This document shows, piece after piece, positions 1 through 32,000 of a stretch of 32,000 nt of DNA. The position numbers and the translations under genes are program-made. Positions within the stretch are counted from its first letter, which is position 1; the number at the start of each line of letters is the position of its first letter. The notes beneath the pieces are model-generated. The model did no database searches. It was not told the DNA's origin and was given only the letters and a program-made list of their open reading frames with translations. Origin of the DNA: Xylanibacter ruminicola 23 (lineage in GTDB: Bacteria; Bacteroidota; Bacteroidia; Bacteroidales; Bacteroidaceae); contig NC_014033.1 in assembly GCF_000025925.1 (NCBI RefSeq), positions 2,250,001 to 2,282,000 on the forward strand, read 5' to 3'.

Positions 1-766
1 AAACCAATGGCGGGAACGATGCCTTGACCGACTCGAGGAAAGCACCTGTAGAGGTGTTTATCAACTGCCCGTCGCGGATACTCTGGAATAGCTGTATCTG
101 CTCGTCGAGCCCCCTGTCGAGCCAACGGTGAATCATATCCACATCGTAGAAGTAGGTCCATGCCAGCAGACCACCCATCACGGCCAATACACTTACAAAC
201 TGCATGACAGGATTGAAATGCAGATGGTTATGGCACACGTGCGCAGCAACGGCAGCCACCAGCAGCAGGATGGTCATCACCACATCAAACGGCTTTACCC
301 CCAGTCGCGAGCGCCATCGCTCCGTTTGCCGCACCACCAGCACCAAGCCAGCAGCCACCACGGCACTGCAACCAATGTGCACAAGTGCCACCTCCAACCC
401 ACGGAACAGCATGGTGCCCAAGCCAGCATCCTGCCCCAGCACCAGATAGAACAGGTTTTCGAGAATAGAGAACCCGCCACCCACAGCAGCACCGCAGATA
501 ACGCTATCGATAAAGAACACCATACGCTTGCGCCCTGCCAGCACCAGTAGCGGCACAGCCTTCACCCCCTCCTCTACTACCGGGTGCGAGCCATCGGGCA
601 GCACCCCATCCAGCCAACTGAACAAGCCAAAGCACACCAGTGCCATGAGCATGCCACCCACCACCAACTGCAGTAGCCTACGCTTGTTTACAAGTGCGAA
701 ATGATCAATCTTGTAAACTACCAGTATATATATTATAATAGGTAATAGCGAAGCTACAAACTGCAT
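1..766 (-). CDS. PrsW-family intramembrane protease, N-terminal about 255 codons (gene continues past the left edge)
   Basis: Absent from the supplied ORF track because it is open at the window edge. My minus-strand translation from ATG 766-764 reads MQFVASLLPIIIYILVVYKIDHF...VVEEGVKAVPLLV...GGGFSILENLFY...AAHVCHNHLHF with no stops to position 1. It shows several hydrophobic helices plus EExxK and HxxxN motifs typical of PrsW-type proteases. The ATG overlaps the upstream stop (TAATG). Confidence 0.7.
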   Translation of the reverse strand, partial: MQFVASLLPIIIYILVVYKIDHFALVNKRRLLQLVVGGMLMALVCFGLFSWLDGVLPDGSHPVVEEGVKAVPLLVLAGRKRMVFFIDSVICGAAVGGGFSILENLFYLVLGQDAGLGTMLFRGLEVALVHIGCSAVVAAGLVLVVRQTERWRSRLGVKPFDVVMTILLLVAAVAAHVCHNHLHFNPVMQFVSVLAVMGGLLAWTYFYDVDMIHRWLDRGLDEQIQLFQSIRDGQLINTSTGAFLESVKASFPPLV

Positions 767-3753
767 TATAGTAATTTTAAGGATATCATTAACTCGTTGC
801 CATGCCTGCCGCCAGCAAAGCCCTCGGGGGCAAACAGGTGGCCTAAACCTACCGAGAGTGTCGTCTTCAGATAGTTCACAAACACCAGTTCGGTGCTCAG
901 CTGTAGGCCTGCACTATAATACATCTGATGCTTGGTACCAGGATTCCAGGCCGACAAGCCTGTACCGAAAAGCGAGCACTGTATCCACGTGGGATAGCAG
1001 AACAGGGCGCCGAAGTTGTTCAGTCGGATGGGGCGCAGGTTCAGCTCGGTAGTGGCTTTGGCATACGAGTGGGCCTGAATGGCATCGATGTCGGCACCTG
1101 GCATGGCCAGCGCAGTGCGATATTGGAAAGCATCGCGATAGTCCACACGGTTATTGCGGAATCCGCCCAGATAGGTATTGCCGAACACCGATTGGGCATC
1201 GCCGAAGTTATGCCCGGCAGCCGTACGCAGCCAGAAGGATGTGTTGCGGTCGAACGGCACCAACGTACCGAAATCGCCTGTGGCTTCGATGGATGGATAG
1301 AATGTGCCGCCAGCCAGATAGCCATAGCCGCTGATGCCGAGCTGGTAGCCCTGCTCGTCCATCACCCCGCCAAGCGACTTGCGCAGTTTGGATACTTTGC
1401 CGTAGATCGATGCTGTCTGCAGCGATTTCACGTCGTTCACCGCTATCTCCTGATACATGGGCAGTGCATCCATGTCGCCATAGGCATCCACCGAGAATCC
1501 CCACTCACGGGTGTAGGGGCTTATCATACTATTCGTATAATCGTACGACAGCCCCACCGTATAGCCCTTACGACTGGTACGTCTCGGACCGAACAGATCG
1601 TAAAAGTCGGTGTGGTTCCAAGCCGCCTTCAGCTTCCAGAAGTAGTATTGCCACTCCAGGTCGGCGTGCAAGCGGTTCTTCCAAGGGTTGTGGCTCCATG
1701 GCGATATGCCCAGCGAGAGACGGATACTGCTCAGTCCCACGGGGTCGTTCACGGCCAAGCGGTAGCCCAGCACCGGTGTAACATGATTCCAACTGTCGGC
1801 ATCGGTAAAGCCAGAGATGGTGGGATAAGCCCCTGCAAAGCGCATCTCCTTGAGCACATGGTAAGGGGTAATATGGTTGTAAACATCGCCAAACTCGATT
1901 CTGGGCAGCGAGTCGCGCAGCAAGCCCACCTGTTCAAGTGCGTCGCGGTTCTGTTCGTAGGCCGCCTGCCCGTACAGCTTTATGGCATTGGCATCGGTCA
2001 CCACCTGGCGTTTCAGTGTTACCGGTCGCATACCATCGCGCTCAAACTGCAGCGCCAGCAGCTGTCCGGGCTGTATTTCGAGCGGTGCAAACATACCTAT
2101 GTTGGCATTGGTAAGCATCTCCATCTGTCGGGTGGCGATGTTGATTTGCCAGAGGTTCGACACACCGGTGTAGTAGCTACTGCCCACGAGATACTGATCG
2201 TCGAGCGAAAAGCGGAACTGTCCCAGATTGGCATCGCGCCACGTCACCAGTTCTACCGGTTTGTAAATGGCCTGTTCAAACTCCTGGAGGTTAAACAGCA
2301 ACAGGGTGTGTTCGCCGTTGTCGCCCTGTCGGGTCATCGACAGCCAGGTGCCATCGTGACTCACATCGACATCAAACACACTCACGCCAAACGGGAATGC
2401 ATAGATGGGCTCGATGTTCTCCAGATTGCTATCCAAGCGCACCACCGTTTGTGTGCCGCCGTTTGATAGCAGTCCGTACAGGCAGTCGTGCGTGTTATCA
2501 TAAACGATGTTGCCGATACGCTGGTAATTCTTGCGCTTCACCACACGGTTCTGCTGCAGGTCGTACACCTCCAGTCCGCGCCATTTACCATTGTTGGTGG
2601 TATAGATGATGCGCTGATGGCGCGTGTCGAGAGCCACGTAGGCAGGATCGTAGAGCGTGGGGCCATTCAGGTTGTGCAGTTTGCGCTGCTTGCCTGTAGC
2701 CAGGTCGATTTCGGTGATATGAGCCAACTTGCCTGGGGCATTCATGGCTGCGTAGGCCTTCCCGCTCACAGAGTCGTAAACCAGCGGCGATACCGAGCCC
2801 AGCGGTTTGGATGTGACGGGCGTTGTGGGTGTGACGGGATACTGGCGGATGGCAGCCAGATTGGCCTGCTGATGGTGCTGTTCGTCCTGCTTCCAGTCGT
2901 CCCACACCTTGCGCAGCGGCTGACCGTAGATTTTCTTAAACTGACTACCGAAGAACGTGCGACTATCAGCCGTGCGATTGTAAAAGGCAATCAGTTTGTC
3001 GTAACCGTAGTTTTTGGTGAGATAGTTCACAAACCGCGTACCATACAGATAGGCGTTGGCCCCCACCTGGAAGTCCATGGTAGAGCCTTCGGTTTCGAGT
3101 CCCACCACCGAGAAGAGTTTTTCGCCATCGGCGATGATACTGCGAAAGTACATCTCGTCGTAGCCACCGAGTGCGCGCCCTACTCCTCCGCCAAGCCATG
3201 TTTCCATAAAACAGGCGATACCCTCGTGATACCAGCGGGGGGCATACCAGCGCGGCACGCACAGATAGCTCCACAGGGCCGAAATGGGTTGGGTATTATC
3301 CGTACACACCTTCGTACCAAACAAACTGCGCCAGTGCTTGTCGCGCAGATTGTATTTATCGGTCATCACGGTGTGGGTGTACTCATGCTTAAATAGCTGA
3401 CGGTAACGCTCGCCCGACGGCGCCACGTAGTACGACATGTTGAGCGGTGCCATACCAATCTGGATGAGCGACCGTGGCAGTGGCGTGGCTCCGCCGTTAC
3501 CATCGTCCTCCCAGTCGGTCAGCAGTAGCAGTGGCGCTTCAGACTGATAAACCGAGTCGGTGGTCCATATCTGCTGATGCAACGCCTTGCCCAACTGAAA
3601 GTTTCGCATCATGTGAGGAATGTAGCGCGACTGGTTCTTATCGAAGAACACCAGGGTAGCTTCATCGGTACGATACTGGAAATAAGTCTGATTCTGCCCC
3701 CGAGTCAACATCGGGAACAGAATCAGTATCAATAAGGCAATACGCTTATACAT
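766..3753 (-). CDS. Secreted/outer-membrane protein: N-terminal HExxH metallopeptidase-like domain, central TolB-like beta-propeller region, C-terminal Omp85-like beta-barrel (995 aa)
   Basis: ORF 766..3843. I place the start at Met31 (ATG 3753) because MYKRIALLILILFPMLTRGQ is a signal peptide. It has an FKHEYTHTV (HExxH) motif followed by WYHEGIACFME. The middle region has repeated propeller-like segments. The last ~370 aa show alternating hydrophobic strands (GYTVGLSYDY, GYQLGISGYGY, YYSAGLQLSTELVF). Confidence 0.6.
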   Translation of the reverse strand: MYKRIALLILILFPMLTRGQNQTYFQYRTDEATLVFFDKNQSRYIPHMMRNFQLGKALHQQIWTTDSVYQSEAPLLLLTDWEDDGNGGATPLPRSLIQIGMAPLNMSYYVAPSGERYRQLFKHEYTHTVMTDKYNLRDKHWRSLFGTKVCTDNTQPISALWSYLCVPRWYAPRWYHEGIACFMETWLGGGVGRALGGYDEMYFRSIIADGEKLFSVVGLETEGSTMDFQVGANAYLYGTRFVNYLTKNYGYDKLIAFYNRTADSRTFFGSQFKKIYGQPLRKVWDDWKQDEQHHQQANLAAIRQYPVTPTTPVTSKPLGSVSPLVYDSVSGKAYAAMNAPGKLAHITEIDLATGKQRKLHNLNGPTLYDPAYVALDTRHQRIIYTTNNGKWRGLEVYDLQQNRVVKRKNYQRIGNIVYDNTHDCLYGLLSNGGTQTVVRLDSNLENIEPIYAFPFGVSVFDVDVSHDGTWLSMTRQGDNGEHTLLLFNLQEFEQAIYKPVELVTWRDANLGQFRFSLDDQYLVGSSYYTGVSNLWQINIATRQMEMLTNANIGMFAPLEIQPGQLLALQFERDGMRPVTLKRQVVTDANAIKLYGQAAYEQNRDALEQVGLLRDSLPRIEFGDVYNHITPYHVLKEMRFAGAYPTISGFTDADSWNHVTPVLGYRLAVNDPVGLSSIRLSLGISPWSHNPWKNRLHADLEWQYYFWKLKAAWNHTDFYDLFGPRRTSRKGYTVGLSYDYTNSMISPYTREWGFSVDAYGDMDALPMYQEIAVNDVKSLQTASIYGKVSKLRKSLGGVMDEQGYQLGISGYGYLAGGTFYPSIEATGDFGTLVPFDRNTSFWLRTAAGHNFGDAQSVFGNTYLGGFRNNRVDYRDAFQYRTALAMPGADIDAIQAHSYAKATTELNLRPIRLNNFGALFCYPTWIQCSLFGTGLSAWNPGTKHQMYYSAGLQLSTELVFVNYLKTTLSVGLGHLFAPEGFAGGRHGNELMISLKLL

Positions 3754-3781
3754 GCTATGATTGCGCACCGTATTGTTAGTT

Positions 3782-4747
3782 CTACTTTTCTTTTGGGGGA
3801 TATTTAGGCTTCCTACCCAGAGCCGTTTGCCCGATAAAGCCATTAAGTTGGTTAGGCAGTTTAAAATTCAAAGCAGCGTTAGTCTGATTCATCAGGGCTG
3901 TATTCAAGAAGTACACATTCAGTTTTTCACTGTTACAGAAAATGCCCAGTTTCTCGCTATTTGTAACACGACCAGCAAGTACCATATTCAGATTAGTACT
4001 CAAATTGAGCTTATTGCAAATCATTGTGTTCAGGCGCATCACCTTCTGTGTAGCATCGGCATGGGCACCGAGTGCGGCCTCGGCCTTTTCTGATGTCAGC
4101 AGGTAGCCCTTTTCGTCAAGTGCCTTTGCATCTTCTTTATTAGCTTCGAGAGCAGCGGTCAGCTTCTGATAGTCAACCCACTGGTCGCGCACCAGCTTCA
4201 ACTGGTCGCTACCCTTGGCATTGGCCAGATACTTGTCGGTAGTCTCGATAAACTGGTCGGCCAGTGCATTCTGCTTCTGCAGCTGGGTGTAGGCCAGCGA
4301 GGCATTGATGGTGTTCTGTGTCAGTTCGGGGCATTCCTCACCACTCAGAGCTTTTTCCATTTGCTTGCCAACATCGTTCAGCTGTGCATTCACATTGTTA
4401 ACCATTTTGCCAATCCCATTCATCTTCTGAATCAGCGGTGCATACTCGGGAATCTTGCCAGCCACCTGGTTCGACAGGTCAACCAGACTGGCAAACTGCT
4501 CAGAGCGTAACTGCATCAAAGCATAAGACATCACCATCCCTTCCTGATAATCTGAATCGGTCCTCAGCAACTCTTCCATATTAGTTAGCTTCTCGGCGTC
4601 GGCGTCACGAGAGAAACGGGCCACCTTACCAATGTCGCCTTCGGTCTTACTAACGTCAACGGGCCAATTGATTGAATTCGACAACACAAATCCAGCAACA
4701 ACGACTACTGCTGCAACACTTAGGATAATTAACGTTTTTTTCTTCAT
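3782..4747 (-). CDS. Hypothetical membrane-anchored, helix-rich protein (321 aa)
   Basis: ORF with N-terminal anchor MKKKTLIILSVAAVVVVAGFVL. The rest is Q/N/K/E/A-rich and helix-like. I recognise no catalytic motif. It is the first gene of the minus-strand operon. Confidence 0.6.
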   Translation of the reverse strand: MKKKTLIILSVAAVVVVAGFVLSNSINWPVDVSKTEGDIGKVARFSRDADAEKLTNMEELLRTDSDYQEGMVMSYALMQLRSEQFASLVDLSNQVAGKIPEYAPLIQKMNGIGKMVNNVNAQLNDVGKQMEKALSGEECPELTQNTINASLAYTQLQKQNALADQFIETTDKYLANAKGSDQLKLVRDQWVDYQKLTAALEANKEDAKALDEKGYLLTSEKAEAALGAHADATQKVMRLNTMICNKLNLSTNLNMVLAGRVTNSEKLGIFCNSEKLNVYFLNTALMNQTNAALNFKLPNQLNGFIGQTALGRKPKYPPKEK

Positions 4748-4775
4748 AACAATATTGCTTTAGGTTATATGGCTG

Positions 4776-4783
4776 CAAATTTA
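4776..4783 (-). promoter_or_regulatory. Bacteroidota -7 promoter box (TAaaTTTG on minus strand) for the 4747..1 operon
   Basis: Plus strand caaattta equals minus-strand TAAATTTG. It lies ~30 nt upstream of ATG 4747. Confidence 0.5.
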
Positions 4784-5084
4784 AGCAAAAAAATAATACG
4801 GTGCAAGTTTTTTAGGAAAATTACACCTTATTATATATAATATGGATGCATATGCATTTATTCATGCATATTATCTGCATAAAACCAATAGGCATAGTAA
4901 GAGTTTAAGCCGATAAAAACAGAAAATGAAAGCAAATATTGCGTTTAACTTTCAGATTGTAATTAAAAAGCATTTTTATACTTTTTGATTGACATAAATC
5001 AAGCCACCAAGAATAAAAATGCAAAATTTAGGGTCGAAGTGTGATTTTTTTATAATTTTATTTGTTTTTTAGACTTATATACCA

Positions 5085-5092
5085 TAATTTTG
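5085..5092 (+). promoter_or_regulatory. -7 promoter box TAatTTTG of susC-like unit 1
   Basis: The context is cataattttgcacc, ~55 nt upstream of ATG 5146. The same box context (TAnnTTTGCA) occurs upstream of units 2 and 3. Confidence 0.55.
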
Positions 5093-5145
5093 CACCTTAT
5101 CAGAGTTAATATTACAAACGTATAATTAAACAAGAGAGTGAATTT

Positions 5146-8100
5146 ATGAAAAAAAGTCTAACAATGTTGATGGTCAGCCTTTTCCTGTTTGTAGGAACAG
5201 CGCTGGCACAGACTAAGATTACTGGTACGGTGCTCTCACAAGAGGACGGTCAGCCCATTATCGGTGCTGCCGTTAAAGTTGTTGGCACAAGTACTGGTAT
5301 GTTGACAGATGTAAACGGTAAGTTCTCACTGACACTGCCAGAGGGTAAGAAGTCACTGACGATTTCTTATCTTGGCTTTGAGAGCAAGACTGTAAACGCC
5401 AAGAACGGTATGCGCGTTTTCCTGAAGGCCGACGCACAGGTTGTTGACGAGGTTATCGTAGTAGCCTTCGGTCAGCAGAAGAAGTCAGCGTTCACAGGTT
5501 CAGCTGCAGTAGTAAACTCAGAAGACCTGAAGAAGCACACCGTATCTAACGTAACCAACGCACTTGCCGGTTCGGTAGCAGGTTTGCAGTTGCGTGGTGG
5601 TTCTGGTGCCCCTGGTGCCGGCAATGCCGAAATCAGCATCCGTGGTATCAGCTCGCTTTATAGCGAAACCACCCCACTTGTTATCGTTGATGGTGCACCT
5701 TATCCCGCATCACTGAGCAATATTCCTGCCGAGGATATCGAGTCGGTATCAGTTCTGAAGGATGCTGCCAGTGCAGCTCTGTATGGTGCCCGTGGTTCGA
5801 GTGGTGTAATCATCATCACCACCAAGAAGGGGCAGAAGGATCAGACCAAGATTAATGTAGATGTAAAATGGGGTGCTAACAGCCGCGCCGTTCAGGAGTA
5901 CGATAAGATTACCGATCCAGCTCAGTTCTACGAGGCTTACTACTCTCAGCTCTACAACTATGGCTACTATGGCCAGGGCATGAGCAACGCTGCCGCCAAC
6001 CAGTGGGCCAACAGCACCATGCTGAATCACCTGGGTTACAATATCTACACAGTGCCCGAGGGCCAGCAGCTCATCGGTCTTGATGGTAAGATTAACCCTT
6101 CAGCCACATTGGGCCGTAAGTACACCGACGAGAACACTGGTGAGACTTACTACATGACTAGCGACGATTGGGCCGATGCTGCTTACAAGACAGCCCTGCG
6201 CCAGGAGTACAACGTAAGCATCTCGTCTGGTAACGAGAAGGCTAGCTTCTACGCCAGTCTGGGTCACCTTGACGAGGATGGTATCATCGAGTACTCAAGC
6301 TACAAGCGTACCACAGCCCGTATCAAGGCCGACTATCAGGTTAAGCCTTGGATGAAGCTGGCTGCCAACGTTGGTTATGTACACTCTAAACAGTACAGTA
6401 ACCCTAACATGAGCACTGACTGGGGTTCTACTAACTTGATGTACTACACATCTTACATTGCACCTATCTATCCTATCTACGTACGCGTGATCGACCCAGC
6501 AACAGGTCAGCCAGTGATCCGTACCGACGAGAACGGCAATCCACACTACGACTATGGTGTGCCAGGTACTAACTATCATGGTGCCAGCCGTGGATTCCTG
6601 CAGACAGGTAACCCACTTGGTTCAAACCGCTACAACGAGACTTACAACATCGGCAACCAGCTGAATGGTAACTTCTCATTGGATATCAACATTCTGAAGA
6701 ACCTGAAGTTCAACGCCACCAGCACTATCATTCTGGGTCAGACCTCATACTCTTGGTACGACAACGCCCTTTACGGACCAAAGGTTGTAGCTAACGGTGA
6801 GTTGAAGAAGGAGCAGATCAACACCCTTCGCCAGAACCACGTTCAGACACTGACTTATGCTCAGGACTTCGGTCTGCATAGCGTTACATTGATGGCAGGT
6901 CACGAGTACTGGAATCAGACTTCACGCGACCTCACTGGTCTTGCTCAGGGTGGATTCAGCGCAGATATTAAGGAACTGAATGCTTTTGCCGGTAAGAACC
7001 AGGCACAGGTAACCAGCTACACCAACGAGTACAACGTTGAAGGTTACTTTGCTAACGCTCAGTACAGCTACGACGACAAGTACTTCGGAAGCGCTTCATT
7101 CCGTCGTGATGCTTCTTCACGCTTTGCCAAGGATAAACGTTGGGGTTCATTCTGGTCAGTAGGTGGTGCATGGATCATCTCTAAGGAGAAGTTTATGCAG
7201 AGCACTAAGGGCTGGTTGGATATGCTGAAGATTAAGGCCTCTATCGGACAGCAGGGTAATGATAACACTTCGAGCTTTGCTTATGTAGATACCTACTCAC
7301 TGACTCCTGCTTCATCTACTCAGATGTCGCCTTCATTCCGTCAGATTGGTAACCCCGACATCACATGGGAGACCCTGACCAACGCCAACATCGGTCTTGA
7401 GTTCGGTTTGTTCAAGAACCGCATCCAGGGTAGCATCGACTTCTACTACAAGAAGACTACCGACCTGCTGTTCTGGCTGTCAATTCCTGAGTCTGCAGGT
7501 ACACGTGGTTACTATGGTAACGTAGGTGACATCCGCAACCAGGGTATCGAGTTCAGCCTCACTGCCAATATCATCCGCAGCAAGCTGGTTGACTGGAGTG
7601 TATCAGCCAACATTTCTCACAACGCAACTAAGATTCTGAGTCTGCCTGATTCAAAGATTGGTGAGAACGGTGGTTTCTACGAGAGCAACTACTGGTACAC
7701 CGTAGGTGGCCCATTGAACAACTATATGAACTATGCTTATGCAGGTGTTAACGACAAGGGTGAGGCCCTGTACTACTACGATGAGGATCTGAGTCCTGCT
7801 GGTGGTAAGGTTTCAACCAACGTTATCAGCAAGCCTGGTACCAAGAAGAGCGGCACTACAACCCTGATTGGTGAGGCTTCGCGTTACACCGACAACGGCT
7901 CTACCCTGCCAAAGGCATTCGGTGGATTCAGCTCTAACCTGCGTGTAGGCGACTTCGATGCTTCGGTATCATTCGACTATCAGATTGGTGGTAAGGTTTA
8001 CGATTCAGGCTATGCTAAGCTGATGACTCCTGCCAGCTCTTCTTCTGATGCTGGTTACAACTACCACAAGGACATCCTGAAGGCATGGTCGCCCACCAAC

Positions 8101-8403
8101 ACCAACAGCGACATTCCTCGTTTCCAGTATGGCGACCAGTACTCTGCCTACAGTTCTGACCGTTGGCTCACCAATGCCAGCTATCTGAACTTCCAGTCGT
8201 TCACTGTTGGCTACACAGTACCTAAGAAGCTCGTTACCCCACTTGGCATCAGCAACATCCGCGTTTATGCTGCGGGCGAGAACCTCTGCTTCTGGTCAGC
8301 TCGTAAGGGCTTCGACCCACGCTACTCTTACAAGAGCACAGCTTCTACCAACGTTTATTCACCTGTACGCACAATCTCAGGTGGTGTTCAGCTGACATTC
8401 TAA
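5146..8403 (+). CDS. SusC/RagA-family TonB-dependent outer-membrane transporter (unit 1, 1085 aa)
   Basis: It has a signal peptide, then a carboxypeptidase-regulatory-like N-domain (TGTVLSQEDGQPIIGAAVKVVGTSTG), a TonB box/plug region (DEVIVVAFG...), and a terminal ...GGVQLTF. A susD-like gene follows directly. Confidence 0.95.
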   Translation: MKKSLTMLMVSLFLFVGTALAQTKITGTVLSQEDGQPIIGAAVKVVGTSTGMLTDVNGKFSLTLPEGKKSLTISYLGFESKTVNAKNGMRVFLKADAQVVDEVIVVAFGQQKKSAFTGSAAVVNSEDLKKHTVSNVTNALAGSVAGLQLRGGSGAPGAGNAEISIRGISSLYSETTPLVIVDGAPYPASLSNIPAEDIESVSVLKDAASAALYGARGSSGVIIITTKKGQKDQTKINVDVKWGANSRAVQEYDKITDPAQFYEAYYSQLYNYGYYGQGMSNAAANQWANSTMLNHLGYNIYTVPEGQQLIGLDGKINPSATLGRKYTDENTGETYYMTSDDWADAAYKTALRQEYNVSISSGNEKASFYASLGHLDEDGIIEYSSYKRTTARIKADYQVKPWMKLAANVGYVHSKQYSNPNMSTDWGSTNLMYYTSYIAPIYPIYVRVIDPATGQPVIRTDENGNPHYDYGVPGTNYHGASRGFLQTGNPLGSNRYNETYNIGNQLNGNFSLDINILKNLKFNATSTIILGQTSYSWYDNALYGPKVVANGELKKEQINTLRQNHVQTLTYAQDFGLHSVTLMAGHEYWNQTSRDLTGLAQGGFSADIKELNAFAGKNQAQVTSYTNEYNVEGYFANAQYSYDDKYFGSASFRRDASSRFAKDKRWGSFWSVGGAWIISKEKFMQSTKGWLDMLKIKASIGQQGNDNTSSFAYVDTYSLTPASSTQMSPSFRQIGNPDITWETLTNANIGLEFGLFKNRIQGSIDFYYKKTTDLLFWLSIPESAGTRGYYGNVGDIRNQGIEFSLTANIIRSKLVDWSVSANISHNATKILSLPDSKIGENGGFYESNYWYTVGGPLNNYMNYAYAGVNDKGEALYYYDEDLSPAGGKVSTNVISKPGTKKSGTTTLIGEASRYTDNGSTLPKAFGGFSSNLRVGDFDASVSFDYQIGGKVYDSGYAKLMTPASSSSDAGYNYHKDILKAWSPTNTNSDIPRFQYGDQYSAYSSDRWLTNASYLNFQSFTVGYTVPKKLVTPLGISNIRVYAAGENLCFWSARKGFDPRYSYKSTASTNVYSPVRTISGGVQLTF

Positions 8404-8423
8404 ATTATAAAGGAGAGAAGAAT

Positions 8424-10109
8424 ATGAAAAATAAGATATTATCAATCATAGCAGCTGGCGCACTGATGACAGGCGCAACAAGCTGTATCAAGGAGATTGA
8501 CCCACAGACAAGTTACGCCACAAAGGATCAGGTGGCTAACGCTCCAGGTGCTTTCGACAACGCCGTTAGCGCCATCACATCAACACTCGCCGGACAGTTT
8601 GTTTACGACAGTGGCGACACTCGTGCTAACGACTTCGGACTGCCTGCATTCTTCCTGATGCGCGACGTTTCTGGTCAGGACATTGCTTATCCATACATCA
8701 ACTGGTTTGGTGCTTGGTATGGTGCCGACCACCTGGGTCCAAGCTGGGCTAACTCACAGTACCCCTGGACTTACTACTTTAAGTGGATTAAGAGCTGTAA
8801 CGAGGTTATCTCGCTGGCTGGCGAGGAACCCGATGCCGATAAGAAGGCTGGCGCAGGTCGCGCTTACTTCTATCGCGCATACTTCTATCTCGATCTGGCC
8901 CGCATGTTCGCTCAGAAGCCTTATGGTGCTGACAAGAATTCGGAGACAGTTCCCATCGTGACAGAGAAGACAGCTGTTGCCGACCTGGCAAACAACCCAC
9001 GTGCCACTAACGAGGAGATGTATCAGTTCATCCTGAGCGACCTCGACAAGGCCGAGGAATATCTGGCTGGTTACAAACGCGAGAACAAGTATGTACCCGA
9101 TCAGAGCGTCGTTTACGGTATGAAGGCCCGTGTATATCTTGACATGCAGGATTGGGCAAATGCCGAGGCTTATGCCAAGAAGGCTCAGACAGGTTATACG
9201 CTGATGAGTGCCGACGAGTACACCGATCAGGAAACTGGTTTCAACACACCTAACGGTGCCTGGATGCTGGGACTTACCTATAAGAGCGACGATCCTAACA
9301 TCACTAAGAACGACGGTGACTCAAGCTGGGGTTCAATGATGTGTATCGAGATCGACCCTGTAGCTTCTGGTTGCGGTTACGCAGCTAACTACGGTCAGCC
9401 ATTCTGCATCGACTACCACTTGTATCAGACAATCCCTGCAACCGACTGCCGCAAGAAGTGCTACGTTGACTTTGCTATCGACGATATGGCCACTCGTGCC
9501 GAGAAGTTAGAGGCCCTCTCTGCTTACAGTGCACACCCCGATTGGCTGCTCGATGGTTCAGGTACAGCCGCTCATGGTAGAGGTTACATCTATACCGTTG
9601 GTGGTCTGCCTCTGAAGTTCCGTGTTGCCGGTGGCGAGGCTGGTCGTGCTAACCAGTACATCGGTTGGGTAGTAGCAGTACCTATGATGCGCGTAGAGGA
9701 GATGTACCTGATTGAAGCCGAGGCTGCTGGTATGCAGAACGAGGCTCGTGGTATCGAGTTGCTGACCAAGTTTGCTAAGACTCGCGACGCCAACTACGAG
9801 TATGGCACTCACAACGAGGCTTACTACAACACCTCTACCTCTAAGTTCCAGAACGAGTGCTGGTGGCAGCGTCGTGTTGAGTTCTGGGGCGAGGGCTTGG
9901 CTACATTCGACATCAAGCGCCTCCAGAAGGGTATCATCCGTAGCTATGCAGGTACAAACCACGCCGACCAGTACCAGTGGAACGTAGAGACCACTCCAGA
10001 ATGGATGAATCTGTGTATCGTACAGACAGAGACTAACTACAACAATGCTTGTACCAACAACCCAGAGCCAATTGCTCCATCAGGAAACTCTGCTCCATAC
10101 GCTTGGTAA
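8424..10109 (+). CDS. SusD/RagB-family outer-membrane lipoprotein (unit 1, 561 aa)
   Basis: It has a lipobox (LMTGATSC), sits 20 nt after susC, and has SusD-like TPR-type helices (RAYFYRAYFYLDLARMF, EEMYLIEAEA). Confidence 0.9.
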   Translation: MKNKILSIIAAGALMTGATSCIKEIDPQTSYATKDQVANAPGAFDNAVSAITSTLAGQFVYDSGDTRANDFGLPAFFLMRDVSGQDIAYPYINWFGAWYGADHLGPSWANSQYPWTYYFKWIKSCNEVISLAGEEPDADKKAGAGRAYFYRAYFYLDLARMFAQKPYGADKNSETVPIVTEKTAVADLANNPRATNEEMYQFILSDLDKAEEYLAGYKRENKYVPDQSVVYGMKARVYLDMQDWANAEAYAKKAQTGYTLMSADEYTDQETGFNTPNGAWMLGLTYKSDDPNITKNDGDSSWGSMMCIEIDPVASGCGYAANYGQPFCIDYHLYQTIPATDCRKKCYVDFAIDDMATRAEKLEALSAYSAHPDWLLDGSGTAAHGRGYIYTVGGLPLKFRVAGGEAGRANQYIGWVVAVPMMRVEEMYLIEAEAAGMQNEARGIELLTKFAKTRDANYEYGTHNEAYYNTSTSKFQNECWWQRRVEFWGEGLATFDIKRLQKGIIRSYAGTNHADQYQWNVETTPEWMNLCIVQTETNYNNACTNNPEPIAPSGNSAPYAW

Positions 10110-10132
10110 TTCATGTTATAACCACTTAAAAG

Positions 10133-10963
10133 ATGAACAAAATGAAAAAGTATTTATATAACATCATGTTCGCCTTCGTTGGAATACTTGCCCTCACGGC
10201 ATGTAAAGACGAGAGAGGAACAGAGCCCGGAACCGACAGCAATCCTGTTGTAACCATCTATCAGTATGATGCTCAGCTGCCTTTGAGCACCGACAACGAT
10301 TGCGTTGTACGCGTGGCAGCCAACAGTTCTGTTGAGTCGGCCTACTATCTGGCCGAGAAAGCCGACGACAAAGCCGCTCGCAATCTTGCACCCGATGCTT
10401 ATGCCGACTATGTAGTAAGCAATGGTACAAAGATCGACAACCTGTCGGCAGGTAACCCTGTAGATCTGACCCTTACCGGTATGATGGGCGACTACGTTAT
10501 CACCGTTGTAGGTGTTAAAGGTAGCACCAAGTACGCTACCGAGACATCGTTCAAGGGTCTCGACTGGCGCGATATCGCTACTGGTACCTACACCTTCGCT
10601 AAGCCAGCCGCTACTGGCCAGACAAGCACTACAGCCACACTGCAGTATTGCGCTAACGTAGATGGTTTGTACCGTATCAAGGACGTATTTGGCGCTGGCT
10701 ACTCACTGAAGTTCACCGGCACAGGTATGAAGGGTACCGACAAAACTGGTAATTACGAAGTAGTTCGCGTAGCAGCTCAGCCTATTGGTAAGACCTACGG
10801 CAACTACGGCGATGTAAGCGTTCGCGACCTTGCTACCTGGCAGAACACAGACGACTATCTCGACAACGCCATGTACGACGATGGCTATTGCTACTTCTGG
10901 GTACAGTACTTCGTATCTGCTGGTAGCCTTGGCTACGGTTACGATAAGTTTGTTCCTGAGTGA
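10133..10963 (+). CDS. Surface lipoprotein of unknown function (SusE/F-position accessory protein, 276 aa)
   Basis: It has a lipobox (ILALTACKDE), is the third gene of the unit, and has beta-rich composition. Confidence 0.7.
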   Translation: MNKMKKYLYNIMFAFVGILALTACKDERGTEPGTDSNPVVTIYQYDAQLPLSTDNDCVVRVAANSSVESAYYLAEKADDKAARNLAPDAYADYVVSNGTKIDNLSAGNPVDLTLTGMMGDYVITVVGVKGSTKYATETSFKGLDWRDIATGTYTFAKPAATGQTSTTATLQYCANVDGLYRIKDVFGAGYSLKFTGTGMKGTDKTGNYEVVRVAAQPIGKTYGNYGDVSVRDLATWQNTDDYLDNAMYDDGYCYFWVQYFVSAGSLGYGYDKFVPE

Positions 10964-11012
10964 TCTGCAGGACGTATGAAAGAGTAAGATCAATCTCTCT
11001 TTTTAATAATTG

Positions 11013-11060
11013 TCCCCCCGCAAAACCATGTGAATGGCCCGCGAGGGGATTTCTTTTTTT
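11013..11060 (+). terminator. Rho-independent terminator after unit 1
   Basis: The stem is TCCCCCCGC ... GCGAGGGGA, followed by TTTCTTTTTTT. Confidence 0.7.
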
Positions 11061-11064
11061 CTAA

Positions 11065-11087
11065 CTGTAGCACTGTAGCGGTGTAGC
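11065..11087. repeat. YGCTACAG octamer array (3 units, CTGTAGC orientation)
   Basis: The sequence is CTGTAGCACTGTAGCGGTGTAGC. It matches 22/23 to the reverse complement of 30066-30088. Related arrays lie at 13609-13630 and 13725-13746. Confidence 0.8.
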
Positions 11088-11183
11088 AAAAGTGTTGCGC
11101 ACAGACAACATAATTTTATAAAAAGTGTTGCGCGCAAGCAACATTTTTATCAAAAAGTGTTGGTTGTATGCAACATTTTTATT
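11088..11183 (+). promoter_or_regulatory. Three tandem 32-bp units, each carrying TGTTG-N8-CAACA (candidate operator array)
   Basis: The units are AAAAGTGTTGCGCACAGACAACATAATTTTAT, AAAAAGTGTTGCGCGCAAGCAACATTTTTATC and AAAAAGTGTTGGTTGTATGCAACATTTTTATT. They abut the -7 box of the ATPase gene. Confidence 0.6.
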
Positions 11184-11190
11184 ATCTTTG
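11183..11190 (+). promoter_or_regulatory. -7 promoter box TAtcTTTG for the AAA+ ATPase gene
   Basis: The context is ttattatctttgcc, 19 nt upstream of ATG 11209. Confidence 0.55.
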
Positions 11191-11208
11191 CCCCAAAAAT
11201 GATAGCTT

Positions 11209-12420
11209 ATGGATGCATTATTTAGAAAAAGCGACCGTTTACTGGCCAATACCAGCACAGAGATTGTACGCGAAATAGCAAATACAATCCATTGGAACGC
11301 CCAGCTAATTAGCATTATCGGTGCAAAAGGTGTGGGCAAGTCAACGCTCATTAAGCAGTATATCAAACAGAACTACGAACCTGGCGACAGGAGGGTTTTA
11401 TACTGCTCAGCTGATACTGTCGACTTTTCAACGCGCACACTGGTGGAACTAGCCGAAGAGTTTACCGTAAGAGGCGGCGAGCTGCTAGCCATCGACGAAA
11501 TCCACAAGTACAAATCGGGCAATACCGACTGGAGTCGTGAAATAAAGGAAATATACGAACTCTATCCCGACCTGAAGTTGATAGTAAGCGGATCATCACT
11601 ACTTAAACTAAAAGAAGGCGATGCTGACCTGTCACGACGAGCCGTAAAATATACACTGGCAGGATTGTCGTTTCGCGAAGCTTTACGTTTTTATCATGGA
11701 TTGGAGTTCGAAAAATGGACGTTAGACGACATTCTGAAGCACCCTTACGATTTATGGCAAACGGTGTCGACTAAGTGCAAGCCCAACGCACTGTTTAAGG
11801 AATATCTGAAAAAAGGCTACTACCCCTTTCTACTTGAAGGCGAGGGCGAGTATCACACAAAAATAGAGCAGGTGGTAAACTATATTATTGAAACAGAATT
11901 ACCCCAGATATGCAAGGTTGACGTGGCCAATGTAAGAAAACTGCAGGCACTTGTGGCGATGATATGCAGCGAGATACCTTTTGCACTAAATGCCAACCGA
12001 ATTGCCGCAGCCCTTGAAATTGGTCGCGACACGGTGGTGGAATACCTGAAATACCTGGGAGATGCCAAAGTATTAAATCTGCTTTACTCTGAAAAAAAGA
12101 AAATAGGCAAGCTCTCGAAACCCGATAAGGTATATCTCGAAAACCCCAATATCATGTATGCCCTAGCCCCTACCAAGGTTGAAATAGGAACACTACGCGA
12201 AACCTTTGCCGTGGGCAGTCTCACAGAGTCGCATAATGTTGAATACGGAAAAGCGCAAGGTGATTTTCTTGTTGACTCGAAGTACACATTCGAGATTGGC
12301 GGTCGCAGCAAGGATTTCTCGCAGATAGCAGGTATAAAGGATTCGTATATTTTTGCCGACGACTGGGATATGCCCGATGGTGCAAAACTCCCACTCTGGA
12401 TGCTAGGTTTCTTATATTAA
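11209..12420 (+). CDS. AAA+ ATPase of the COG1373 / AAA_14-DUF4143 type (403 aa)
   Basis: Walker A is GAKGVGKST and Walker B is LLAIDEIHK. The C-terminal region GDFLVDSKYTFEIGGRSK resembles the D...ExK nuclease-like tail of this family. Confidence 0.8.
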   Translation: MDALFRKSDRLLANTSTEIVREIANTIHWNAQLISIIGAKGVGKSTLIKQYIKQNYEPGDRRVLYCSADTVDFSTRTLVELAEEFTVRGGELLAIDEIHKYKSGNTDWSREIKEIYELYPDLKLIVSGSSLLKLKEGDADLSRRAVKYTLAGLSFREALRFYHGLEFEKWTLDDILKHPYDLWQTVSTKCKPNALFKEYLKKGYYPFLLEGEGEYHTKIEQVVNYIIETELPQICKVDVANVRKLQALVAMICSEIPFALNANRIAAALEIGRDTVVEYLKYLGDAKVLNLLYSEKKKIGKLSKPDKVYLENPNIMYALAPTKVEIGTLRETFAVGSLTESHNVEYGKAQGDFLVDSKYTFEIGGRSKDFSQIAGIKDSYIFADDWDMPDGAKLPLWMLGFLY

Positions 12421-12436
12421 TGATAATACAAAAAAA

Positions 12437-12470
12437 TCCCCTCGCTGATGATTCTGCGGGGGGATTCTTT
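12437..12470. terminator. Bidirectional terminator between the ATPase gene (+) and the small ORF (-)
   Basis: The stem is TCCCCTCGC ... GCGGGGGGA. An A-run lies on the left and a T-rich run on the right. On the minus strand the stem arms are identical to those of the 11013-11060 hairpin. Confidence 0.7.
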
Positions 12471-12471
12471 T

Positions 12472-12573
12472 CTACATGCCCATACAGCTGGTGGCGCCCA
12501 GGGCGGTTACTATCGCCGTTGCGATACTTGCAATCATCTGTACGATGAACTTCAGGGTTTCTTTCTTACTCAT
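12472..12573 (-). CDS. 33-aa small hydrophobic protein, 'smalltalk'-like peptide found next to Bacteroidales HU-like genes
   Basis: It is too short for the ORF track. The minus-strand ATG 12573 gives MSKKETLKFIVQMIASIATAIVTALGATSCMGM, ending at stop 12474-12472. The form is a charged N-terminus plus one helix ending in SC. It lies downstream of the HU-like gene and is followed by a strong terminator. The family name comes from memory of NCBI annotation. Confidence 0.6.
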   Translation of the reverse strand: MSKKETLKFIVQMIASIATAIVTALGATSCMGM

Positions 12574-12604
12574 AATGCTTTTAATAGTCAATGGTTAATA
12601 ATTT

Positions 12605-12698
12605 GGCACGGATTAACACGGCTTTATAAATAAAGACACGGCTTTTGTCGATGAAAAAAGAGCTGCGTTTCTCAAAAGAGAGCCGTGTAATCCGTGCC
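12605..12698. repeat. Palindromic 94-bp element, copy 1 (between the HU-like gene and the small ORF)
   Basis: The sequence is GGCACGGATTAACACGGCT...TCTCAAAAGAGAGCCGTGTAATCCGTGCC. The outer arms are inverted repeats. Copies 2 and 3 are at 15693-15787 and 16136-16229. Confidence 0.9.
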
Positions 12699-12703
12699 TA
12701 AAC

Positions 12704-13252
12704 TCAATCTCCGATTGGCTCGTGACTGCCGCCACCCTGGTTGCCGCCGGTGTTCTGACCGTTGCCACCGGTGTTACCGTTGTCGGTGGTGTTGCCGCTC
12801 TCAGGGTCCTCGATGTCGCTGCTGTCGCCACTGGTTACGCGCTTCAGTACGGTGCCGTCCTCGTCAAGGCAGGTAATCTGGATGCTGGTGTTCTTCAGCT
12901 CGTCCTTCACATCCACCGATGGGGTGAACACAATGCGACGGGTGGTAATCAGTCCGGTCTTCACGTCATCGAGCTTCTCAACGGCCTTGGCGCGCACGCC
13001 GAATCGCATGGTTCCCAGTCCGGGCACGGGTACCGAATGGCCCTCGGTGGCCCAGGTACGGATAACGGCGCCTGCTGCCTCCCATGCAGCCTTGATAACA
13101 CCTGCGCTAATGCCCGAGTGGGTGGCTGCCTCGGTAAACACCTTCTTCTCGGCGATGGCGCTGTACAGGTCGGGGCGCATCACGAAACGCTTGGCCCCAG
13201 GGTTCTTGCCGATCTTAAGCTCTCGGCGCTGTGCAATAACTTTGATACTCAT
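12704..13252 (-). CDS. Bacteroidales-type HU-like DNA-binding protein with G/N-rich acidic tail (182 aa)
   Basis: MSIKVIAQRRELKIGKNPGAKRFVMRPDLYSAIAEKKVF...VPVPGLGTMRF resembles the HU/IHF-fold 'putative DNA-binding protein' common in Bacteroides islands. The tail is NTTDNGNTGGNGQNTGGNQGGG. Confidence 0.75.
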   Translation of the reverse strand: MSIKVIAQRRELKIGKNPGAKRFVMRPDLYSAIAEKKVFTEAATHSGISAGVIKAAWEAAGAVIRTWATEGHSVPVPGLGTMRFGVRAKAVEKLDDVKTGLITTRRIVFTPSVDVKDELKNTSIQITCLDEDGTVLKRVTSGDSSDIEDPESGNTTDNGNTGGNGQNTGGNQGGGSHEPIGD

Positions 13253-13373
13253 AGGATAGTAAAATTAAAAAATTAAAAAATTAAAGAATTAAAAAATGTA
13301 ATAATTATAGGATTGTAAATAATTTTTAAATTTTATCATTTTTACATTTTTACATTGTTCTGAGTTCGGGTTC

Positions 13374-13493
13374 GGGCGGGGTATTAATCCTGCAGGGTGC
13401 TACGATTAAAGGTAACAATTGTTACTATTAATCTTCGCCGCTCGAGCTTCGCTCGCTTGGCTTGTCCAAGAAATCCGGGGATTAATATCGCCC
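13374..13493 (-). promoter_or_regulatory. Candidate structured 5' leader of the HU-like gene (closing stem plus three hairpins)
   Basis: GGGCGGGGTATTAATCC (13374-13390) pairs with GGATTAATATCGCCC (13479-13493). This stem encloses the GTAACAATTGTTAC palindrome (13412-13425), the CGAGC-TTC-GCTCG hairpin (13443-13455) and the CTTGG-cttgt-CCAAG hairpin (13456-13470). Confidence 0.4.
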
Positions 13494-13518
13494 TCAAGCC
13501 TCCCTCATTTTAACGTTA

Positions 13519-13526
13519 CAAAGGTA
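13519..13526 (-). promoter_or_regulatory. -7 promoter box (TAccTTTG on minus strand), implying a ~260-nt leader for the HU-like gene
   Basis: Plus strand caaaggta. I saw no other TAnnTTTG on the minus strand between here and ATG 13252. Confidence 0.4.
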
Positions 13527-13608
13527 CAACTTTTTCATTGCGGTTCACGAATAGCGAACCTACTTTTTTGCGAAAAATCACTGCGCGCGCCGCCACCATC
13601 CGCTGTCC

Positions 13609-13746
13609 GCTACGCGCTACAGCGCTACAGTTGTTTCCATCCCATCGCACACCATTATTTACTTCTATATTTATATATATAAATATAGGCACTACCGCTA
13701 CCACCCCCACCCCCGCAGTTCCAACTGTAGCACTGCAACGCGTAGC
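13609..13746. repeat. Symmetric element: inverted YGCTACAG arrays flanking a perfect 24-bp AT palindrome
   Basis: The left arm is GCTACGCGCTACAGCGCTACAG (13609-13630) and the right arm is CTGTAGCACTGCAACGCGTAGC (13725-13746). The palindrome CTATATTTATATATATAAATATAG (13665-13688) is centred within 2 bp of the midpoint between the arms. Confidence 0.8.
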
Positions 13747-13791
13747 ACACGTTTTTTTTCCAAAATATTTGGAAAATTGGAAATTAGTACG

Positions 13792-13799
13792 TATATTTG
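13792..13799 (+). promoter_or_regulatory. -7 promoter box TAtaTTTG for the MNT/HEPN operon
   Basis: The context is gtatatttgcacc, 22 nt upstream of ATG 13821. Confidence 0.55.
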
Positions 13800-13820
13800 C
13801 ACCATACAAAGCAATTAGTT

Positions 13821-14147
13821 ATGAACAATAGTAAAGTTATCGACAGTATTAAGCAGGTGGCCGAAAGGGTCTTACCCAAGGGTAGTCTGTTGTATCTCTA
13901 TGGGTCGCGTGCACGTGGAGACTGGCACGACGGTTCTGATTGGGATCTTCTGCTGATACTTGATAAGCCACGTCTTGAGCATGAGGATTTTAATAAGTAT
14001 TCCTATCCGTTTGTTGAAATGGGATGGGATATAGGCGAGGATATTCGTCCCCATGCATATACTAAGCAAGAGTGGTTTGATGGTCCACATGCTATGTTCT
14101 ATTATAATGTAGAAGAAGACAAACAAGTATTGTATGGAACTAAGTGA
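13821..14147 (+). CDS. Minimal nucleotidyltransferase (MNT-type, antitoxin-like) protein, 108 aa
   Basis: It carries the pol-beta NTase signature LYLYGSRARGDWHDGSDWDLLLIL. I moved the start to ATG 13821 because the TTG at 13797 lies inside the promoter box. Confidence 0.85.
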   Translation: MNNSKVIDSIKQVAERVLPKGSLLYLYGSRARGDWHDGSDWDLLLILDKPRLEHEDFNKYSYPFVEMGWDIGEDIRPHAYTKQEWFDGPHAMFYYNVEEDKQVLYGTK

Positions 14148-14541
14148 TAACGAGAGATCAACCATCGTACGCATGGAAATGGAGAAGGCACGCAAAACTT
14201 TTGCCGATATGGAATTTTGTGCCAAAGAGCAGAAATGGGAGGCTGCTGCCAATCGCCTGTACTATGCTTTGTTTCATGCGGTATCAGCCTTACTTATCAG
14301 TGGCGGTCAGAATGTAAAAAGTCATCGTGGCATCATGTCTCTTTTCGGACAGCATTATGTTCGTACAGGACTATTTACGAGCGAAGATGGTTCACTCCTC
14401 TCTGACCTTGTGATTATGCGCGATAACGCAGACTATAACCTATTCTTTGAGGCGAACGAGGAGAAAATCACTCCCTATATTGAGCCCACAAGACTGCTGA
14501 TTGATAAGATAGCAGAATTTGTTATTCCTAAAAACTCTTAA
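14134..14541 (+). CDS. HEPN-domain protein (135 aa), partner of the MNT gene
   Basis: It overlaps the MNT gene by 14 nt. NRLYYALFHAVSALLISGGQNVKSHRGIMSLF and VIMRDNADY are typical of MNT-associated HEPN proteins. Confidence 0.8.
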   Translation: MELSDNERSTIVRMEMEKARKTFADMEFCAKEQKWEAAANRLYYALFHAVSALLISGGQNVKSHRGIMSLFGQHYVRTGLFTSEDGSLLSDLVIMRDNADYNLFFEANEEKITPYIEPTRLLIDKIAEFVIPKNS

Positions 14542-14580
14542 TTATAACCTGCAGTTTTTGGTGGGTGCGAAGGTTTTTAT

Positions 14581-14588
14581 TATCTTTG
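14581..14588 (+). promoter_or_regulatory. -7 promoter box TAtcTTTG for the S24 peptidase gene
   Basis: The context is tttattatctttgcagcc. It lies inside the GTG-extended ORF, which argues for the downstream ATG 14667 as the true start. Confidence 0.5.
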
Positions 14589-14666
14589 CAGCCGTTTGGC
14601 GACCTGTGGAACGGCGCCGACTATGGATTATATTGTGAAATAAAACTTTTTAAAGAATTAATCGAC

Positions 14667-15479
14667 ATGAGAAATTTTAGTAGCATCGGTCAGTGGCCGA
14701 TGGAAATGGTGTGCGACACACCCGTGCCTTACTACGAAGTGGGAGTTAGTTGTGGACTGCCTGGCGAAATGGGGGAGCTGCCACCCGAGATGGTGCTGCT
14801 GCCCAGCATGCTGACGCGTGGCCGGCAAGTGTTTATCGTGGATGCCGATGGCGACTCGATGACCGGCGTGGGCATTTACAGTGGTGATGCGCTGCTGATA
14901 GAGAGTACACAGCGGGTGCACTGCGGCGAAGTGGTGATGGTGAGCATCGACGGCGAGGAGCTGTTGAAGGTGTATTACGTTGACGACACGGGGCGCCACT
15001 GGCTGTTGGCCGCCAACCCGAAGTACCAGCCACGCGAACTAACGGCCGACATGAATGTACGCATCTGCGGGCGCATGGTGTGCAACCTGAGTGCGCCGCA
15101 CGTATCGGTAAAGCACTGTGGCGAAGTGGTACGCCAGTTTAAAGCCAAGCAGAAGCAGCACCAGCCCGACATGTATGAGCGCCTGACCGAAGCCGTTATC
15201 CAGTGCAGTCATCTGTTTTGGGCAGCATCGGCCTGGGCAGTGGTTTTCGGTGTACTGCGCGATAAATACAGTTATGACAAGCCAGTTGCCGAGTTTGAGC
15301 GTATGGCCCAGGCCTTAAAGCTACCTGCTACGTTTAGGTTTGTATGTGGCGAAGGCAGTGTGCAGCGCACCATCAGTAATCATGAGTACATGCGAAAGAG
15401 TATCGACAAGTGGGAGGAGCAAGGTGCTGCCGACCGCGAACTGAAGCTGATGACGGTTTTAATTAAAGAATTGGCTTAG
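14667..15479 (+). CDS. S24 (UmuD/LexA-type) self-cleaving peptidase domain fused to a ~130-aa C-terminal domain of unknown function (270 aa)
   Basis: It has GDSM (Ser nucleophile), a Lys in EELLKVYY, and a Cys29-Gly30 candidate cleavage site (VGVSCGLPGE) like UmuD Cys24-Gly25. There is no N-terminal HTH. The C-terminal part QCSHLFWAASAWAVVFGVLRDKYSYDKPVAEFERMAQ... is unrecognised. Confidence 0.75.
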   Translation: MRNFSSIGQWPMEMVCDTPVPYYEVGVSCGLPGEMGELPPEMVLLPSMLTRGRQVFIVDADGDSMTGVGIYSGDALLIESTQRVHCGEVVMVSIDGEELLKVYYVDDTGRHWLLAANPKYQPRELTADMNVRICGRMVCNLSAPHVSVKHCGEVVRQFKAKQKQHQPDMYERLTEAVIQCSHLFWAASAWAVVFGVLRDKYSYDKPVAEFERMAQALKLPATFRFVCGEGSVQRTISNHEYMRKSIDKWEEQGAADRELKLMTVLIKELA

Positions 15480-15481
15480 TT

Positions 15482-15565
15482 TTACCGAACCTGTTACCGA
15501 ACTTCGGTAAGTATTAGTACCAAAGTTACCGAAACCTACAACACTTACCGAAAACTGTTACCGAA
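15482..15565. promoter_or_regulatory. Array of six TTACCGAA sites (one inverted, forming a 17-bp perfect palindrome)
   Basis: TTACCGAA occurs at 15482, 15494, 15526, 15545 and 15558, and TTCGGTAA at 15503. Positions 15494-15510 read TTACCGAACTTCGGTAA. The array starts 2 nt after the S24 stop codon. Confidence 0.7.
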
Positions 15566-15598
15566 TGCGTTCCAAGAAATTGGAGCGCATTATTTTTT
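15565..15598 (+). terminator. Rho-independent terminator after the S24 gene and site array
   Basis: The stem is ATGCGTTCCAA-gaaa-TTGGAGCGCAT (one G-T pair), followed by TATTTTTT. Confidence 0.65.
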
Positions 15599-15602
15599 GC
15601 CA

Positions 15603-15610
15603 TACTTTTG
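15603..15610 (+). promoter_or_regulatory. -7 promoter box TActTTTG for the antirepressor gene
   Basis: The context is gccatacttttgcagcg. It implies a ~210-nt leader that contains palindromic element copy 2. Confidence 0.45.
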
Positions 15611-15692
15611 CAGCGTGATTCAGTTCACGAGTGTTCTTTGACTTACTGCCACACCAACCCGACTCGGAATCGGCCGAGCGGATTTATTCTTA

Positions 15693-15787
15693 GGCACGGA
15701 TTTACACGGCTTTATAAATAAAGACACAGCTGTTATCAATGAAAAGAAAGCAGCGTTTCTCTAAAAGAGAGCCGTGTCATCCGTGCC
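15693..15787. repeat. Palindromic 95-bp element, copy 2 (5' leader of the antirepressor gene)
   Basis: The sequence is GGCACGGATTTACACGGCTTTATAAATAAAGACACAGCT...TCTCTAAAAGAGAGCCGTGTCATCCGTGCC. The left flank GAGCGGATTTATTCTTA resembles the left flank of copy 3. Confidence 0.9.
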
Positions 15788-15826
15788 CCCAAAAATATTA
15801 TTAACAATTTAAATACACACACAATT

Positions 15827-16591
15827 ATGGAAACAATGATTATTAAAACAGTAAACGAGAACCAACACATGATGACTTCGCTGGAAATAGCTGAAGTAAC
15901 CGGTAAGCAGCACTGTCACGTAATGGAGGCCATCCGAAAAATGGAACCCGCGTGGCAGAAAGTTAATCAATCAAATTTTCGATTGATTGAATATACCGAC
16001 AGTCGAGGTCGACTGATGCCCTGCTACCAGCTAACCAAGACCGAGACGCTCTACATCGCCACCAAGTTTAACGACGAGGCCCGCGCCCGACTCGTTCTGC
16101 GTTGGGAAGAACTGGAACGCGAGCGGATTATTTTTGGCACGGATGACACGGCCTTTTTAAAAAAGGACACGGCTTATATCGATGAAGAAAGCAGCGTCTC
16201 TCTAAAAGAGAGCCGTGTTAATCCGTGCCTAAGAAAACTTCCATCGTTGGGCGTTCAGAAACAGATACTGGCGATGGCGGATGAGATTGTGGGTACGGGA
16301 CTGCGCATGCTGAACGAGCCTGCCGAGGATACACTCACCGCCACGCAGGTGGCCAAGACGTTTAACATGAACACCCGCGACTTTAATGCCGTGCTGGCCG
16401 ACATGAACATTCAGTACCGCGCCCACGGCCGATGGCACCTGGCCGAACACCTGCTGGGTAGGGGCTACACCGCCGAACGTACACACATCGACTACTCGCT
16501 GAAAGGCAAGCGCAAAATCAAAGTGTACATGACGTGGACCATGGCCGGACTGAAGTACCTTAACTCGCAATTGGGATACCCTAACCTTTAG
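15827..16591 (+). CDS. Rha-family N-terminal domain fused to a KilAC/ANT-like antirepressor C-terminal domain (254 aa)
   Basis: MTSLEIAEVTGKQHCHVMEAIRKM...YQLTKTETLYIATKFNDEARARLVLRWEELE is Rha-like. The C-terminal TATQVAKTFNMNTRDFNAVLADMNIQY...GLKYL is KilAC-like. The linker is encoded by repeat copy 3. Confidence 0.75.
   Translation: METMIIKTVNENQHMMTSLEIAEVTGKQHCHVMEAIRKMEPAWQKVNQSNFRLIEYTDSRGRLMPCYQLTKTETLYIATKFNDEARARLVLRWEELERERIIFGTDDTAFLKKDTAYIDEESSVSLKESRVNPCLRKLPSLGVQKQILAMADEIVGTGLRMLNEPAEDTLTATQVAKTFNMNTRDFNAVLADMNIQYRAHGRWHLAEHLLGRGYTAERTHIDYSLKGKRKIKVYMTWTMAGLKYLNSQLGYPNL
16136..16229. repeat. Palindromic 94-bp element, copy 3, in frame inside the antirepressor CDS (residues 104-134)
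   Basis: GGCACGGATGACACGGCC...TCTCTAAAAGAGAGCCGTGTTAATCCGTGCC translates as GTDDTAFLKKDTAYIDEESSVSLKESRVNPC with no stop. Confidence 0.9.
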
Positions 16592-16592
16592 G

Positions 16593-16627
16593 ACATTAAA
16601 CATTAAAGATTAAACATTAAACATTAA
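16593..16627. repeat. Heptamer array (ACATTAA/AGATTAA x5)
   Basis: It starts 2 nt after the antirepressor stop. The 7-nt period places TAA in all three frames. Confidence 0.9.
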
Positions 16628-16628
16628 A

Positions 16629-16709
16629 GGCCTCGATTAAGCGAGAGCAGAGCCAAGCTTGCTTGAGCTTTGCCGAGTGTGAGAGGGCTCGATACGAAGT
16701 ATCAACATT
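16629..16709 (+). repeat. 81-bp repeat, copy A, ending 5 nt before the lysozyme ATG
   Basis: GGCCTCGATTAAGCGAGAGCAGAGCCAAGCTTGCTTGAGCTTTGCCGAGTGTGAGAGGGCTCGATACGAAGTATCAACATT matches 19491-19571 at 80/81 positions. The single difference is 16678 T versus 19540 C. Confidence 0.95.
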
Positions 16710-16714
16710 TTACT

Positions 16715-17179
16715 ATGCAGATTACAGACACACTTTTACAGAAATTGATGGAGATGGAGGGATGCCGACTAAGCGCTTATCGCGACGAGGGCGGCGTGCC
16801 TACCATCGGCTACGGACACACACGCGGTGTGCGCATGGGCGACCGCATCAGCCCCCAGCAGGCTCGCGACTGGCTGCTACAGGATGCCACCGAGGTGATG
16901 CGACAGGTGCGACGCCTGCACGTGGCACGCACCGAGGCGCAACTAGAGGCACTCACATCGTTTGCCTTTAACGTGGGCATCGGACGGCTGAAGCAGTCAA
17001 CCCTGCTCAAAACCATCCGCCAAGGCGGCAGCAAGGCTGCCATCCAGCGCCAGTTTAAACGATGGGTGTATGCCGGCGGTAGCAAGTTGCCCGGTTTGGT
17101 AGCCCGTCGCCAATGGGAGGCCGAACACTTCTTCGCCCCCAGCTACCCAACGGATGACGAAATCATCGACCGGGTGTGA
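16715..17179 (+). CDS. GH24 phage-type lysozyme (endolysin-like, 154 aa)
   Basis: The T4/lambda-type lysozyme signature is LMEMEGCRLSAYRDEGGVPTIGYGHTRGV, followed by ALTSFAFNVG. I moved the start to ATG 16715 because the track ORF starts at a TTG inside the 81-bp repeat. Confidence 0.85.
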   Translation: MQITDTLLQKLMEMEGCRLSAYRDEGGVPTIGYGHTRGVRMGDRISPQQARDWLLQDATEVMRQVRRLHVARTEAQLEALTSFAFNVGIGRLKQSTLLKTIRQGGSKAAIQRQFKRWVYAGGSKLPGLVARRQWEAEHFFAPSYPTDDEIIDRV

Positions 17180-17207
17180 ACATTAAACATTAAAGATTAA
17201 ACATTAA
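17180..17207. repeat. Heptamer array (ACATTAA/AGATTAA x4)
   Basis: It lies immediately after the lysozyme TGA and runs up to the primase-helicase start. Confidence 0.9.
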
Positions 17208-17216
17208 AGATTGGCT

Positions 17217-19475
17217 ATGAGCACACACATTATTTATTTAAAGGACGGGGTGAAAATGATGCGCCCCGTAACCACCCGCGCAGAGTATATGGCCCTGCGC
17301 GGCAGTAACGAACAGCAGCAACTGATGGCCGCCATACGCAGCGGCAACGAGACGTTGAAGCACCGGCTGGTGCAGATGAACTACAGTTGTCTGCCCAATG
17401 CCGACGGCACACTGCGCGGCAGCACCCGTATGAGCAATACCGTGGGTATGGATATCGACCACCTATCGGCCGAAGAGATGCCCGCCGTTCGCGAGCGCAT
17501 CCTGGACAAGAAGGATGAGCTGGGACTAGGGATGCTTGAGGAGAGTGCCCGCGGCTGTGGCTACCACCTGGTGTTTACCCGACGGCCGCACATGTCGCAG
17601 GTAGAGAACCTGCAGTGGGCCGCCCAGCTGCTAGGCGTGGACTACGATGCCCAGGCCAAGGACATCACCCGCGTGTTCTTCACCACCGGCACCGAGCAGC
17701 TTATCTATCTGGATGATGCCATCTTTGAACTCCCGTCCTCGGAAAGTTGTGACAAGGGACAGGGCCCAGTCACATTCTGTGACAGGTACCAGTCCCCAGT
17801 CACAAAGACTGATTCCGTTGACAATTTTCAAGAAGGAAAAATCCTAAAGTCCTGTATTCCGTTGCAAAAAGATTACAACGGCATGGCTTTCTCGGATATT
17901 ATCGCAAAGTATTGGGAGCTGTTTAACGGTGGCAAGCTGCCGGTGGTGGGCGATAGGAACGCACTCACCTTCGAGTTGGCCGTTACCCTGCGCTCTATCT
18001 GCGGCTACAGTCTGGAGGGCCTGCAGGCCATCGTACCCAACTACTGGGCTGCACCCGATGGCACCTGCACCGATGCCGACCGCACCGAATATCTGCACAC
18101 ACTGGAAAACGCCCTGAAAGAGCCCCGCCGCGGCATGCCCCTGCGCCTGAAACAGGTATTGCAGGCACTCAAGGAGCAGCAAGGTGTAAAGGCCTGCGGG
18201 GGTACCGTAAGCACGCCTCCACCCATGCCCAAGCGGTTGCCGCCATTGATAAAACTGCTAACCCGCAACGTGCCGTGGTACTACAAGCCCGCTGTGGCCA
18301 GTGCCGTGTTTCCTGCCCTGGGCGCCCATCTGCATGGCGTACACTTCCGCTATTGGGACAACGTGGATCACGAGGCCACGTTTATGAACCTGCTGGTGGG
18401 CCGACAGAGCGTGGGTAAGGGCTCGATCAAAAAGCCCATCGAGTATATCATGGAGGACATACGCCAGCACGACCTGCTCAGTCGCCAGCGCGAGGCCGAG
18501 TGGAAGCAGAAGAACCCCACTGGCAAGCAGAAGAAGGACCCGCGCCCCGCCGACATCTGCATTCAGATGCTGATAGACAACCTGACCGACGCCGTGTTTA
18601 ACCAGCGCGTGGTGGATGCCAACAACAACGGAGAGCGCTACATCTACACCATTGTAGACGAGGTAGAGGCTCTGAAGAAGGTGACATCGAGCCATAAGGC
18701 CGACGAGGTGGGACTGCTGATACGAAAGGCTTTCGACAACTCGATGGCAGGTCAGGAGCGTGTGGGTGCCGACAGCGTATCGGGCATAGCACCGCTGCGC
18801 TGGAACTTCAACGCCAGCACCACCCCACCCAACGCGCGCAAGTTCTTTTATAAGATGGTGAACGATGGCACGGTGAGCCGACTGGATGTGGCCACCATCA
18901 TCCGTCCCATCGAAGACGACGACGAGGCACCCATCCTGGGCATCTACGACGACCGTTTTGCCGCCGAGCTCAAACCCTATATCGACCGTCTGGATGCTGC
19001 CAACGGACTGATAGAGTGCCCGCAAGCCCGCAAGCTGGCACTTGACCTGAAGCAGGAGAATGCCGACACCGCCCGCTTGTACGAGAGCGAGGCCTACCGT
19101 GTGCTGTCGTATCGTGCCAACGTGATAGCCTGGCTTAAGGGTATGGTGCTGTATGTGGCCCATGGCTACCGGTGGGACAAGCAGATAGCTGAGTTTGTGC
19201 GCTGGAGCGAGCAGTATAACCTATGGTGCAAGATGCTGTACTTTGGAACCCAGCTTGAGAAGGAGCTGAACGACGAGCAGGAACTGCAGCGCCACTCGGG
19301 TCCCCAGAACCTGCTGGAGCTGCTACCCGATGAGTTTACCCGCGAGCAGTATCTGCAGATGCGCCAGCAAGCCGGCCGCCCCGGTCCCGGCGACAGCACC
19401 CTGCGCACCTGGCAAACCCGCGGCCACATAGCTTTTGATGAAACGGCAGGCCGTTTCCTCAAGATTAAACATTAA
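17217..19475 (+). CDS. VirE_N (BT4734-like) domain plus DUF3987-like P-loop region: putative primase-helicase (752 aa)
   Basis: The N-terminal region (MNYSCLPNADGTLRGSTRMSNTVGMDIDH...GYHLVFTR...ITRVFFTTG) resembles the VirE N-domain family of Bacteroides. It has a P-loop-like VGRQSVGKGS and a Walker B-like YIYTIVDEVEAL. I prefer ATG 17217 over TTG 17211. The stop codon lies inside a heptamer array. Confidence 0.7.
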   Translation: MSTHIIYLKDGVKMMRPVTTRAEYMALRGSNEQQQLMAAIRSGNETLKHRLVQMNYSCLPNADGTLRGSTRMSNTVGMDIDHLSAEEMPAVRERILDKKDELGLGMLEESARGCGYHLVFTRRPHMSQVENLQWAAQLLGVDYDAQAKDITRVFFTTGTEQLIYLDDAIFELPSSESCDKGQGPVTFCDRYQSPVTKTDSVDNFQEGKILKSCIPLQKDYNGMAFSDIIAKYWELFNGGKLPVVGDRNALTFELAVTLRSICGYSLEGLQAIVPNYWAAPDGTCTDADRTEYLHTLENALKEPRRGMPLRLKQVLQALKEQQGVKACGGTVSTPPPMPKRLPPLIKLLTRNVPWYYKPAVASAVFPALGAHLHGVHFRYWDNVDHEATFMNLLVGRQSVGKGSIKKPIEYIMEDIRQHDLLSRQREAEWKQKNPTGKQKKDPRPADICIQMLIDNLTDAVFNQRVVDANNNGERYIYTIVDEVEALKKVTSSHKADEVGLLIRKAFDNSMAGQERVGADSVSGIAPLRWNFNASTTPPNARKFFYKMVNDGTVSRLDVATIIRPIEDDDEAPILGIYDDRFAAELKPYIDRLDAANGLIECPQARKLALDLKQENADTARLYESEAYRVLSYRANVIAWLKGMVLYVAHGYRWDKQIAEFVRWSEQYNLWCKMLYFGTQLEKELNDEQELQRHSGPQNLLELLPDEFTREQYLQMRQQAGRPGPGDSTLRTWQTRGHIAFDETAGRFLKIKH

Positions 19476-19489
19476 ACATTAAACATTAA
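19462..19489. repeat. Heptamer array (AGATTAA/ACATTAA x4) that contains the primase-helicase stop codon
   Basis: The sequence is AGATTAAACATTAAACATTAAACATTAA. The last codons, K-I-K-H-stop, are encoded by the array. Confidence 0.9.
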
Positions 19490-19490
19490 A

Positions 19491-19571
19491 GGCCTCGATT
19501 AAGCGAGAGCAGAGCCAAGCTTGCTTGAGCTTTGCCGAGCGTGAGAGGGCTCGATACGAAGTATCAACATT
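19491..19571 (+). repeat. 81-bp repeat, copy B, 17 nt before ATG 19589
   Basis: It is 80/81 identical to 16629-16709. Confidence 0.95.
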
Positions 19572-19587
19572 AAACATTAAAGATTAA
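19567..19587. repeat. Heptamer array (ACATTAA x2, AGATTAA x1)
   Basis: It lies directly upstream of ATG 19589. Confidence 0.85.
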
Positions 19588-19588
19588 A

Positions 19589-19957
19589 ATGGAACACATT
19601 GATAACACACAAGAAACGTTTGTGGCACTGTGGCGGCTGTTGCGCCGCACGCGCCGCTACTGCCATCTGCACTGCAAGCGCTTTTGCATCCGCAGGGTAC
19701 TGCAACTATGGTTTGGTGGCGAGGCCACCCCCGAGTTTATCTGGCAAGTATGCCACCTTTGCTGTCAGGCCGGTTGGGACCAGCTCCCACCGCCTGGCCT
19801 CTACCCGCGCCCGCATCGCGAACTGCTGCGTGCCATCGTGGCCGTGCGCACAGGCATCAGCTACTACCAGATTGACCTGCGCGCCCTCGACGCCGCCTAC
19901 ACCATCGCCTACCCCAAAAGCACACCACTGAACGTGAACAAAAAGAAGAAATCTTAA
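19589..19957 (+). CDS. Hypothetical Cys/Arg/Trp-rich protein (122 aa); a DUF4248-like role is possible from its position after the VirE-like gene, but sequence does not support it
   Basis: It is the longest of four overlapping ORFs in a GC-rich stretch. It is the only one preceded by the same 81-bp repeat plus heptamer leader seen before the lysozyme gene. I recognise no motif. Confidence 0.4.
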   Translation: MEHIDNTQETFVALWRLLRRTRRYCHLHCKRFCIRRVLQLWFGGEATPEFIWQVCHLCCQAGWDQLPPPGLYPRPHRELLRAIVAVRTGISYYQIDLRALDAAYTIAYPKSTPLNVNKKKKS

Positions 19958-20143
19958 CAAAGCGCATATTTTATGCATAACAATTTAACAGCAAAACCAA
20001 ACCTGCAGTTTACAAAGTGTAAGTTAACCACTAATTTCAACTTTCACATTGATTTTAATCAAGTAATACTTGCTAACAGTTAAAATATGTTATAAAATAC
20101 TCCCTTTTTAATAAAATTATTTGTTTGTTTAGATATTATACGT

Positions 20144-20151
20144 TATTTTTG
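20144..20151 (+). promoter_or_regulatory. -7 promoter box TAttTTTG of susC-like unit 2
   Basis: The context is cgttatttttgcaacccgaaa, ~125 nt upstream of ATG 20277. It is homologous to the unit 3 box context. Confidence 0.55.
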
Positions 20152-20276
20152 CAACCCGAAAGTGGCAAAAACGTGCAAAATTAATAGTTATTGCATAAAT
20201 AACCAGCTACTACCAGTATTTGAAAGAGAGAATTTAAAAGTTATAAACATTATTAATTAACAAAAAGAGAGAATTT

Positions 20277-23273
20277 ATGAAACAAAGACTAACGTTGTTT
20301 TTCGTCAGCTTGTTCCTGTTTGTAGGCACAGCGCTGGCACAGACAAAAGTTACTGGTACAGTACTCTCACAGGAAGACGGACAGCCCATCATCGGTGCTG
20401 CCGTTAAGGTGGTTGGTACAAGTACAGGTATGTTGACCGACGTGAACGGACGATTCACCGTAGCCATGCCCGAGGGTAAGGATCAGCTCGAAGTGAGCTA
20501 TCTGGGCTACCAGAGCAAGACCGTTAAGGCCAAGGCCAACATGCGCGTTTTCCTGAAGACCGACGCTCAGGTGGTTGACGAGGTGGTTGTGACCGGTTAC
20601 GGTTCGCAGCGCAAGGCTTCGTTCACAGGTGCTGCCTCGAAGGTTGACGGCGCAGTAGTAGAGAAGAAGAGCGATGCCAACTTTGTGAAGGCACTCGAGG
20701 GAACCATCACAGGTGTACAGATGAACAACTCATCGAGCATGCCTGGTACATGGGGTTCGGTTTATGTTCGTGGTCGCGCCTCGCTGAACTCAGGCACACA
20801 GCCACTCTACGTGATCGACGGTGTGCCTGTAAACTCAGACTACGACACCATGAGCAGCAGCTCTAACAACGCCACCGACCCAATGGCATCTATCAACCCA
20901 ACCGATATCGAGAGCGTAACCGTTCTGAAGGACGCTGCCGCTACCGCTATCTACGGTGCACGTGCCGGTAACGGTGTGATCGTGATCACCACCAAGAAGG
21001 GTGCCAAAGGCCGCCACAACGTAAATGTCGACATCAAGCAGGGCTTTACTGCCATGGCTAACAACAACATGAAGTTTGCCAATGCCGAGCAGACCATGAG
21101 CCTCTATGCCGACGGTTACGTGGCTCGTTACGGTGGTACCAAGGAAGCCCGTATTGCCGACCTGACCGATATGTACGAGTGGGACGGTAAGACCAGCACC
21201 GACTGGATGGACGAGATTTCGCGCAAGGGTTACTACCAGGATTATAACATCAACATCAGTGGCCAGACCGGCGAGACCAACTACTATGTCAGCGCAGGCT
21301 ACCTGGACACTAAGGGTATTATCATCGCTTCTGACTTTAAGCGCTACTCTGGCCGCATCAACGTCGACAGCAAGTTCAAGATGTTCAAGTTTGGTGCCAA
21401 CCTGTCGTACGCTCACTCTATCAAGAACGGCTTCTCACAGTCAACTAGTGGTTCGTTCACCAATGCCACTGTAGGCGCCATCAGCTCAATGCAGCCTTTC
21501 TACCCCGTTTACAACGAGGACGGAACTTACTCAAACGTTGACTCTTACAACCCATTTGCTGTATGGGACAAGGAGCTCGGCGATATCAACGAGGATAAGA
21601 CAACAACCCTGAGCGTAAGCCCATACCTGCAGGTTGACTTCGGCAAGGGTATCTACTTCAAGAGCACATTCGGTGCCAACATCTATGGCCTGCGCCAGTA
21701 TCAGTACTGGAGCGCTATCTACAACCCACAGGGTATGGACTATCCCGGTCTCGGTCAGCAGTACAACTCGCAGACCACCACACTTACATGGAACAACATC
21801 CTGGGTTGGAACTACACCTTCGGCCAGCAGCACAACCTCAGCCTGATGCTGGGTCAGGAGATGCAGCGCAAGGATTACTGGTATGAGTACTACAGCGGCG
21901 ACAACTTCCCATTCGCATCTGCCGGTATGAGAGACCTCTCGACCGTAGGTCACTGGAACGATTCTGAGTACTACAAGAAAGAGGCTCGTCTGGCATCATA
22001 CTTCGGCGATGCTCACTACTCTTTCGCCGACAAGTATTATCTGTCAGCTTCACTCCGTCACGACGGTTCTTCGGTATTCGGCTCTAACAAGCGCTGGGGT
22101 ACATTCTGGTCGGTAGGTGGCAAATGGCGCTTCACCGGCGAGAAATTCCTTGAGGGCAACAACACCCTTACCAACGGTACATTCCGCGTATCTTACGGTA
22201 CTGTAGGTAACCAGGATATCGGTTTCTACGCTGCACGTGGTTTCTATGTATCAGGTAGCAACTACCACGGTGCATCAGGTATGACTCCAGAGTCGATCTC
22301 TAACTCTGAGCTCACATGGGAGGTTTCTAAGAAGTTCGACATTGGTGTTGACCTTCAGTTCTTCAACCGTTTGAACGTTACATTGGACTACTATAACGAG
22401 AAGACTAGCGACGCCCTGTTCAAGGTTCCCCTGTCAAGAACTACCGGTATGACCGAGACTTATCAGAACATCGGTTCTATCCGCAACAGCGGTATCGAGC
22501 TGTCGATCAACGGTACCATCCTTCGCAACAAGGATCTTAACTGGACCGCTTATGCCAACCTGACTTGGAACAAGAACAAGGTTATTGCCCTTTCAACCGA
22601 CAAGCCTATCGAGGGTTCATACACCATCATCGAGGCTGGTCGCCCCTACCGTCAGTTCTACATGAAGGAGTATGCAGGTGTTAACCCCGAGAACGGTAAG
22701 GCACAGTGGTACAAGAATGCCGAGGGCGACGAGCTGACCGAGAACTACACCGAGGCAGCCAAGCGCTACGTAGGTTCGGCCGATCCTAAGGTGTTCGGTG
22801 GTTTCGGTACAACAGTAACATGGAAGGACTTCGACGCCAGCATGACCTTCAACTACCGTCTGGGTGGCAAGGTATTCGATTCAGGTGCCCGCTTCACCGG
22901 TTTCGGTATGTCGTTCCGCACACCACTCGAGGACGTTGCCCTGAACTCTTGGACCGAGGACAACAAGAATGCCAAGTACCCACAGTACATCTACGGCGAT
23001 CCATATAGCAGCACTCAGAACTCAACACGTTTCCTCTACAGCGGCAACTTCCTGCGCCTGAGCAACGTATCAGTTGGTTACACACTGCCAAAGAGCATCA
23101 CAACAAAGGCTCTGATCGAGAAGGCTCGCATCTATATCTCTTGCGACAACCTCCACACTTGGGCTGCAAGCGACTTCGTAGGTTACAACCCTGAGACATT
23201 TGAGAGCGGTGTTATTGCATGGCAGTATCCTGCAGTTTCTACTTATGTAGCTGGTGTTCAAATTACTTTCTAA
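20277..23273 (+). CDS. SusC/RagA-family TonB-dependent transporter (unit 2, 998 aa)
   Basis: It shares the N-terminal architecture of unit 1 (LFLFVGTALAQTKVTGTVLSQEDGQPIIGAAVKVVGTSTG), has the TonB box DEVVVTGYG, and ends ...AGVQITF. Confidence 0.95.
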   Translation: MKQRLTLFFVSLFLFVGTALAQTKVTGTVLSQEDGQPIIGAAVKVVGTSTGMLTDVNGRFTVAMPEGKDQLEVSYLGYQSKTVKAKANMRVFLKTDAQVVDEVVVTGYGSQRKASFTGAASKVDGAVVEKKSDANFVKALEGTITGVQMNNSSSMPGTWGSVYVRGRASLNSGTQPLYVIDGVPVNSDYDTMSSSSNNATDPMASINPTDIESVTVLKDAAATAIYGARAGNGVIVITTKKGAKGRHNVNVDIKQGFTAMANNNMKFANAEQTMSLYADGYVARYGGTKEARIADLTDMYEWDGKTSTDWMDEISRKGYYQDYNINISGQTGETNYYVSAGYLDTKGIIIASDFKRYSGRINVDSKFKMFKFGANLSYAHSIKNGFSQSTSGSFTNATVGAISSMQPFYPVYNEDGTYSNVDSYNPFAVWDKELGDINEDKTTTLSVSPYLQVDFGKGIYFKSTFGANIYGLRQYQYWSAIYNPQGMDYPGLGQQYNSQTTTLTWNNILGWNYTFGQQHNLSLMLGQEMQRKDYWYEYYSGDNFPFASAGMRDLSTVGHWNDSEYYKKEARLASYFGDAHYSFADKYYLSASLRHDGSSVFGSNKRWGTFWSVGGKWRFTGEKFLEGNNTLTNGTFRVSYGTVGNQDIGFYAARGFYVSGSNYHGASGMTPESISNSELTWEVSKKFDIGVDLQFFNRLNVTLDYYNEKTSDALFKVPLSRTTGMTETYQNIGSIRNSGIELSINGTILRNKDLNWTAYANLTWNKNKVIALSTDKPIEGSYTIIEAGRPYRQFYMKEYAGVNPENGKAQWYKNAEGDELTENYTEAAKRYVGSADPKVFGGFGTTVTWKDFDASMTFNYRLGGKVFDSGARFTGFGMSFRTPLEDVALNSWTEDNKNAKYPQYIYGDPYSSTQNSTRFLYSGNFLRLSNVSVGYTLPKSITTKALIEKARIYISCDNLHTWAASDFVGYNPETFESGVIAWQYPAVSTYVAGVQITF

Positions 23274-23292
23274 TTAATAAGAAGATAACAAT

Positions 23293-24768
23293 ATGAAAAA
23301 TAAAATTATAACAGGTGCCATGGCACTCACCCTGACAATGGGATTTGTTAGCTGCGGTGATGACTTCCTTGAAACCAAATACTACAAAGGAATCGATGTA
23401 GAAACAGGTCTTTCAAGCACAAGCAATGTTTCAACCGCACTGGGTGGCGTATATTACAACCTTTTCGAAAGATATTTTGCAGGTAACTACGCAACCACTA
23501 TCGGCGACGTTCCAACCGATATCTCATACTGGAACACCAAGACCGGTCACTGGGACAAGATCTACCAGTACACATTCCAGGACACTGAGTCGTATCTCAG
23601 CTACATCTGGGAGTATGGTTACAAGATTGTTGACAACTCAGCCCGCGTGATTGTAGCAGCCGACAAGCTTTATGCCGACGCTACTGCCGACGACAAGAAG
23701 ACACTCGACCTGTGCCGCGCCGAGGCTTACGCCCTGCGTGCATACGCAAACCTTAAGCTGGTGAACGTTTTCGCACATCAGATCAAGGTTAATGGCAACG
23801 ATTTCTCGGCCAAGCCCGGTATCGTTATCAGCGACACACCTATCCCTGCCTTCACCGAGGTTAGCCGCGCCACTGTAGGCGACAGCTACAATATGATTGT
23901 GAGCGACCTGAAGAAGTCGCTGGAGTACTTCGCTGCTGCCGGTGGCGACCGTGGCGACAAGTGCTACTTTGGTGTAGCTGCTGTCGAGGGTCTGCTGGCA
24001 CGTACATACCTTTATATGGAGAACTGGGATGGTGCCATCAGCAGCGCTAAGGCAGCCCTGAGCGATGCCGGCACACCTGCACTGGCCTATACAAAGGCCG
24101 ACTATAAGGCCCTGTACAACGGCGGAAGCTCAAACACCGAGAGCATGTTCTATCTCGACATCAACGCCAGTCAGAACTGGAGTGCCAACTCTTGCGGTAC
24201 ACTGTGGACTACCTACAACTTCAGCCCAAGCCCCAAGCTGCTGGCTATGTATGCCGACACCGACGTACGTAACGCCATCATGGGCATGGACGCAAGCTCA
24301 ACCGAGACAGCCCCTGTATTCGCTGGTGGTAAGTTCGCTTCTTACGGTTCAGGCAACCCCGCCCACGCTACCAACTACCTGATTAACGCTCCTGAGATGT
24401 ATCTGATTATCGCAGAGAGCTACATCAAGAAGAACGACGTAGCCAAGGCTCAGGAGGCTCTGCTGCCCGTAGCTAAGCGTAACACAGCCATCGCTACAAC
24501 AGCCGATCTGCCCAGCACCGCTGCCGATCTCTACACATTCCTGAAGGACGAGCGCGCACGCGAGCTCTTCCAGGAGGGTCTGCGCCTGTACGACCTGCGC
24601 CGCTGGGGCGATCCCGCTCAGGTAGAGGCCTACAATGCACCTAAGATCCTGTTCCGTTCTAACAATTTCAACATCTCTGAATTTGTATTCCCCATCCCTA
24701 ACGATGAGATCAATGCAAACTTTGGTGTAACACAGAACGAGGGTTGGGCATCTAATCTCCCTAAGTAA
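23293..24768 (+). CDS. SusD/RagB-family lipoprotein (unit 2, 491 aa)
   Basis: It has a lipobox (TMGFVSCGDD), SusD-like helices (CRAEAYALRAYANLKL, PEMYLIIAESY), and RELFQEGLRLYDLRRW near the C-terminus. Confidence 0.9.
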   Translation: MKNKIITGAMALTLTMGFVSCGDDFLETKYYKGIDVETGLSSTSNVSTALGGVYYNLFERYFAGNYATTIGDVPTDISYWNTKTGHWDKIYQYTFQDTESYLSYIWEYGYKIVDNSARVIVAADKLYADATADDKKTLDLCRAEAYALRAYANLKLVNVFAHQIKVNGNDFSAKPGIVISDTPIPAFTEVSRATVGDSYNMIVSDLKKSLEYFAAAGGDRGDKCYFGVAAVEGLLARTYLYMENWDGAISSAKAALSDAGTPALAYTKADYKALYNGGSSNTESMFYLDINASQNWSANSCGTLWTTYNFSPSPKLLAMYADTDVRNAIMGMDASSTETAPVFAGGKFASYGSGNPAHATNYLINAPEMYLIIAESYIKKNDVAKAQEALLPVAKRNTAIATTADLPSTAADLYTFLKDERARELFQEGLRLYDLRRWGDPAQVEAYNAPKILFRSNNFNISEFVFPIPNDEINANFGVTQNEGWASNLPK

Positions 24769-24796
24769 TCCCACTTTTTAAAAAGTTATAAACATT

Positions 24797-24833
24797 TCGC
24801 AGGTTTGCCCCCAAGCAAGCCTGCGATTTCTTT
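24797..24833 (+). terminator. Rho-independent terminator after unit 2
   Basis: The stem is TCGCAGG-tttgcccccaagcaag-CCTGCGA, followed by TTTCTTT. Confidence 0.7.
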
Positions 24834-25025
24834 GTAAATAAATGCATATTTTGTGCATAACAATTTAATATCAAAAACCAACCTTAGCTGAGCAAAGTGT
24901 AAGTTAACCGCGAAAAACTGCTTTCAGATTGATTTTTTGAATACCATTTGTATTAAAATGGTTAAAATATGTTAGAAAACAACCCTCTTTTAATAAAATT
25001 ATTTGCCTATTATAATAATATACAG

Positions 25026-25033
25026 TAATTTTG
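25026..25033 (+). promoter_or_regulatory. -7 promoter box TAatTTTG of susC-like unit 3
   Basis: The context is cagtaattttgcagccccgaaacggg, ~90 nt upstream of ATG 25121. Confidence 0.55.
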
Positions 25034-25120
25034 CAGCCCCGAAACGGGACCTTATGTCCAAAAAAAGGAAGAGATTGAGACTACAGGTATAACATATAAT
25101 TATTAAAAAGAGAGATTTTT

Positions 25121-28100
25121 ATGAAACAACGACTAACGATGTTCATCGTCAGCCTGTTCCTTTTTGTGGGAACAGCGCTGGCACAGACAAAAGTTACAGG
25201 TACAGTACTCTCACAGGAGGATGGTGAGCCCATTATCGGCGCTACCATCAAGATTGTGGGTGCAGGTACTGGCGCCATCACAGACTATGACGGACAGTTT
25301 ACTGTAACCATGCCCGAGGGTAAGGACATGATTGAGATTACCTACCTGGGCTGCAAGACCGAGACCTTGAAGGCCGTTAACGGTATGCGCGTAATGATGA
25401 AGCCCGACACCGAGACACTCGAAGAGGTGGTAGTTGTGGCTTACGGTACTGCCAAGAAGCAGAGTATTACCGGTTCGGTTTCGACCGTTGACCAGAAGGT
25501 GATCGAGAAGCGTATTACCTCGAACGTTACCAGTGCACTCGAGGGTGCTGCTCCTGGTGTACAGGTTAACAACACATACGGTGAGCCTGGTGCCGAGCCT
25601 ACCATCCGCATTCGTGGTATCGGTTCGCTCAACGGCTCGAACACCCCACTCTACGTAGTAGATGGTATTATCTATAACGGTAACATTGCCGATCTGAACC
25701 CCGAGGATATCAAGACCATGTCGGTACTGAAGGATGCTGCATCTGCAGCCCTGTACGGTAACCGTGCATCGGCTGGTGTGGTTATCATCACCACCAAGAG
25801 CGGTGTTTCGCACGAGGGTAACTCATCTATCGACCTGAAGATTAACCATGGTTTCTACAACCGTGGTATCAAGGAGTACGACCGATTGGGTGTGAACGAC
25901 TACATGGAGACATCGTGGAAGGCCATGAAGAACTGGGCTATGACCGGTTCGATGGGATTGAGCGAGGACGAGGCTAAGGCTTATGCCAGCGCCCACCTGG
26001 CTAGCGACGTGATGCACCAGAACATCTGGGACCGTGCCAGCGATCAGCTGTTCGACGAGAACGGTAAGATGGTGGCTAACGTACTGGATGGCTACACCGA
26101 CCTGGATTGGGAGGACAACATTGAGCGTACCGGTCAGCGTCAGGAGTACATCCTGAGCGGTAACTTTACTAACGATAAGACCAACGTTTACGCATCGTTA
26201 GGTTACCTGAACGAGAAGGGTTACATTATCAGCAGCGACTACGAGCGCTACACAGCCCGCGTAAACTCTACCTTTACACCTAACAAGTATTTTACTGCTG
26301 GTGTAAACCTGAATGGTACCATCTCAACCCGCCACTTTAACGACAATGCTAAGGGTAGCGCTTATAGCAACCCATTCAGCACAGCCCGTTACATGGCTCC
26401 TATCTATCCTATCTACAGCCACAACGCCGATGGCAGCATTGCCACCGACCAGAATGGCGAGTATGTATATGATACTAAATCTGACTATCTTGACAACCGT
26501 AACATTGCTTACGAGCTGCGCAAGGACCAGGATACACGTAAGCGTAACGTACTGAACGGTACTGCTTACCTGACACTGAACCTGCCATACGACTTCTCGG
26601 TAACCGTTAAGGGTAACCTGTCGCACCGTTCATCTACACGTCAGCAGTACAACAACCCCGAGATTGGTGATGGTGCTGCAAACGGCGGACGATTGGCTAA
26701 CTACAGCAACGAGTACGAGGACTACACCATGCAGGAGTTGCTGAACTGGGGTCACGAGTACGGCAATCACCACATCGATGCCATGGTAGGTCACGAGAAC
26801 ACTCACTACCAGACCGAGAACTTCGACGGTATGAATACCAAGATGGTGGCCAGTGGTATCTATGTGCTGGGCAATTTCATTCAGAACTCATACCTGAGCG
26901 GTTACAACGAGGAGTATGCTACCGAGTCGTACCTGGCTCGCGCCCGCTATAACTACGATCAGCGCTACTATGTAGATGCATCGCTGCGCCGCGATGGTTC
27001 GTCGCGTTTCCACAAGAACAACCGCTGGGGTAACTTCTTCTCGTTCGGTGCTACCTGGAATGCCAAGAAAGAGGAGTTCCTGCGCACTGTAAAGTGGGTT
27101 AACCAGTTGCGTGTTCGTGCCTCGTACGGTGAGGTGGGTAACGATGCCGGTGTAAACTACTATGGCTACCAGGCGCTTTACTACATTGAGAAGAACGGTG
27201 GCGAGGGCGCCCTGATGAAACAGAGCCGGAGCGCCGATGACATTAAGTGGGAGACTGCTCAGACTGTAGATGCAGCCATCGAGGGTCGCCTGTTCGGTCG
27301 CATGAACTTCAGCATCGGCTACTTCGACAAGCGTAACAAGGACCTGCTCTTTGCTGTTCGTCTGCCTCTGTCTGCCGGTTCGTACTCGTACGGCGAATAC
27401 TTCAACATGACCGTTAACAAGAACATCGGTACCATCGCCAACCGCGGTATCGAGCTCTCAGTTGATGCCGACGTGCTACAGAAGAAGGACTGGAATGTTA
27501 ACGTAGGTTTGGACGCTACATTCATCAAGAACAAGATTATCAAGCTGCCTAACGGCGACAACATCCTGTCGGGCGTACACAACTACACCGAGGGTCGTTC
27601 GCTGTACGACTTCTACACCTATCACTTCGAGGGTGTCGATCAGATGACCGGTCGTTCACTTTACACACTCGATCCTGAGAAGAAGGAAACTGCTGCCCAG
27701 CAGGGCGAGCTGGTAACCATCAACGGTGTTGACTATACTACCGATACAGCTTACGGCAAGCGCGACTTCCACGGCACTGCTGCTCCTACCGTTTACGGTT
27801 CGGTTCACGGCAACGTAAGCTGGAAGGACCTGACACTGAGCCTCCTGGCTACCTACAGCCTGGGTGGTAAGACCATCGACTACACTTATCAGACCCTGAT
27901 GAGCACCAACGCCATGTCGAGCGGTTCGGCTCTGCACAAGGATGCTCTGAAGGCCTGGAACGGTGTGCCCGAGGGTATGACCGAGACATCGGCCAACCGC
28001 ATTGATCCAAACGGTGTGCCTGCCATGGATTACAACCTGAGTTCGAAGAACAACGCTACCTGCGACCGCTGGCTCACCAGCGCATCGTACCTGGTAATGA

Positions 28101-28312
28101 AGAACATCAGTCTGTCGTACAGTCTGCCTAAGAAGTGGCTTACCAGCCTGAACGCAGGTGTCAACGGTGCCACACTTACCGCTGGTGTTGAGAACCTCTT
28201 TACATTGACCGGTCGCAAGGGTATGAACCCACAGTACAACTTTACTGGTGGTTCGGACGATACCTACGTAACAGCCCGCGTTTGGAACTTCTCACTCAAT
28301 GTTAATTTCTAA
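25121..28312 (+). CDS. SusC/RagA-family TonB-dependent transporter (unit 3, 1063 aa)
   Basis: It has the same N-terminal module, the TonB box EEVVVVAYG, and ends ...NFSLNVNF. Confidence 0.95.
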   Translation: MKQRLTMFIVSLFLFVGTALAQTKVTGTVLSQEDGEPIIGATIKIVGAGTGAITDYDGQFTVTMPEGKDMIEITYLGCKTETLKAVNGMRVMMKPDTETLEEVVVVAYGTAKKQSITGSVSTVDQKVIEKRITSNVTSALEGAAPGVQVNNTYGEPGAEPTIRIRGIGSLNGSNTPLYVVDGIIYNGNIADLNPEDIKTMSVLKDAASAALYGNRASAGVVIITTKSGVSHEGNSSIDLKINHGFYNRGIKEYDRLGVNDYMETSWKAMKNWAMTGSMGLSEDEAKAYASAHLASDVMHQNIWDRASDQLFDENGKMVANVLDGYTDLDWEDNIERTGQRQEYILSGNFTNDKTNVYASLGYLNEKGYIISSDYERYTARVNSTFTPNKYFTAGVNLNGTISTRHFNDNAKGSAYSNPFSTARYMAPIYPIYSHNADGSIATDQNGEYVYDTKSDYLDNRNIAYELRKDQDTRKRNVLNGTAYLTLNLPYDFSVTVKGNLSHRSSTRQQYNNPEIGDGAANGGRLANYSNEYEDYTMQELLNWGHEYGNHHIDAMVGHENTHYQTENFDGMNTKMVASGIYVLGNFIQNSYLSGYNEEYATESYLARARYNYDQRYYVDASLRRDGSSRFHKNNRWGNFFSFGATWNAKKEEFLRTVKWVNQLRVRASYGEVGNDAGVNYYGYQALYYIEKNGGEGALMKQSRSADDIKWETAQTVDAAIEGRLFGRMNFSIGYFDKRNKDLLFAVRLPLSAGSYSYGEYFNMTVNKNIGTIANRGIELSVDADVLQKKDWNVNVGLDATFIKNKIIKLPNGDNILSGVHNYTEGRSLYDFYTYHFEGVDQMTGRSLYTLDPEKKETAAQQGELVTINGVDYTTDTAYGKRDFHGTAAPTVYGSVHGNVSWKDLTLSLLATYSLGGKTIDYTYQTLMSTNAMSSGSALHKDALKAWNGVPEGMTETSANRIDPNGVPAMDYNLSSKNNATCDRWLTSASYLVMKNISLSYSLPKKWLTSLNAGVNGATLTAGVENLFTLTGRKGMNPQYNFTGGSDDTYVTARVWNFSLNVNF

Positions 28313-28336
28313 TGATTATTAAAGGAATATTGAAGT

Positions 28337-29989
28337 ATGAAAAAATATATTAGCAACATCATGGCGGGTTTCATGCTGGTTAGCGCTCCCGCATTGGTAT
28401 CATGTGGCGAGGACTATCTGAACACCGCTCCTACCGAGTCGATTTCGGCTGATGACGCTGTAGCCACAACCGAGAACGCCTACAAGGCTCTGAATGGTAT
28501 TGCCAAAACCATGAGCACTCAGCAGGCCGCCTGGGATCAGGGTTGTGCCGGCGAGAACCGCATCATCGCCCTGTACGAGAACTACGCCAGTCAGGACTAC
28601 TTCTACAACTACTACGCACAGGGTTGGGCTCCTATCATGAACCTGCAGTACTCACTGCGTAACAACACATCGTACGATGCTTACCCCTGGTTCTACTATT
28701 ATACTTTGGTAGGACAGGCTAACACCATCATCGCTCGTATCGACGACGCCACTGGCGAAGAGTCGATGAAGAAATTCGAGAAGGCTTCGGCACTCACATT
28801 CCGTGCTTACAGCTTCGAGAAGCTGCTGCACTACTATGCTCCACGCTGGCAGGACAGCGACAACGGCAGTGCCAAGGGTATCTGTCTGCGCCTTGATGAG
28901 TCAACAGGCGAGCTGCCACAGGCTACTATGGCTGAGTGCTATGCCCAGATTTACAAGGACCTCGACGAGGCTATCACTCTGTTCCAGCAGAGCGGTATGA
29001 ACCGTGGTACCAGCGAGATTTGGATTGCTAACGAGAACGTAGCACACGCTGTATATGCACGTGCTGCCCTGGCAAAGCAGGACTATCAGACAGCCCTTAC
29101 ACACGCACCTCTGGCTCGCAAGGGTTATGCCCTGATGAGCAATGCCGATTACTATGCCGGTTTCTGCAAGCCAACCAGCGAGTGGATTTTCGGTAGCTAC
29201 GGCGACGCTCAAGAGAACATGTGGTACTGGAGCTACGGTACACAGTACTCTTGTAACGGTTACTACGCTAACAACACCGCTAACGGTGCTGGTTCGATCG
29301 ACATCGAGCTGACCAACCAGATTCCTGACAACGACGCTCGTAAGGGCTTGTTCCTCACACCTGACAAGTTCGAGAACTTCGACCTGAGCGACGCAACTGT
29401 TGCCGACAACTACTATCTGAGCTATGGTATCATGGGCTTCAGCAACGACGATCTTTGGAACGAGGTTGACGCCTGGGTTGAGAACCGTCACAACTCATCG
29501 GCTGCCAGCAGCATGGACCGCCCATACCAGCCTGGTTACTACTACGTAGGTGGACAGACCAAGTTCTACGTATTCGACACTCCAGGTGTAGGCTACCTGC
29601 CATTCATCCGCTCATCTGAGATGGTACTGATCGAGGCCGAGGCTAACTACTTCCTGGGTAACGAGGCTGCCGCACAGGCTGCACTGGTAGAGCTGAACGC
29701 TTCAACAGGACGTGATGCCAACTACACCTGCGAGAAGACAGGCGAGGAGCTCTTCGACGAGATTGTGAACTACCGTCGTCTGGAGCTTTGGGGCGAGGGC
29801 TTCGGTTTCAGCGACTACAAGCGTTGGAACAAGGAGATTTCGCGTAAGGCTCTTACCAAGGGGGGTAGCGCATCTGTTGCCATCGCTGTAACCGTTAAGA
29901 CCAGCGATCCTAACTGGACATGGGCCATCCCACAGTGGGAGACCGACTACAACGATGCCTTCAGAGCCCCAACTAAGGATGCAAAATAA
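28337..29989 (+). CDS. SusD/RagB-family lipoprotein (unit 3, 550 aa)
   Basis: It has a lipobox (PALVSCGED), the segment SEMVLIEAEANYFLGNEAAAQ, and RRLELWGEGFGFSDYKRW. Confidence 0.9.
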   Translation: MKKYISNIMAGFMLVSAPALVSCGEDYLNTAPTESISADDAVATTENAYKALNGIAKTMSTQQAAWDQGCAGENRIIALYENYASQDYFYNYYAQGWAPIMNLQYSLRNNTSYDAYPWFYYYTLVGQANTIIARIDDATGEESMKKFEKASALTFRAYSFEKLLHYYAPRWQDSDNGSAKGICLRLDESTGELPQATMAECYAQIYKDLDEAITLFQQSGMNRGTSEIWIANENVAHAVYARAALAKQDYQTALTHAPLARKGYALMSNADYYAGFCKPTSEWIFGSYGDAQENMWYWSYGTQYSCNGYYANNTANGAGSIDIELTNQIPDNDARKGLFLTPDKFENFDLSDATVADNYYLSYGIMGFSNDDLWNEVDAWVENRHNSSAASSMDRPYQPGYYYVGGQTKFYVFDTPGVGYLPFIRSSEMVLIEAEANYFLGNEAAAQAALVELNASTGRDANYTCEKTGEELFDEIVNYRRLELWGEGFGFSDYKRWNKEISRKALTKGGSASVAIAVTVKTSDPNWTWAIPQWETDYNDAFRAPTKDAK

Positions 29990-30019
29990 CTTTTTAATAT
30001 CAATACCATAAAAAGAAGT

Positions 30020-30059
30020 GCGGGATTTGCCATAAAAAGCAAGTCCCGCTATTTTTTTT
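30020..30059. terminator. Bidirectional terminator between susD-like unit 3 (+) and tadA (-)
   Basis: The stem is GCGGGA-tttgccataaaaagcaag-TCCCGC. TATTTTTTTT follows on the plus strand, and a T-rich run follows on the minus strand. Confidence 0.7.
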
Positions 30060-30065
30060 CAGTGC

Positions 30066-30088
30066 GCTACAGCGCTACAGTGCTACAG
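30066..30088. repeat. YGCTACAG octamer array (3 units, GCTACAG orientation)
   Basis: The sequence is GCTACAGCGCTACAGTGCTACAG. It is the near-perfect inverted partner of 11065-11087. Confidence 0.8.
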
Positions 30089-30096
30089 TAAGAATC

Positions 30097-30549
30097 TTAG
30101 CGTTTGGCCTTGAAGAAGTTCTGCATCAGCTCGCGGCATTCGTCCTCTAACACCCCCTGGGTTACCTGGGCCTTGGGATGGAATGCATGGGGAGCCAGCA
30201 GATGGTAGCCACGCTTATCGTCGGGGGCACCATACACAATACGGGGTATCTGCGCCCAACCGATGGCACCGGCACACATAGTGCAGGGCTCAACGGTAAC
30301 ATACAGTGTACACTCGGTAAGATACTTGCCACCCAGCGTGTTGGCAGCGGCAGTAATGGCCTGCATCTCGGCATGGGCGGTAACATCGCACAGCGTTTCG
30401 GTGAGGTTGTGCGCACGCGACACTACCCTATCCTTACACACCACCACGGCACCAATGGGTATCTCGCCCGCCTCGAGTGCCAAATGGGCCTCGTCTAACG
30501 CCATCTGCATGTAGCGTTCGTCTTTTTTTTGTTGTTCTTCGTTAATCAT
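30097..30549 (-). CDS. tadA: tRNA-specific adenosine deaminase
   Basis: It has the CDA-fold zinc motifs HAEMQAI and VEPCTMCAGAI. Its size (150 aa) and the EIPIGAVVV motif are typical of TadA. Confidence 0.85.
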   Translation of the reverse strand: MINEEQQKKDERYMQMALDEAHLALEAGEIPIGAVVVCKDRVVSRAHNLTETLCDVTAHAEMQAITAAANTLGGKYLTECTLYVTVEPCTMCAGAIGWAQIPRIVYGAPDDKRGYHLLAPHAFHPKAQVTQGVLEDECRELMQNFFKAKR

Positions 30550-30573
30550 GGTGCAAAGTTACAAAAAATTTTG

Positions 30574-30581
30574 TATCTTTG
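30574..30581 (+). promoter_or_regulatory. -7 promoter box TAtcTTTG for birA, with a divergent TAacTTTG box for tadA at 30554-30561 on the minus strand
   Basis: The contexts are ttgtatctttgcac for birA and, on the plus strand, caaagtta for tadA. Both boxes sit within ~10 nt of their start codons, so the mRNAs would be near-leaderless. Confidence 0.45.
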
Positions 30582-30591
30582 CACTCGGAAT

Positions 30592-31305
30592 ATGATGGAA
30601 TTTAAGATAGTGCACGTTGATGAGACCGATTCTACCAACCGTTGGATGAAGGAAAACGGCGAGGGTGTGATGGTGGTTGTGGCTGATTTTCAGACTGCTG
30701 GAAAGGGTTGCGGCTCCAACACATGGGAGAGCGAGCGGGGCCAGAACCTGCTTTTCTCGGTGCTTATCCACCCCCAGAAGGTATCAGCACGCACACAGTT
30801 CATCATTACCCAGATGGTATCGGTAGCCCTGTGCAACACCTTGCAGCGCTACATACCGCAAACACCCGAAATAAAATGGCCTAACGACATTTATGTAGGC
30901 GACAAGAAGATATGCGGCGTGCTGATTGAAAACCGACTGGAGGGGCACCGCATCAAGGACTGCGTGATAGGCATCGGACTGGACGTGAACCAGACAGTGT
31001 TTGTGAGCGATGCCCCCAACCCCGTATCTATCAAACAGCTGACAGGCCGCGACACCGATCGCGACGAGCTGTTGGCGGCTTTCCTCGACGAACTGCAACG
31101 CGCCATCGAAAACAAGGGCATACACCAGGCGTACATGAACCGTCTGTACCGTCGCGAGGGACTGCACCCGTTCGAAGCCAACGGCAAGCGCTTTATGGCC
31201 ACCGTGGTTGGCACTACCGACGACGGCCGCCTGATGCTGCAGGATGCCAACGGCATAGCACATCTGTACCGATTTAAAGAAGTGGTTTTTGTCATTGAAC
31301 ATTGA
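30592..31305 (+). CDS. birA: Biotin--[acetyl-CoA-carboxylase] ligase (group I, no HTH)
   Basis: The motifs are DETDSTNRW, QTAGKGCGSNTWES (a GRGRxGRxW-type loop) and KWPNDIYVGDKKICGVLIE. I set the start at ATG 30592, downstream of the promoter box. Confidence 0.85.
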   Translation: MMEFKIVHVDETDSTNRWMKENGEGVMVVVADFQTAGKGCGSNTWESERGQNLLFSVLIHPQKVSARTQFIITQMVSVALCNTLQRYIPQTPEIKWPNDIYVGDKKICGVLIENRLEGHRIKDCVIGIGLDVNQTVFVSDAPNPVSIKQLTGRDTDRDELLAAFLDELQRAIENKGIHQAYMNRLYRREGLHPFEANGKRFMATVVGTTDDGRLMLQDANGIAHLYRFKEVVFVIEH

Positions 31306-31327
31306 CCATTGACCATTGAACATTAAA
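31293..31327. repeat. Heptamer array (CATTGAA/CATTGAC/CATTAAA x5) that contains the birA stop codon, followed by TAGTAAA-type units up to pyrH
   Basis: The sequence is CATTGAACATTGACCATTGACCATTGAACATTAAA, followed by TGGTAAAATAGTAAATAGTGAAATAGTAAAATTAAAGAG and then ATG 31367. Confidence 0.9.
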
Positions 31328-31366
31328 TGGTAAAATAGTAAATAGTGAAATAGTAAAATTAAAGAG

Positions 31367-32000
31367 ATGGCAAGATTTAAGAGAATTCTGTTAAAGCTTT
31401 CGGGCGAGAGCCTGATGGGCAAGCAGGGCTACGGTATCGACCCTGAGAGATTGAGCGACTACGCCAATCAGATTAAGGAAATAGCAGGCATGGGCGTGCA
31501 GATTGGTATCGTGATTGGTGGTGGTAACATCTTCCGTGGACTCTCGGGCTCACAGAAGGGTTTCGACCGTGTAAAGGGCGACCAGATGGGTATGTGCGCC
31601 ACCGTTATCAACTCGCTGGCACTGAGCTCGGCTCTGGGTGCTGTGGGTGTTAAGAACAAGGTGCTTACCGCTATCCGCATGGAGCCTATCGGTGAGTTCT
31701 ACACCAAGTGGAAGGCCATCGAGGCAATGGAGGCTGGCTACGTGTGCATCTTCTCAGCCGGTACAGGTTCGCCCTACTTCACCACCGATACTGGCAGCAG
31801 CCTGCGCGGTATTGAGATTGAGGCCGACGTGATGCTGAAGGGCACCCGCGTGGATGGTATCTACACTGCCGACCCCGAGAAGGATCCTACAGCTACCAAG
31901 TTCGAGGATATTACCTACAAAGAGGTGCTGGCACGCGGACTGAAGGTGATGGACCTTACAGCTATCTGCATGTGTCAGGACAATAACCTGCCCATCTACG
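31367..32000 (+). CDS. pyrH: UMP kinase (partial, runs off the right edge)
   Basis: My translation is MARFKRILLKLSGESLMGKQGYGIDPERL...IVIGGGNIFRG...FSAGTGSPYFTTDTGSSLRGIEIEADVMLKGTRVDGIYTADP, which is canonical PyrH. It is absent from the ORF track because it is open at the window edge. Confidence 0.95.
   Translation, partial: MARFKRILLKLSGESLMGKQGYGIDPERLSDYANQIKEIAGMGVQIGIVIGGGNIFRGLSGSQKGFDRVKGDQMGMCATVINSLALSSALGAVGVKNKVLTAIRMEPIGEFYTKWKAIEAMEAGYVCIFSAGTGSPYFTTDTGSSLRGIEIEADVMLKGTRVDGIYTADPEKDPTATKFEDITYKEVLARGLKVMDLTAICMCQDNNLPIY

Follow-up and report, generated by a model that had tools for sequence, protein, structure and literature searches.

The window analyzed here is a 32,000-nt stretch of the Xylanibacter ruminicola 23 genome, and it contains three copies of a palindromic element, all in one orientation on the plus strand (Table 1). 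The end of copy 1 is separated by 5 nt from the HU-HIG stop codon, TGA (12704-12706, minus strand), and its start by 31 nt from the ATG of the DUF6486 small ORF (12571-12573, minus strand), the same distances as were given in a preliminary description of this DNA; the small ORF carries the same annotation in the relative L168. Copy 2 ends 39 nt upstream of the Rha-ANT start codon. Upstream of it are a terminator-like hairpin (15564-15591) and a TAnnTTTG motif of the Bacteroidetes type (TACTTTTG, 15603-15610); given the usual form of Bacteroidetes promoters, we take this motif as a putative promoter. Rha-ANT is, by its Pfam domains, a Rha-family regulator fused to a KilAC/ANT antirepressor domain. 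Copy 3 encodes (F)GTDDTAFLKKDTAYIDEESSVSLKESRVNPC(L) within this protein and makes the linker that joins the Phage_pRha domain (aa 16-98) to the ANT domain (aa 166-249) 31 aa longer. It falls beyond position 15787, where the preliminary description ended, and its in-frame place inside the Rha-ANT ORF had been overlooked.

Table 1. Genes and repeat elements at the locus (positions within the window)
Feature	Position	Strand	Details
DUF6486 small ORF	12472-12573	-	33 aa; Pfam PF20096, E 4e-12
Copy 1	12605-12698	+	94 nt; between HU-HIG gene stop and DUF6486 small-ORF start
Copy 1, left arm	12605-12643	+	Three direct boxes, GCACGGAT, ACACGGCT, ACACGGCT; read from sequence
Copy 1, right arm	12657-12698	+	Inverted counterpart of left arm, with CTC-AAAA-GAG hairpin
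HU-HIG DNA-binding protein gene	12704-13252	-	Pfam PF18291, 1.1e-13
Copy 2	15693-15787	+	95 nt; in leader of Rha-ANT gene
Rha-ANT gene	15827-16591	+	254 aa; PF09669, 4.8e-22; PF03374, 5.2e-12; hosts copy 3
Copy 3	16136-16229	+	94 nt; in frame within Rha-ANT ORF
Possible fourth element	17740-17818	+	Palindrome of ~80 nt, boxes TGTGACA / GGGACAG; in frame in 754-aa BT4734-like ORF

The palindromes with shared inverted arms, the third ACACGGC box, and the inner CTCT-AAAA-AGAG hairpin noted previously are all present, in three copies. Every copy has inverted terminal arms of 18-19 nt at its two ends, or of about 40 nt when all three boxes are included. The arm sequence is GGCACGGAT(N1-2)ACACGGC, with the other arm its inverse, and the corresponding pattern (GGCACGGATNNACACGGC) matched three times in the window against a chance expectation of 0.22, a count that none of 100 shuffles reached. 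In copy 1, a small palindrome (CTTTATAAATAAAG) separates boxes 2 and 3 of the left arm, and alignments of boxes and arms gave copies 2 and 3 the same layout. In copies of the window type, the left arm has three boxes and the right arm has two clear ones and a third that is degenerate. Folded as RNA, either strand of each copy reached -38 to -47 kcal/mol, with z-scores between -6.5 and -8.4.

Occupancy of all three sites differs among the relatives L167, L309, L307, and L168. Copy 1 is found at the matching place in L167 and L185. It is missing from L309, a close relative that has a GC-rich hairpin (TGGGGCTTGCGCCCCA) there instead, and from L168, which likewise has a GC-rich hairpin after the HU gene. 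At the copy 2 site, L167 carries the element, L309 and L307 have none (CTTA-GACA-AAAAAAATATT), and L168 has a 15-nt stub (TTAGGCACGGCCTAA). Rha-ANT homologues include proteins without the insert (P0075, P0082, P0089, P0097, P0103, P0111, P0118, and P0120), with variant inserts (P0015, P0023, and P0037), and with stubs (P0056 and P0098); empty, stub, and hybrid alleles of the copy 3 site were also seen as DNA in relatives.

These copies belong to a dispersed family of rumen and gut Prevotellaceae that varies at orthologous sites and is homologous to the ends of a longer, gene-bearing cassette. Roughly 100 distinct sites hold members, spread over many genomes of Prevotella, Xylanibacter, Segatella, and Prevotellaceae as well as rumen metagenomes. 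A 20-base pattern matched 120 metagenome loci. Of 120 genome hits, 27 are Prevotellaceae, often with several contigs per MAG; the others were single matches such as chance would produce. Fetched DNA totaling about 2.3 Mb held 133 arm-paired copies, 69 of them in the modal length class of 90-99 nt, and distinct short copies at different sites numbered 96. Each arm consists of three boxes of the CACGG(A/C)T type spaced 9-10 bp apart, and all contiguous three-box arms listed keep to one variant throughout, either GGAT or GAAT. Short elements of the CACGAAT type exist as well, as do mosaic elements with differing arm types, and L309 carries two 79-nt copies, 94% identical, in two different genes. 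Among the options raised in the preliminary description, a genome-wide MITE is the one that these data favor, given dispersed copies and presence or absence at orthologous sites. The survey of copy number and insertion polymorphism suggested there turned up many further copies, with occupancy varying between related genomes.

Placement of the family is far from uniform. Codirectional genes flank 40 copies, convergent genes 35, and divergent genes 1, compared with about 50, 13, and 12 expected (p = 5e-11). Most copies sit just 3' of stop codons and are almost absent from divergent promoter spacers; those in operon spacers occur in both orientations (18 sense, 10 antisense). Five of the 96 short copies are in frame within ORFs, in inter-domain linkers of Rha-ANT, BT4734-like, and GH97-like proteins. 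The proposed location at transcript boundaries therefore holds as an enrichment after stop codons and fails for these intragenic copies, copy 3 included. Island genes were rejected as the specific niche of the family, since copies also lie between housekeeping genes such as rmlD, prfC, and Sua5. At the DUF4924/rmlD, prfC/Sua5, and Sua5/CLC junctions, occupancy differs among strains that share an identical GxxExxY protein. Copies also cluster in one conserved gene cluster encoding HU-like and S24/LexA-like proteins.

The same arms bracket a promoter-less GxxExxY gene in elements of about 460 bp. Intact genes within arms were found at L103, L184/L255, L194, L234, L212, and L289-L300, and the window itself contains no GxxExxY gene. 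The first 44 and last 58 nt of the cassette align colinearly with the short copies, including the 3' end of the gene: the GxxExxY C terminus reads ..MDEKKAVSLE*, compared with IDEESSVSLKE in copy 3, and in copy 1 the 3'-end remnant is antisense relative to the HU-HIG and DUF6486 genes. At L214, an internally deleted gene occupies the same site as the cassette and is an intermediate form. Elements of 218-376 nt have 106 nt in common with the L212-type cassette, from its 3' region, and mark a second deletion lineage. The preliminary description had not seen the link to this cassette.

The GxxExxY gene (TIGR04256/PF13366) is predicted to encode a small protein with a PD-(D/E)XK nuclease fold. The cassette gene matches TIGR04256 at 1.2e-38 (132 bits; cutoff, 35), the catalytic residues E...PD...ELK (E27, D66, and E76-x-K78) are invariant in 26 sequences, and an AF2 model (pLDDT 85.8) matches the PD-(D/E)XK folds of Cas4 SSO0001, lambda-exonuclease-like proteins, and Hjc. 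GxxExxY proteins form a large cross-phylum family with function listed as unknown (PMC3424549), and we found no literature linking them to repeats. GxxExxY genes of distant lineages have their own matching inverted box arrays, tight against start and stop codons, although 2 of 8 distant genes (L301 and L305) are flanked by direct rather than inverted repeats. Box arrays read CACGAAT three times on both sides in L218 and L214, TATGGAT in L252, CACAGAG(GA) in Bernardetia and B. finegoldii, and CGCGAAG in Sphingomonas. For two exact GxxExxY proteins, every look-up returned the neighborhood DUF4924-rmlD-GxxExxY-prfC-Sua5, and this identity makes the full-length cassette look immobile. Cassette and arm loci are ordinary operons (rmlD-prfC, fabD-fabG, radA, and others) in which no integrase was seen.

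In our reading, the family consists of MITE-like elements derived from GxxExxY cassettes by deletion, and the three copies in the window are probably old, fixed members of these gene-less Prevotellaceae miniatures. Internal deletion of the cassette would have generated short elements, typically of 90-100 bp, which then probably spread to many transcribed spacers near stop codons and, in occasional cases, in frame into the linkers between protein domains. The window copies are best seen as passengers with side effects, which for copies 1 and 2 would be a strong hairpin in the HU-DUF6486 spacer and the Rha-ANT leader, and for copy 3 would be the longer Rha-ANT linker. Our preferred guess for movement is that the GxxExxY nuclease recognizes the box arrays or their cruciform and would act in trans together with host repair. 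A further step, that GxxExxY cassettes constitute a new selfish class whose nuclease mobilizes both itself and the gene-less miniatures, possibly into hairpin or palindromic sites already present, such as terminators, is tentative and rather doubtful. Several observations count against the deletion-derivative explanation as a whole: target-site duplications are absent and the spacer is replaced at the cleanest empty sites, the full-length cassette is seemingly immobile, and some distant genes have direct repeats. To our knowledge, a lone PD-(D/E)XK nuclease is not a known transposase. Gene conversion, rather than recognition by a protein, could also keep arms uniform.

Position and stability would also suit cis-acting structured RNAs that terminate or attenuate transcription, block exonucleases, or are cleaved by RNase III between cistrons. 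Hairpin stability is very high on both strands, the elements are enriched after stops and in operon spacers and rare in divergent promoter spacers, copy 1 takes the spot where L309 and L168 have a GC-rich hairpin, and a hybrid GGAT/ATTC element in L309 favors the sense fold (-35.9 versus -25.3 kcal/mol); moreover, Correia elements are RNase III substrates (PMC10969869). However, the arms are nearly invariant, with an RNAalifold covariation term of -0.01 and a double change in 1 of 25 pairs, the lack of covariation following from conservation of the arms as sequence. Sense and antisense hairpins were equally stable in 45 copies of known transcription direction (-43.2 versus -42.7 kcal/mol, p = 0.61), both orientations occur in operon spacers, some copies are in frame inside ORFs, and close relatives manage without copies. 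The 5' flank is T-rich and the 3' flank A-rich in either orientation. An intrinsic (rho-independent) terminator was rejected on this A-rich 3' flank, which lacks a U-run, and a terminator scan flagged none of the three copies. The terminator or attenuator role raised in the preliminary description is not supported, and a structured RNA finds no backing in covariation or strand, whereas its statement that this is not a named RNA family was borne out by Rfam, which gave no relevant match at E <= 1 over positions 10000-19000. Near-invariant arms without covariation or strand bias support repeated DNA, not conserved RNA. A primary role as RNA is thus quite improbable; effects at the RNA level are likely side effects that do not explain the existence of the family.

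The insertion footprint bears on whether the family could instead be a conventional MITE of a transposase-encoding IS, with GxxExxY as captured cargo or flanked by two insertions. Flanks read TT(A/T)-element-(T/A)AA, with the combination TTT...AAA in 0 of 96 copies. Terminal inverted repeats, a size below 500 bp with no transposase ORF, AT-rich sites, many dispersed and locally clustered copies, and insertion polymorphism all fit MITEs (PMC10969869), as do the mosaic elements that mix arm types. No target-site duplication was found, however, in the flanks or in empty/occupied pairs (the copy 1, 2, and 3 sites and three operon junctions), and spacer sequence at the cleanest empty sites was replaced rather than simply interrupted; old copies can lose duplications, so this absence weakens the MITE case and does not exclude it. 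No autonomous IS with matching ends was found, the longer relatives carrying the GxxExxY nuclease-fold gene instead. In about 2.3 Mb of loci, no transposase gene lay within or beside arms, and the sole arm pair with a separation above 600 nt (L279, 2426 nt) has ordinary genes between its arms. The tight, matching box arrays of each distant GxxExxY lineage are not expected for accidental capture, and we regard the conventional MITE as improbable. It is still harder to see the box arrays as sites for a host DNA-binding protein, such as a nucleoid protein or regulator, kept to organize or regulate neighboring genes. Box spacing of about one helical turn, three boxes per arm, sequence conservation, and clustering near genes for HU-like and S24/LexA-like proteins fit this idea, yet occupancy varies between close relatives, copies lie within ORFs and between unrelated housekeeping genes, and box sequence tracks the enclosed GxxExxY lineage rather than the neighboring genes, making it very improbable.

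The family can be compared with several known systems. Correia/NEMIS elements of Neisseria, which are MITEs, resemble the family in their length of ~100-150 bp, long terminal inverted repeats, many dispersed copies, strain-variable presence, cotranscription with neighbors, long hairpins, and internal size variants (PMC10969869). They differ in duplicating a TA target, in carrying promoters and an IHF site, and in having no known parent element, whereas the Prevotellaceae family has no duplication found, three-box arms, avoidance of promoter regions, and a visible gene-bearing GxxExxY parent. The enterobacterial ERIC/IRU elements, about 127 bp long, are likewise imperfect palindromes; they lie in transcribed intergenic regions, vary in size through internal deletions or insertions, and are occasionally intragenic (PMC10969869 for part of this description, the rest being general background); host phylum and sequence differ, and ERIC is without known box-array arms or an associated gene. 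Rickettsia palindromic elements are also tolerated in frame within genes, where they add a peptide segment (PMC10969869), but they are frequently intragenic, in contrast to copies that are mostly intergenic by stop codons and, when intragenic, in inter-domain linkers.

Two further classes were considered and rejected. REP/BIME sequences are short palindromes at gene 3' ends, associated with a single-copy, vertically inherited RAYT (TnpA-REP) gene flanked by inverted repeats, an arrangement very like that of GxxExxY flanked by its own boxes. REPs measure 20-40 nt and bear a GTAG head, and RAYTs belong to the HUH Y1 transposases; in the present family, by contrast, arms are three-box units that start GGCACGG, the full element is about 94 nt, the flanked gene has a PD-(D/E)XK fold, and no HUH/RAYT gene was seen. 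Integron gene cassettes (ORF plus attC) share a promoter-less ORF that needs upstream transcription and imperfect palindromes as bounds. They have a single 3' attC with a GTTRRRY core, lie in arrays next to intI, and are moved by a tyrosine recombinase, whereas GxxExxY genes have arms on both sides and lie in ordinary operons with no integrase.

The three copies represent a new family of the MITE/ERIC/Correia kind in a phylum with few characterized families of this sort. Since the family splits or lengthens ORFs and breaks assemblies, annotators of Prevotella and rumen genomes should be aware of it. Promoter-less placement in housekeeping operons, lineage-specific inverted boxes, and dispersed gene-less miniatures together yield a testable hypothesis for GxxExxY, and the selfish-cassette reading, if true, would give this widespread protein family a function. 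Rha-ANT and BT4734-like proteins, with their in-frame linker insertions, offer natural examples of how selfish DNA creates variation in protein length.

A further palindrome in the window, at 17740-17818, is possibly related to the family, as suggested by its position and architecture. Its folding energies are -37 and -41 kcal/mol (z about -4.7 and -4.9). At the orthologous site, L168 and L307 carry an element of the CACGAAT type, L272 carries one of the CACGGAT type, and L309 has a hybrid.

The three palindromic copies of the window (c1, c2, and c3), each of approximately 94 nt, belong to a dispersed repeat family that is variable in presence and conserved as sequence. In each copy, the left arm runs from box 1 (GCACGGAT) through box 2 (ACACGGC) and a short palindrome (CTTTATAAATAAAG) to box 3 (ACACGGC); after a centre of variable sequence, the right arm mirrors it, beginning with an inverted box that is degenerate (AGCAGCGT) and continuing through another short palindrome (CTCTAAAAGAG) to inverted boxes 2 and 1. 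The arm pattern GGCACGGATNNACACGGC has three matches in the window against 0.22 expected, and no shuffle gives three. The element family proposed in the preliminary description is real, but the range given for it left out c3, and the position of c3, in frame within the 254-aa Rha-ANT ORF between its Phage_pRha and ANT domains, was overlooked. The distances reported there hold: c1 is separated by 5 nt from the stop codon of HU-HIG and by 31 nt from the ATG that opens a 33-aa ORF, a bona fide DUF6486 gene. The Rha-ANT start codon is 39 nt past the end of c2.

Positions of the elements and of neighbouring features in the window and in loci fetched for comparison (L-numbers)
Feature	Window position	Position in comparison loci	Remark
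c1	12605-12698		same orientation as c2 and c3
c2	15693-15787		same orientation as c1 and c3
c3	16136-16229		same orientation as c1 and c2
Palindrome in BT4734-like linker	17740-17818
Hybrid elements		L309 4810-4888, 6359-6437	79 nt each
Elements with 31-nt module		L296, L299 (~720-790, 1290-1340)
CTGTAGC/GCTACAG box arrays	11059-11087; 13609-13633/13722-13746; ~30066
Tandem hairpin units AAAAAGTGTTGCGCGCAAGCAACATTTTTAT	11087-11182
AAA_14/DUF4143 ATPase gene	11209-12420
ATPase gene deletion	11176-12356	L309 560-620
Further occurrence of TTTTTATTATCTTTGC	14574-14589
A-tract repeat	13255-13310
HU-S24 peptidase slot	13797-14541	L167 3276-4719; L309 2045-3413; L168 4034-4701
GTTACCGAA repeat run	15480-15570	L168 5700-5790 (GTTTCTG type)
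Tandem heptamer arrays	16579-16639; 17180-17226

As RNA, the window copies fold at -38 to -47 kcal/mol on either strand (z-scores of -6.5 to -8.4), and a reading as structured RNA was considered. Over 28 window-type copies, whose arms are nearly invariant, RNAalifold gave a covariation term of -0.01, with a double change in 1 of 25 pairs. The strands showed no G-U versus A-C asymmetry, and in 45 copies with known transcription direction sense and antisense stabilities did not differ (-43.2 versus -42.7 kcal/mol; Wilcoxon p = 0.61). Because covariation and strand asymmetry are absent, orientation is mixed, some copies are intragenic, and close relatives dispense with the elements, the data fit repeated DNA conserved as sequence and do not fit RNA kept for its fold. 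Nor does the terminator role suggested earlier agree with the flanks, which are TT(A/T) at the left and (T/A)AA at the right (TTA..AAA, 29; TTT..TAA, 21; TTA..TAA, 19; TTT..AAA, 0), so that in either orientation a T-run precedes and an A-run follows the hairpin, opposite to an intrinsic terminator; the terminator scan did not report the elements. Rfam at a permissive threshold returned nothing relevant, in keeping with the initial impression that no named RNA family is involved. Side effects at the RNA level are plausible, among them a stable hairpin within a spacer or leader, or possible RNase III cleavage of the kind seen in Correia elements.

The family is ordinary in kind, with Correia, ERIC, and RPE elements its nearest counterparts in form. 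When one genome per species was scanned with an arm pattern of 16 specified bases, at least 120 matches came up. Among the 120 genome matches listed, 27 belong to Prevotella, Xylanibacter, Segatella, or Prevotellaceae; most of these come from rumen MAGs, and a MAG often has several matching contigs. The remaining matches listed are single, as chance predicts for 16 specified bases. A profile made from the three window copies recovered full-length members in Prevotellaceae loci, and a stricter 20-base pattern found at least 120 further loci in metagenomes. Only one or two of 46 single-arm matches on viral contigs are true elements (L130 and perhaps L144), which argues that the family is not phage-borne. 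Pairing of arms over all loci listed yielded 133 elements, the shortest a bare arm-arm palindrome of 34 nt and the longest 565 nt (one arm pair of 2426 nt, in L279, excepted), with a mode of 90-99 nt (69 elements); 96 of the 133 are distinct short copies. These prefer positions adjoining stop codons: 40 lie in co-directional, 35 in convergent, and 1 in divergent gene spacers, versus approximately 50, 13, and 12 expected from the number of each spacer type in the loci carrying them (p = 5e-11), with 5 more within long ORFs and 15 at locus edges. Elements in operon spacers usually fill the entire gap, leaving 5-20 nt per side, and their orientation is weakly biased (18 sense versus 10 antisense).

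Occupancy varies even between close relatives. All three copies are in place in L167, a near-identical relative (Rha-ANT identity of 96%). L309 (92% identity) lacks c1 and c2, with a GC-rich hairpin past the HU stop at the c1 site and the sequence CTTA-GACA-AAAAAAATATT at the c2 site. Copy c3 is absent from L168 and L307 (approximately 75-78% identity); L168 also lacks c1 and retains a 15-nt stub (TTAGGCACGGCCTAA) at the c2 site, and L307 lacks c2, its locus stopping short of the c1 site. Eight listed Rha-ANT homologues have no insert in the linker; two have short stubs, and others the window-type insert or a different element variant. Furthermore, occupancy of the DUF4924/rmlD, prfC/Sua5, and Sua5/CLC stop/start junctions differs among strains sharing an identical GxxExxY protein. 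No target-site duplication emerged from statistics on the flanks, from BLAST of joined flanks to locate empty sites, or from four orthologous comparison sets; these revealed only AT-rich TTA/TAA-type flanks and spacer replacement. In close backgrounds, spacer sequence is replaced, not simply interrupted. Occupied junctions have gained an A-rich tail ahead of the next ATG.

In-frame copies are tolerated in protein linkers, and further examples occur in BT4734-like proteins (L195 and L272) and a GH97-like protein (L254). The linker orthologous to that of the window's 754-aa BT4734-like ORF holds a CACGAAT-type element in L168 and L307, a hybrid element in L309, and a CACGGAT-type element in L272. 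In the window and L167, it holds a different in-frame palindrome of approximately 80 nt with boxes TGTGACA, GGGACAG, and CAGTCACA, folding at -37 and -41 kcal/mol; the only other occurrence found is the orthologous copy in L167, and the palindrome may belong to the same superfamily as the elements, with different boxes. The L309 hybrids, in which a left arm of three CACGGAT boxes faces a right arm of three inverted CACGAAT boxes, keep their hairpin only by sense-strand G-U pairs (-35.9 versus -25.3 kcal/mol). Since the two are 94% identical and lie in different genes, copying between sites, via transposition or conversion, is indicated. Some elements carry a 31-nt module (TCTTGGACGAGCCAAGCGGCAAAGCCGAGCG, two mini-hairpins) between boxes 1 and 2, and this same variant is seen in translated form (GTDSWTSQAAKPSDTD) in some Rha-ANT alleles (P0023 and P0098).

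The unexpected value of the family lies in its link to GxxExxY cassettes, in which element arms bracket a gene of the TIGR04256/PF13366 family. In L103, the arms are 463 nt apart around a 134-aa ORF encoding a GxxExxY protein (TIGR04256, 1.2e-38), and arms likewise enclose GxxExxY in L184/L255, L194, L234, L212, and all twelve loci fetched via two exact GxxExxY proteins. The start codon comes within a few bases after box 3, and the stop codon is reached inside the right arm or shortly ahead of it, leaving no space for a promoter; in the rmlD-prfC lineage, the gene always has its neighbours' orientation (DUF4924-rmlD-GxxExxY-prfC-Sua5). The short copies align colinearly with 44 nt at the start and 58 nt at the end of the cassettes, the 3' end of the gene included. 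In addition, L214 has an internally deleted GxxExxY gene at the rmlD-prfC site, and elements of 218-376 nt share 106 nt with the 3' portion of a second type of cassette (L212). Judged from these alignments, the short elements appear to be internal-deletion derivatives of GxxExxY cassettes of at least two lineages. Synteny is strict in the rmlD-prfC lineage, and mobility of the full-length cassette was rejected there.

The boxes follow the gene. Differing Prevotella lineages have spaced-box arms, three contiguous CACGGAT boxes, or three CACGAAT boxes at the rmlD-prfC site, and the opposite arm shows the matching change in each of its three boxes. In each contiguous three-box arm listed, all boxes are of one variant, GGAT or GAAT, and only the L309 hybrid joins a GGAT left arm to a GAAT right arm; miniatures of the CACGAAT type are also present. 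A 44%-identical GxxExxY paralogue (L252) has TATGGAT boxes. In other taxa, inverted arrays flank GxxExxY in B. finegoldii (three CACAGAGGA boxes; neighbours radA and a FAD-dependent protein gene), Bernardetia (CACAGAG; ade and mannose-1-phosphate guanylyltransferase), and Sphingomonas (CGCGAAG; fabD and fabG). Treponema has one inverted ACACGGATTCG box (neighbours encoding a hypothetical protein and Fic), and direct repeats are found in a Fusobacteria bacterium (ATP-binding protein and metal-dependent hydrolase) and P. nigrescens (hypothetical proteins). The neighbours on both sides of GxxExxY are on its strand in all six of these taxa.

The function of GxxExxY is given as unknown (PMC3424549). 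Its E...PD...ELK site is intact and its model has a confident PD-(D/E)XK fold; a fold search gave generic PD-(D/E)XK matches only, and a sequence search against the PDB gave no match. We infer that this putative nuclease would recognise the box arrays and drive the spread of the miniatures in trans. The closest system in logic is REP/RAYT, where a single vertically inherited gene is flanked by the repeats it is thought to disperse. Against such a role stand the apparent immobility of the full-length cassette and the absence of target duplication, and we know of no precedent for a lone PD-(D/E)XK nuclease as a transposase. The miniatures could instead have spread through a different enzyme; no autonomous transposase was found between arms, and the one long pair of arms (L279) encloses ordinary genes. 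Homogenisation by gene conversion could also have been at work. The arm sequence appeared in no paper found, and none of the papers found tied GxxExxY/PF13366 to repeats; a published MITE census that covers Bacteroidota may include the family. As far as checked, the link between repeats and GxxExxY cassettes is new, and it is open to direct test.

The window also holds other repeats. Arrays of CTGTAGC/GCTACAG boxes, among them two inverted 25-nt sequences separated by 88 nt upstream of the HU gene, hold syntenic positions around the unit of HU and DUF6486 in L167, L168, and L309; they therefore resemble a set of regulatory or structural sites, not a dispersed repeat. Just ahead of the AAA_14/DUF4143 ATPase gene are three tandem hairpin units of approximately 32 nt, also seen in L167, L185, and L309. 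This gene is almost wholly deleted in L309, where the 16-mer TTTTTATTATCTTTGC, which recurs in the window, is fused directly to CGACGACTGGG close to the gene's 3' end. The HU-HIG start codon is immediately preceded by an A-tract repeat (AATTAAAAAATTAAAAAATTAAAG...) whose period is 8 nt. The HU-S24 slot behaves as a variable islet within a conserved cluster, holding differing toxin-antitoxin-like modules (nucleotidyltransferase and HEPN in the window, AbiEii in L167 and L309, and a PIN-domain pair in L168). Between the S24/LexA-like gene and the putative Rha-ANT promoter region that follows it, the GTTACCGAA run is replaced by GTTTCTG-type repeats in L167, L168, L307, and L309, and both sets look like lineage-specific operator arrays. 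Finally, the lysozyme gene is bordered directly at either end by tandem heptamer arrays ((A/G)ATTAAAC/ATTAAAG) that have a 33-nt stretch in common at 97% identity; similar arrays occur in other cluster spacers of L167, L307, and L309 and in unrelated loci, and they may be intercistronic leader sequences.

Follow-up and report, generated by a model that had tools for sequence, protein, structure and literature searches.

The S24 peptidase gene analysed here probably encodes a DNA-damage-gated switch with a module order opposite to that of LexA. The gene is carried by Xylanibacter/Prevotella ruminicola 23, in a 32,000-nucleotide stretch of DNA referred to below as the window, and its product (the S24-first protein) consists of an N-terminal S24 peptidase followed by a helical C-terminal domain (C-domain). 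We consider it somewhat better than an even proposition that this protein is a two-module transcription regulator, whose C-domain would bind an array of short repeats behind the gene and control the downstream operon, gated by RecA-stimulated self-cleavage. Coordinates of the features discussed are presented in Table 1.

Table 1. Features of the S24-first gene, the repeat array and the neighbouring genes (window positions)
Feature	Position	Strand	Details
HU-HIG family DNA-binding protein, divergent	12704..13252	-	PF18291 E=2.5e-13
S24-first gene promoter (predicted)	14557..14588	+	-33 TTTG 14557-14560; -7 TATCTTTG 14581-14588; 20 nt between; read from sequence
S24-first protein CDS	14667..15479	+	270 aa; identical to WP_013065665.1 / ADE83683.1, Xylanibacter ruminicola 23
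N-terminal peptide, residues 1-29, predicted released	14667..14753	+	Cys29 14751-14753; Gly30 14754-14756
S24 peptidase core, residues 27-138	14745..15080	+	Ser64 codon 14856-14858; Lys101 codon 14967-14969
Basic linker helix, residues 148-165, between modules	15108..15161	+	helix in model
All-helical C-terminal domain, residues ~170-270	15174..15476	+	pLDDT ~90 in model
Proposed specificity positions	Ala208 15288-15290; Ser231 15357-15359	+	Ser231 starts VQRTISNH helix
Six-site TTACCGAA array	15482..15565	+	direct copies 15482, 15494, 15526, 15545, 15558; inverted 15503-15510
Intrinsic-terminator-like hairpin and T-run	15564..15599	+	12-bp stem, GAAA loop, 15564-15591
Downstream operon -7 box (predicted) TACTTTTG	15603..15610	+	37 nt past last repeat; consensus PMC7366714
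Leader motif TTCTTTGACTTACTGCCACA (consensus TCTTTGACWTAYTGAYACA)	15634..15653	+	operon 5' leader
Rha (N-terminal) and ANT/KilAC antirepressor-type protein, first operon gene	15827..16591	+	PF09669 E=5e-22; PF03374 E=5e-12
Phage-type lysozyme	16670..17179	+	PF00959 E=8.5e-40
BT4734-like / PrimPol-like large protein, DUF3987-type primase-helicase	17211..19475	+	sequence matches, synteny
Conserved 122-aa ORF, cassette end	19589..19957	+	syntenic in L001, L002, L004, L005, L013, L016

The N-terminal S24 module

The reading frame described in the earlier note is present on the + strand with its full length of 270 residues, and the annotation of WP_013065665.1 is limited to "S24 family peptidase". 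A mechanical list of open reading frames places the start further upstream, at GTG 14565, which would give a 304-aa ORF. The ATG at 14667 is supported as the start codon because all homologues start with MRN..., in-frame stops are present just 5' of the gene start in two homologous loci (L001 and L005) and the predicted promoter of the gene follows the Bacteroidetes sigma-ABfr consensus TTTG / TAnnTTTG (PMC7366714) at a position that leaves GTG 14565 5' of the likely transcription start. The 304-aa ORF was rejected on the same three observations.

Residues 27-138 match the Pfam family Peptidase_S24 (PF00717; E=3e-20, 72.5 bits against a cut-off of 23.3). In Foldseek, the S24 part of the AlphaFold model matches UmuD' (1umu; E=4.5e-7, TM(target) 0.72, rmsd 2.0), and C-terminal domains of LexA and lambda cI are also among the matches. 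The cleavage site and the catalytic Ser and Lys pointed out earlier proved to be conserved, since none of Cys29-Gly30, Gly62, Ser64, Met65 and Lys101 varies across 23 aligned homologues. All 49 of the listed S24-fused relatives contain the Ser motif, and the Lys could be found in most of them by a simple pattern. Most of the 49 also contain a (Cys/Ala)-Gly pair 35 residues before the Ser of the GDSM motif, which is the distance from Cys29 to Ser64. Judged by its residues, the S24 self-protease at the N-terminus is catalytically intact and would be predicted to cleave itself.

The peptide predicted to be released holds an invariant region, CDTPVP..V.CG (C16, D17, V20, P21, C29 and G30). Residues 1-38 are disordered in the AlphaFold model; 15-60 variable residues lie ahead of the S24 domain and are likewise disordered in the model. 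Cys151-Gly152 in the linker, the sole other Cys-Gly of the 270-aa protein, was considered as a second, internal cleavage site and was ruled out because it is not conserved among the homologues.

It may be asked whether the protein is an ordinary UmuD with a decorative extension, its UmuC partner being encoded elsewhere. The Cys-Gly site is as in UmuD, UmuD' is the best structural match and the UmuD model NF007621 is the best match in NCBIfam. However, this match reaches 56.3 bits against a cut-off of 110 and is thus below threshold, as is the match to the LexA equivalog TIGR00498 (48.2 bits against 110.95), which covers the S24 part alone. No Y-family polymerase (IMS) domain was detected in the 18 window ORFs scanned, a set that omits the gene pair at 25121-29989 and short ORFs, and no IMS or umuC-like gene was found in the homologous loci with genes listed (L025-L047). 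Conserved synteny is instead with the array and the ANT-primase cassette, and the same S24 module occurs joined to two different C-domains. An ordinary UmuD is therefore extremely improbable. The label "UmuD-like" given to the protein earlier holds for its layout and not for its family membership (56 against 110 bits), while the claim of a missing umuC partner can be extended to the homologues, which never adjoin umuC-like genes in the neighbourhoods surveyed.

The second C-domain joined to this module type is seen in P0011, which is 72% identical to the window protein over the first 60% of its length and then continues into an alternative (type B) C-domain. In another pair of loci, L013 and L014, the S24 parts are 98% identical and the C parts 74%, and the arrays differ. 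A recombination break between the S24 and C-domain cassettes appears to lie in or near residues 148-165. By these comparisons, the S24 module moves freely among C-domain/array cassettes.

The C-domain and the repeat array

The core of the C-domain is marked by the motifs LFWAASAWAVV..LRD, FER, C..G.VQRTISNH.YM and KW; the family-wide form of these is FW..S.WAVV..RD / FER / C..G.[VI]QRT.SN..YM / KW, and the window protein carries all of them. Searches of Pfam, NCBIfam, PHROGs and PADLOC returned no family match for residues ~140-270. An AlphaFold model of the C-domain alone (pLDDT 86) gave best Foldseek E values of 3.9 in the PDB and 2.2 in BFVD, and a C-domain profile gave 0 matches to PDB sequences at E<=10. 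Two relatives show weak, sub-threshold matches to DUF7469 (E~0.007). The earlier description of this region as unrecognised is thus upheld by both the family and the Foldseek searches, where no known family of unrelated function was matched. As far as profiles and predicted models can tell, the C-domain is a previously undescribed domain with no structural relative in the databases searched.

A profile search collected 364 cluster representatives at E<=1e-3, of which 152 reach E<=1e-10; the profile was a mixture of type A and type B, so that the 364 span both. The type-A core motif is present in at least 83 of the top 149 representatives. HIRAN is a module that binds 3' DNA ends, and it is found fused to the same C-domain (in P0093, with 31 bits against a cut-off of 24.7). 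Such a second, independent fusion to a putative damage sensor speaks for the damage-gated reading. Fusions to S24 or HIRAN account for part of the family, and most members are stand-alone proteins of ~155 aa. By this distribution the C-domain is an independent module, usually found without an S24 domain. Fusions to KilA-N occur with the alternative type B domain, which has the form RHWLGPCRVLMD...ELRRMAVD. Homology between the two types was considered and rejected, as the hhalign probability of 1.5% is not significant; type B is taken as analogous or very remote.

The array begins two bases past the stop codon of the S24-first gene. TTACCGAA occurs six times in the 32-kb window, always within these 84 bp, with 0.7 copies expected by chance, and none of 100 shuffles reached six. 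The inverted copy forms a palindrome with copy 2. Measured from the hairpin, the sites lie at -85, -73, -64/-62 (inverted), -41, -22 and -9, and these positions are the same for TTACCGAA and for the second repeat type, TTTCTG; the spacers are not conserved across loci. No TTACCGAA site was found 5' of the gene with 1 mismatch allowed, and autoregulation via upstream operators was rejected on this ground.

The order of gene, array, terminator hairpin with T-run, TAnnTTTG and primase-containing operon is present in nearly all of the loci examined. An array followed by a TAnnTTTG promoter 3' of the gene was located in the window, L001-L024, L029, L042, L044 and L046, and the same order of gene, array and promoter is seen for proteins of 33-45% identity, for stand-alone C-domains and for those fused to HIRAN or KilA-N. 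TAnnTTTG is present in all loci at the offset corresponding to 15603-15610. The array of the window, which spans roughly -135 to -52 of the downstream promoter, ends 37 nt 5' of its -7 box, and by hand count this distance is 37 nt in L046, 36 nt in L044 and 38 nt in L025. The 3' arm of the hairpin contains a -33-like ATTGG (15579-15583). The leader motif TCTTTGACWTAYTGAYACA is also present in many type-A loci, in the type-B locus L034 and in the HIRAN locus L042. As reported earlier for the window, the array and an antirepressor gene lie 3' of the S24 gene; this link is conserved far beyond the window and is joined by a covariation of the C-domain with the repeats, described below.

The location of the array raises the possibility that the repeats act in RNA, as 3' UTR sites which are bound to control termination, read-through or mRNA stability. 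In the window and most other loci the array follows the stop codon and precedes the hairpin, the coding strand carries five of its six copies, and the last repeat overlaps the stem base by 2 nt. Across 14 variants of the hairpin pairing is retained in 97% of the cells; one compensatory UA->CG change and three wobble-compatible pairs occur on the + strand, so that the variants are compatible with pairing in + strand RNA, including G.U wobble. However, for either repeat type the inverted copy matches the 8-mer exactly when read on the opposite strand, which suggests recognition of double-stranded DNA, and the spacing between array and -7 box is maintained. In L046 the array is 3' of the gene's own terminator and still 37 nt 5' of the -7 box; it is therefore not in the 3' UTR and, being between this terminator and the promoter, would be in neither transcript. 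The Rfam search, in which a known RNA family was sought, found no match in the array or the leader. A role of the repeats in RNA is thus very improbable.

Of the columns in the protein alignment of 22 genome loci, four split the two repeat types, namely 208, 231 and two tail positions which overlap the repeats in the DNA. For position 231, 69 distinct C-terminal sequences were compared, three of them with unclassifiable arrays. In the 66 classifiable sequences, which trace back on the C-part tree to about three independent switches, the residue is K or S with TTACCGAA (44/44) and T or A with TTTCTG (22/22). The rule also holds for the HIRAN-fused relative, which combines T at 231 with TTTCTGA repeats, and altered versions of the VQRTISNH helix (VNRTICDH, VSRTMSNH and IHRTFNHH) go with other repeats. 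The type B domain is always accompanied by A(A/C)TCCCA arrays, whether it is joined to S24, to KilA-N or to no N-terminal partner. The repeat type changes 3 times on the C-part tree and at least 15 times on the S24-part tree. Because of this difference, and because the near-identical S24 parts of L013 and L014 go with different arrays, we conclude that the repeat type tracks the C-domain and not the S24 module.

Such covariation does not in itself require binding. C-domain and array are no more than 300 bp apart, flanked by the conserved S24 module on one side and by the hairpin and promoter on the other; because of this tight linkage between conserved flanks, which offer recombination targets on both sides, cassette-like co-inheritance could yield much of the covariation. 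The C-domain would then be a protein-interaction or effector module, directed for example at the ANT protein or the primase, and another factor would bind the array. In agreement with this, no similarity of the C-domain to a known DNA-binding fold could be detected and its net charge, counted by hand from the sequence, is about zero. Against it, position 231, where an invariant helix starts, is the only one to agree with the repeat type in 66/66 sequences, and the type B domain keeps its own arrays with every N-terminal partner. No other gene is constantly present: Rha, BT4734-like and HU-HIG genes are each missing somewhere and none covaries with the repeat type, and the Rha/ANT, BT4734-like and HU-HIG proteins were accordingly rejected as array binders. 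We regard a C-domain that does not bind nucleic acid as unlikely. The best reading is that the C-domain would be a new DNA-binding domain which controls the downstream promoter.

The downstream operon and the proposed switch

Most homologous loci have the Rha/ANT gene in synteny; the array-bearing L004, L009, L012 and L019 lack the Rha domain, and none was found in L008, L017 and L018. The true start of the lysozyme is likely ATG 16715, as homologous matches begin at residue 13-16. The large protein encoded at 17211-19475 has a match to BT4734-like_N which is below the cut-off (E=7.6e-4) and a match to PrimPol in PADLOC (E=4e-5), and its syntenic homologues are annotated as DUF3987 or BT4734-like_N. 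The TTACCGAA array remains unchanged in loci whose BT4734-like protein is down to 24% identity or is lacking. The 122-aa ORF at the end of the cassette (19589-19957) has no match in Pfam or PHROGs. On the other side, the HU-HIG gene is a frequent and not a universal neighbour, present in L001, L002, L005, L019, L029, L042, L044 and L046 and absent near L025. The primase-lysozyme-antirepressor cassette recurs among rumen Prevotella, in genomes as well as metagenomes. An origin from a prophage or virus was considered and rejected, since IMG/VR contained no relatives and phage genomes match the S24 part only.

The presence of a PrimPol-like large protein in the cassette suggests a different role for the array, as a small replication origin with iterons, where the C-domain protein would be the initiator, together with the PrimPol/helicase, of a cryptic satellite-like replicon and the S24 module would tie initiation to DNA damage. 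The grouping of the short direct repeats into two sets with a spacer between them is iteron-like, as known from the origins of SaPI, P4 and lambda, fusions to HIRAN would suit a function at the replication fork, and an initiator would be expected just as much to covary with its repeats. However, the distance from the array to the promoter is fixed (36-38 nt) in very divergent loci, which is needless for an origin. The array is just 84 bp long, and an AT-rich unwinding element is absent apart from the T-run of the terminator. No integrase or other mobility gene was found near the cassette among the window ORFs scanned, and no related locus was found in IMG/VR or phage genomes. An origin function is distinctly unlikely.

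For the transcription regulator preferred here, we propose that the C-domain would read the 8-bp repeats of the six-site array and that the array-bound protein would control the operon of Rha/ANT antirepressor, lysozyme and PrimPol/helicase. DNA damage would give rise to RecA-ssDNA filaments, which would stimulate cleavage at Cys29-Gly30. This would free the 29-residue arm only and leave the S24 core joined to the putative DNA-binding domain; because the Cys-Gly site is N-terminal to both modules, the switch cannot split a DNA-binding from a dimerisation domain. The output would have to come from altered oligomerisation and cooperative occupancy of the array, or from protein stability, like the conversion of UmuD to UmuD'. 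How cleavage at the N-terminus would alter the activity is speculative. Since the S24 module is shuffled among cassettes, a generic switch of oligomer state or stability seems more plausible than a specific masking of the C-domain. We tentatively favour activation over repression as the direction of control because of the upstream position of the array, its fixed phasing and the weak -33 element.

The interpretation given in the earlier note, a RecA*-triggered self-cleavage that changes the activity of the C-terminal domain, stands in its architecture and in the link to the array and antirepressor. It has to be modified in that the C-domain is not tied to S24 and in that a masking-type switch is disfavoured by the shuffling of the S24 module. 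A more extended picture is tentative and on balance doubtful: a modular Bacteroidales system in which a DNA-binding fold without relatives would read the array, drive the widespread HU-HIG/antirepressor/lysozyme/PrimPol-helicase cassette and swap S24 and HIRAN sensors, with cleavage activating and the regulator left intact.

Comparison with known systems

To our knowledge, every S24 transcription regulator described so far (LexA, cI, HdiR, UmuDAb and the Bacteroidetes non-canonical LexA) starts with the DNA-binding domain, and all known to us are switched off once cleavage detaches this domain from the dimerisation core. The reverse order in a conserved family, if true, would represent a second route from S24 self-cleavage to a transcriptional output, and an activating UmuD-like switch with the regulator left intact would follow a logic undescribed for S24 transcription factors. 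No relevant work emerged from literature searches on the S24-first architecture, on DUF3987 cassettes, on HU-HIG neighbourhoods or on HIRAN combined with S24. The domain family itself is sizeable (at least 364 cluster representatives, type A and B), without annotation or structural relative, and offers a candidate recognition code, K/S at 231 with TTACCGAA and T/A with TTTCTG, which is simple to probe by mutagenesis. The S24-first gene also provides a handle on the regulation of the primase-lysozyme-antirepressor cassette.

Bacteroidales have no known SOS regulator, and the groups of non-canonical Bacteroidetes LexA are reported to be absent from this order (PMC8565304). A RecA*-responsive S24 regulator in Bacteroidales would be of interest for this reason. 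If true, no SOS-type input would have been found earlier in this order, from which LexA and non-canonical Bacteroidetes LexA are both reported missing. UmuDAb of Acinetobacter and the non-canonical LexA (PMC8565304) are comparable as S24 proteins recruited as regulators of the DNA-damage response in lineages without LexA. Unlike the S24-first protein, they have N-terminal DNA-binding domains and palindromic operators.

The closest similarity in layout is to UmuD/UmuD', the subunit of E. coli polymerase V, with a short N-terminal arm, a Cys-Gly 35 residues before the Ser and a Ser/Lys dyad. In both, cleavage sheds a short N-terminal peptide (for the window protein this is predicted) and may thus activate or remodel rather than split the protein. 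UmuD, however, is a single-domain protein of ~140 aa, whereas the window protein of 270 aa has a second folded domain in its extra 130-residue C-terminal region, has no UmuC partner and is accompanied by the array and the antirepressor-primase operon.

With LexA and lambda cI the S24-first protein shares an S24 self-protease joined to a putative sequence-specific DNA-binding module, repeated cognate-looking sites beside the promoter of mobile-element-like genes and RecA* as the likely input. In LexA and cI, an N-terminal HTH or winged-helix domain is followed by a C-terminal S24 domain, whereas S24 is N-terminal here, and the cleavage site, N-terminal to both modules, cannot part them. The DNA-binding candidate here also falls outside every recognised HTH or winged-helix family, and in place of palindromic operators over the promoter there is a six-copy, mostly direct array 5' of the -33 element. 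Iteron-type and other multi-site binders (lambda O, plasmid Rep and SaPI Rep) are comparable in the short direct repeats of fixed spacing beside the gene of the proposed binder and in the fast co-evolution of binder and repeat. They differ in that the array described here is fixed in its distance to a promoter, and they have no similarity in sequence or fold to the S24-first protein.

S24 module and genomic setting

The product of the S24-first gene, in which an S24 module precedes a new helical C-domain, was located in the sequence as a 270-aa protein carrying all the motifs named in the earlier note. Its sequence equals that of WP_013065665.1 / ADE83683.1 from Xylanibacter (Prevotella) ruminicola 23, whose annotation goes no further than "S24 family peptidase / LexA family protein". 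The mechanical ORF list runs its frame back to a GTG at 14565. Sequence comparison supports the ATG at 14667 as the probable start instead, since homologues all begin MRN..., an in-frame stop lies immediately upstream in the related loci L001 and L005, and a canonical Bacteroidetes promoter (consensus as summarised in PMC7366714) is predicted at 14557-14588.

Coordinates of features in the window
Feature	Position	Remarks
SusC/SusD pairs	5146-10109 and 20277-24768	
AAA_14/DUF4143 ATPase	11209-12420	
Nucleotidyltransferase (MNT)	13797-14147	overlaps HEPN gene; matches PADLOC candidate family PDC-S09
HEPN protein gene	14134-14541	overlaps nucleotidyltransferase gene
Predicted promoter of S24-first gene	14557-14588	TTTG, 20 nt, TATCTTTG; match to Bacteroidetes consensus
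S24-first gene (+)	14667-15479	
Repeat array	15482-15565	
Hairpin	15564-15599	12-bp stem, GAAA loop, T-run; immediately 3' of array
-33-like ATTGG		in 3' arm of hairpin, 19 nt upstream of -7 box
Predicted -7 box	15603-15610	TACTTTTG
Leader motif	15634-15653	TCTTTGACWTAYTGAYACA
Large protein	17211-19475	
122-aa ORF	19589-19957	
Gene pair sized like SusC/SusD pairs	25121-29989	outside domain scan

The window is part of a Bacteroidales chromosome. The HU-HIG gene and the S24-first gene flank a toxin-antitoxin-like MNT/HEPN pair (13797-14541), which is shared with L002 and absent from the otherwise near-identical L001 and L005, so the pair is a recent insertion. An AAA_14/DUF4143 ATPase matching PDC-S01, a candidate defence family in PADLOC (E=6e-28), adjoins the cassette, the downstream antirepressor-lysozyme-primase operon with its neighbours, and ATPases of the same kind are found beside L001, L005, L029, L037 and L040. 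This Prevotella locus recurs at 90% identity, array included, on a 4.2-kb contig (L003, JAEETK010000051.1) binned as 'Candidatus Saccharibacteria', most likely a binning contaminant.

Judged by its sequence, the N-terminal module is a bona fide S24 domain with intact catalytic residues. Pfam matches PF00717 at residues 27-138 (E=3e-20), and the AlphaFold model (pLDDT 79) is closest to UmuD' (1umu; E=4.5e-7, TM 0.72 on target), followed by LexA and lambda cI C-terminal domains. Cys16, Asp17, Cys29-Gly30, Gly62, Ser64, Met65 and Lys101 are invariant in 23 aligned homologues with identity down to 27%, in agreement with the predicted cleavage site and the Ser and Lys assigned in the earlier note. 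Most of 49 S24-fused relatives carry Cys-Gly or Ala-Gly 35 residues N-terminal to the GDSM serine, and the spacing in UmuD and LexA is roughly the same. Every S24 superfamily feature that could be tested was found.

That the protein is a plain UmuD is scarcely credible: for all its structural resemblance to UmuD', it scores 56 bits against a cut-off of 110 with the curated model and has more than one domain. It also stands without a UmuC partner, as first proposed: neither the 18 window ORFs scanned nor the homologous loci with listed genes yielded a Y-family polymerase gene. LexA was likewise rejected (48 bits against 111); for a LexA-type repressor, domain order, model threshold and cleavage topology all fail.

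The C-terminal domain and its relatives

The C-terminal part forms a new domain of its own. Modelled alone it adopts a confident fold (pLDDT 86, pTM 0.73), in which about six more helical segments come after a basic linker helix. No family match was obtained in Pfam, NCBIfam, PHROGs or PADLOC, no match of its profile to PDB sequences, and no fold match with Foldseek (best E 3.9 against PDB, 2.2 against BFVD), in keeping with its first description as unrecognised.

A profile built from both C-domain types, the window type (type A) and an alternative (type B), retrieved 364 of 1.84 billion representatives at E<=1e-3, of which 152 reach E<=1e-10. The majority are stand-alone proteins of ~150-170 aa sharing the core FW.xS.WAVV.C..RD / FER / C..G.[IV]Q.T.SN..YM / KW; in three genome loci (L022-L024) such a protein occupies the exact slot of the window gene. 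Among 101 sampled relatives, 21 carry an N-terminal S24 domain and four an N-terminal HIRAN domain (in P0093, 31 bits, over the cut-off). The window-type C-domain terminates HIRAN-domain proteins of ~450 aa (L042 gene 5001-6350, P0051, P0093). The L042 gene lies in cassette context, with HU-HIG upstream, a 760-aa primase-like gene downstream and an array of six TTTCTGA at its stop codon; a restriction-modification pair (RE_HindVP and DNA methylase) is inserted immediately upstream of it.

Repeat array, promoter and covariation

The TTACCGAA repeat occurs six times in the window against 0.7 expected by chance, every copy falling within the array, which agrees with the array first noted behind the gene. 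Five copies are direct and one is inverted, forming a palindrome with copy 2. Nearly every related locus examined keeps one order, seen in 24 genome loci, all from rumen Prevotellaceae, and in metagenome loci: the gene is followed by the array, the hairpin and its T-run, TAnnTTTG, a gene for (Rha or Bro-N)+ANT and one for a large PrimPol/DUF3987 protein, and on either side of the latter stands a gene for a lysozyme or an M15 peptidase. The antirepressor gene, also reported earlier, keeps its place after array and promoter in most of these loci and is absent from a few. In the window, the large protein has weak PrimPol / BT4734-like_N similarity at its N-terminus, its other ~590 residues having no recognisable match; the 122-aa ORF, last of the cassette, is syntenically conserved without a family match.

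Pairing in the hairpin is retained at 97% over 14 variants, with one compensatory and three wobble-compatible pairs on the + strand, and therefore fits a terminator of the S24-first gene. Its sequence at 15567-15590 is kept well beyond the needs of a terminator, and the central CAAGAnATTGG is retained at the same -7-box offset in L046, though this locus has no hairpin. The conserved sequence probably has a second role, either in the promoter as a -33 region element or as a protein-binding site.

Relative to the hairpin, repeats lie at -85, -73, inverted -64/-62, -41, -22 and -9, for TTACCGAA and (A/G)TTTCTGC alike, while the spacers are not conserved. By hand count, the last repeat is 37 nt from the -7 box in the window and 37, 36 and 38 nt in three divergent loci (L046, L044 and L025). 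The L046 array is placed 3' of the terminator belonging to the gene itself, and even there neither the 37-nt distance nor the offset of ATTGG has changed. This geometry points to a putative DNA-level complex locked to the promoter. Action of the repeats as RNA in the 3' UTR is quite improbable given the inverted copy and the placement of the L046 array. An iteron-type origin serving the downstream PrimPol is unlikely too, as the geometry is locked to the promoter and mobility or viral signals are absent. The motif TCTTTGACWTAYTGAYACA, ~20-40 nt downstream of the predicted operon transcription start, recurs in L034, L042 and many type-A loci, and is thus common to loci with the other C-domain type or a HIRAN fusion. 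Rfam gave no match to this motif, which could serve as an RNA element or as the operator of a different factor.

In the sequences compared, the repeat tracks the C-domain and not the S24 module. Repeat type changes at least 15 times on the S24-part tree against three on the C-part tree; L013 and L014, whose S24 parts share 98% identity but whose C parts share 74%, have different arrays. Across 22 genome loci only four columns separate TTACCGAA from TTTCTG loci, namely 208 and 231 plus two positions in the tail, where the coding sequence runs into the first repeats. Residue 231 is K/S in 44/44 TTACCGAA cases and T/A in 22/22 TTTCTG cases without exception (69 distinct C-terminal sequences from genome and metagenome loci, three with unclassifiable arrays). 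It begins the otherwise invariant helix VQRTISNH. A HIRAN-fused relative (GT-IQKSLSNN, TTTCTGA repeats) agrees with this rule, and altered helices in relatives (VNRTICDH, VSRTMSNH, IHRTFNHH) accompany other repeats. The arrays of L014 and L016 are hybrids in which the standard positions hold a mixture of TTTCTG, TTTCCGAA and GTTACCGA; they have the look of recombinants of the two repeat types, or of intermediates between them.

Being adjacent and flanked by conserved sequence, C-domain and array would be kept together by cassette exchange alone; what counts as independent evidence of covariation is about three switches, together with the distant relatives. A C-domain that binds no nucleic acid, its covariation due to linkage only, is rather unlikely.

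Some S24 proteins, 47-72% identical to the window protein in the S24 part, end in the type-B C-domain (RHWLGPCRVLMD...ELRRMAVD); its homology to type A is unsupported (hhalign probability 1.5%). Behind their genes the layout is nevertheless that of the window gene, here built with A(A/C)TCCCA repeats, so the S24 module is a portable input that has come to be combined with two or more different output domains, and each of these has an array of its own. The A(A/C)TCCCA arrays occur whatever the type-B partner: S24 (L025, L034), KilA-N (L040) or none (stand-alone, L039). A distant type-B-like stand-alone relative, P0195 (L032-L033; E=3.6e-5), has two kinds of neighbour, a BT4734-like gene and a pair resembling a diversity-generating retroelement (bAvd and reverse transcriptase); the sequence downstream of the P0195 gene showed no repeat array.

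Proposed switch and relation to known systems

The best-supported reading is that a sequence-specific C-domain would occupy the array and control the adjacent promoter, and that S24 self-cleavage at Cys29-Gly30, presumably triggered by RecA*, would couple this control to DNA damage. Since this site lies ahead of both modules, cutting there could not detach a binding domain from a dimerisation core. Since the same S24 module serves two unrelated output domains, a generic switch seems likelier than specific masking of the C-domain: cleavage could change the oligomer state, hence cooperative filling of the six phased sites, or protein stability. UmuD shows both behaviours. The sites reach from ~-135 to ~-52, and the -33 element, with TTGG in place of TTTG, is a weak one, which gives a lean towards activation.

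The searchable literature yielded no account of a regulator that begins with S24, nor of the type-A C-domain, and we take the protein to be a probable regulator gated by S24, its architecture reversed and its output domain new. Among known systems, UmuD comes closest in how the protease module is laid out, and LexA/cI/UmuDAb in combining an S24 domain with a DNA-binding function. In LexA/cI, however, cleavage parts the binding domain from the dimerisation core, whereas here the site precedes both modules. The "non-canonical LexA" proteins of Bacteroidetes, reportedly absent from Bacteroidales (PMC8565304), have N-terminal HTH domains, in contrast to the present protein, in which S24 comes first.

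Follow-up and report, generated by a model that had tools for sequence, protein, structure and literature searches.

Between the gene of an S24-peptidase protein and a predicted operon encoding an antirepressor-like protein, a lysozyme, and a primase-helicase, copies of the octamer TTACCGAA are packed closely together, and the question is what this array does and which protein reads it. The array was analysed in a 32-kb stretch of DNA (hereafter, the window, meaning the whole stretch) and in related loci. The gene calls of the initial annotation (S24, Rha-KilAC, lysozyme, primase, and HU-like) were confirmed by Pfam domains, and the genes concerned are as follows.

12704-13252, minus strand: HU-HIG gene (Pfam).
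14667-15479, plus strand: S24-CTD gene encoding 270 aa (Peptidase_S24, PF00717, at 3e-20), with the stop codon TAG at 15477-15479.
15827-16591, plus strand: Rha-KilAC (ANT) antirepressor-like gene (PF09669 and PF03374), the first gene of the operon.
16670-17179, plus strand: phage-type lysozyme gene (PF00959 at 8.5e-40).
17211-19475, plus strand: gene of a BT4734-like AEP primase fused to a DUF3987-type helicase-like region (Pfam; PADLOC PrimPol).

BT4734-like proteins are AEP primases, and the fused DUF3987 region is a predicted replication helicase of mobile elements (PMC5862659). Homologues of the primase-helicase were found downstream in 10/10 loci with enough sequence, and theirs is the only universal gene of the operon; the ANT and lysin genes come and go between loci. 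L007 and L012 have Bro-N+ANT in place of Rha, and ANT is absent in L015, L181, L183, and L185. HU-HIG genes are often nearby and are missing from several loci. SusC/SusD-like pairs lie on both sides of the region. X. ruminicola strains share synteny at this locus, with indels that include the NTase/HEPN pair, small palindromic elements, and a SusC/D unit. Neither an integrase or other mobility gene (among the window ORFs) nor a tRNA gene was detected in the window; therefore, arm-type recombinase sites and an att context were dropped from consideration. A known defence system was rejected as well, with PADLOC systems matching only an AAA ATPase (PDC-S01) and a nucleotidyltransferase (PDC-S09), both encoded by neighbouring genes.

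An exact search of the window returned six matches to TTACCGAA, all of them inside 15482-15565 (84 bp), five on the plus strand (direct) and one on the minus strand (inverted), just as had been described initially. The sites are arranged as a distal cluster and a promoter-proximal trio.

15482-15489, plus strand: site 1, TTACCGAA, in the distal cluster, 2 nt past the S24 stop codon.
15494-15510: sites 2 (plus strand) and 3 (minus strand), together forming the perfect 17-bp palindrome TTACCGAACTTCGGTAA.
15503-15510, minus strand: site 3, the inverted copy of TTACCGAA.
15526-15533, plus strand: site 4, TTACCGAA, opening the promoter-proximal trio and invariant in six loci.
15545-15552, plus strand: site 5, TTACCGAA, with one mismatch in L005 and a 1-nt shift in L101.
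15558-15565, plus strand: site 6, TTACCGAA, with its final two bases in the terminator stem and 96% pairwise identity.

The palindrome and the distance of 2 nt between the stop codon (15477-15479) and site 1 (from 15482) can be read directly in the sequence. The claim that the density of copies is beyond chance also held: dinucleotide-preserving shuffles of the whole window contained 0.70 copies of TTACCGAA on average and at most 3, and 0/100 shuffles reached 6. No further cluster was found in the 32-kb window with one mismatch allowed. Among background 135-nt windows from the family loci (n=3150), none (0) had a non-trivial 7-mer in 5 copies; a 7-mer in at least 3 copies was present in 12/17 post-stop windows vs 4% of background windows. 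In 9/11 loci checked, the motif was confined to the array within ~5 kb on each side; L015 and L104, which were scanned with shorter 6-7-nt cores, had chance-level motif copies outside the array.

The protein encoded immediately upstream has two recognisable parts. An S24 peptidase domain of the UmuD/LexA type, matched by Foldseek to UmuD' and LexA (E~1e-6), spans residues ~27-138. Ser64 of the GDSM motif, Lys101, and Cys29-Gly30 were invariant in 25 homologues, and the context of the Cys29-Gly30 pair (VSCGLP) is that of a putative UmuD-like cleavage site. An N-terminal HTH or winged-helix domain was not found; residues 1-38 are short and were modelled as disordered. The C-terminal domain (CTD, residues ~172-270, ~100 aa) gave a confident all-helical model (pLDDT ~94). 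It produced only sub-threshold noise in Pfam, no match in NCBIfam or PHROGs, and no match to PDB sequences at E<=10; the best Foldseek values for its fold (PDB, E=2.8; BFVD, E=2.4) are at the level of noise, and the full-length model was matched via the S24 domain only. The net charge of the CTD core is about zero, which is unusual for a nucleic-acid-binding domain. A profile search for the CTD retrieved 360 cluster representatives among 1.84 billion. In the matches listed, the domain is located at or near the C-terminus; many are stand-alone CTD proteins (~150-170 aa), whereas others carry S24, a HIRAN domain (one protein), or N-termini of no known family (several proteins). A phage origin of the CTD was rejected: tblastn found no match in 50,697 GenBank phage records, and IMG/VR scans yielded generic S24 domains or nothing, with the exact-array DNA pattern also absent there. 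Lacking an integrase and being absent from viral collections, the module is not an obvious prophage or satellite.

One source name for such proteins is UmuD / 'DNA polymerase V'. The identity of the window's protein as UmuD was rejected. It has 270 aa with an added C-terminal region of ~130 residues vs ~140 aa and S24 only in UmuD, it scored 56 bits against a cut-off of 110 for the NCBIfam UmuD model, and the 32-kb window contains no umuC/dinB-like gene.

The array is embedded between transcription signals, which are listed below.

14557-14588, plus strand: promoter of the S24 gene, of the Bacteroidota -33/-7 type (TTTG at 14557-14560, a 20-nt spacer, and TATCTTTG at 14581-14588).
15564-15598, plus strand: intrinsic terminator of the S24 gene, with a 12-bp stem and a 4-nt loop (15564-15591) and a T-run at 15593-15598.
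15603-15610, plus strand: TACTTTTG, the -7 box of the Rha-lysozyme-primase operon promoter, predicted from sequence.
15614-15655, plus strand: conserved leader with the small hairpin CGTGATTCAGTTCACG followed by the box TTTGACTTACTGCCACACC.

As described in the initial annotation, the array ends at the terminator stem, where the hairpin starts at 15564, and the promoter box comes next. In six loci compared (class A, see below), every pair of the hairpin is kept, and the only changes are U-A/U-G and C-G/U-G, which indicates a sense-strand RNA hairpin, i.e., a terminator; it was the dominant element in the predicted RNA fold of the region. The tetranucleotide ATTG (a 3/4 match to TTTG) occupies 15579-15582 in the loop and 3' arm of the hairpin, 20 nt upstream of the -7 box, and the hairpin loop may be conserved because ATTG stands there at the position of a -33 element. 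Together, TACTTTTG and ATTG would fit a Bacteroidota sigma-ABfr-type promoter (TAnnTTTG, with TTTG ~19-21 nt upstream). In most family loci, TAnnTTTG is located 10-13 nt past the start of the T-run regardless of the repeat motif; the exceptions are L104 (a near-match, TAATTTCG), L105 (at 31 nt), and L185 (none), and the contigs of L018 and L019 stop short of the box position. The leader hairpin keeps its position and differs in sequence between loci, and the leader box TTTGACTTAyTGAyACA is kept in L005, L008, L101, L102, and L181. Upstream of homologous genes, TAnnTTTG together with 'GCAGCC' is a recurring feature of the S24 promoter region. No TTACCGAA-like site was detected at the S24 gene's own promoter in exact and one-mismatch scans, which speaks against classical autoregulation.

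Conservation of the array was evaluated in six class A loci (the window, L005, L007, L008, L101, and L102), the S24 proteins of which are 42-100% identical; identities to the window's protein were 70%, 64%, 46%, 43%, and 42% for L005, L007, L008, L101, and L102, respectively. Wherever the sequence downstream of a homologous S24 gene was available, the array was present, even at a protein identity of 42%; its absence from homologous islands, which according to the initial annotation would have refuted the proposal, was thus not observed. It was nearly unchanged in four further genome loci with S24 proteins 90-92% identical. Counted from the hairpin, the class A sites are at positions -83, -71, -62 (inverted), -39, -20, and -7. 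Site 1 (-83) is kept in 4/6 loci and degenerate in L007 and L008, both half-sites of the palindrome (-71 and -62) are kept in 6/6, and the three promoter-proximal sites are essentially invariant. The pairwise identity was 83% for sites, 45% for spacers, 54% for the adjacent coding sequence, and 94% for the hairpin. According to pair counts across the six loci, the half-sites of the palindrome drift independently, and compensatory changes are absent; the changes of the inverted copy (in L007, L008, and L101) preserve its likeness to the motif and not its complementarity to the partner. An RNA hairpin at the palindrome was rejected, since these pair counts give it no support. At least five true family loci were among the matches listed from the metagenome scan, the rest being generic S24 matches.

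Genes with diverged CTDs, with or without an S24 domain, keep the same layout: a stop codon, 4-7 short repeats, a terminator, a TAnnTTTG promoter, and the primase-helicase operon. In class B, the S24 domain is ~47% identical and the CTD is diverged; the arrays are strongly strand-asymmetric, C-rich, and G-poor, and are followed by a hairpin with a T-run, TAACTTTG, and the operon. Stand-alone CTD genes occupy the same position in the module and have their own arrays next to them in L181, L185, and L183. The repeats of these loci are given below.

L012, L015, L020, and L104 (class B): CTCCCA(T), about 4-7 copies; in L012, the first copy shares sequence with the final codons, CTC CCA TAA.
L019: AACTCCCG / AACTCTACG.
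L018: TCACG(T/A)A plus CCTCCCATT, also given as TCACG/CTCCCATT.
L105 (third CTD type): ATAACG, five copies.
L181 (stand-alone CTD gene): CTTTCTGA, four copies, the first overlapping the codons ACT TTC TGA.
L185 (stand-alone CTD gene): CTTTCCGA, three to four copies.
L183 (stand-alone CTD gene): TACCTAAA, two copies, plus a 16-bp palindrome differing in sequence from the direct repeats.
L186 (stand-alone CTD gene): no array downstream.

Inverted copies were also found in L018 and L185. The spacing plan is common to the motif classes and includes a distal cluster at the stop codon (spacings of ~11 and 10 bp), a gap of ~29-32 bp, and a proximal trio at 12+10 or 19+13. At least six different motifs are used with this one plan. 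Sharing it across motif classes, the arrays are thus homologous, and all copies within them have changed their motif together; such a joint change needs a co-evolving reader. The long spacings are near multiples of ~10 bp (P~0.02), with the arrays sharing ancestry and not being independent, so the argument from helical phasing is weak.

The CTD of the S24 protein is the most likely binder of the array, because the motif changes when the CTD changes. Among A-like CTDs, all those with TTACCGAA arrays have the same segment G-x-VQRTISNH-x-YMR, which differs in L183 (NKVNRTICDH), L181 (GTIQSTLKNN), and L185 (ETISKAIRTS), where the motifs are different. In the chimeric locus L018 (protein P0011), a class-A-like S24 domain (72% identity) is combined with a class-B-like CTD, and the array is not TTACCGAA. 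Judged by these comparisons of sequences, the CTD is the only constant partner co-varying with the motif among the module proteins. Of the candidate binders named initially, the most likely one is accordingly the S24 protein, acting via its CTD, with Rha and HU not favoured. We estimate at roughly even probability that the array is a matching double-stranded DNA operator array for the CTD, controlling the downstream promoter. Against this reading speak the near-neutral charge of the CTD core, a CTD fold for which no relative of known function was found, the L186 gene lacking an array, and the deviating palindrome of L183. The earlier proposal of an operator or iteron array before the antirepressor-lysozyme-primase genes is supported, by the conservation of the sites, as far as a protein-binding array is concerned; its version as an origin recognised by the primase is disfavoured.

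The origin alternative, which we consider unlikely, would make the repeats iterons and the CTD protein an initiator or adaptor recruiting the AEP primase-helicase, with the adjacent promoter and terminator supplying transcriptional activation or cis-action. Direct repeats accompanied by an inverted copy are reminiscent of the iteron/operator pairs known for plasmid Rep proteins. With its start at the stop codon, the array could also serve an initiator acting in cis, for which repA-CIS-oriR of plasmid R1 is a model. In addition, the primase-helicase is the sole gene found in every downstream operon, with ANT and lysin being variable, and its parts are an AEP primase and a predicted replication helicase of mobile elements (PMC5862659). 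Against an origin, the primase type and the motif are uncoupled. In L183, the CTD is class-A-like (52-61% identity), as are the motif and the terminator, but the primase shares 64-65% identity with those of the class B loci L013 and L015 and 21-23% with class A primases. TTACCGAA is common to the window and L008, the primases of which are just 35% identical; between the window and L181, the primases are 40% identical and the motifs differ. Uncoupling in L183 and L008 implies that the replicase itself is not the array reader; the primase was rejected in this role on the recombinant loci, pairwise comparisons alone having been inconclusive. Beside the array, AT-richness is limited to the ~20-bp T-run/promoter stretch, with no extended region for unwinding. 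The lack of mobility genes among the window ORFs and the synteny of the locus between X. ruminicola strains also speak against an origin. Its close and conserved association with the terminator and the -7 box suggests that the array serves transcription control instead, and we know of no precedent for an S24 sensor fused to an initiator.

It is rather unlikely that the sites are read by another protein, such as Rha/Bro-ANT, HU-HIG, a small downstream ORF, or a chromosomal regulator, with the CTD being a protein-interaction or sensor domain that is adjacent only. Some of the co-variation could reflect linkage and not co-evolution, as a CTD and an array lying side by side could be inherited together for that reason alone; the neutral charge of the CTD and the frequent proximity of HU-HIG genes point the same way. 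However, loci sharing TTACCGAA differ in their ANT type, which is Bro-N in L007 but pRha in the window and L008, and arrays are present in loci without any ANT gene. HU-HIG is missing from several loci and is not expected to be sequence-specific, and small ORFs after the operon promoter are absent in the window. All 5-7 copies switched their motif jointly with the spacing kept, which calls for a specificity determinant co-evolving within the cassette, and the CTD is the only constant candidate there.

A role at the RNA level, raised by the initial annotation for an array that is transcribed, is disfavoured as unlikely. The repeats in the 3' UTR of the S24 mRNA would be RNA-binding sites of the CTD or part of a 3'-UTR-derived small RNA, and the CTD would modulate the adjacent terminator in the TRAP/HutP manner or affect mRNA stability. 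The transcribed array does end in a sense-strand hairpin with G-U pairs, the 5' stem arm of which overlaps the last repeat; nearly all copies are sense-oriented, class B arrays are strand-asymmetric, and the CTD lacks both a basic character and a match to any DNA-binding fold. On the other hand, the conserved inverted copy (class A, L018, and L185) would be meaningless to single-strand recognition, and its changes are non-compensatory. The repeat covers just 2 nt of the terminator stem, and a conserved TAnnTTTG promoter lies past the terminator in most loci, so that read-through control is not needed. No complementary target sites were found within 5 kb. A known structured RNA family was rejected for the array, as Rfam 15 gave no match at the gathering score for the window and eight related loci, the only hit being at chance level (E=0.54). 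Double-stranded DNA is therefore favoured over RNA as the putative target by the conserved inverted copies, the promoter past the terminator, and, weakly, the ~10-bp spacings.

A non-functional repeat produced by slippage or duplication of the gene's 3' end is hardly credible: the first repeat overlaps the last gene codons in several classes (L012 and L181), but the site positions are fixed, the sites are far better conserved than the spacers with proteins down to 42% identity, and one plan recurs with at least six motifs.

Under the operator reading, the array and the CTD probably constitute a switch that precedes the primase-helicase operon in Prevotella-type bacteria of the rumen and gut, and the S24 domain would likely feed DNA-damage signals into it. 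We infer that the CTD binds the sites, that its target is DNA, and that cleavage changes occupancy. Dimers mediated by S24, and probably higher oligomers, would occupy the distal cluster at the stop codon and the proximal trio, the end of which lies ~50 bp upstream of the predicted start of the TACTTTTG promoter. Site occupancy would set the activity of the promoter driving the Rha antirepressor, lysozyme, and primase-helicase genes, and the DNA-damage (RecA*) signal would enter via S24 cleavage at Cys29-Gly30. A cut there would leave the CTD on the dimerising S24 core; hence, the logic of LexA inactivation is not directly transferable. As to the sign of regulation, repression would fit both the LexA/CI logic and the phage-like cargo, and the upstream, roughly in-phase sites would also suit an activator.

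A broader reading is put forward tentatively, at somewhat below even probability. The CTD would represent a new sequence-specific DNA-binding fold, the 8-9-bp specificity of which has been re-set repeatedly along with whole arrays, as exchangeable 'immunity-like' cassettes (regulator gene, array, terminator, and promoter) gating an AEP primase-helicase module widespread in Prevotellaceae/Bacteroidales; the S24-fused members would be a LexA-like damage switch with the reverse domain order. A regulator with a matching operator array is a known kind of system, and here it would be carried by a new domain family, the CTD. Prevotella and Bacteroides genomes have many copies of the module (HU-like, BT4734/DUF3987 primase-helicase, lysin, and often antirepressor genes), for which a concrete candidate control element is now available in the form of ~360 CTD clusters paired with their own short-repeat arrays before the operon promoter. 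Several consequences would follow from binding of the sites by the CTD. It would offer a new DNA-recognition fold together with natural specificity variants usable for establishing a recognition code, the S24-fused members would be a second damage-responsive regulator, of reversed architecture, in a phylum whose SOS control was described only recently, and the current annotation as UmuD / 'DNA polymerase V' would be misleading.

No description of the module, the motif, or the reversed S24 architecture was found in the literature searched, and the system can be placed by its likeness to known ones. It shares with LexA, CI, and UmuD the S24 fold, the Ser-Lys dyad, and a predicted UmuD-like Cys-Gly cleavage motif, and its gene is likewise located beside phage-like genes (antirepressor, lysin, and replicase). 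Unlike LexA and CI, the protein has no N-terminal HTH or winged-helix domain, and the domain order is reversed, with S24 N-terminal and an extra helical domain C-terminal. The predicted cut would remove just an arm of ~29 residues, which also differs from LexA, and in contrast to UmuD, no umuC gene is adjacent. The 5+1 sites are located ~50 to 130 bp upstream of the promoter start and are not one or two palindromes over the promoter as those of LexA and CI; sites upstream of the -33 region with no promoter overlap are atypical for a LexA/CI-type repressor. Binding to direct repeats has a precedent among S24-family regulators, in favour of the operator reading: alphaproteobacterial LexA binds the direct repeat GTTC-N7-GTTC in an 11-bp register. 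For comparison, the Bacteroidota LexA motifs are GGA-N5-TCC, CTAA-N5-TTAG, and TTAC-AAATT-GTAA, with regulators having N-terminal CI-like domains (PMC8565304). A Bacteroidota LexA box was rejected for the array, as its motif matches none of the published ones and the N-terminal CI-like domains differ from the present protein (PMC8565304).

The array resembles the iterons of Rep and P4 alpha proteins in its short direct repeats with an inverted copy, lying beside the gene of the presumed binder and a primase-helicase module, and in a specificity that differs among related elements. Octamer iterons are used for replication by plasmid Rep proteins and the P4 alpha protein. The present units are just 8-9 bp with no AT-rich region adjoining, and, unlike iterons, they stand between the stop codon of a non-replicase gene and its terminator, with the motif uncoupled from the primase. 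P2 Cox, 186 Apl, lambda Xis, and pSM19035 omega are small regulators acting on short repeat arrays with a spacing of about one turn, and their arrays likewise consist of direct and occasional inverted repeats beside a promoter. However, these regulators are winged-helix or ribbon-helix-helix proteins, neither of which the predicted CTD model matches, their sites overlap promoters, and they have no S24 sensor attached. In contrast to heteroimmune phages and plasmids, no phage or plasmid context was found and no integrase was seen, and the locus is syntenic within the species. With phage immunity regions and plasmid incompatibility systems, the family shares a fixed layout, interchangeable specificities, and recombination of cassettes, as seen in L018 and L183.

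The helical C-terminal domain (CTD) of approximately 100 residues carried by the S24 protein is also found at the end of two proteins of approximately 450 aa, P0211 and P0165, identified by the CTD profile search. P0211 contains an N-terminal HIRAN domain; P0165 gave no Pfam match, though its N-terminal sequence is similar in look to that of P0211. HIRAN is a recognition domain for DNA 3' ends or for damaged DNA. The CTD is thereby linked a second time to DNA damage sensing.

The nucleotidyltransferase/HEPN pair (window 13797-14541) and the first SusC/SusD/276-aa unit (window 5146-10963) were absent from the X. ruminicola locus L001, which is otherwise syntenic, and are strain-specific insertions or deletions.

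Several tandem and direct repeats were observed near the module genes and are listed below.

Tandem and direct repeats (window coordinates)
11087-11182, tandem units of ~31 nt
13255-13310, AATTAAAA octamer array, upstream of the HU-HIG gene
16593-16639, 17180-17212, 19448-19494 and 19553-19599, ATTAAAC/ATTAAAG heptamer arrays
16599-16724 and 19461-19586, 126-nt direct repeat

An AAA_14/DUF4143 ATPase gene follows the three ~31-nt units, each of which contains a palindrome (AAAAAGTGTTGCGCGCAAGCAACATTTTTAT); in PADLOC, this ATPase hits the candidate defence family PDC-S01. The tandem heptamers are located directly 5' of three gene starts (lysozyme, primase, and a 122-aa ORF); these arrays and the octamer array may serve as AT-rich leaders or for unwinding. 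The lysozyme-primase pair is flanked by the 126-nt direct repeat, whose copies are 93% identical, and the second copy duplicates the lysozyme 5' end 3' of the primase stop codon. This repeat may have been left behind by a duplication or by an exchange of cassettes. In L104, a related locus with CTCCCA(T) repeats, three direct repeats of ~38 nt (GCATTGGAAAAGTGTATGTTTTGGGCTGAAAAT) precede the S24-CTD gene at 4740-4860.

The operon leader of the window (15614-15655) contains a small hairpin, retained in position and variable in sequence in the related loci L005, L008, L101, L102, and L181; in the window and in these loci, it is followed on the 3' side by a conserved box, TTTGACTTAyTGAyACA. Together, the hairpin and the box may form a second control site. 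Immediately 5' of the antirepressor (ANT) or first operon genes, several loci share a conserved leader of ~80 nt, GAGTTG..GAGG..TTCTTCTC..CAACTC-like (L008 7205-7285, L007 3225-3305, L104 ~5950-6040, and, in the ATAACG-repeat locus L105, ~1180-1270). It had no Rfam match, is absent from the window, and is a candidate structured RNA leader.

A palindromic element of ~100 nt with the pattern GGCACGGAT..ACACGGCT ... AGCCGTGT..ATCCGTGCC is present in three copies in the window and also occurs in the related locus L002.

Copies of the palindromic element
Window 12602-12698, copy 1
Window 15686-15787, copy 2, absent in L002, L003, and L004
Window 16137-16230, copy 3, in frame within the Rha-KilAC gene
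L002 3786-3886 and 5262-5348

Copy 3 supplies ~30 extra residues of Rha-KilAC that the L008 orthologue lacks, and the L002 primase reading frame contains one copy. Another palindromic element of ~100 nt was observed in the L008 leader (7080-7180). In the protein alignment, the peptide MRQQDxLGICNPHG... appears twice in the L008 primase (gene region 7963-10476); read at the peptide level, the leader palindrome seems to recur there in translated form, which would make it another in-frame repeat insertion. The ~100-nt element of the window looks like a small mobile element tolerating in-frame insertion, and in this it resembles the Rickettsia palindromic elements, which likewise tolerate insertion in frame.

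Follow-up and report, generated by a model that had tools for sequence, protein, structure and literature searches.

We identify a family of short foldback repeats in Prevotellaceae, one copy of which is read in frame as the linker between the two domains of a Rha-KilAC antirepressor-like protein. Related elements are dispersed over unlinked contigs of other Prevotellaceae genomes, orthologous genes occur with and without the insert, conservation lies at the level of the nucleotides, and the frame of the host gene is maintained through many linker states. We propose, at a probability of about three in four, that the insert is a dispersed, non-autonomous foldback-type (MITE/REP-like) repeat that is tolerated in a permissive linker, filtered for an open frame, and subject to rapid deletion and conversion. 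A copy would reach the Rha/KilAC linker by insertion or by copying from a neighbouring element, and only open-frame, stop-free variants would survive there, translated as a spacer of roughly 31 residues. Interiors would be exchanged between copies, probably by gene conversion anchored on the common termini, and palindrome-prone deletions would take out most of the element and leave in-frame footprints.

Three copies of a foldback repeat

The window (the whole 32-kb stretch of DNA that was analysed) holds three copies of the element, all in + orientation and at the coordinates given in the preliminary description (Table 1). Their mean column identity is 84%, flanks included. A profile search of the 32-kb window with the family model recovers each copy at E = 7e-25 to 9e-24 and finds no fourth. 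Folding, proposed earlier as a check, gives a long stable hairpin for every copy (dG -43.6 to -47 kcal/mol, z -6.6 to -8.5), and none of 200 shuffles folds equally well.

Table 1. Element copies, host genes and associated features in the window
Feature	Position	Strand	Remarks
DUF6486 ORF, 33 aa (MSKKETLKFIVQMIASIATAIVTALGATSCMGM)	12476..12574	-	PF20096, E 4e-12
Copy 1	12605-12698 (94 nt)	+	dG -47 kcal/mol, z -8.5
HU-HIG DNA-binding protein gene	12704..13252	-	Pfam scan
Copy 2	15693-15787 (95 nt)	+	intergenic, 40 nt before Rha-KilAC start codon
Rha-KilAC antirepressor-like ORF, 254 aa	15827..16591	+	host of copy 3
Divergent patch 5' of copy 3	16100..16135	+	ERERIIF instead of ELERLDF; contains GAGCGGATT
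Copy 3	16136-16229 (94 nt)	+	dG -45.4 kcal/mol, z -6.6; E 6.8e-25
BT4734-like gene, 754 aa	17211..19475	+	weak PF08800 at residues 72-164
Hotspot DDAIF[...]YNGMAFS in BT4734-like gene	17727-17873	+	in-frame palindromes
Two 27-nt palindromes (TGTGACAAGGGACAGGGCCCAGTCACA; TGTGACA...GTCACA)	17747..17805	+	different repeat family, in frame

The termini, GGCACGGAT...ATCCGTGCC, are invariant across the family. The arms are built of CACGG sub-repeats spaced about 10-11 nt apart and include terminal inverted repeats, GGCACGGATnnACACGGC and GCCGTGTnATCCGTGCC, that pair with each other; between the arms lie a small AT-rich hairpin (CTTTATAAATAAAG, or in copy 3 CCTTTTTAAAAAAGG), a central one and one of the form TCTC-AAAA-GAGA. 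The element has a polarity, one orientation always scoring higher in the profile search. A cloverleaf-like model was checked against 16 copies, drawn from the window, from orthologous loci and from other genomes of the Prevotellaceae: 91.9% of its pairs form, versus 36-48% in controls with the partners shifted by 1-3 columns. In these 16 copies the outer stem (17 pairs) is 96% paired and most of its pairs do not vary, and compensatory changes affect three pairs of the first small hairpin and one of the last, with covariation at positions 19-33 (CG8/UA8), 22-30 (AU10/UA5) and 71-81 (CG13/UA3). The pairing of the internal hairpins is thus kept by compensatory changes, pointing to structural constraint or hairpin-templated correction that acts on the element itself. 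Rfam 15 has no match in the window at the gathering threshold and, at E <= 1 over 12400-16400, nothing that overlaps any copy. An intrinsic terminator signature is likewise missing: no U-tract follows the stems, which run into TAAGAAAA, TAAACTC or CCCAAAAA, and the terminator scan calls no copy. In the literature searched, we found no published description of the family.

Copy 3 lies within the Rha-KilAC ORF, where Pfam places a Rha domain (PF09669) at residues 16-98 and a KilAC/ANT domain (PF03374) at 166-249. Codon 104 begins at 16136. Frame +1 (GGC ACG GAT...) is the only one in which the element is open, and it supplies residues 104-134 as GTDDTAFLKKDTAYIDEESSVSLKESRVNPC. Domain calls and translation thus bear out the earlier description of an in-frame segment between the two domains, as well as its reading of copy 2, which in the equivalent frame gives GTDLHGFINKDTAVINEKKAAFL and then a stop. 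The AlphaFold model of the protein is weak overall (mean pLDDT 55): residues 101-167 score below 50, and residues 104-132 show no secondary structure. We set it aside for fold searches at that confidence and kept it only for the coil-like, low-confidence linker, which is consistent with our view that the peptide of copy 3 is probably a disordered spacer of ~31 residues.

The other two copies are intergenic. Copy 1 begins 5 nt past the HU-HIG stop codon and fills most of the 129-nt spacer between that stop (12704) and the DUF6486 start (12574); as both genes are on the minus strand, it is antisense to its operon. At the corresponding position, two orthologous loci (L005 and L006) have a small GC hairpin (GGGGCGAAAGCCCC). 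A terminator-like hairpin (15564-15591) and a TAnnTTTG-like box (TACTTTTG, about 15598-15605) both precede copy 2, which therefore probably belongs to the 5'UTR of the Rha-KilAC gene. The site of copy 2 is filled in the window and in L008; in L001 and L003-L007 the copy is absent or shrunk to a footprint. The match between the left flanks of copies 2 and 3, drawn attention to earlier, is real, with GAGCGGATT at 15676-15684 and again at 16121-16129, but this flank is native to the upstream site and is kept in loci that have no element.

Linker states, reading frame and a second hotspot

The preliminary description had proposed asking whether orthologues lack the 31-codon segment, and many do. 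We compared the 120 best homologues of Rha-KilAC (72-100% identity, from rumen Prevotella/Xylanibacter), in which the flanking domains are nearly invariant and the linker between ...RWEELE.ER and KLP.L.VQK takes at least 25 states; this search lists intact predicted proteins only, and frame counts made on such a list would be biased. Linker DNA was read directly in eight fetched loci. One state is the same 94-nt element with a +1/-1 indel pair, whose middle reads ...AVINEKEQCLSKREPCNPCL instead of ...AYIDEESSVSLKESRVNPCL. The inner reading frame shifts, so the peptide differs though the nucleotides are the same, even within one family. Other linkers hold a second family, with arms of three CACGGAT units paired with three ATTCGTG units; composite elements, nested or tandem, as long as 136 nt; a third family that occurs either way round and is translated as RSALPLGSSKNPC or, when reverse-complemented, as DSWTSQAAKPS; or, in other lineages, unrelated palindromic families (e.g. 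AGGGGACAGTCCCT...AGGGACAGTCCCC, dG -38.5 kcal/mol, z -5.4). Still others are footprints, such as GGCACGGATGACACG/TGCC in L007, TTAGGCACG/AAC in L006, and TTTTGGC/CCCCAAAAAC in L001; the last of these is what the filled L130 allele becomes once 90 nt are removed. In homologues farther off (52-66% identity) the linker measures 4-9 residues, e.g. LKRKQQL and VRRKMS, and on this comparison the short linker is taken as the ancestral state. A segment present in all orthologues and conserved as a peptide, which would have spoken for ordinary coding sequence, is not what we find: the nucleotides are conserved and the peptide is not. Together, the many orthologues that lack the 31 codons and the conservation at nucleotide level argue for an independent element.

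We counted reading frames on DNA, anchoring the Rha and KilAC domains separately by tblastn, such that broken alleles among the fetched loci were detectable. In all 79 loci with both domains the linker length is a multiple of three and stop-free, a count drawn from loci picked by tblastn match to the query protein, among which linker-broken alleles are possibly under-sampled. All six genic copies of the element are open in frame +1, and almost only there; in ten of ten intergenic copies this frame, like most of the others, is interrupted by a stop. The genic copies, copy 3 included, form an ORF-compatible subfamily of their own (GGATGACACGGCCTTTTTAAAAAAGG...), which is also found in frame in the neighbouring gene, where the L007 copy is 1 nt off the Rha copy of L004. 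A frame kept in all loci, together with genic copies that are open, indicates purifying selection on the host protein, which leaves only variants compatible with the ORF. For the inserted peptide there is no sign of selection. The data fit an insert that is tolerated in a permissive linker and filtered for open-frame variants, and we infer that the insert is itself neutral.

The BT4734-like gene contains the same kind of palindrome hotspot as the Rha-KilAC linker. At this site L008 has the same palindromes as the window, L003-L007 have elements with GGCACGGAT termini (of the CACGGAT type in L003-L006, and of the same family as copy 3 in L007), and L001 has a related GGCACGAAT-type (CACGAAT) element. 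The hotspot is in frame in 49 of 49 loci, drawn from the window, L001-L008 and the range L129-L208. These comprise 42 distinct alleles from several repeat families, of which 25 have z < -3 and 17 are not hairpin-forming; among control segments of equal length taken 300 nt downstream, z < -3 occurs in 1 of 39.

Turnover and dispersal

Elements turn over between nearly identical flanks. The window and L003 have different elements inside flanks of 96-99% nucleotide identity, and L001 and L006 have different footprints between flanks that are 98.5-99.6% identical. At the upstream site of copy 2, filled, footprint and empty-like alleles occur among the loci. Next to copy 3, the patch in Table 1 is 73-88% identical between the window and L008, versus about 100% across the rest of the gene. 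In the window it reads GCGAGCGGATTATTTTT and matches the left flank of copy 2. As that flank is native upstream, we infer that copy 2 ectopically converted copy 3, probably with a tract that overran the element.

The near-isogenic alleles L145 (filled) and L189/L191 differ by a 105-nt in-frame deletion in which TTTAGGCACGG is retained. We considered L189 as a virgin empty site and rejected it, as the retained TTTAGGCACGG leaves no readable target-site duplication. Among the loci compared, no virgin site stands beside a filled one, and every empty-like allele keeps element ends. The element is flanked by T-rich sequence on its left side and by A-rich sequence on its right (TTTTA/.../TAAAA), with no duplicated stretch of constant length and no virgin site for comparison. 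No transposase, autonomous partner or parent IS with matching ends was seen in the fetched loci.

Two further roles in rearrangement were considered and rejected. A phase switch driven by inversion across the facing arms of copies 2 and 3 finds no support, since both domains are on the same strand in 79 of 79 loci. The element is also not a domain-swap breakpoint, in that the window/L004 mosaic breaks within the Rha domain (about 15872-16040) and not at the element. In a separate set of loci (L198-L204 and L207), KilAC (about 75% identity) is fused to a BRO-N-like domain, named by eye, instead of Rha; these fusions reflect domain shuffling at about the Rha-KilAC junction, where they carry no palindromic element.

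In the window and in L008, all copies lie in one gene cluster of roughly 4-8 kb (HU-HIG / S24 / Rha-KilAC / lysozyme / BT4734-like), with none in the other 24 kb or more; the three copies of the window fall within 3.7 kb. This confinement could mean local spread and not genome-wide mobility. Across the window and the orthologous loci, where all copies again fall within this cluster, elements recur at five sites: the spacer between HU and DUF6486, the region upstream of Rha, the interiors of the Rha and BT4734-like genes, and the stretch that follows the latter. Beyond these loci, we scanned a genome collection of 596 Gb with the loose pattern GGCACGGATN{2,3}ACACGG, for which most of the matches listed are chance hits in other phyla; about ten useful Prevotellaceae/Bacteroides loci are among them. 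In each of three Prevotellaceae metagenome-assembled genomes (MAGs), at least two related elements lie on unlinked contigs. These are intergenic, often between convergent housekeeping genes, and none of the cluster genes is nearby. BLAST of the element against a phage collection gave no match, and a pattern scan of viral contigs gave a real element in one of 17 matches, which suggests no particular link to phages.

The same searches brought up other hairpins. One Prevotella MAG contig stops about 25 nt past the left arm of an element (TTTTTAGGCACGGATTGACACGGATGGACACGG..., L062 3826-3875), as expected if repeats break short-read assemblies. Hairpins with arms of tandem decamers that contain CACGGAT are found in distant phyla: in Hyphomicrobiales (L025 6186-6457), in Victivallales (L098 2900-3260, as tandem units), in Sphingobacteriales (L125 1846-2007) and in Bacteroides (L108 3880-3947). 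These distant hairpins may represent a widespread architecture caught through the search pattern, or a motif with shared meaning.

Several other repeats accompany the cluster. After the S24 repressor-like gene (15480-15570) lie five TTACCGAA boxes, some of them inverted; at this position the boxes are AGTTTCTG in L008, L004, L003 and L001, and CTGCACA in L006. These look like putative operator arrays whose specificity is swapped between alleles. Heptad arrays (ACATTAA/AGATTAA) are found at or just past stop codons at 16593-16628, 17180-17215, 19448-19494, 19567-19602 and 31292-31348. Past the BT4734-like gene, the spacer measures 5 nt in L006, consists of heptad arrays that differ in length in L001 and L008, and holds palindromic elements in L003, L004, L005 and L007. 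A 126-nt intergenic repeat (16599-16724 and 19461-19586, 93% identical; also 13436-13476) contains another palindromic family, a possible relative of the CGCTCGGCTTTGCCGCTTGGCTTGTCCAAG element that is read in either orientation within Rha-KilAC orthologues. Inverted arrays of GCTACAG type, which bracket or adjoin the cluster, occur at 13609-13633 and 13722-13746 (arms 88% complementary, 88 nt apart) and at 11059-11087 and 30066-30094 (arms 93% complementary, 19 kb apart). Between the HU-HIG and S24 genes, the window has a nucleotidyltransferase/HEPN gene pair (13821-14541), at the position of which L003 and L008 have an AbiEii-type gene and the other loci have neither; from this variation by locus, we predict a variable toxin-antitoxin or defence islet.

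Alternative readings and known repeat families

A functional cis-element in RNA or DNA, be it an mRNA stabiliser, a processing, pause or frameshift site between the domains, or an operon barrier between genes, is unlikely. Such a role would sit well with the very stable fold of all copies and the compensatory changes that keep their internal hairpins, with copy 1 lying where other loci have a small GC hairpin right after the HU gene, with the probable 5'UTR position of copy 2, and with a U-run directly 5' of copy 3. That U-run, however, is missing from 'ERLGTD' alleles, and distant homologues have short linkers (4-9 residues). The element is dispensable, near-identical alleles having a different element or only a footprint of 6-15 nt; its orientation relative to transcription is inconsistent, as the antisense copy 1 illustrates; and there is no U-tract after the stem, no terminator call and no Rfam family. 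Alleles without the hairpin, inconsistent orientation and no terminator signature together make a required RNA hairpin unlikely. The earlier suggestion that a hairpin is embedded on purpose, for processing or pausing, therefore finds no support as a conserved function, given that flanks of 99% identity carry another element or a footprint. A putative lineage-specific effect on mRNA stability, pausing or frameshifting is possible. We regard as distinctly improbable that both linkers are maintained as landing or conversion sites with putative hairpins that act in mRNA or DNA. In mRNA, pausing, frameshifting or cleavage may yield a separate N-terminal domain; in DNA, the hairpins may provide arrays of CACGG binding sites or a recombination hotspot. 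If true, the phage-derived cluster would gain a built-in, fast-evolving switch.

We give little credence to an adaptive hypervariable linker, serving for example in phage conflict, in which fast-mutating palindromes would be recruited to vary the length or sequence of the linkers in the antirepressor and the BT4734-like protein. The same applies to CACGG arrays as binding sites for a protein encoded by the cluster, which would sit inside a gene much as the lambda origin does in the linker-coding part of gene O. Allele diversity is extreme and follows the same pattern in two adjacent genes, the sub-repeat period is roughly one helical turn, and the element is locally enriched in a cluster whose products include HU-HIG, S24-repressor-like and Rha DNA-binding proteins. 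The same families nevertheless occur in housekeeping intergenic regions with no cluster genes nearby, and identical N-terminal anchors are followed by unrelated repeat motifs, such that motif and protein do not co-vary. Moreover, 17 of 42 alleles in the neighbouring gene are not hairpin-forming, and the peptides are low-complexity by-products of the DNA repeat. It is hardly credible that the in-gene segment is ordinary coding sequence and that the intergenic copies are what decay has left of duplicated antirepressor genes. The GAGCGGATT stretch common to the left flanks of copies 2 and 3 could be taken as such a remnant, but it is native upstream and present where no element exists. No other Rha-KilAC sequence lies beside copies 1 or 2, contradicting the decay that the preliminary description had named as its refutation; related elements are also found in loci without cluster genes, and the segment is missing in orthologues and conserved at the nucleotide level independent of frame.

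Of the two explanations offered in the preliminary description, the exaptation of a MITE/REP-like element as a protein linker fares better, and in part. A MITE/REP-like element in the linker is supported by its absence in orthologues, its nucleotide conservation and its relatives elsewhere; the word 'exapted' is not, as no use of it is shown.

The closest analogues of this tolerated foldback repeat are the Rickettsia palindromic elements (RPEs), hairpin repeats of roughly 100-150 bp in several families that are both intergenic and in frame in functional genes, to whose products they contribute an extra peptide segment (PMC10969869, PMC3733652). The element shares with them its in-frame insertion in functional ORFs, here in 79/79 Rha-KilAC and 49/49 BT4734-like loci. 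Its host is, however, a member of the Bacteroidota (Prevotellaceae), an unrelated phylum, so that the two are likened by behaviour and not by sequence. RPEs are single insertions over many genes, whereas here families, orientations and footprints pile up at two sites in adjacent genes, and the peptide of the Prevotellaceae element, unlike that of RPEs, is not conserved even within a family. By this comparison the element works like an RPE, as an analogue and not a member. In-frame palindromic repeats as such are already known from Rickettsia RPEs and intragenic REPs (PMC10969869, PMC3733652). The unusual feature here is a multi-family hotspot in the linkers of two adjacent genes.

REP elements are dispersed palindromes, mostly downstream of or between convergent genes and sometimes in ORFs, and are possible RNA elements; their units are palindromes of 20-40 bp with a terminal GTAG or CGTC tag (PMC3733652). 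The present family resembles REPs, BIMEs and REPINs in being dispersed, palindromic, often placed between convergent genes and sometimes intragenic. It differs in that it ends in GGCACGG/CCGTGCC with no GTAG/CGTC tag and that its arm units (CACGGAT) are not palindromic, and on these two grounds we ruled out a RAYT-type REP. RAYT tyrosine transposases mobilise REPs, and the RAYT gene is often flanked by the repeats; no RAYT gene was seen in the loci examined.

Bacterial MITEs, among them Correia/NEMIS, ERIC, BOX and RUP, are small, multi-copy and mostly intergenic, with occasional in-frame ORF fusions (PMC10969869, PMC11602168), and are common in Bacteroidota (PMC11602168). Like them, the element is small and non-coding with terminal inverted repeats, and its 94-95 bp lie within the MITE range (about 50-800 bp); the window has three copies of it. 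Unlike them, the whole element is a foldback and not unique DNA between short inverted repeats, and no target-site duplication or parent IS was identified in the loci examined. The foldback (FB) transposons of eukaryotes have long inverted arms made of short tandem sub-repeats and are much larger. The likeness of the element to them is architectural only, in another domain of life and with a mechanism that is unrelated or unknown.

Our findings add abundant Bacteroidota of the rumen to the organisms in which selfish DNA is lodged within protein-coding genes, a phenomenon for which Rickettsia RPEs are the best-known case. In-frame repeat segments of this kind inflate apparent protein diversity and can break metagenome assemblies and gene calls in Prevotella. 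With one linker in dozens of states between near-invariant domains, the family offers a natural experiment on how permissive a linker is, on the speed at which palindromes are gained, converted and deleted, and on how the reading frame filters them.
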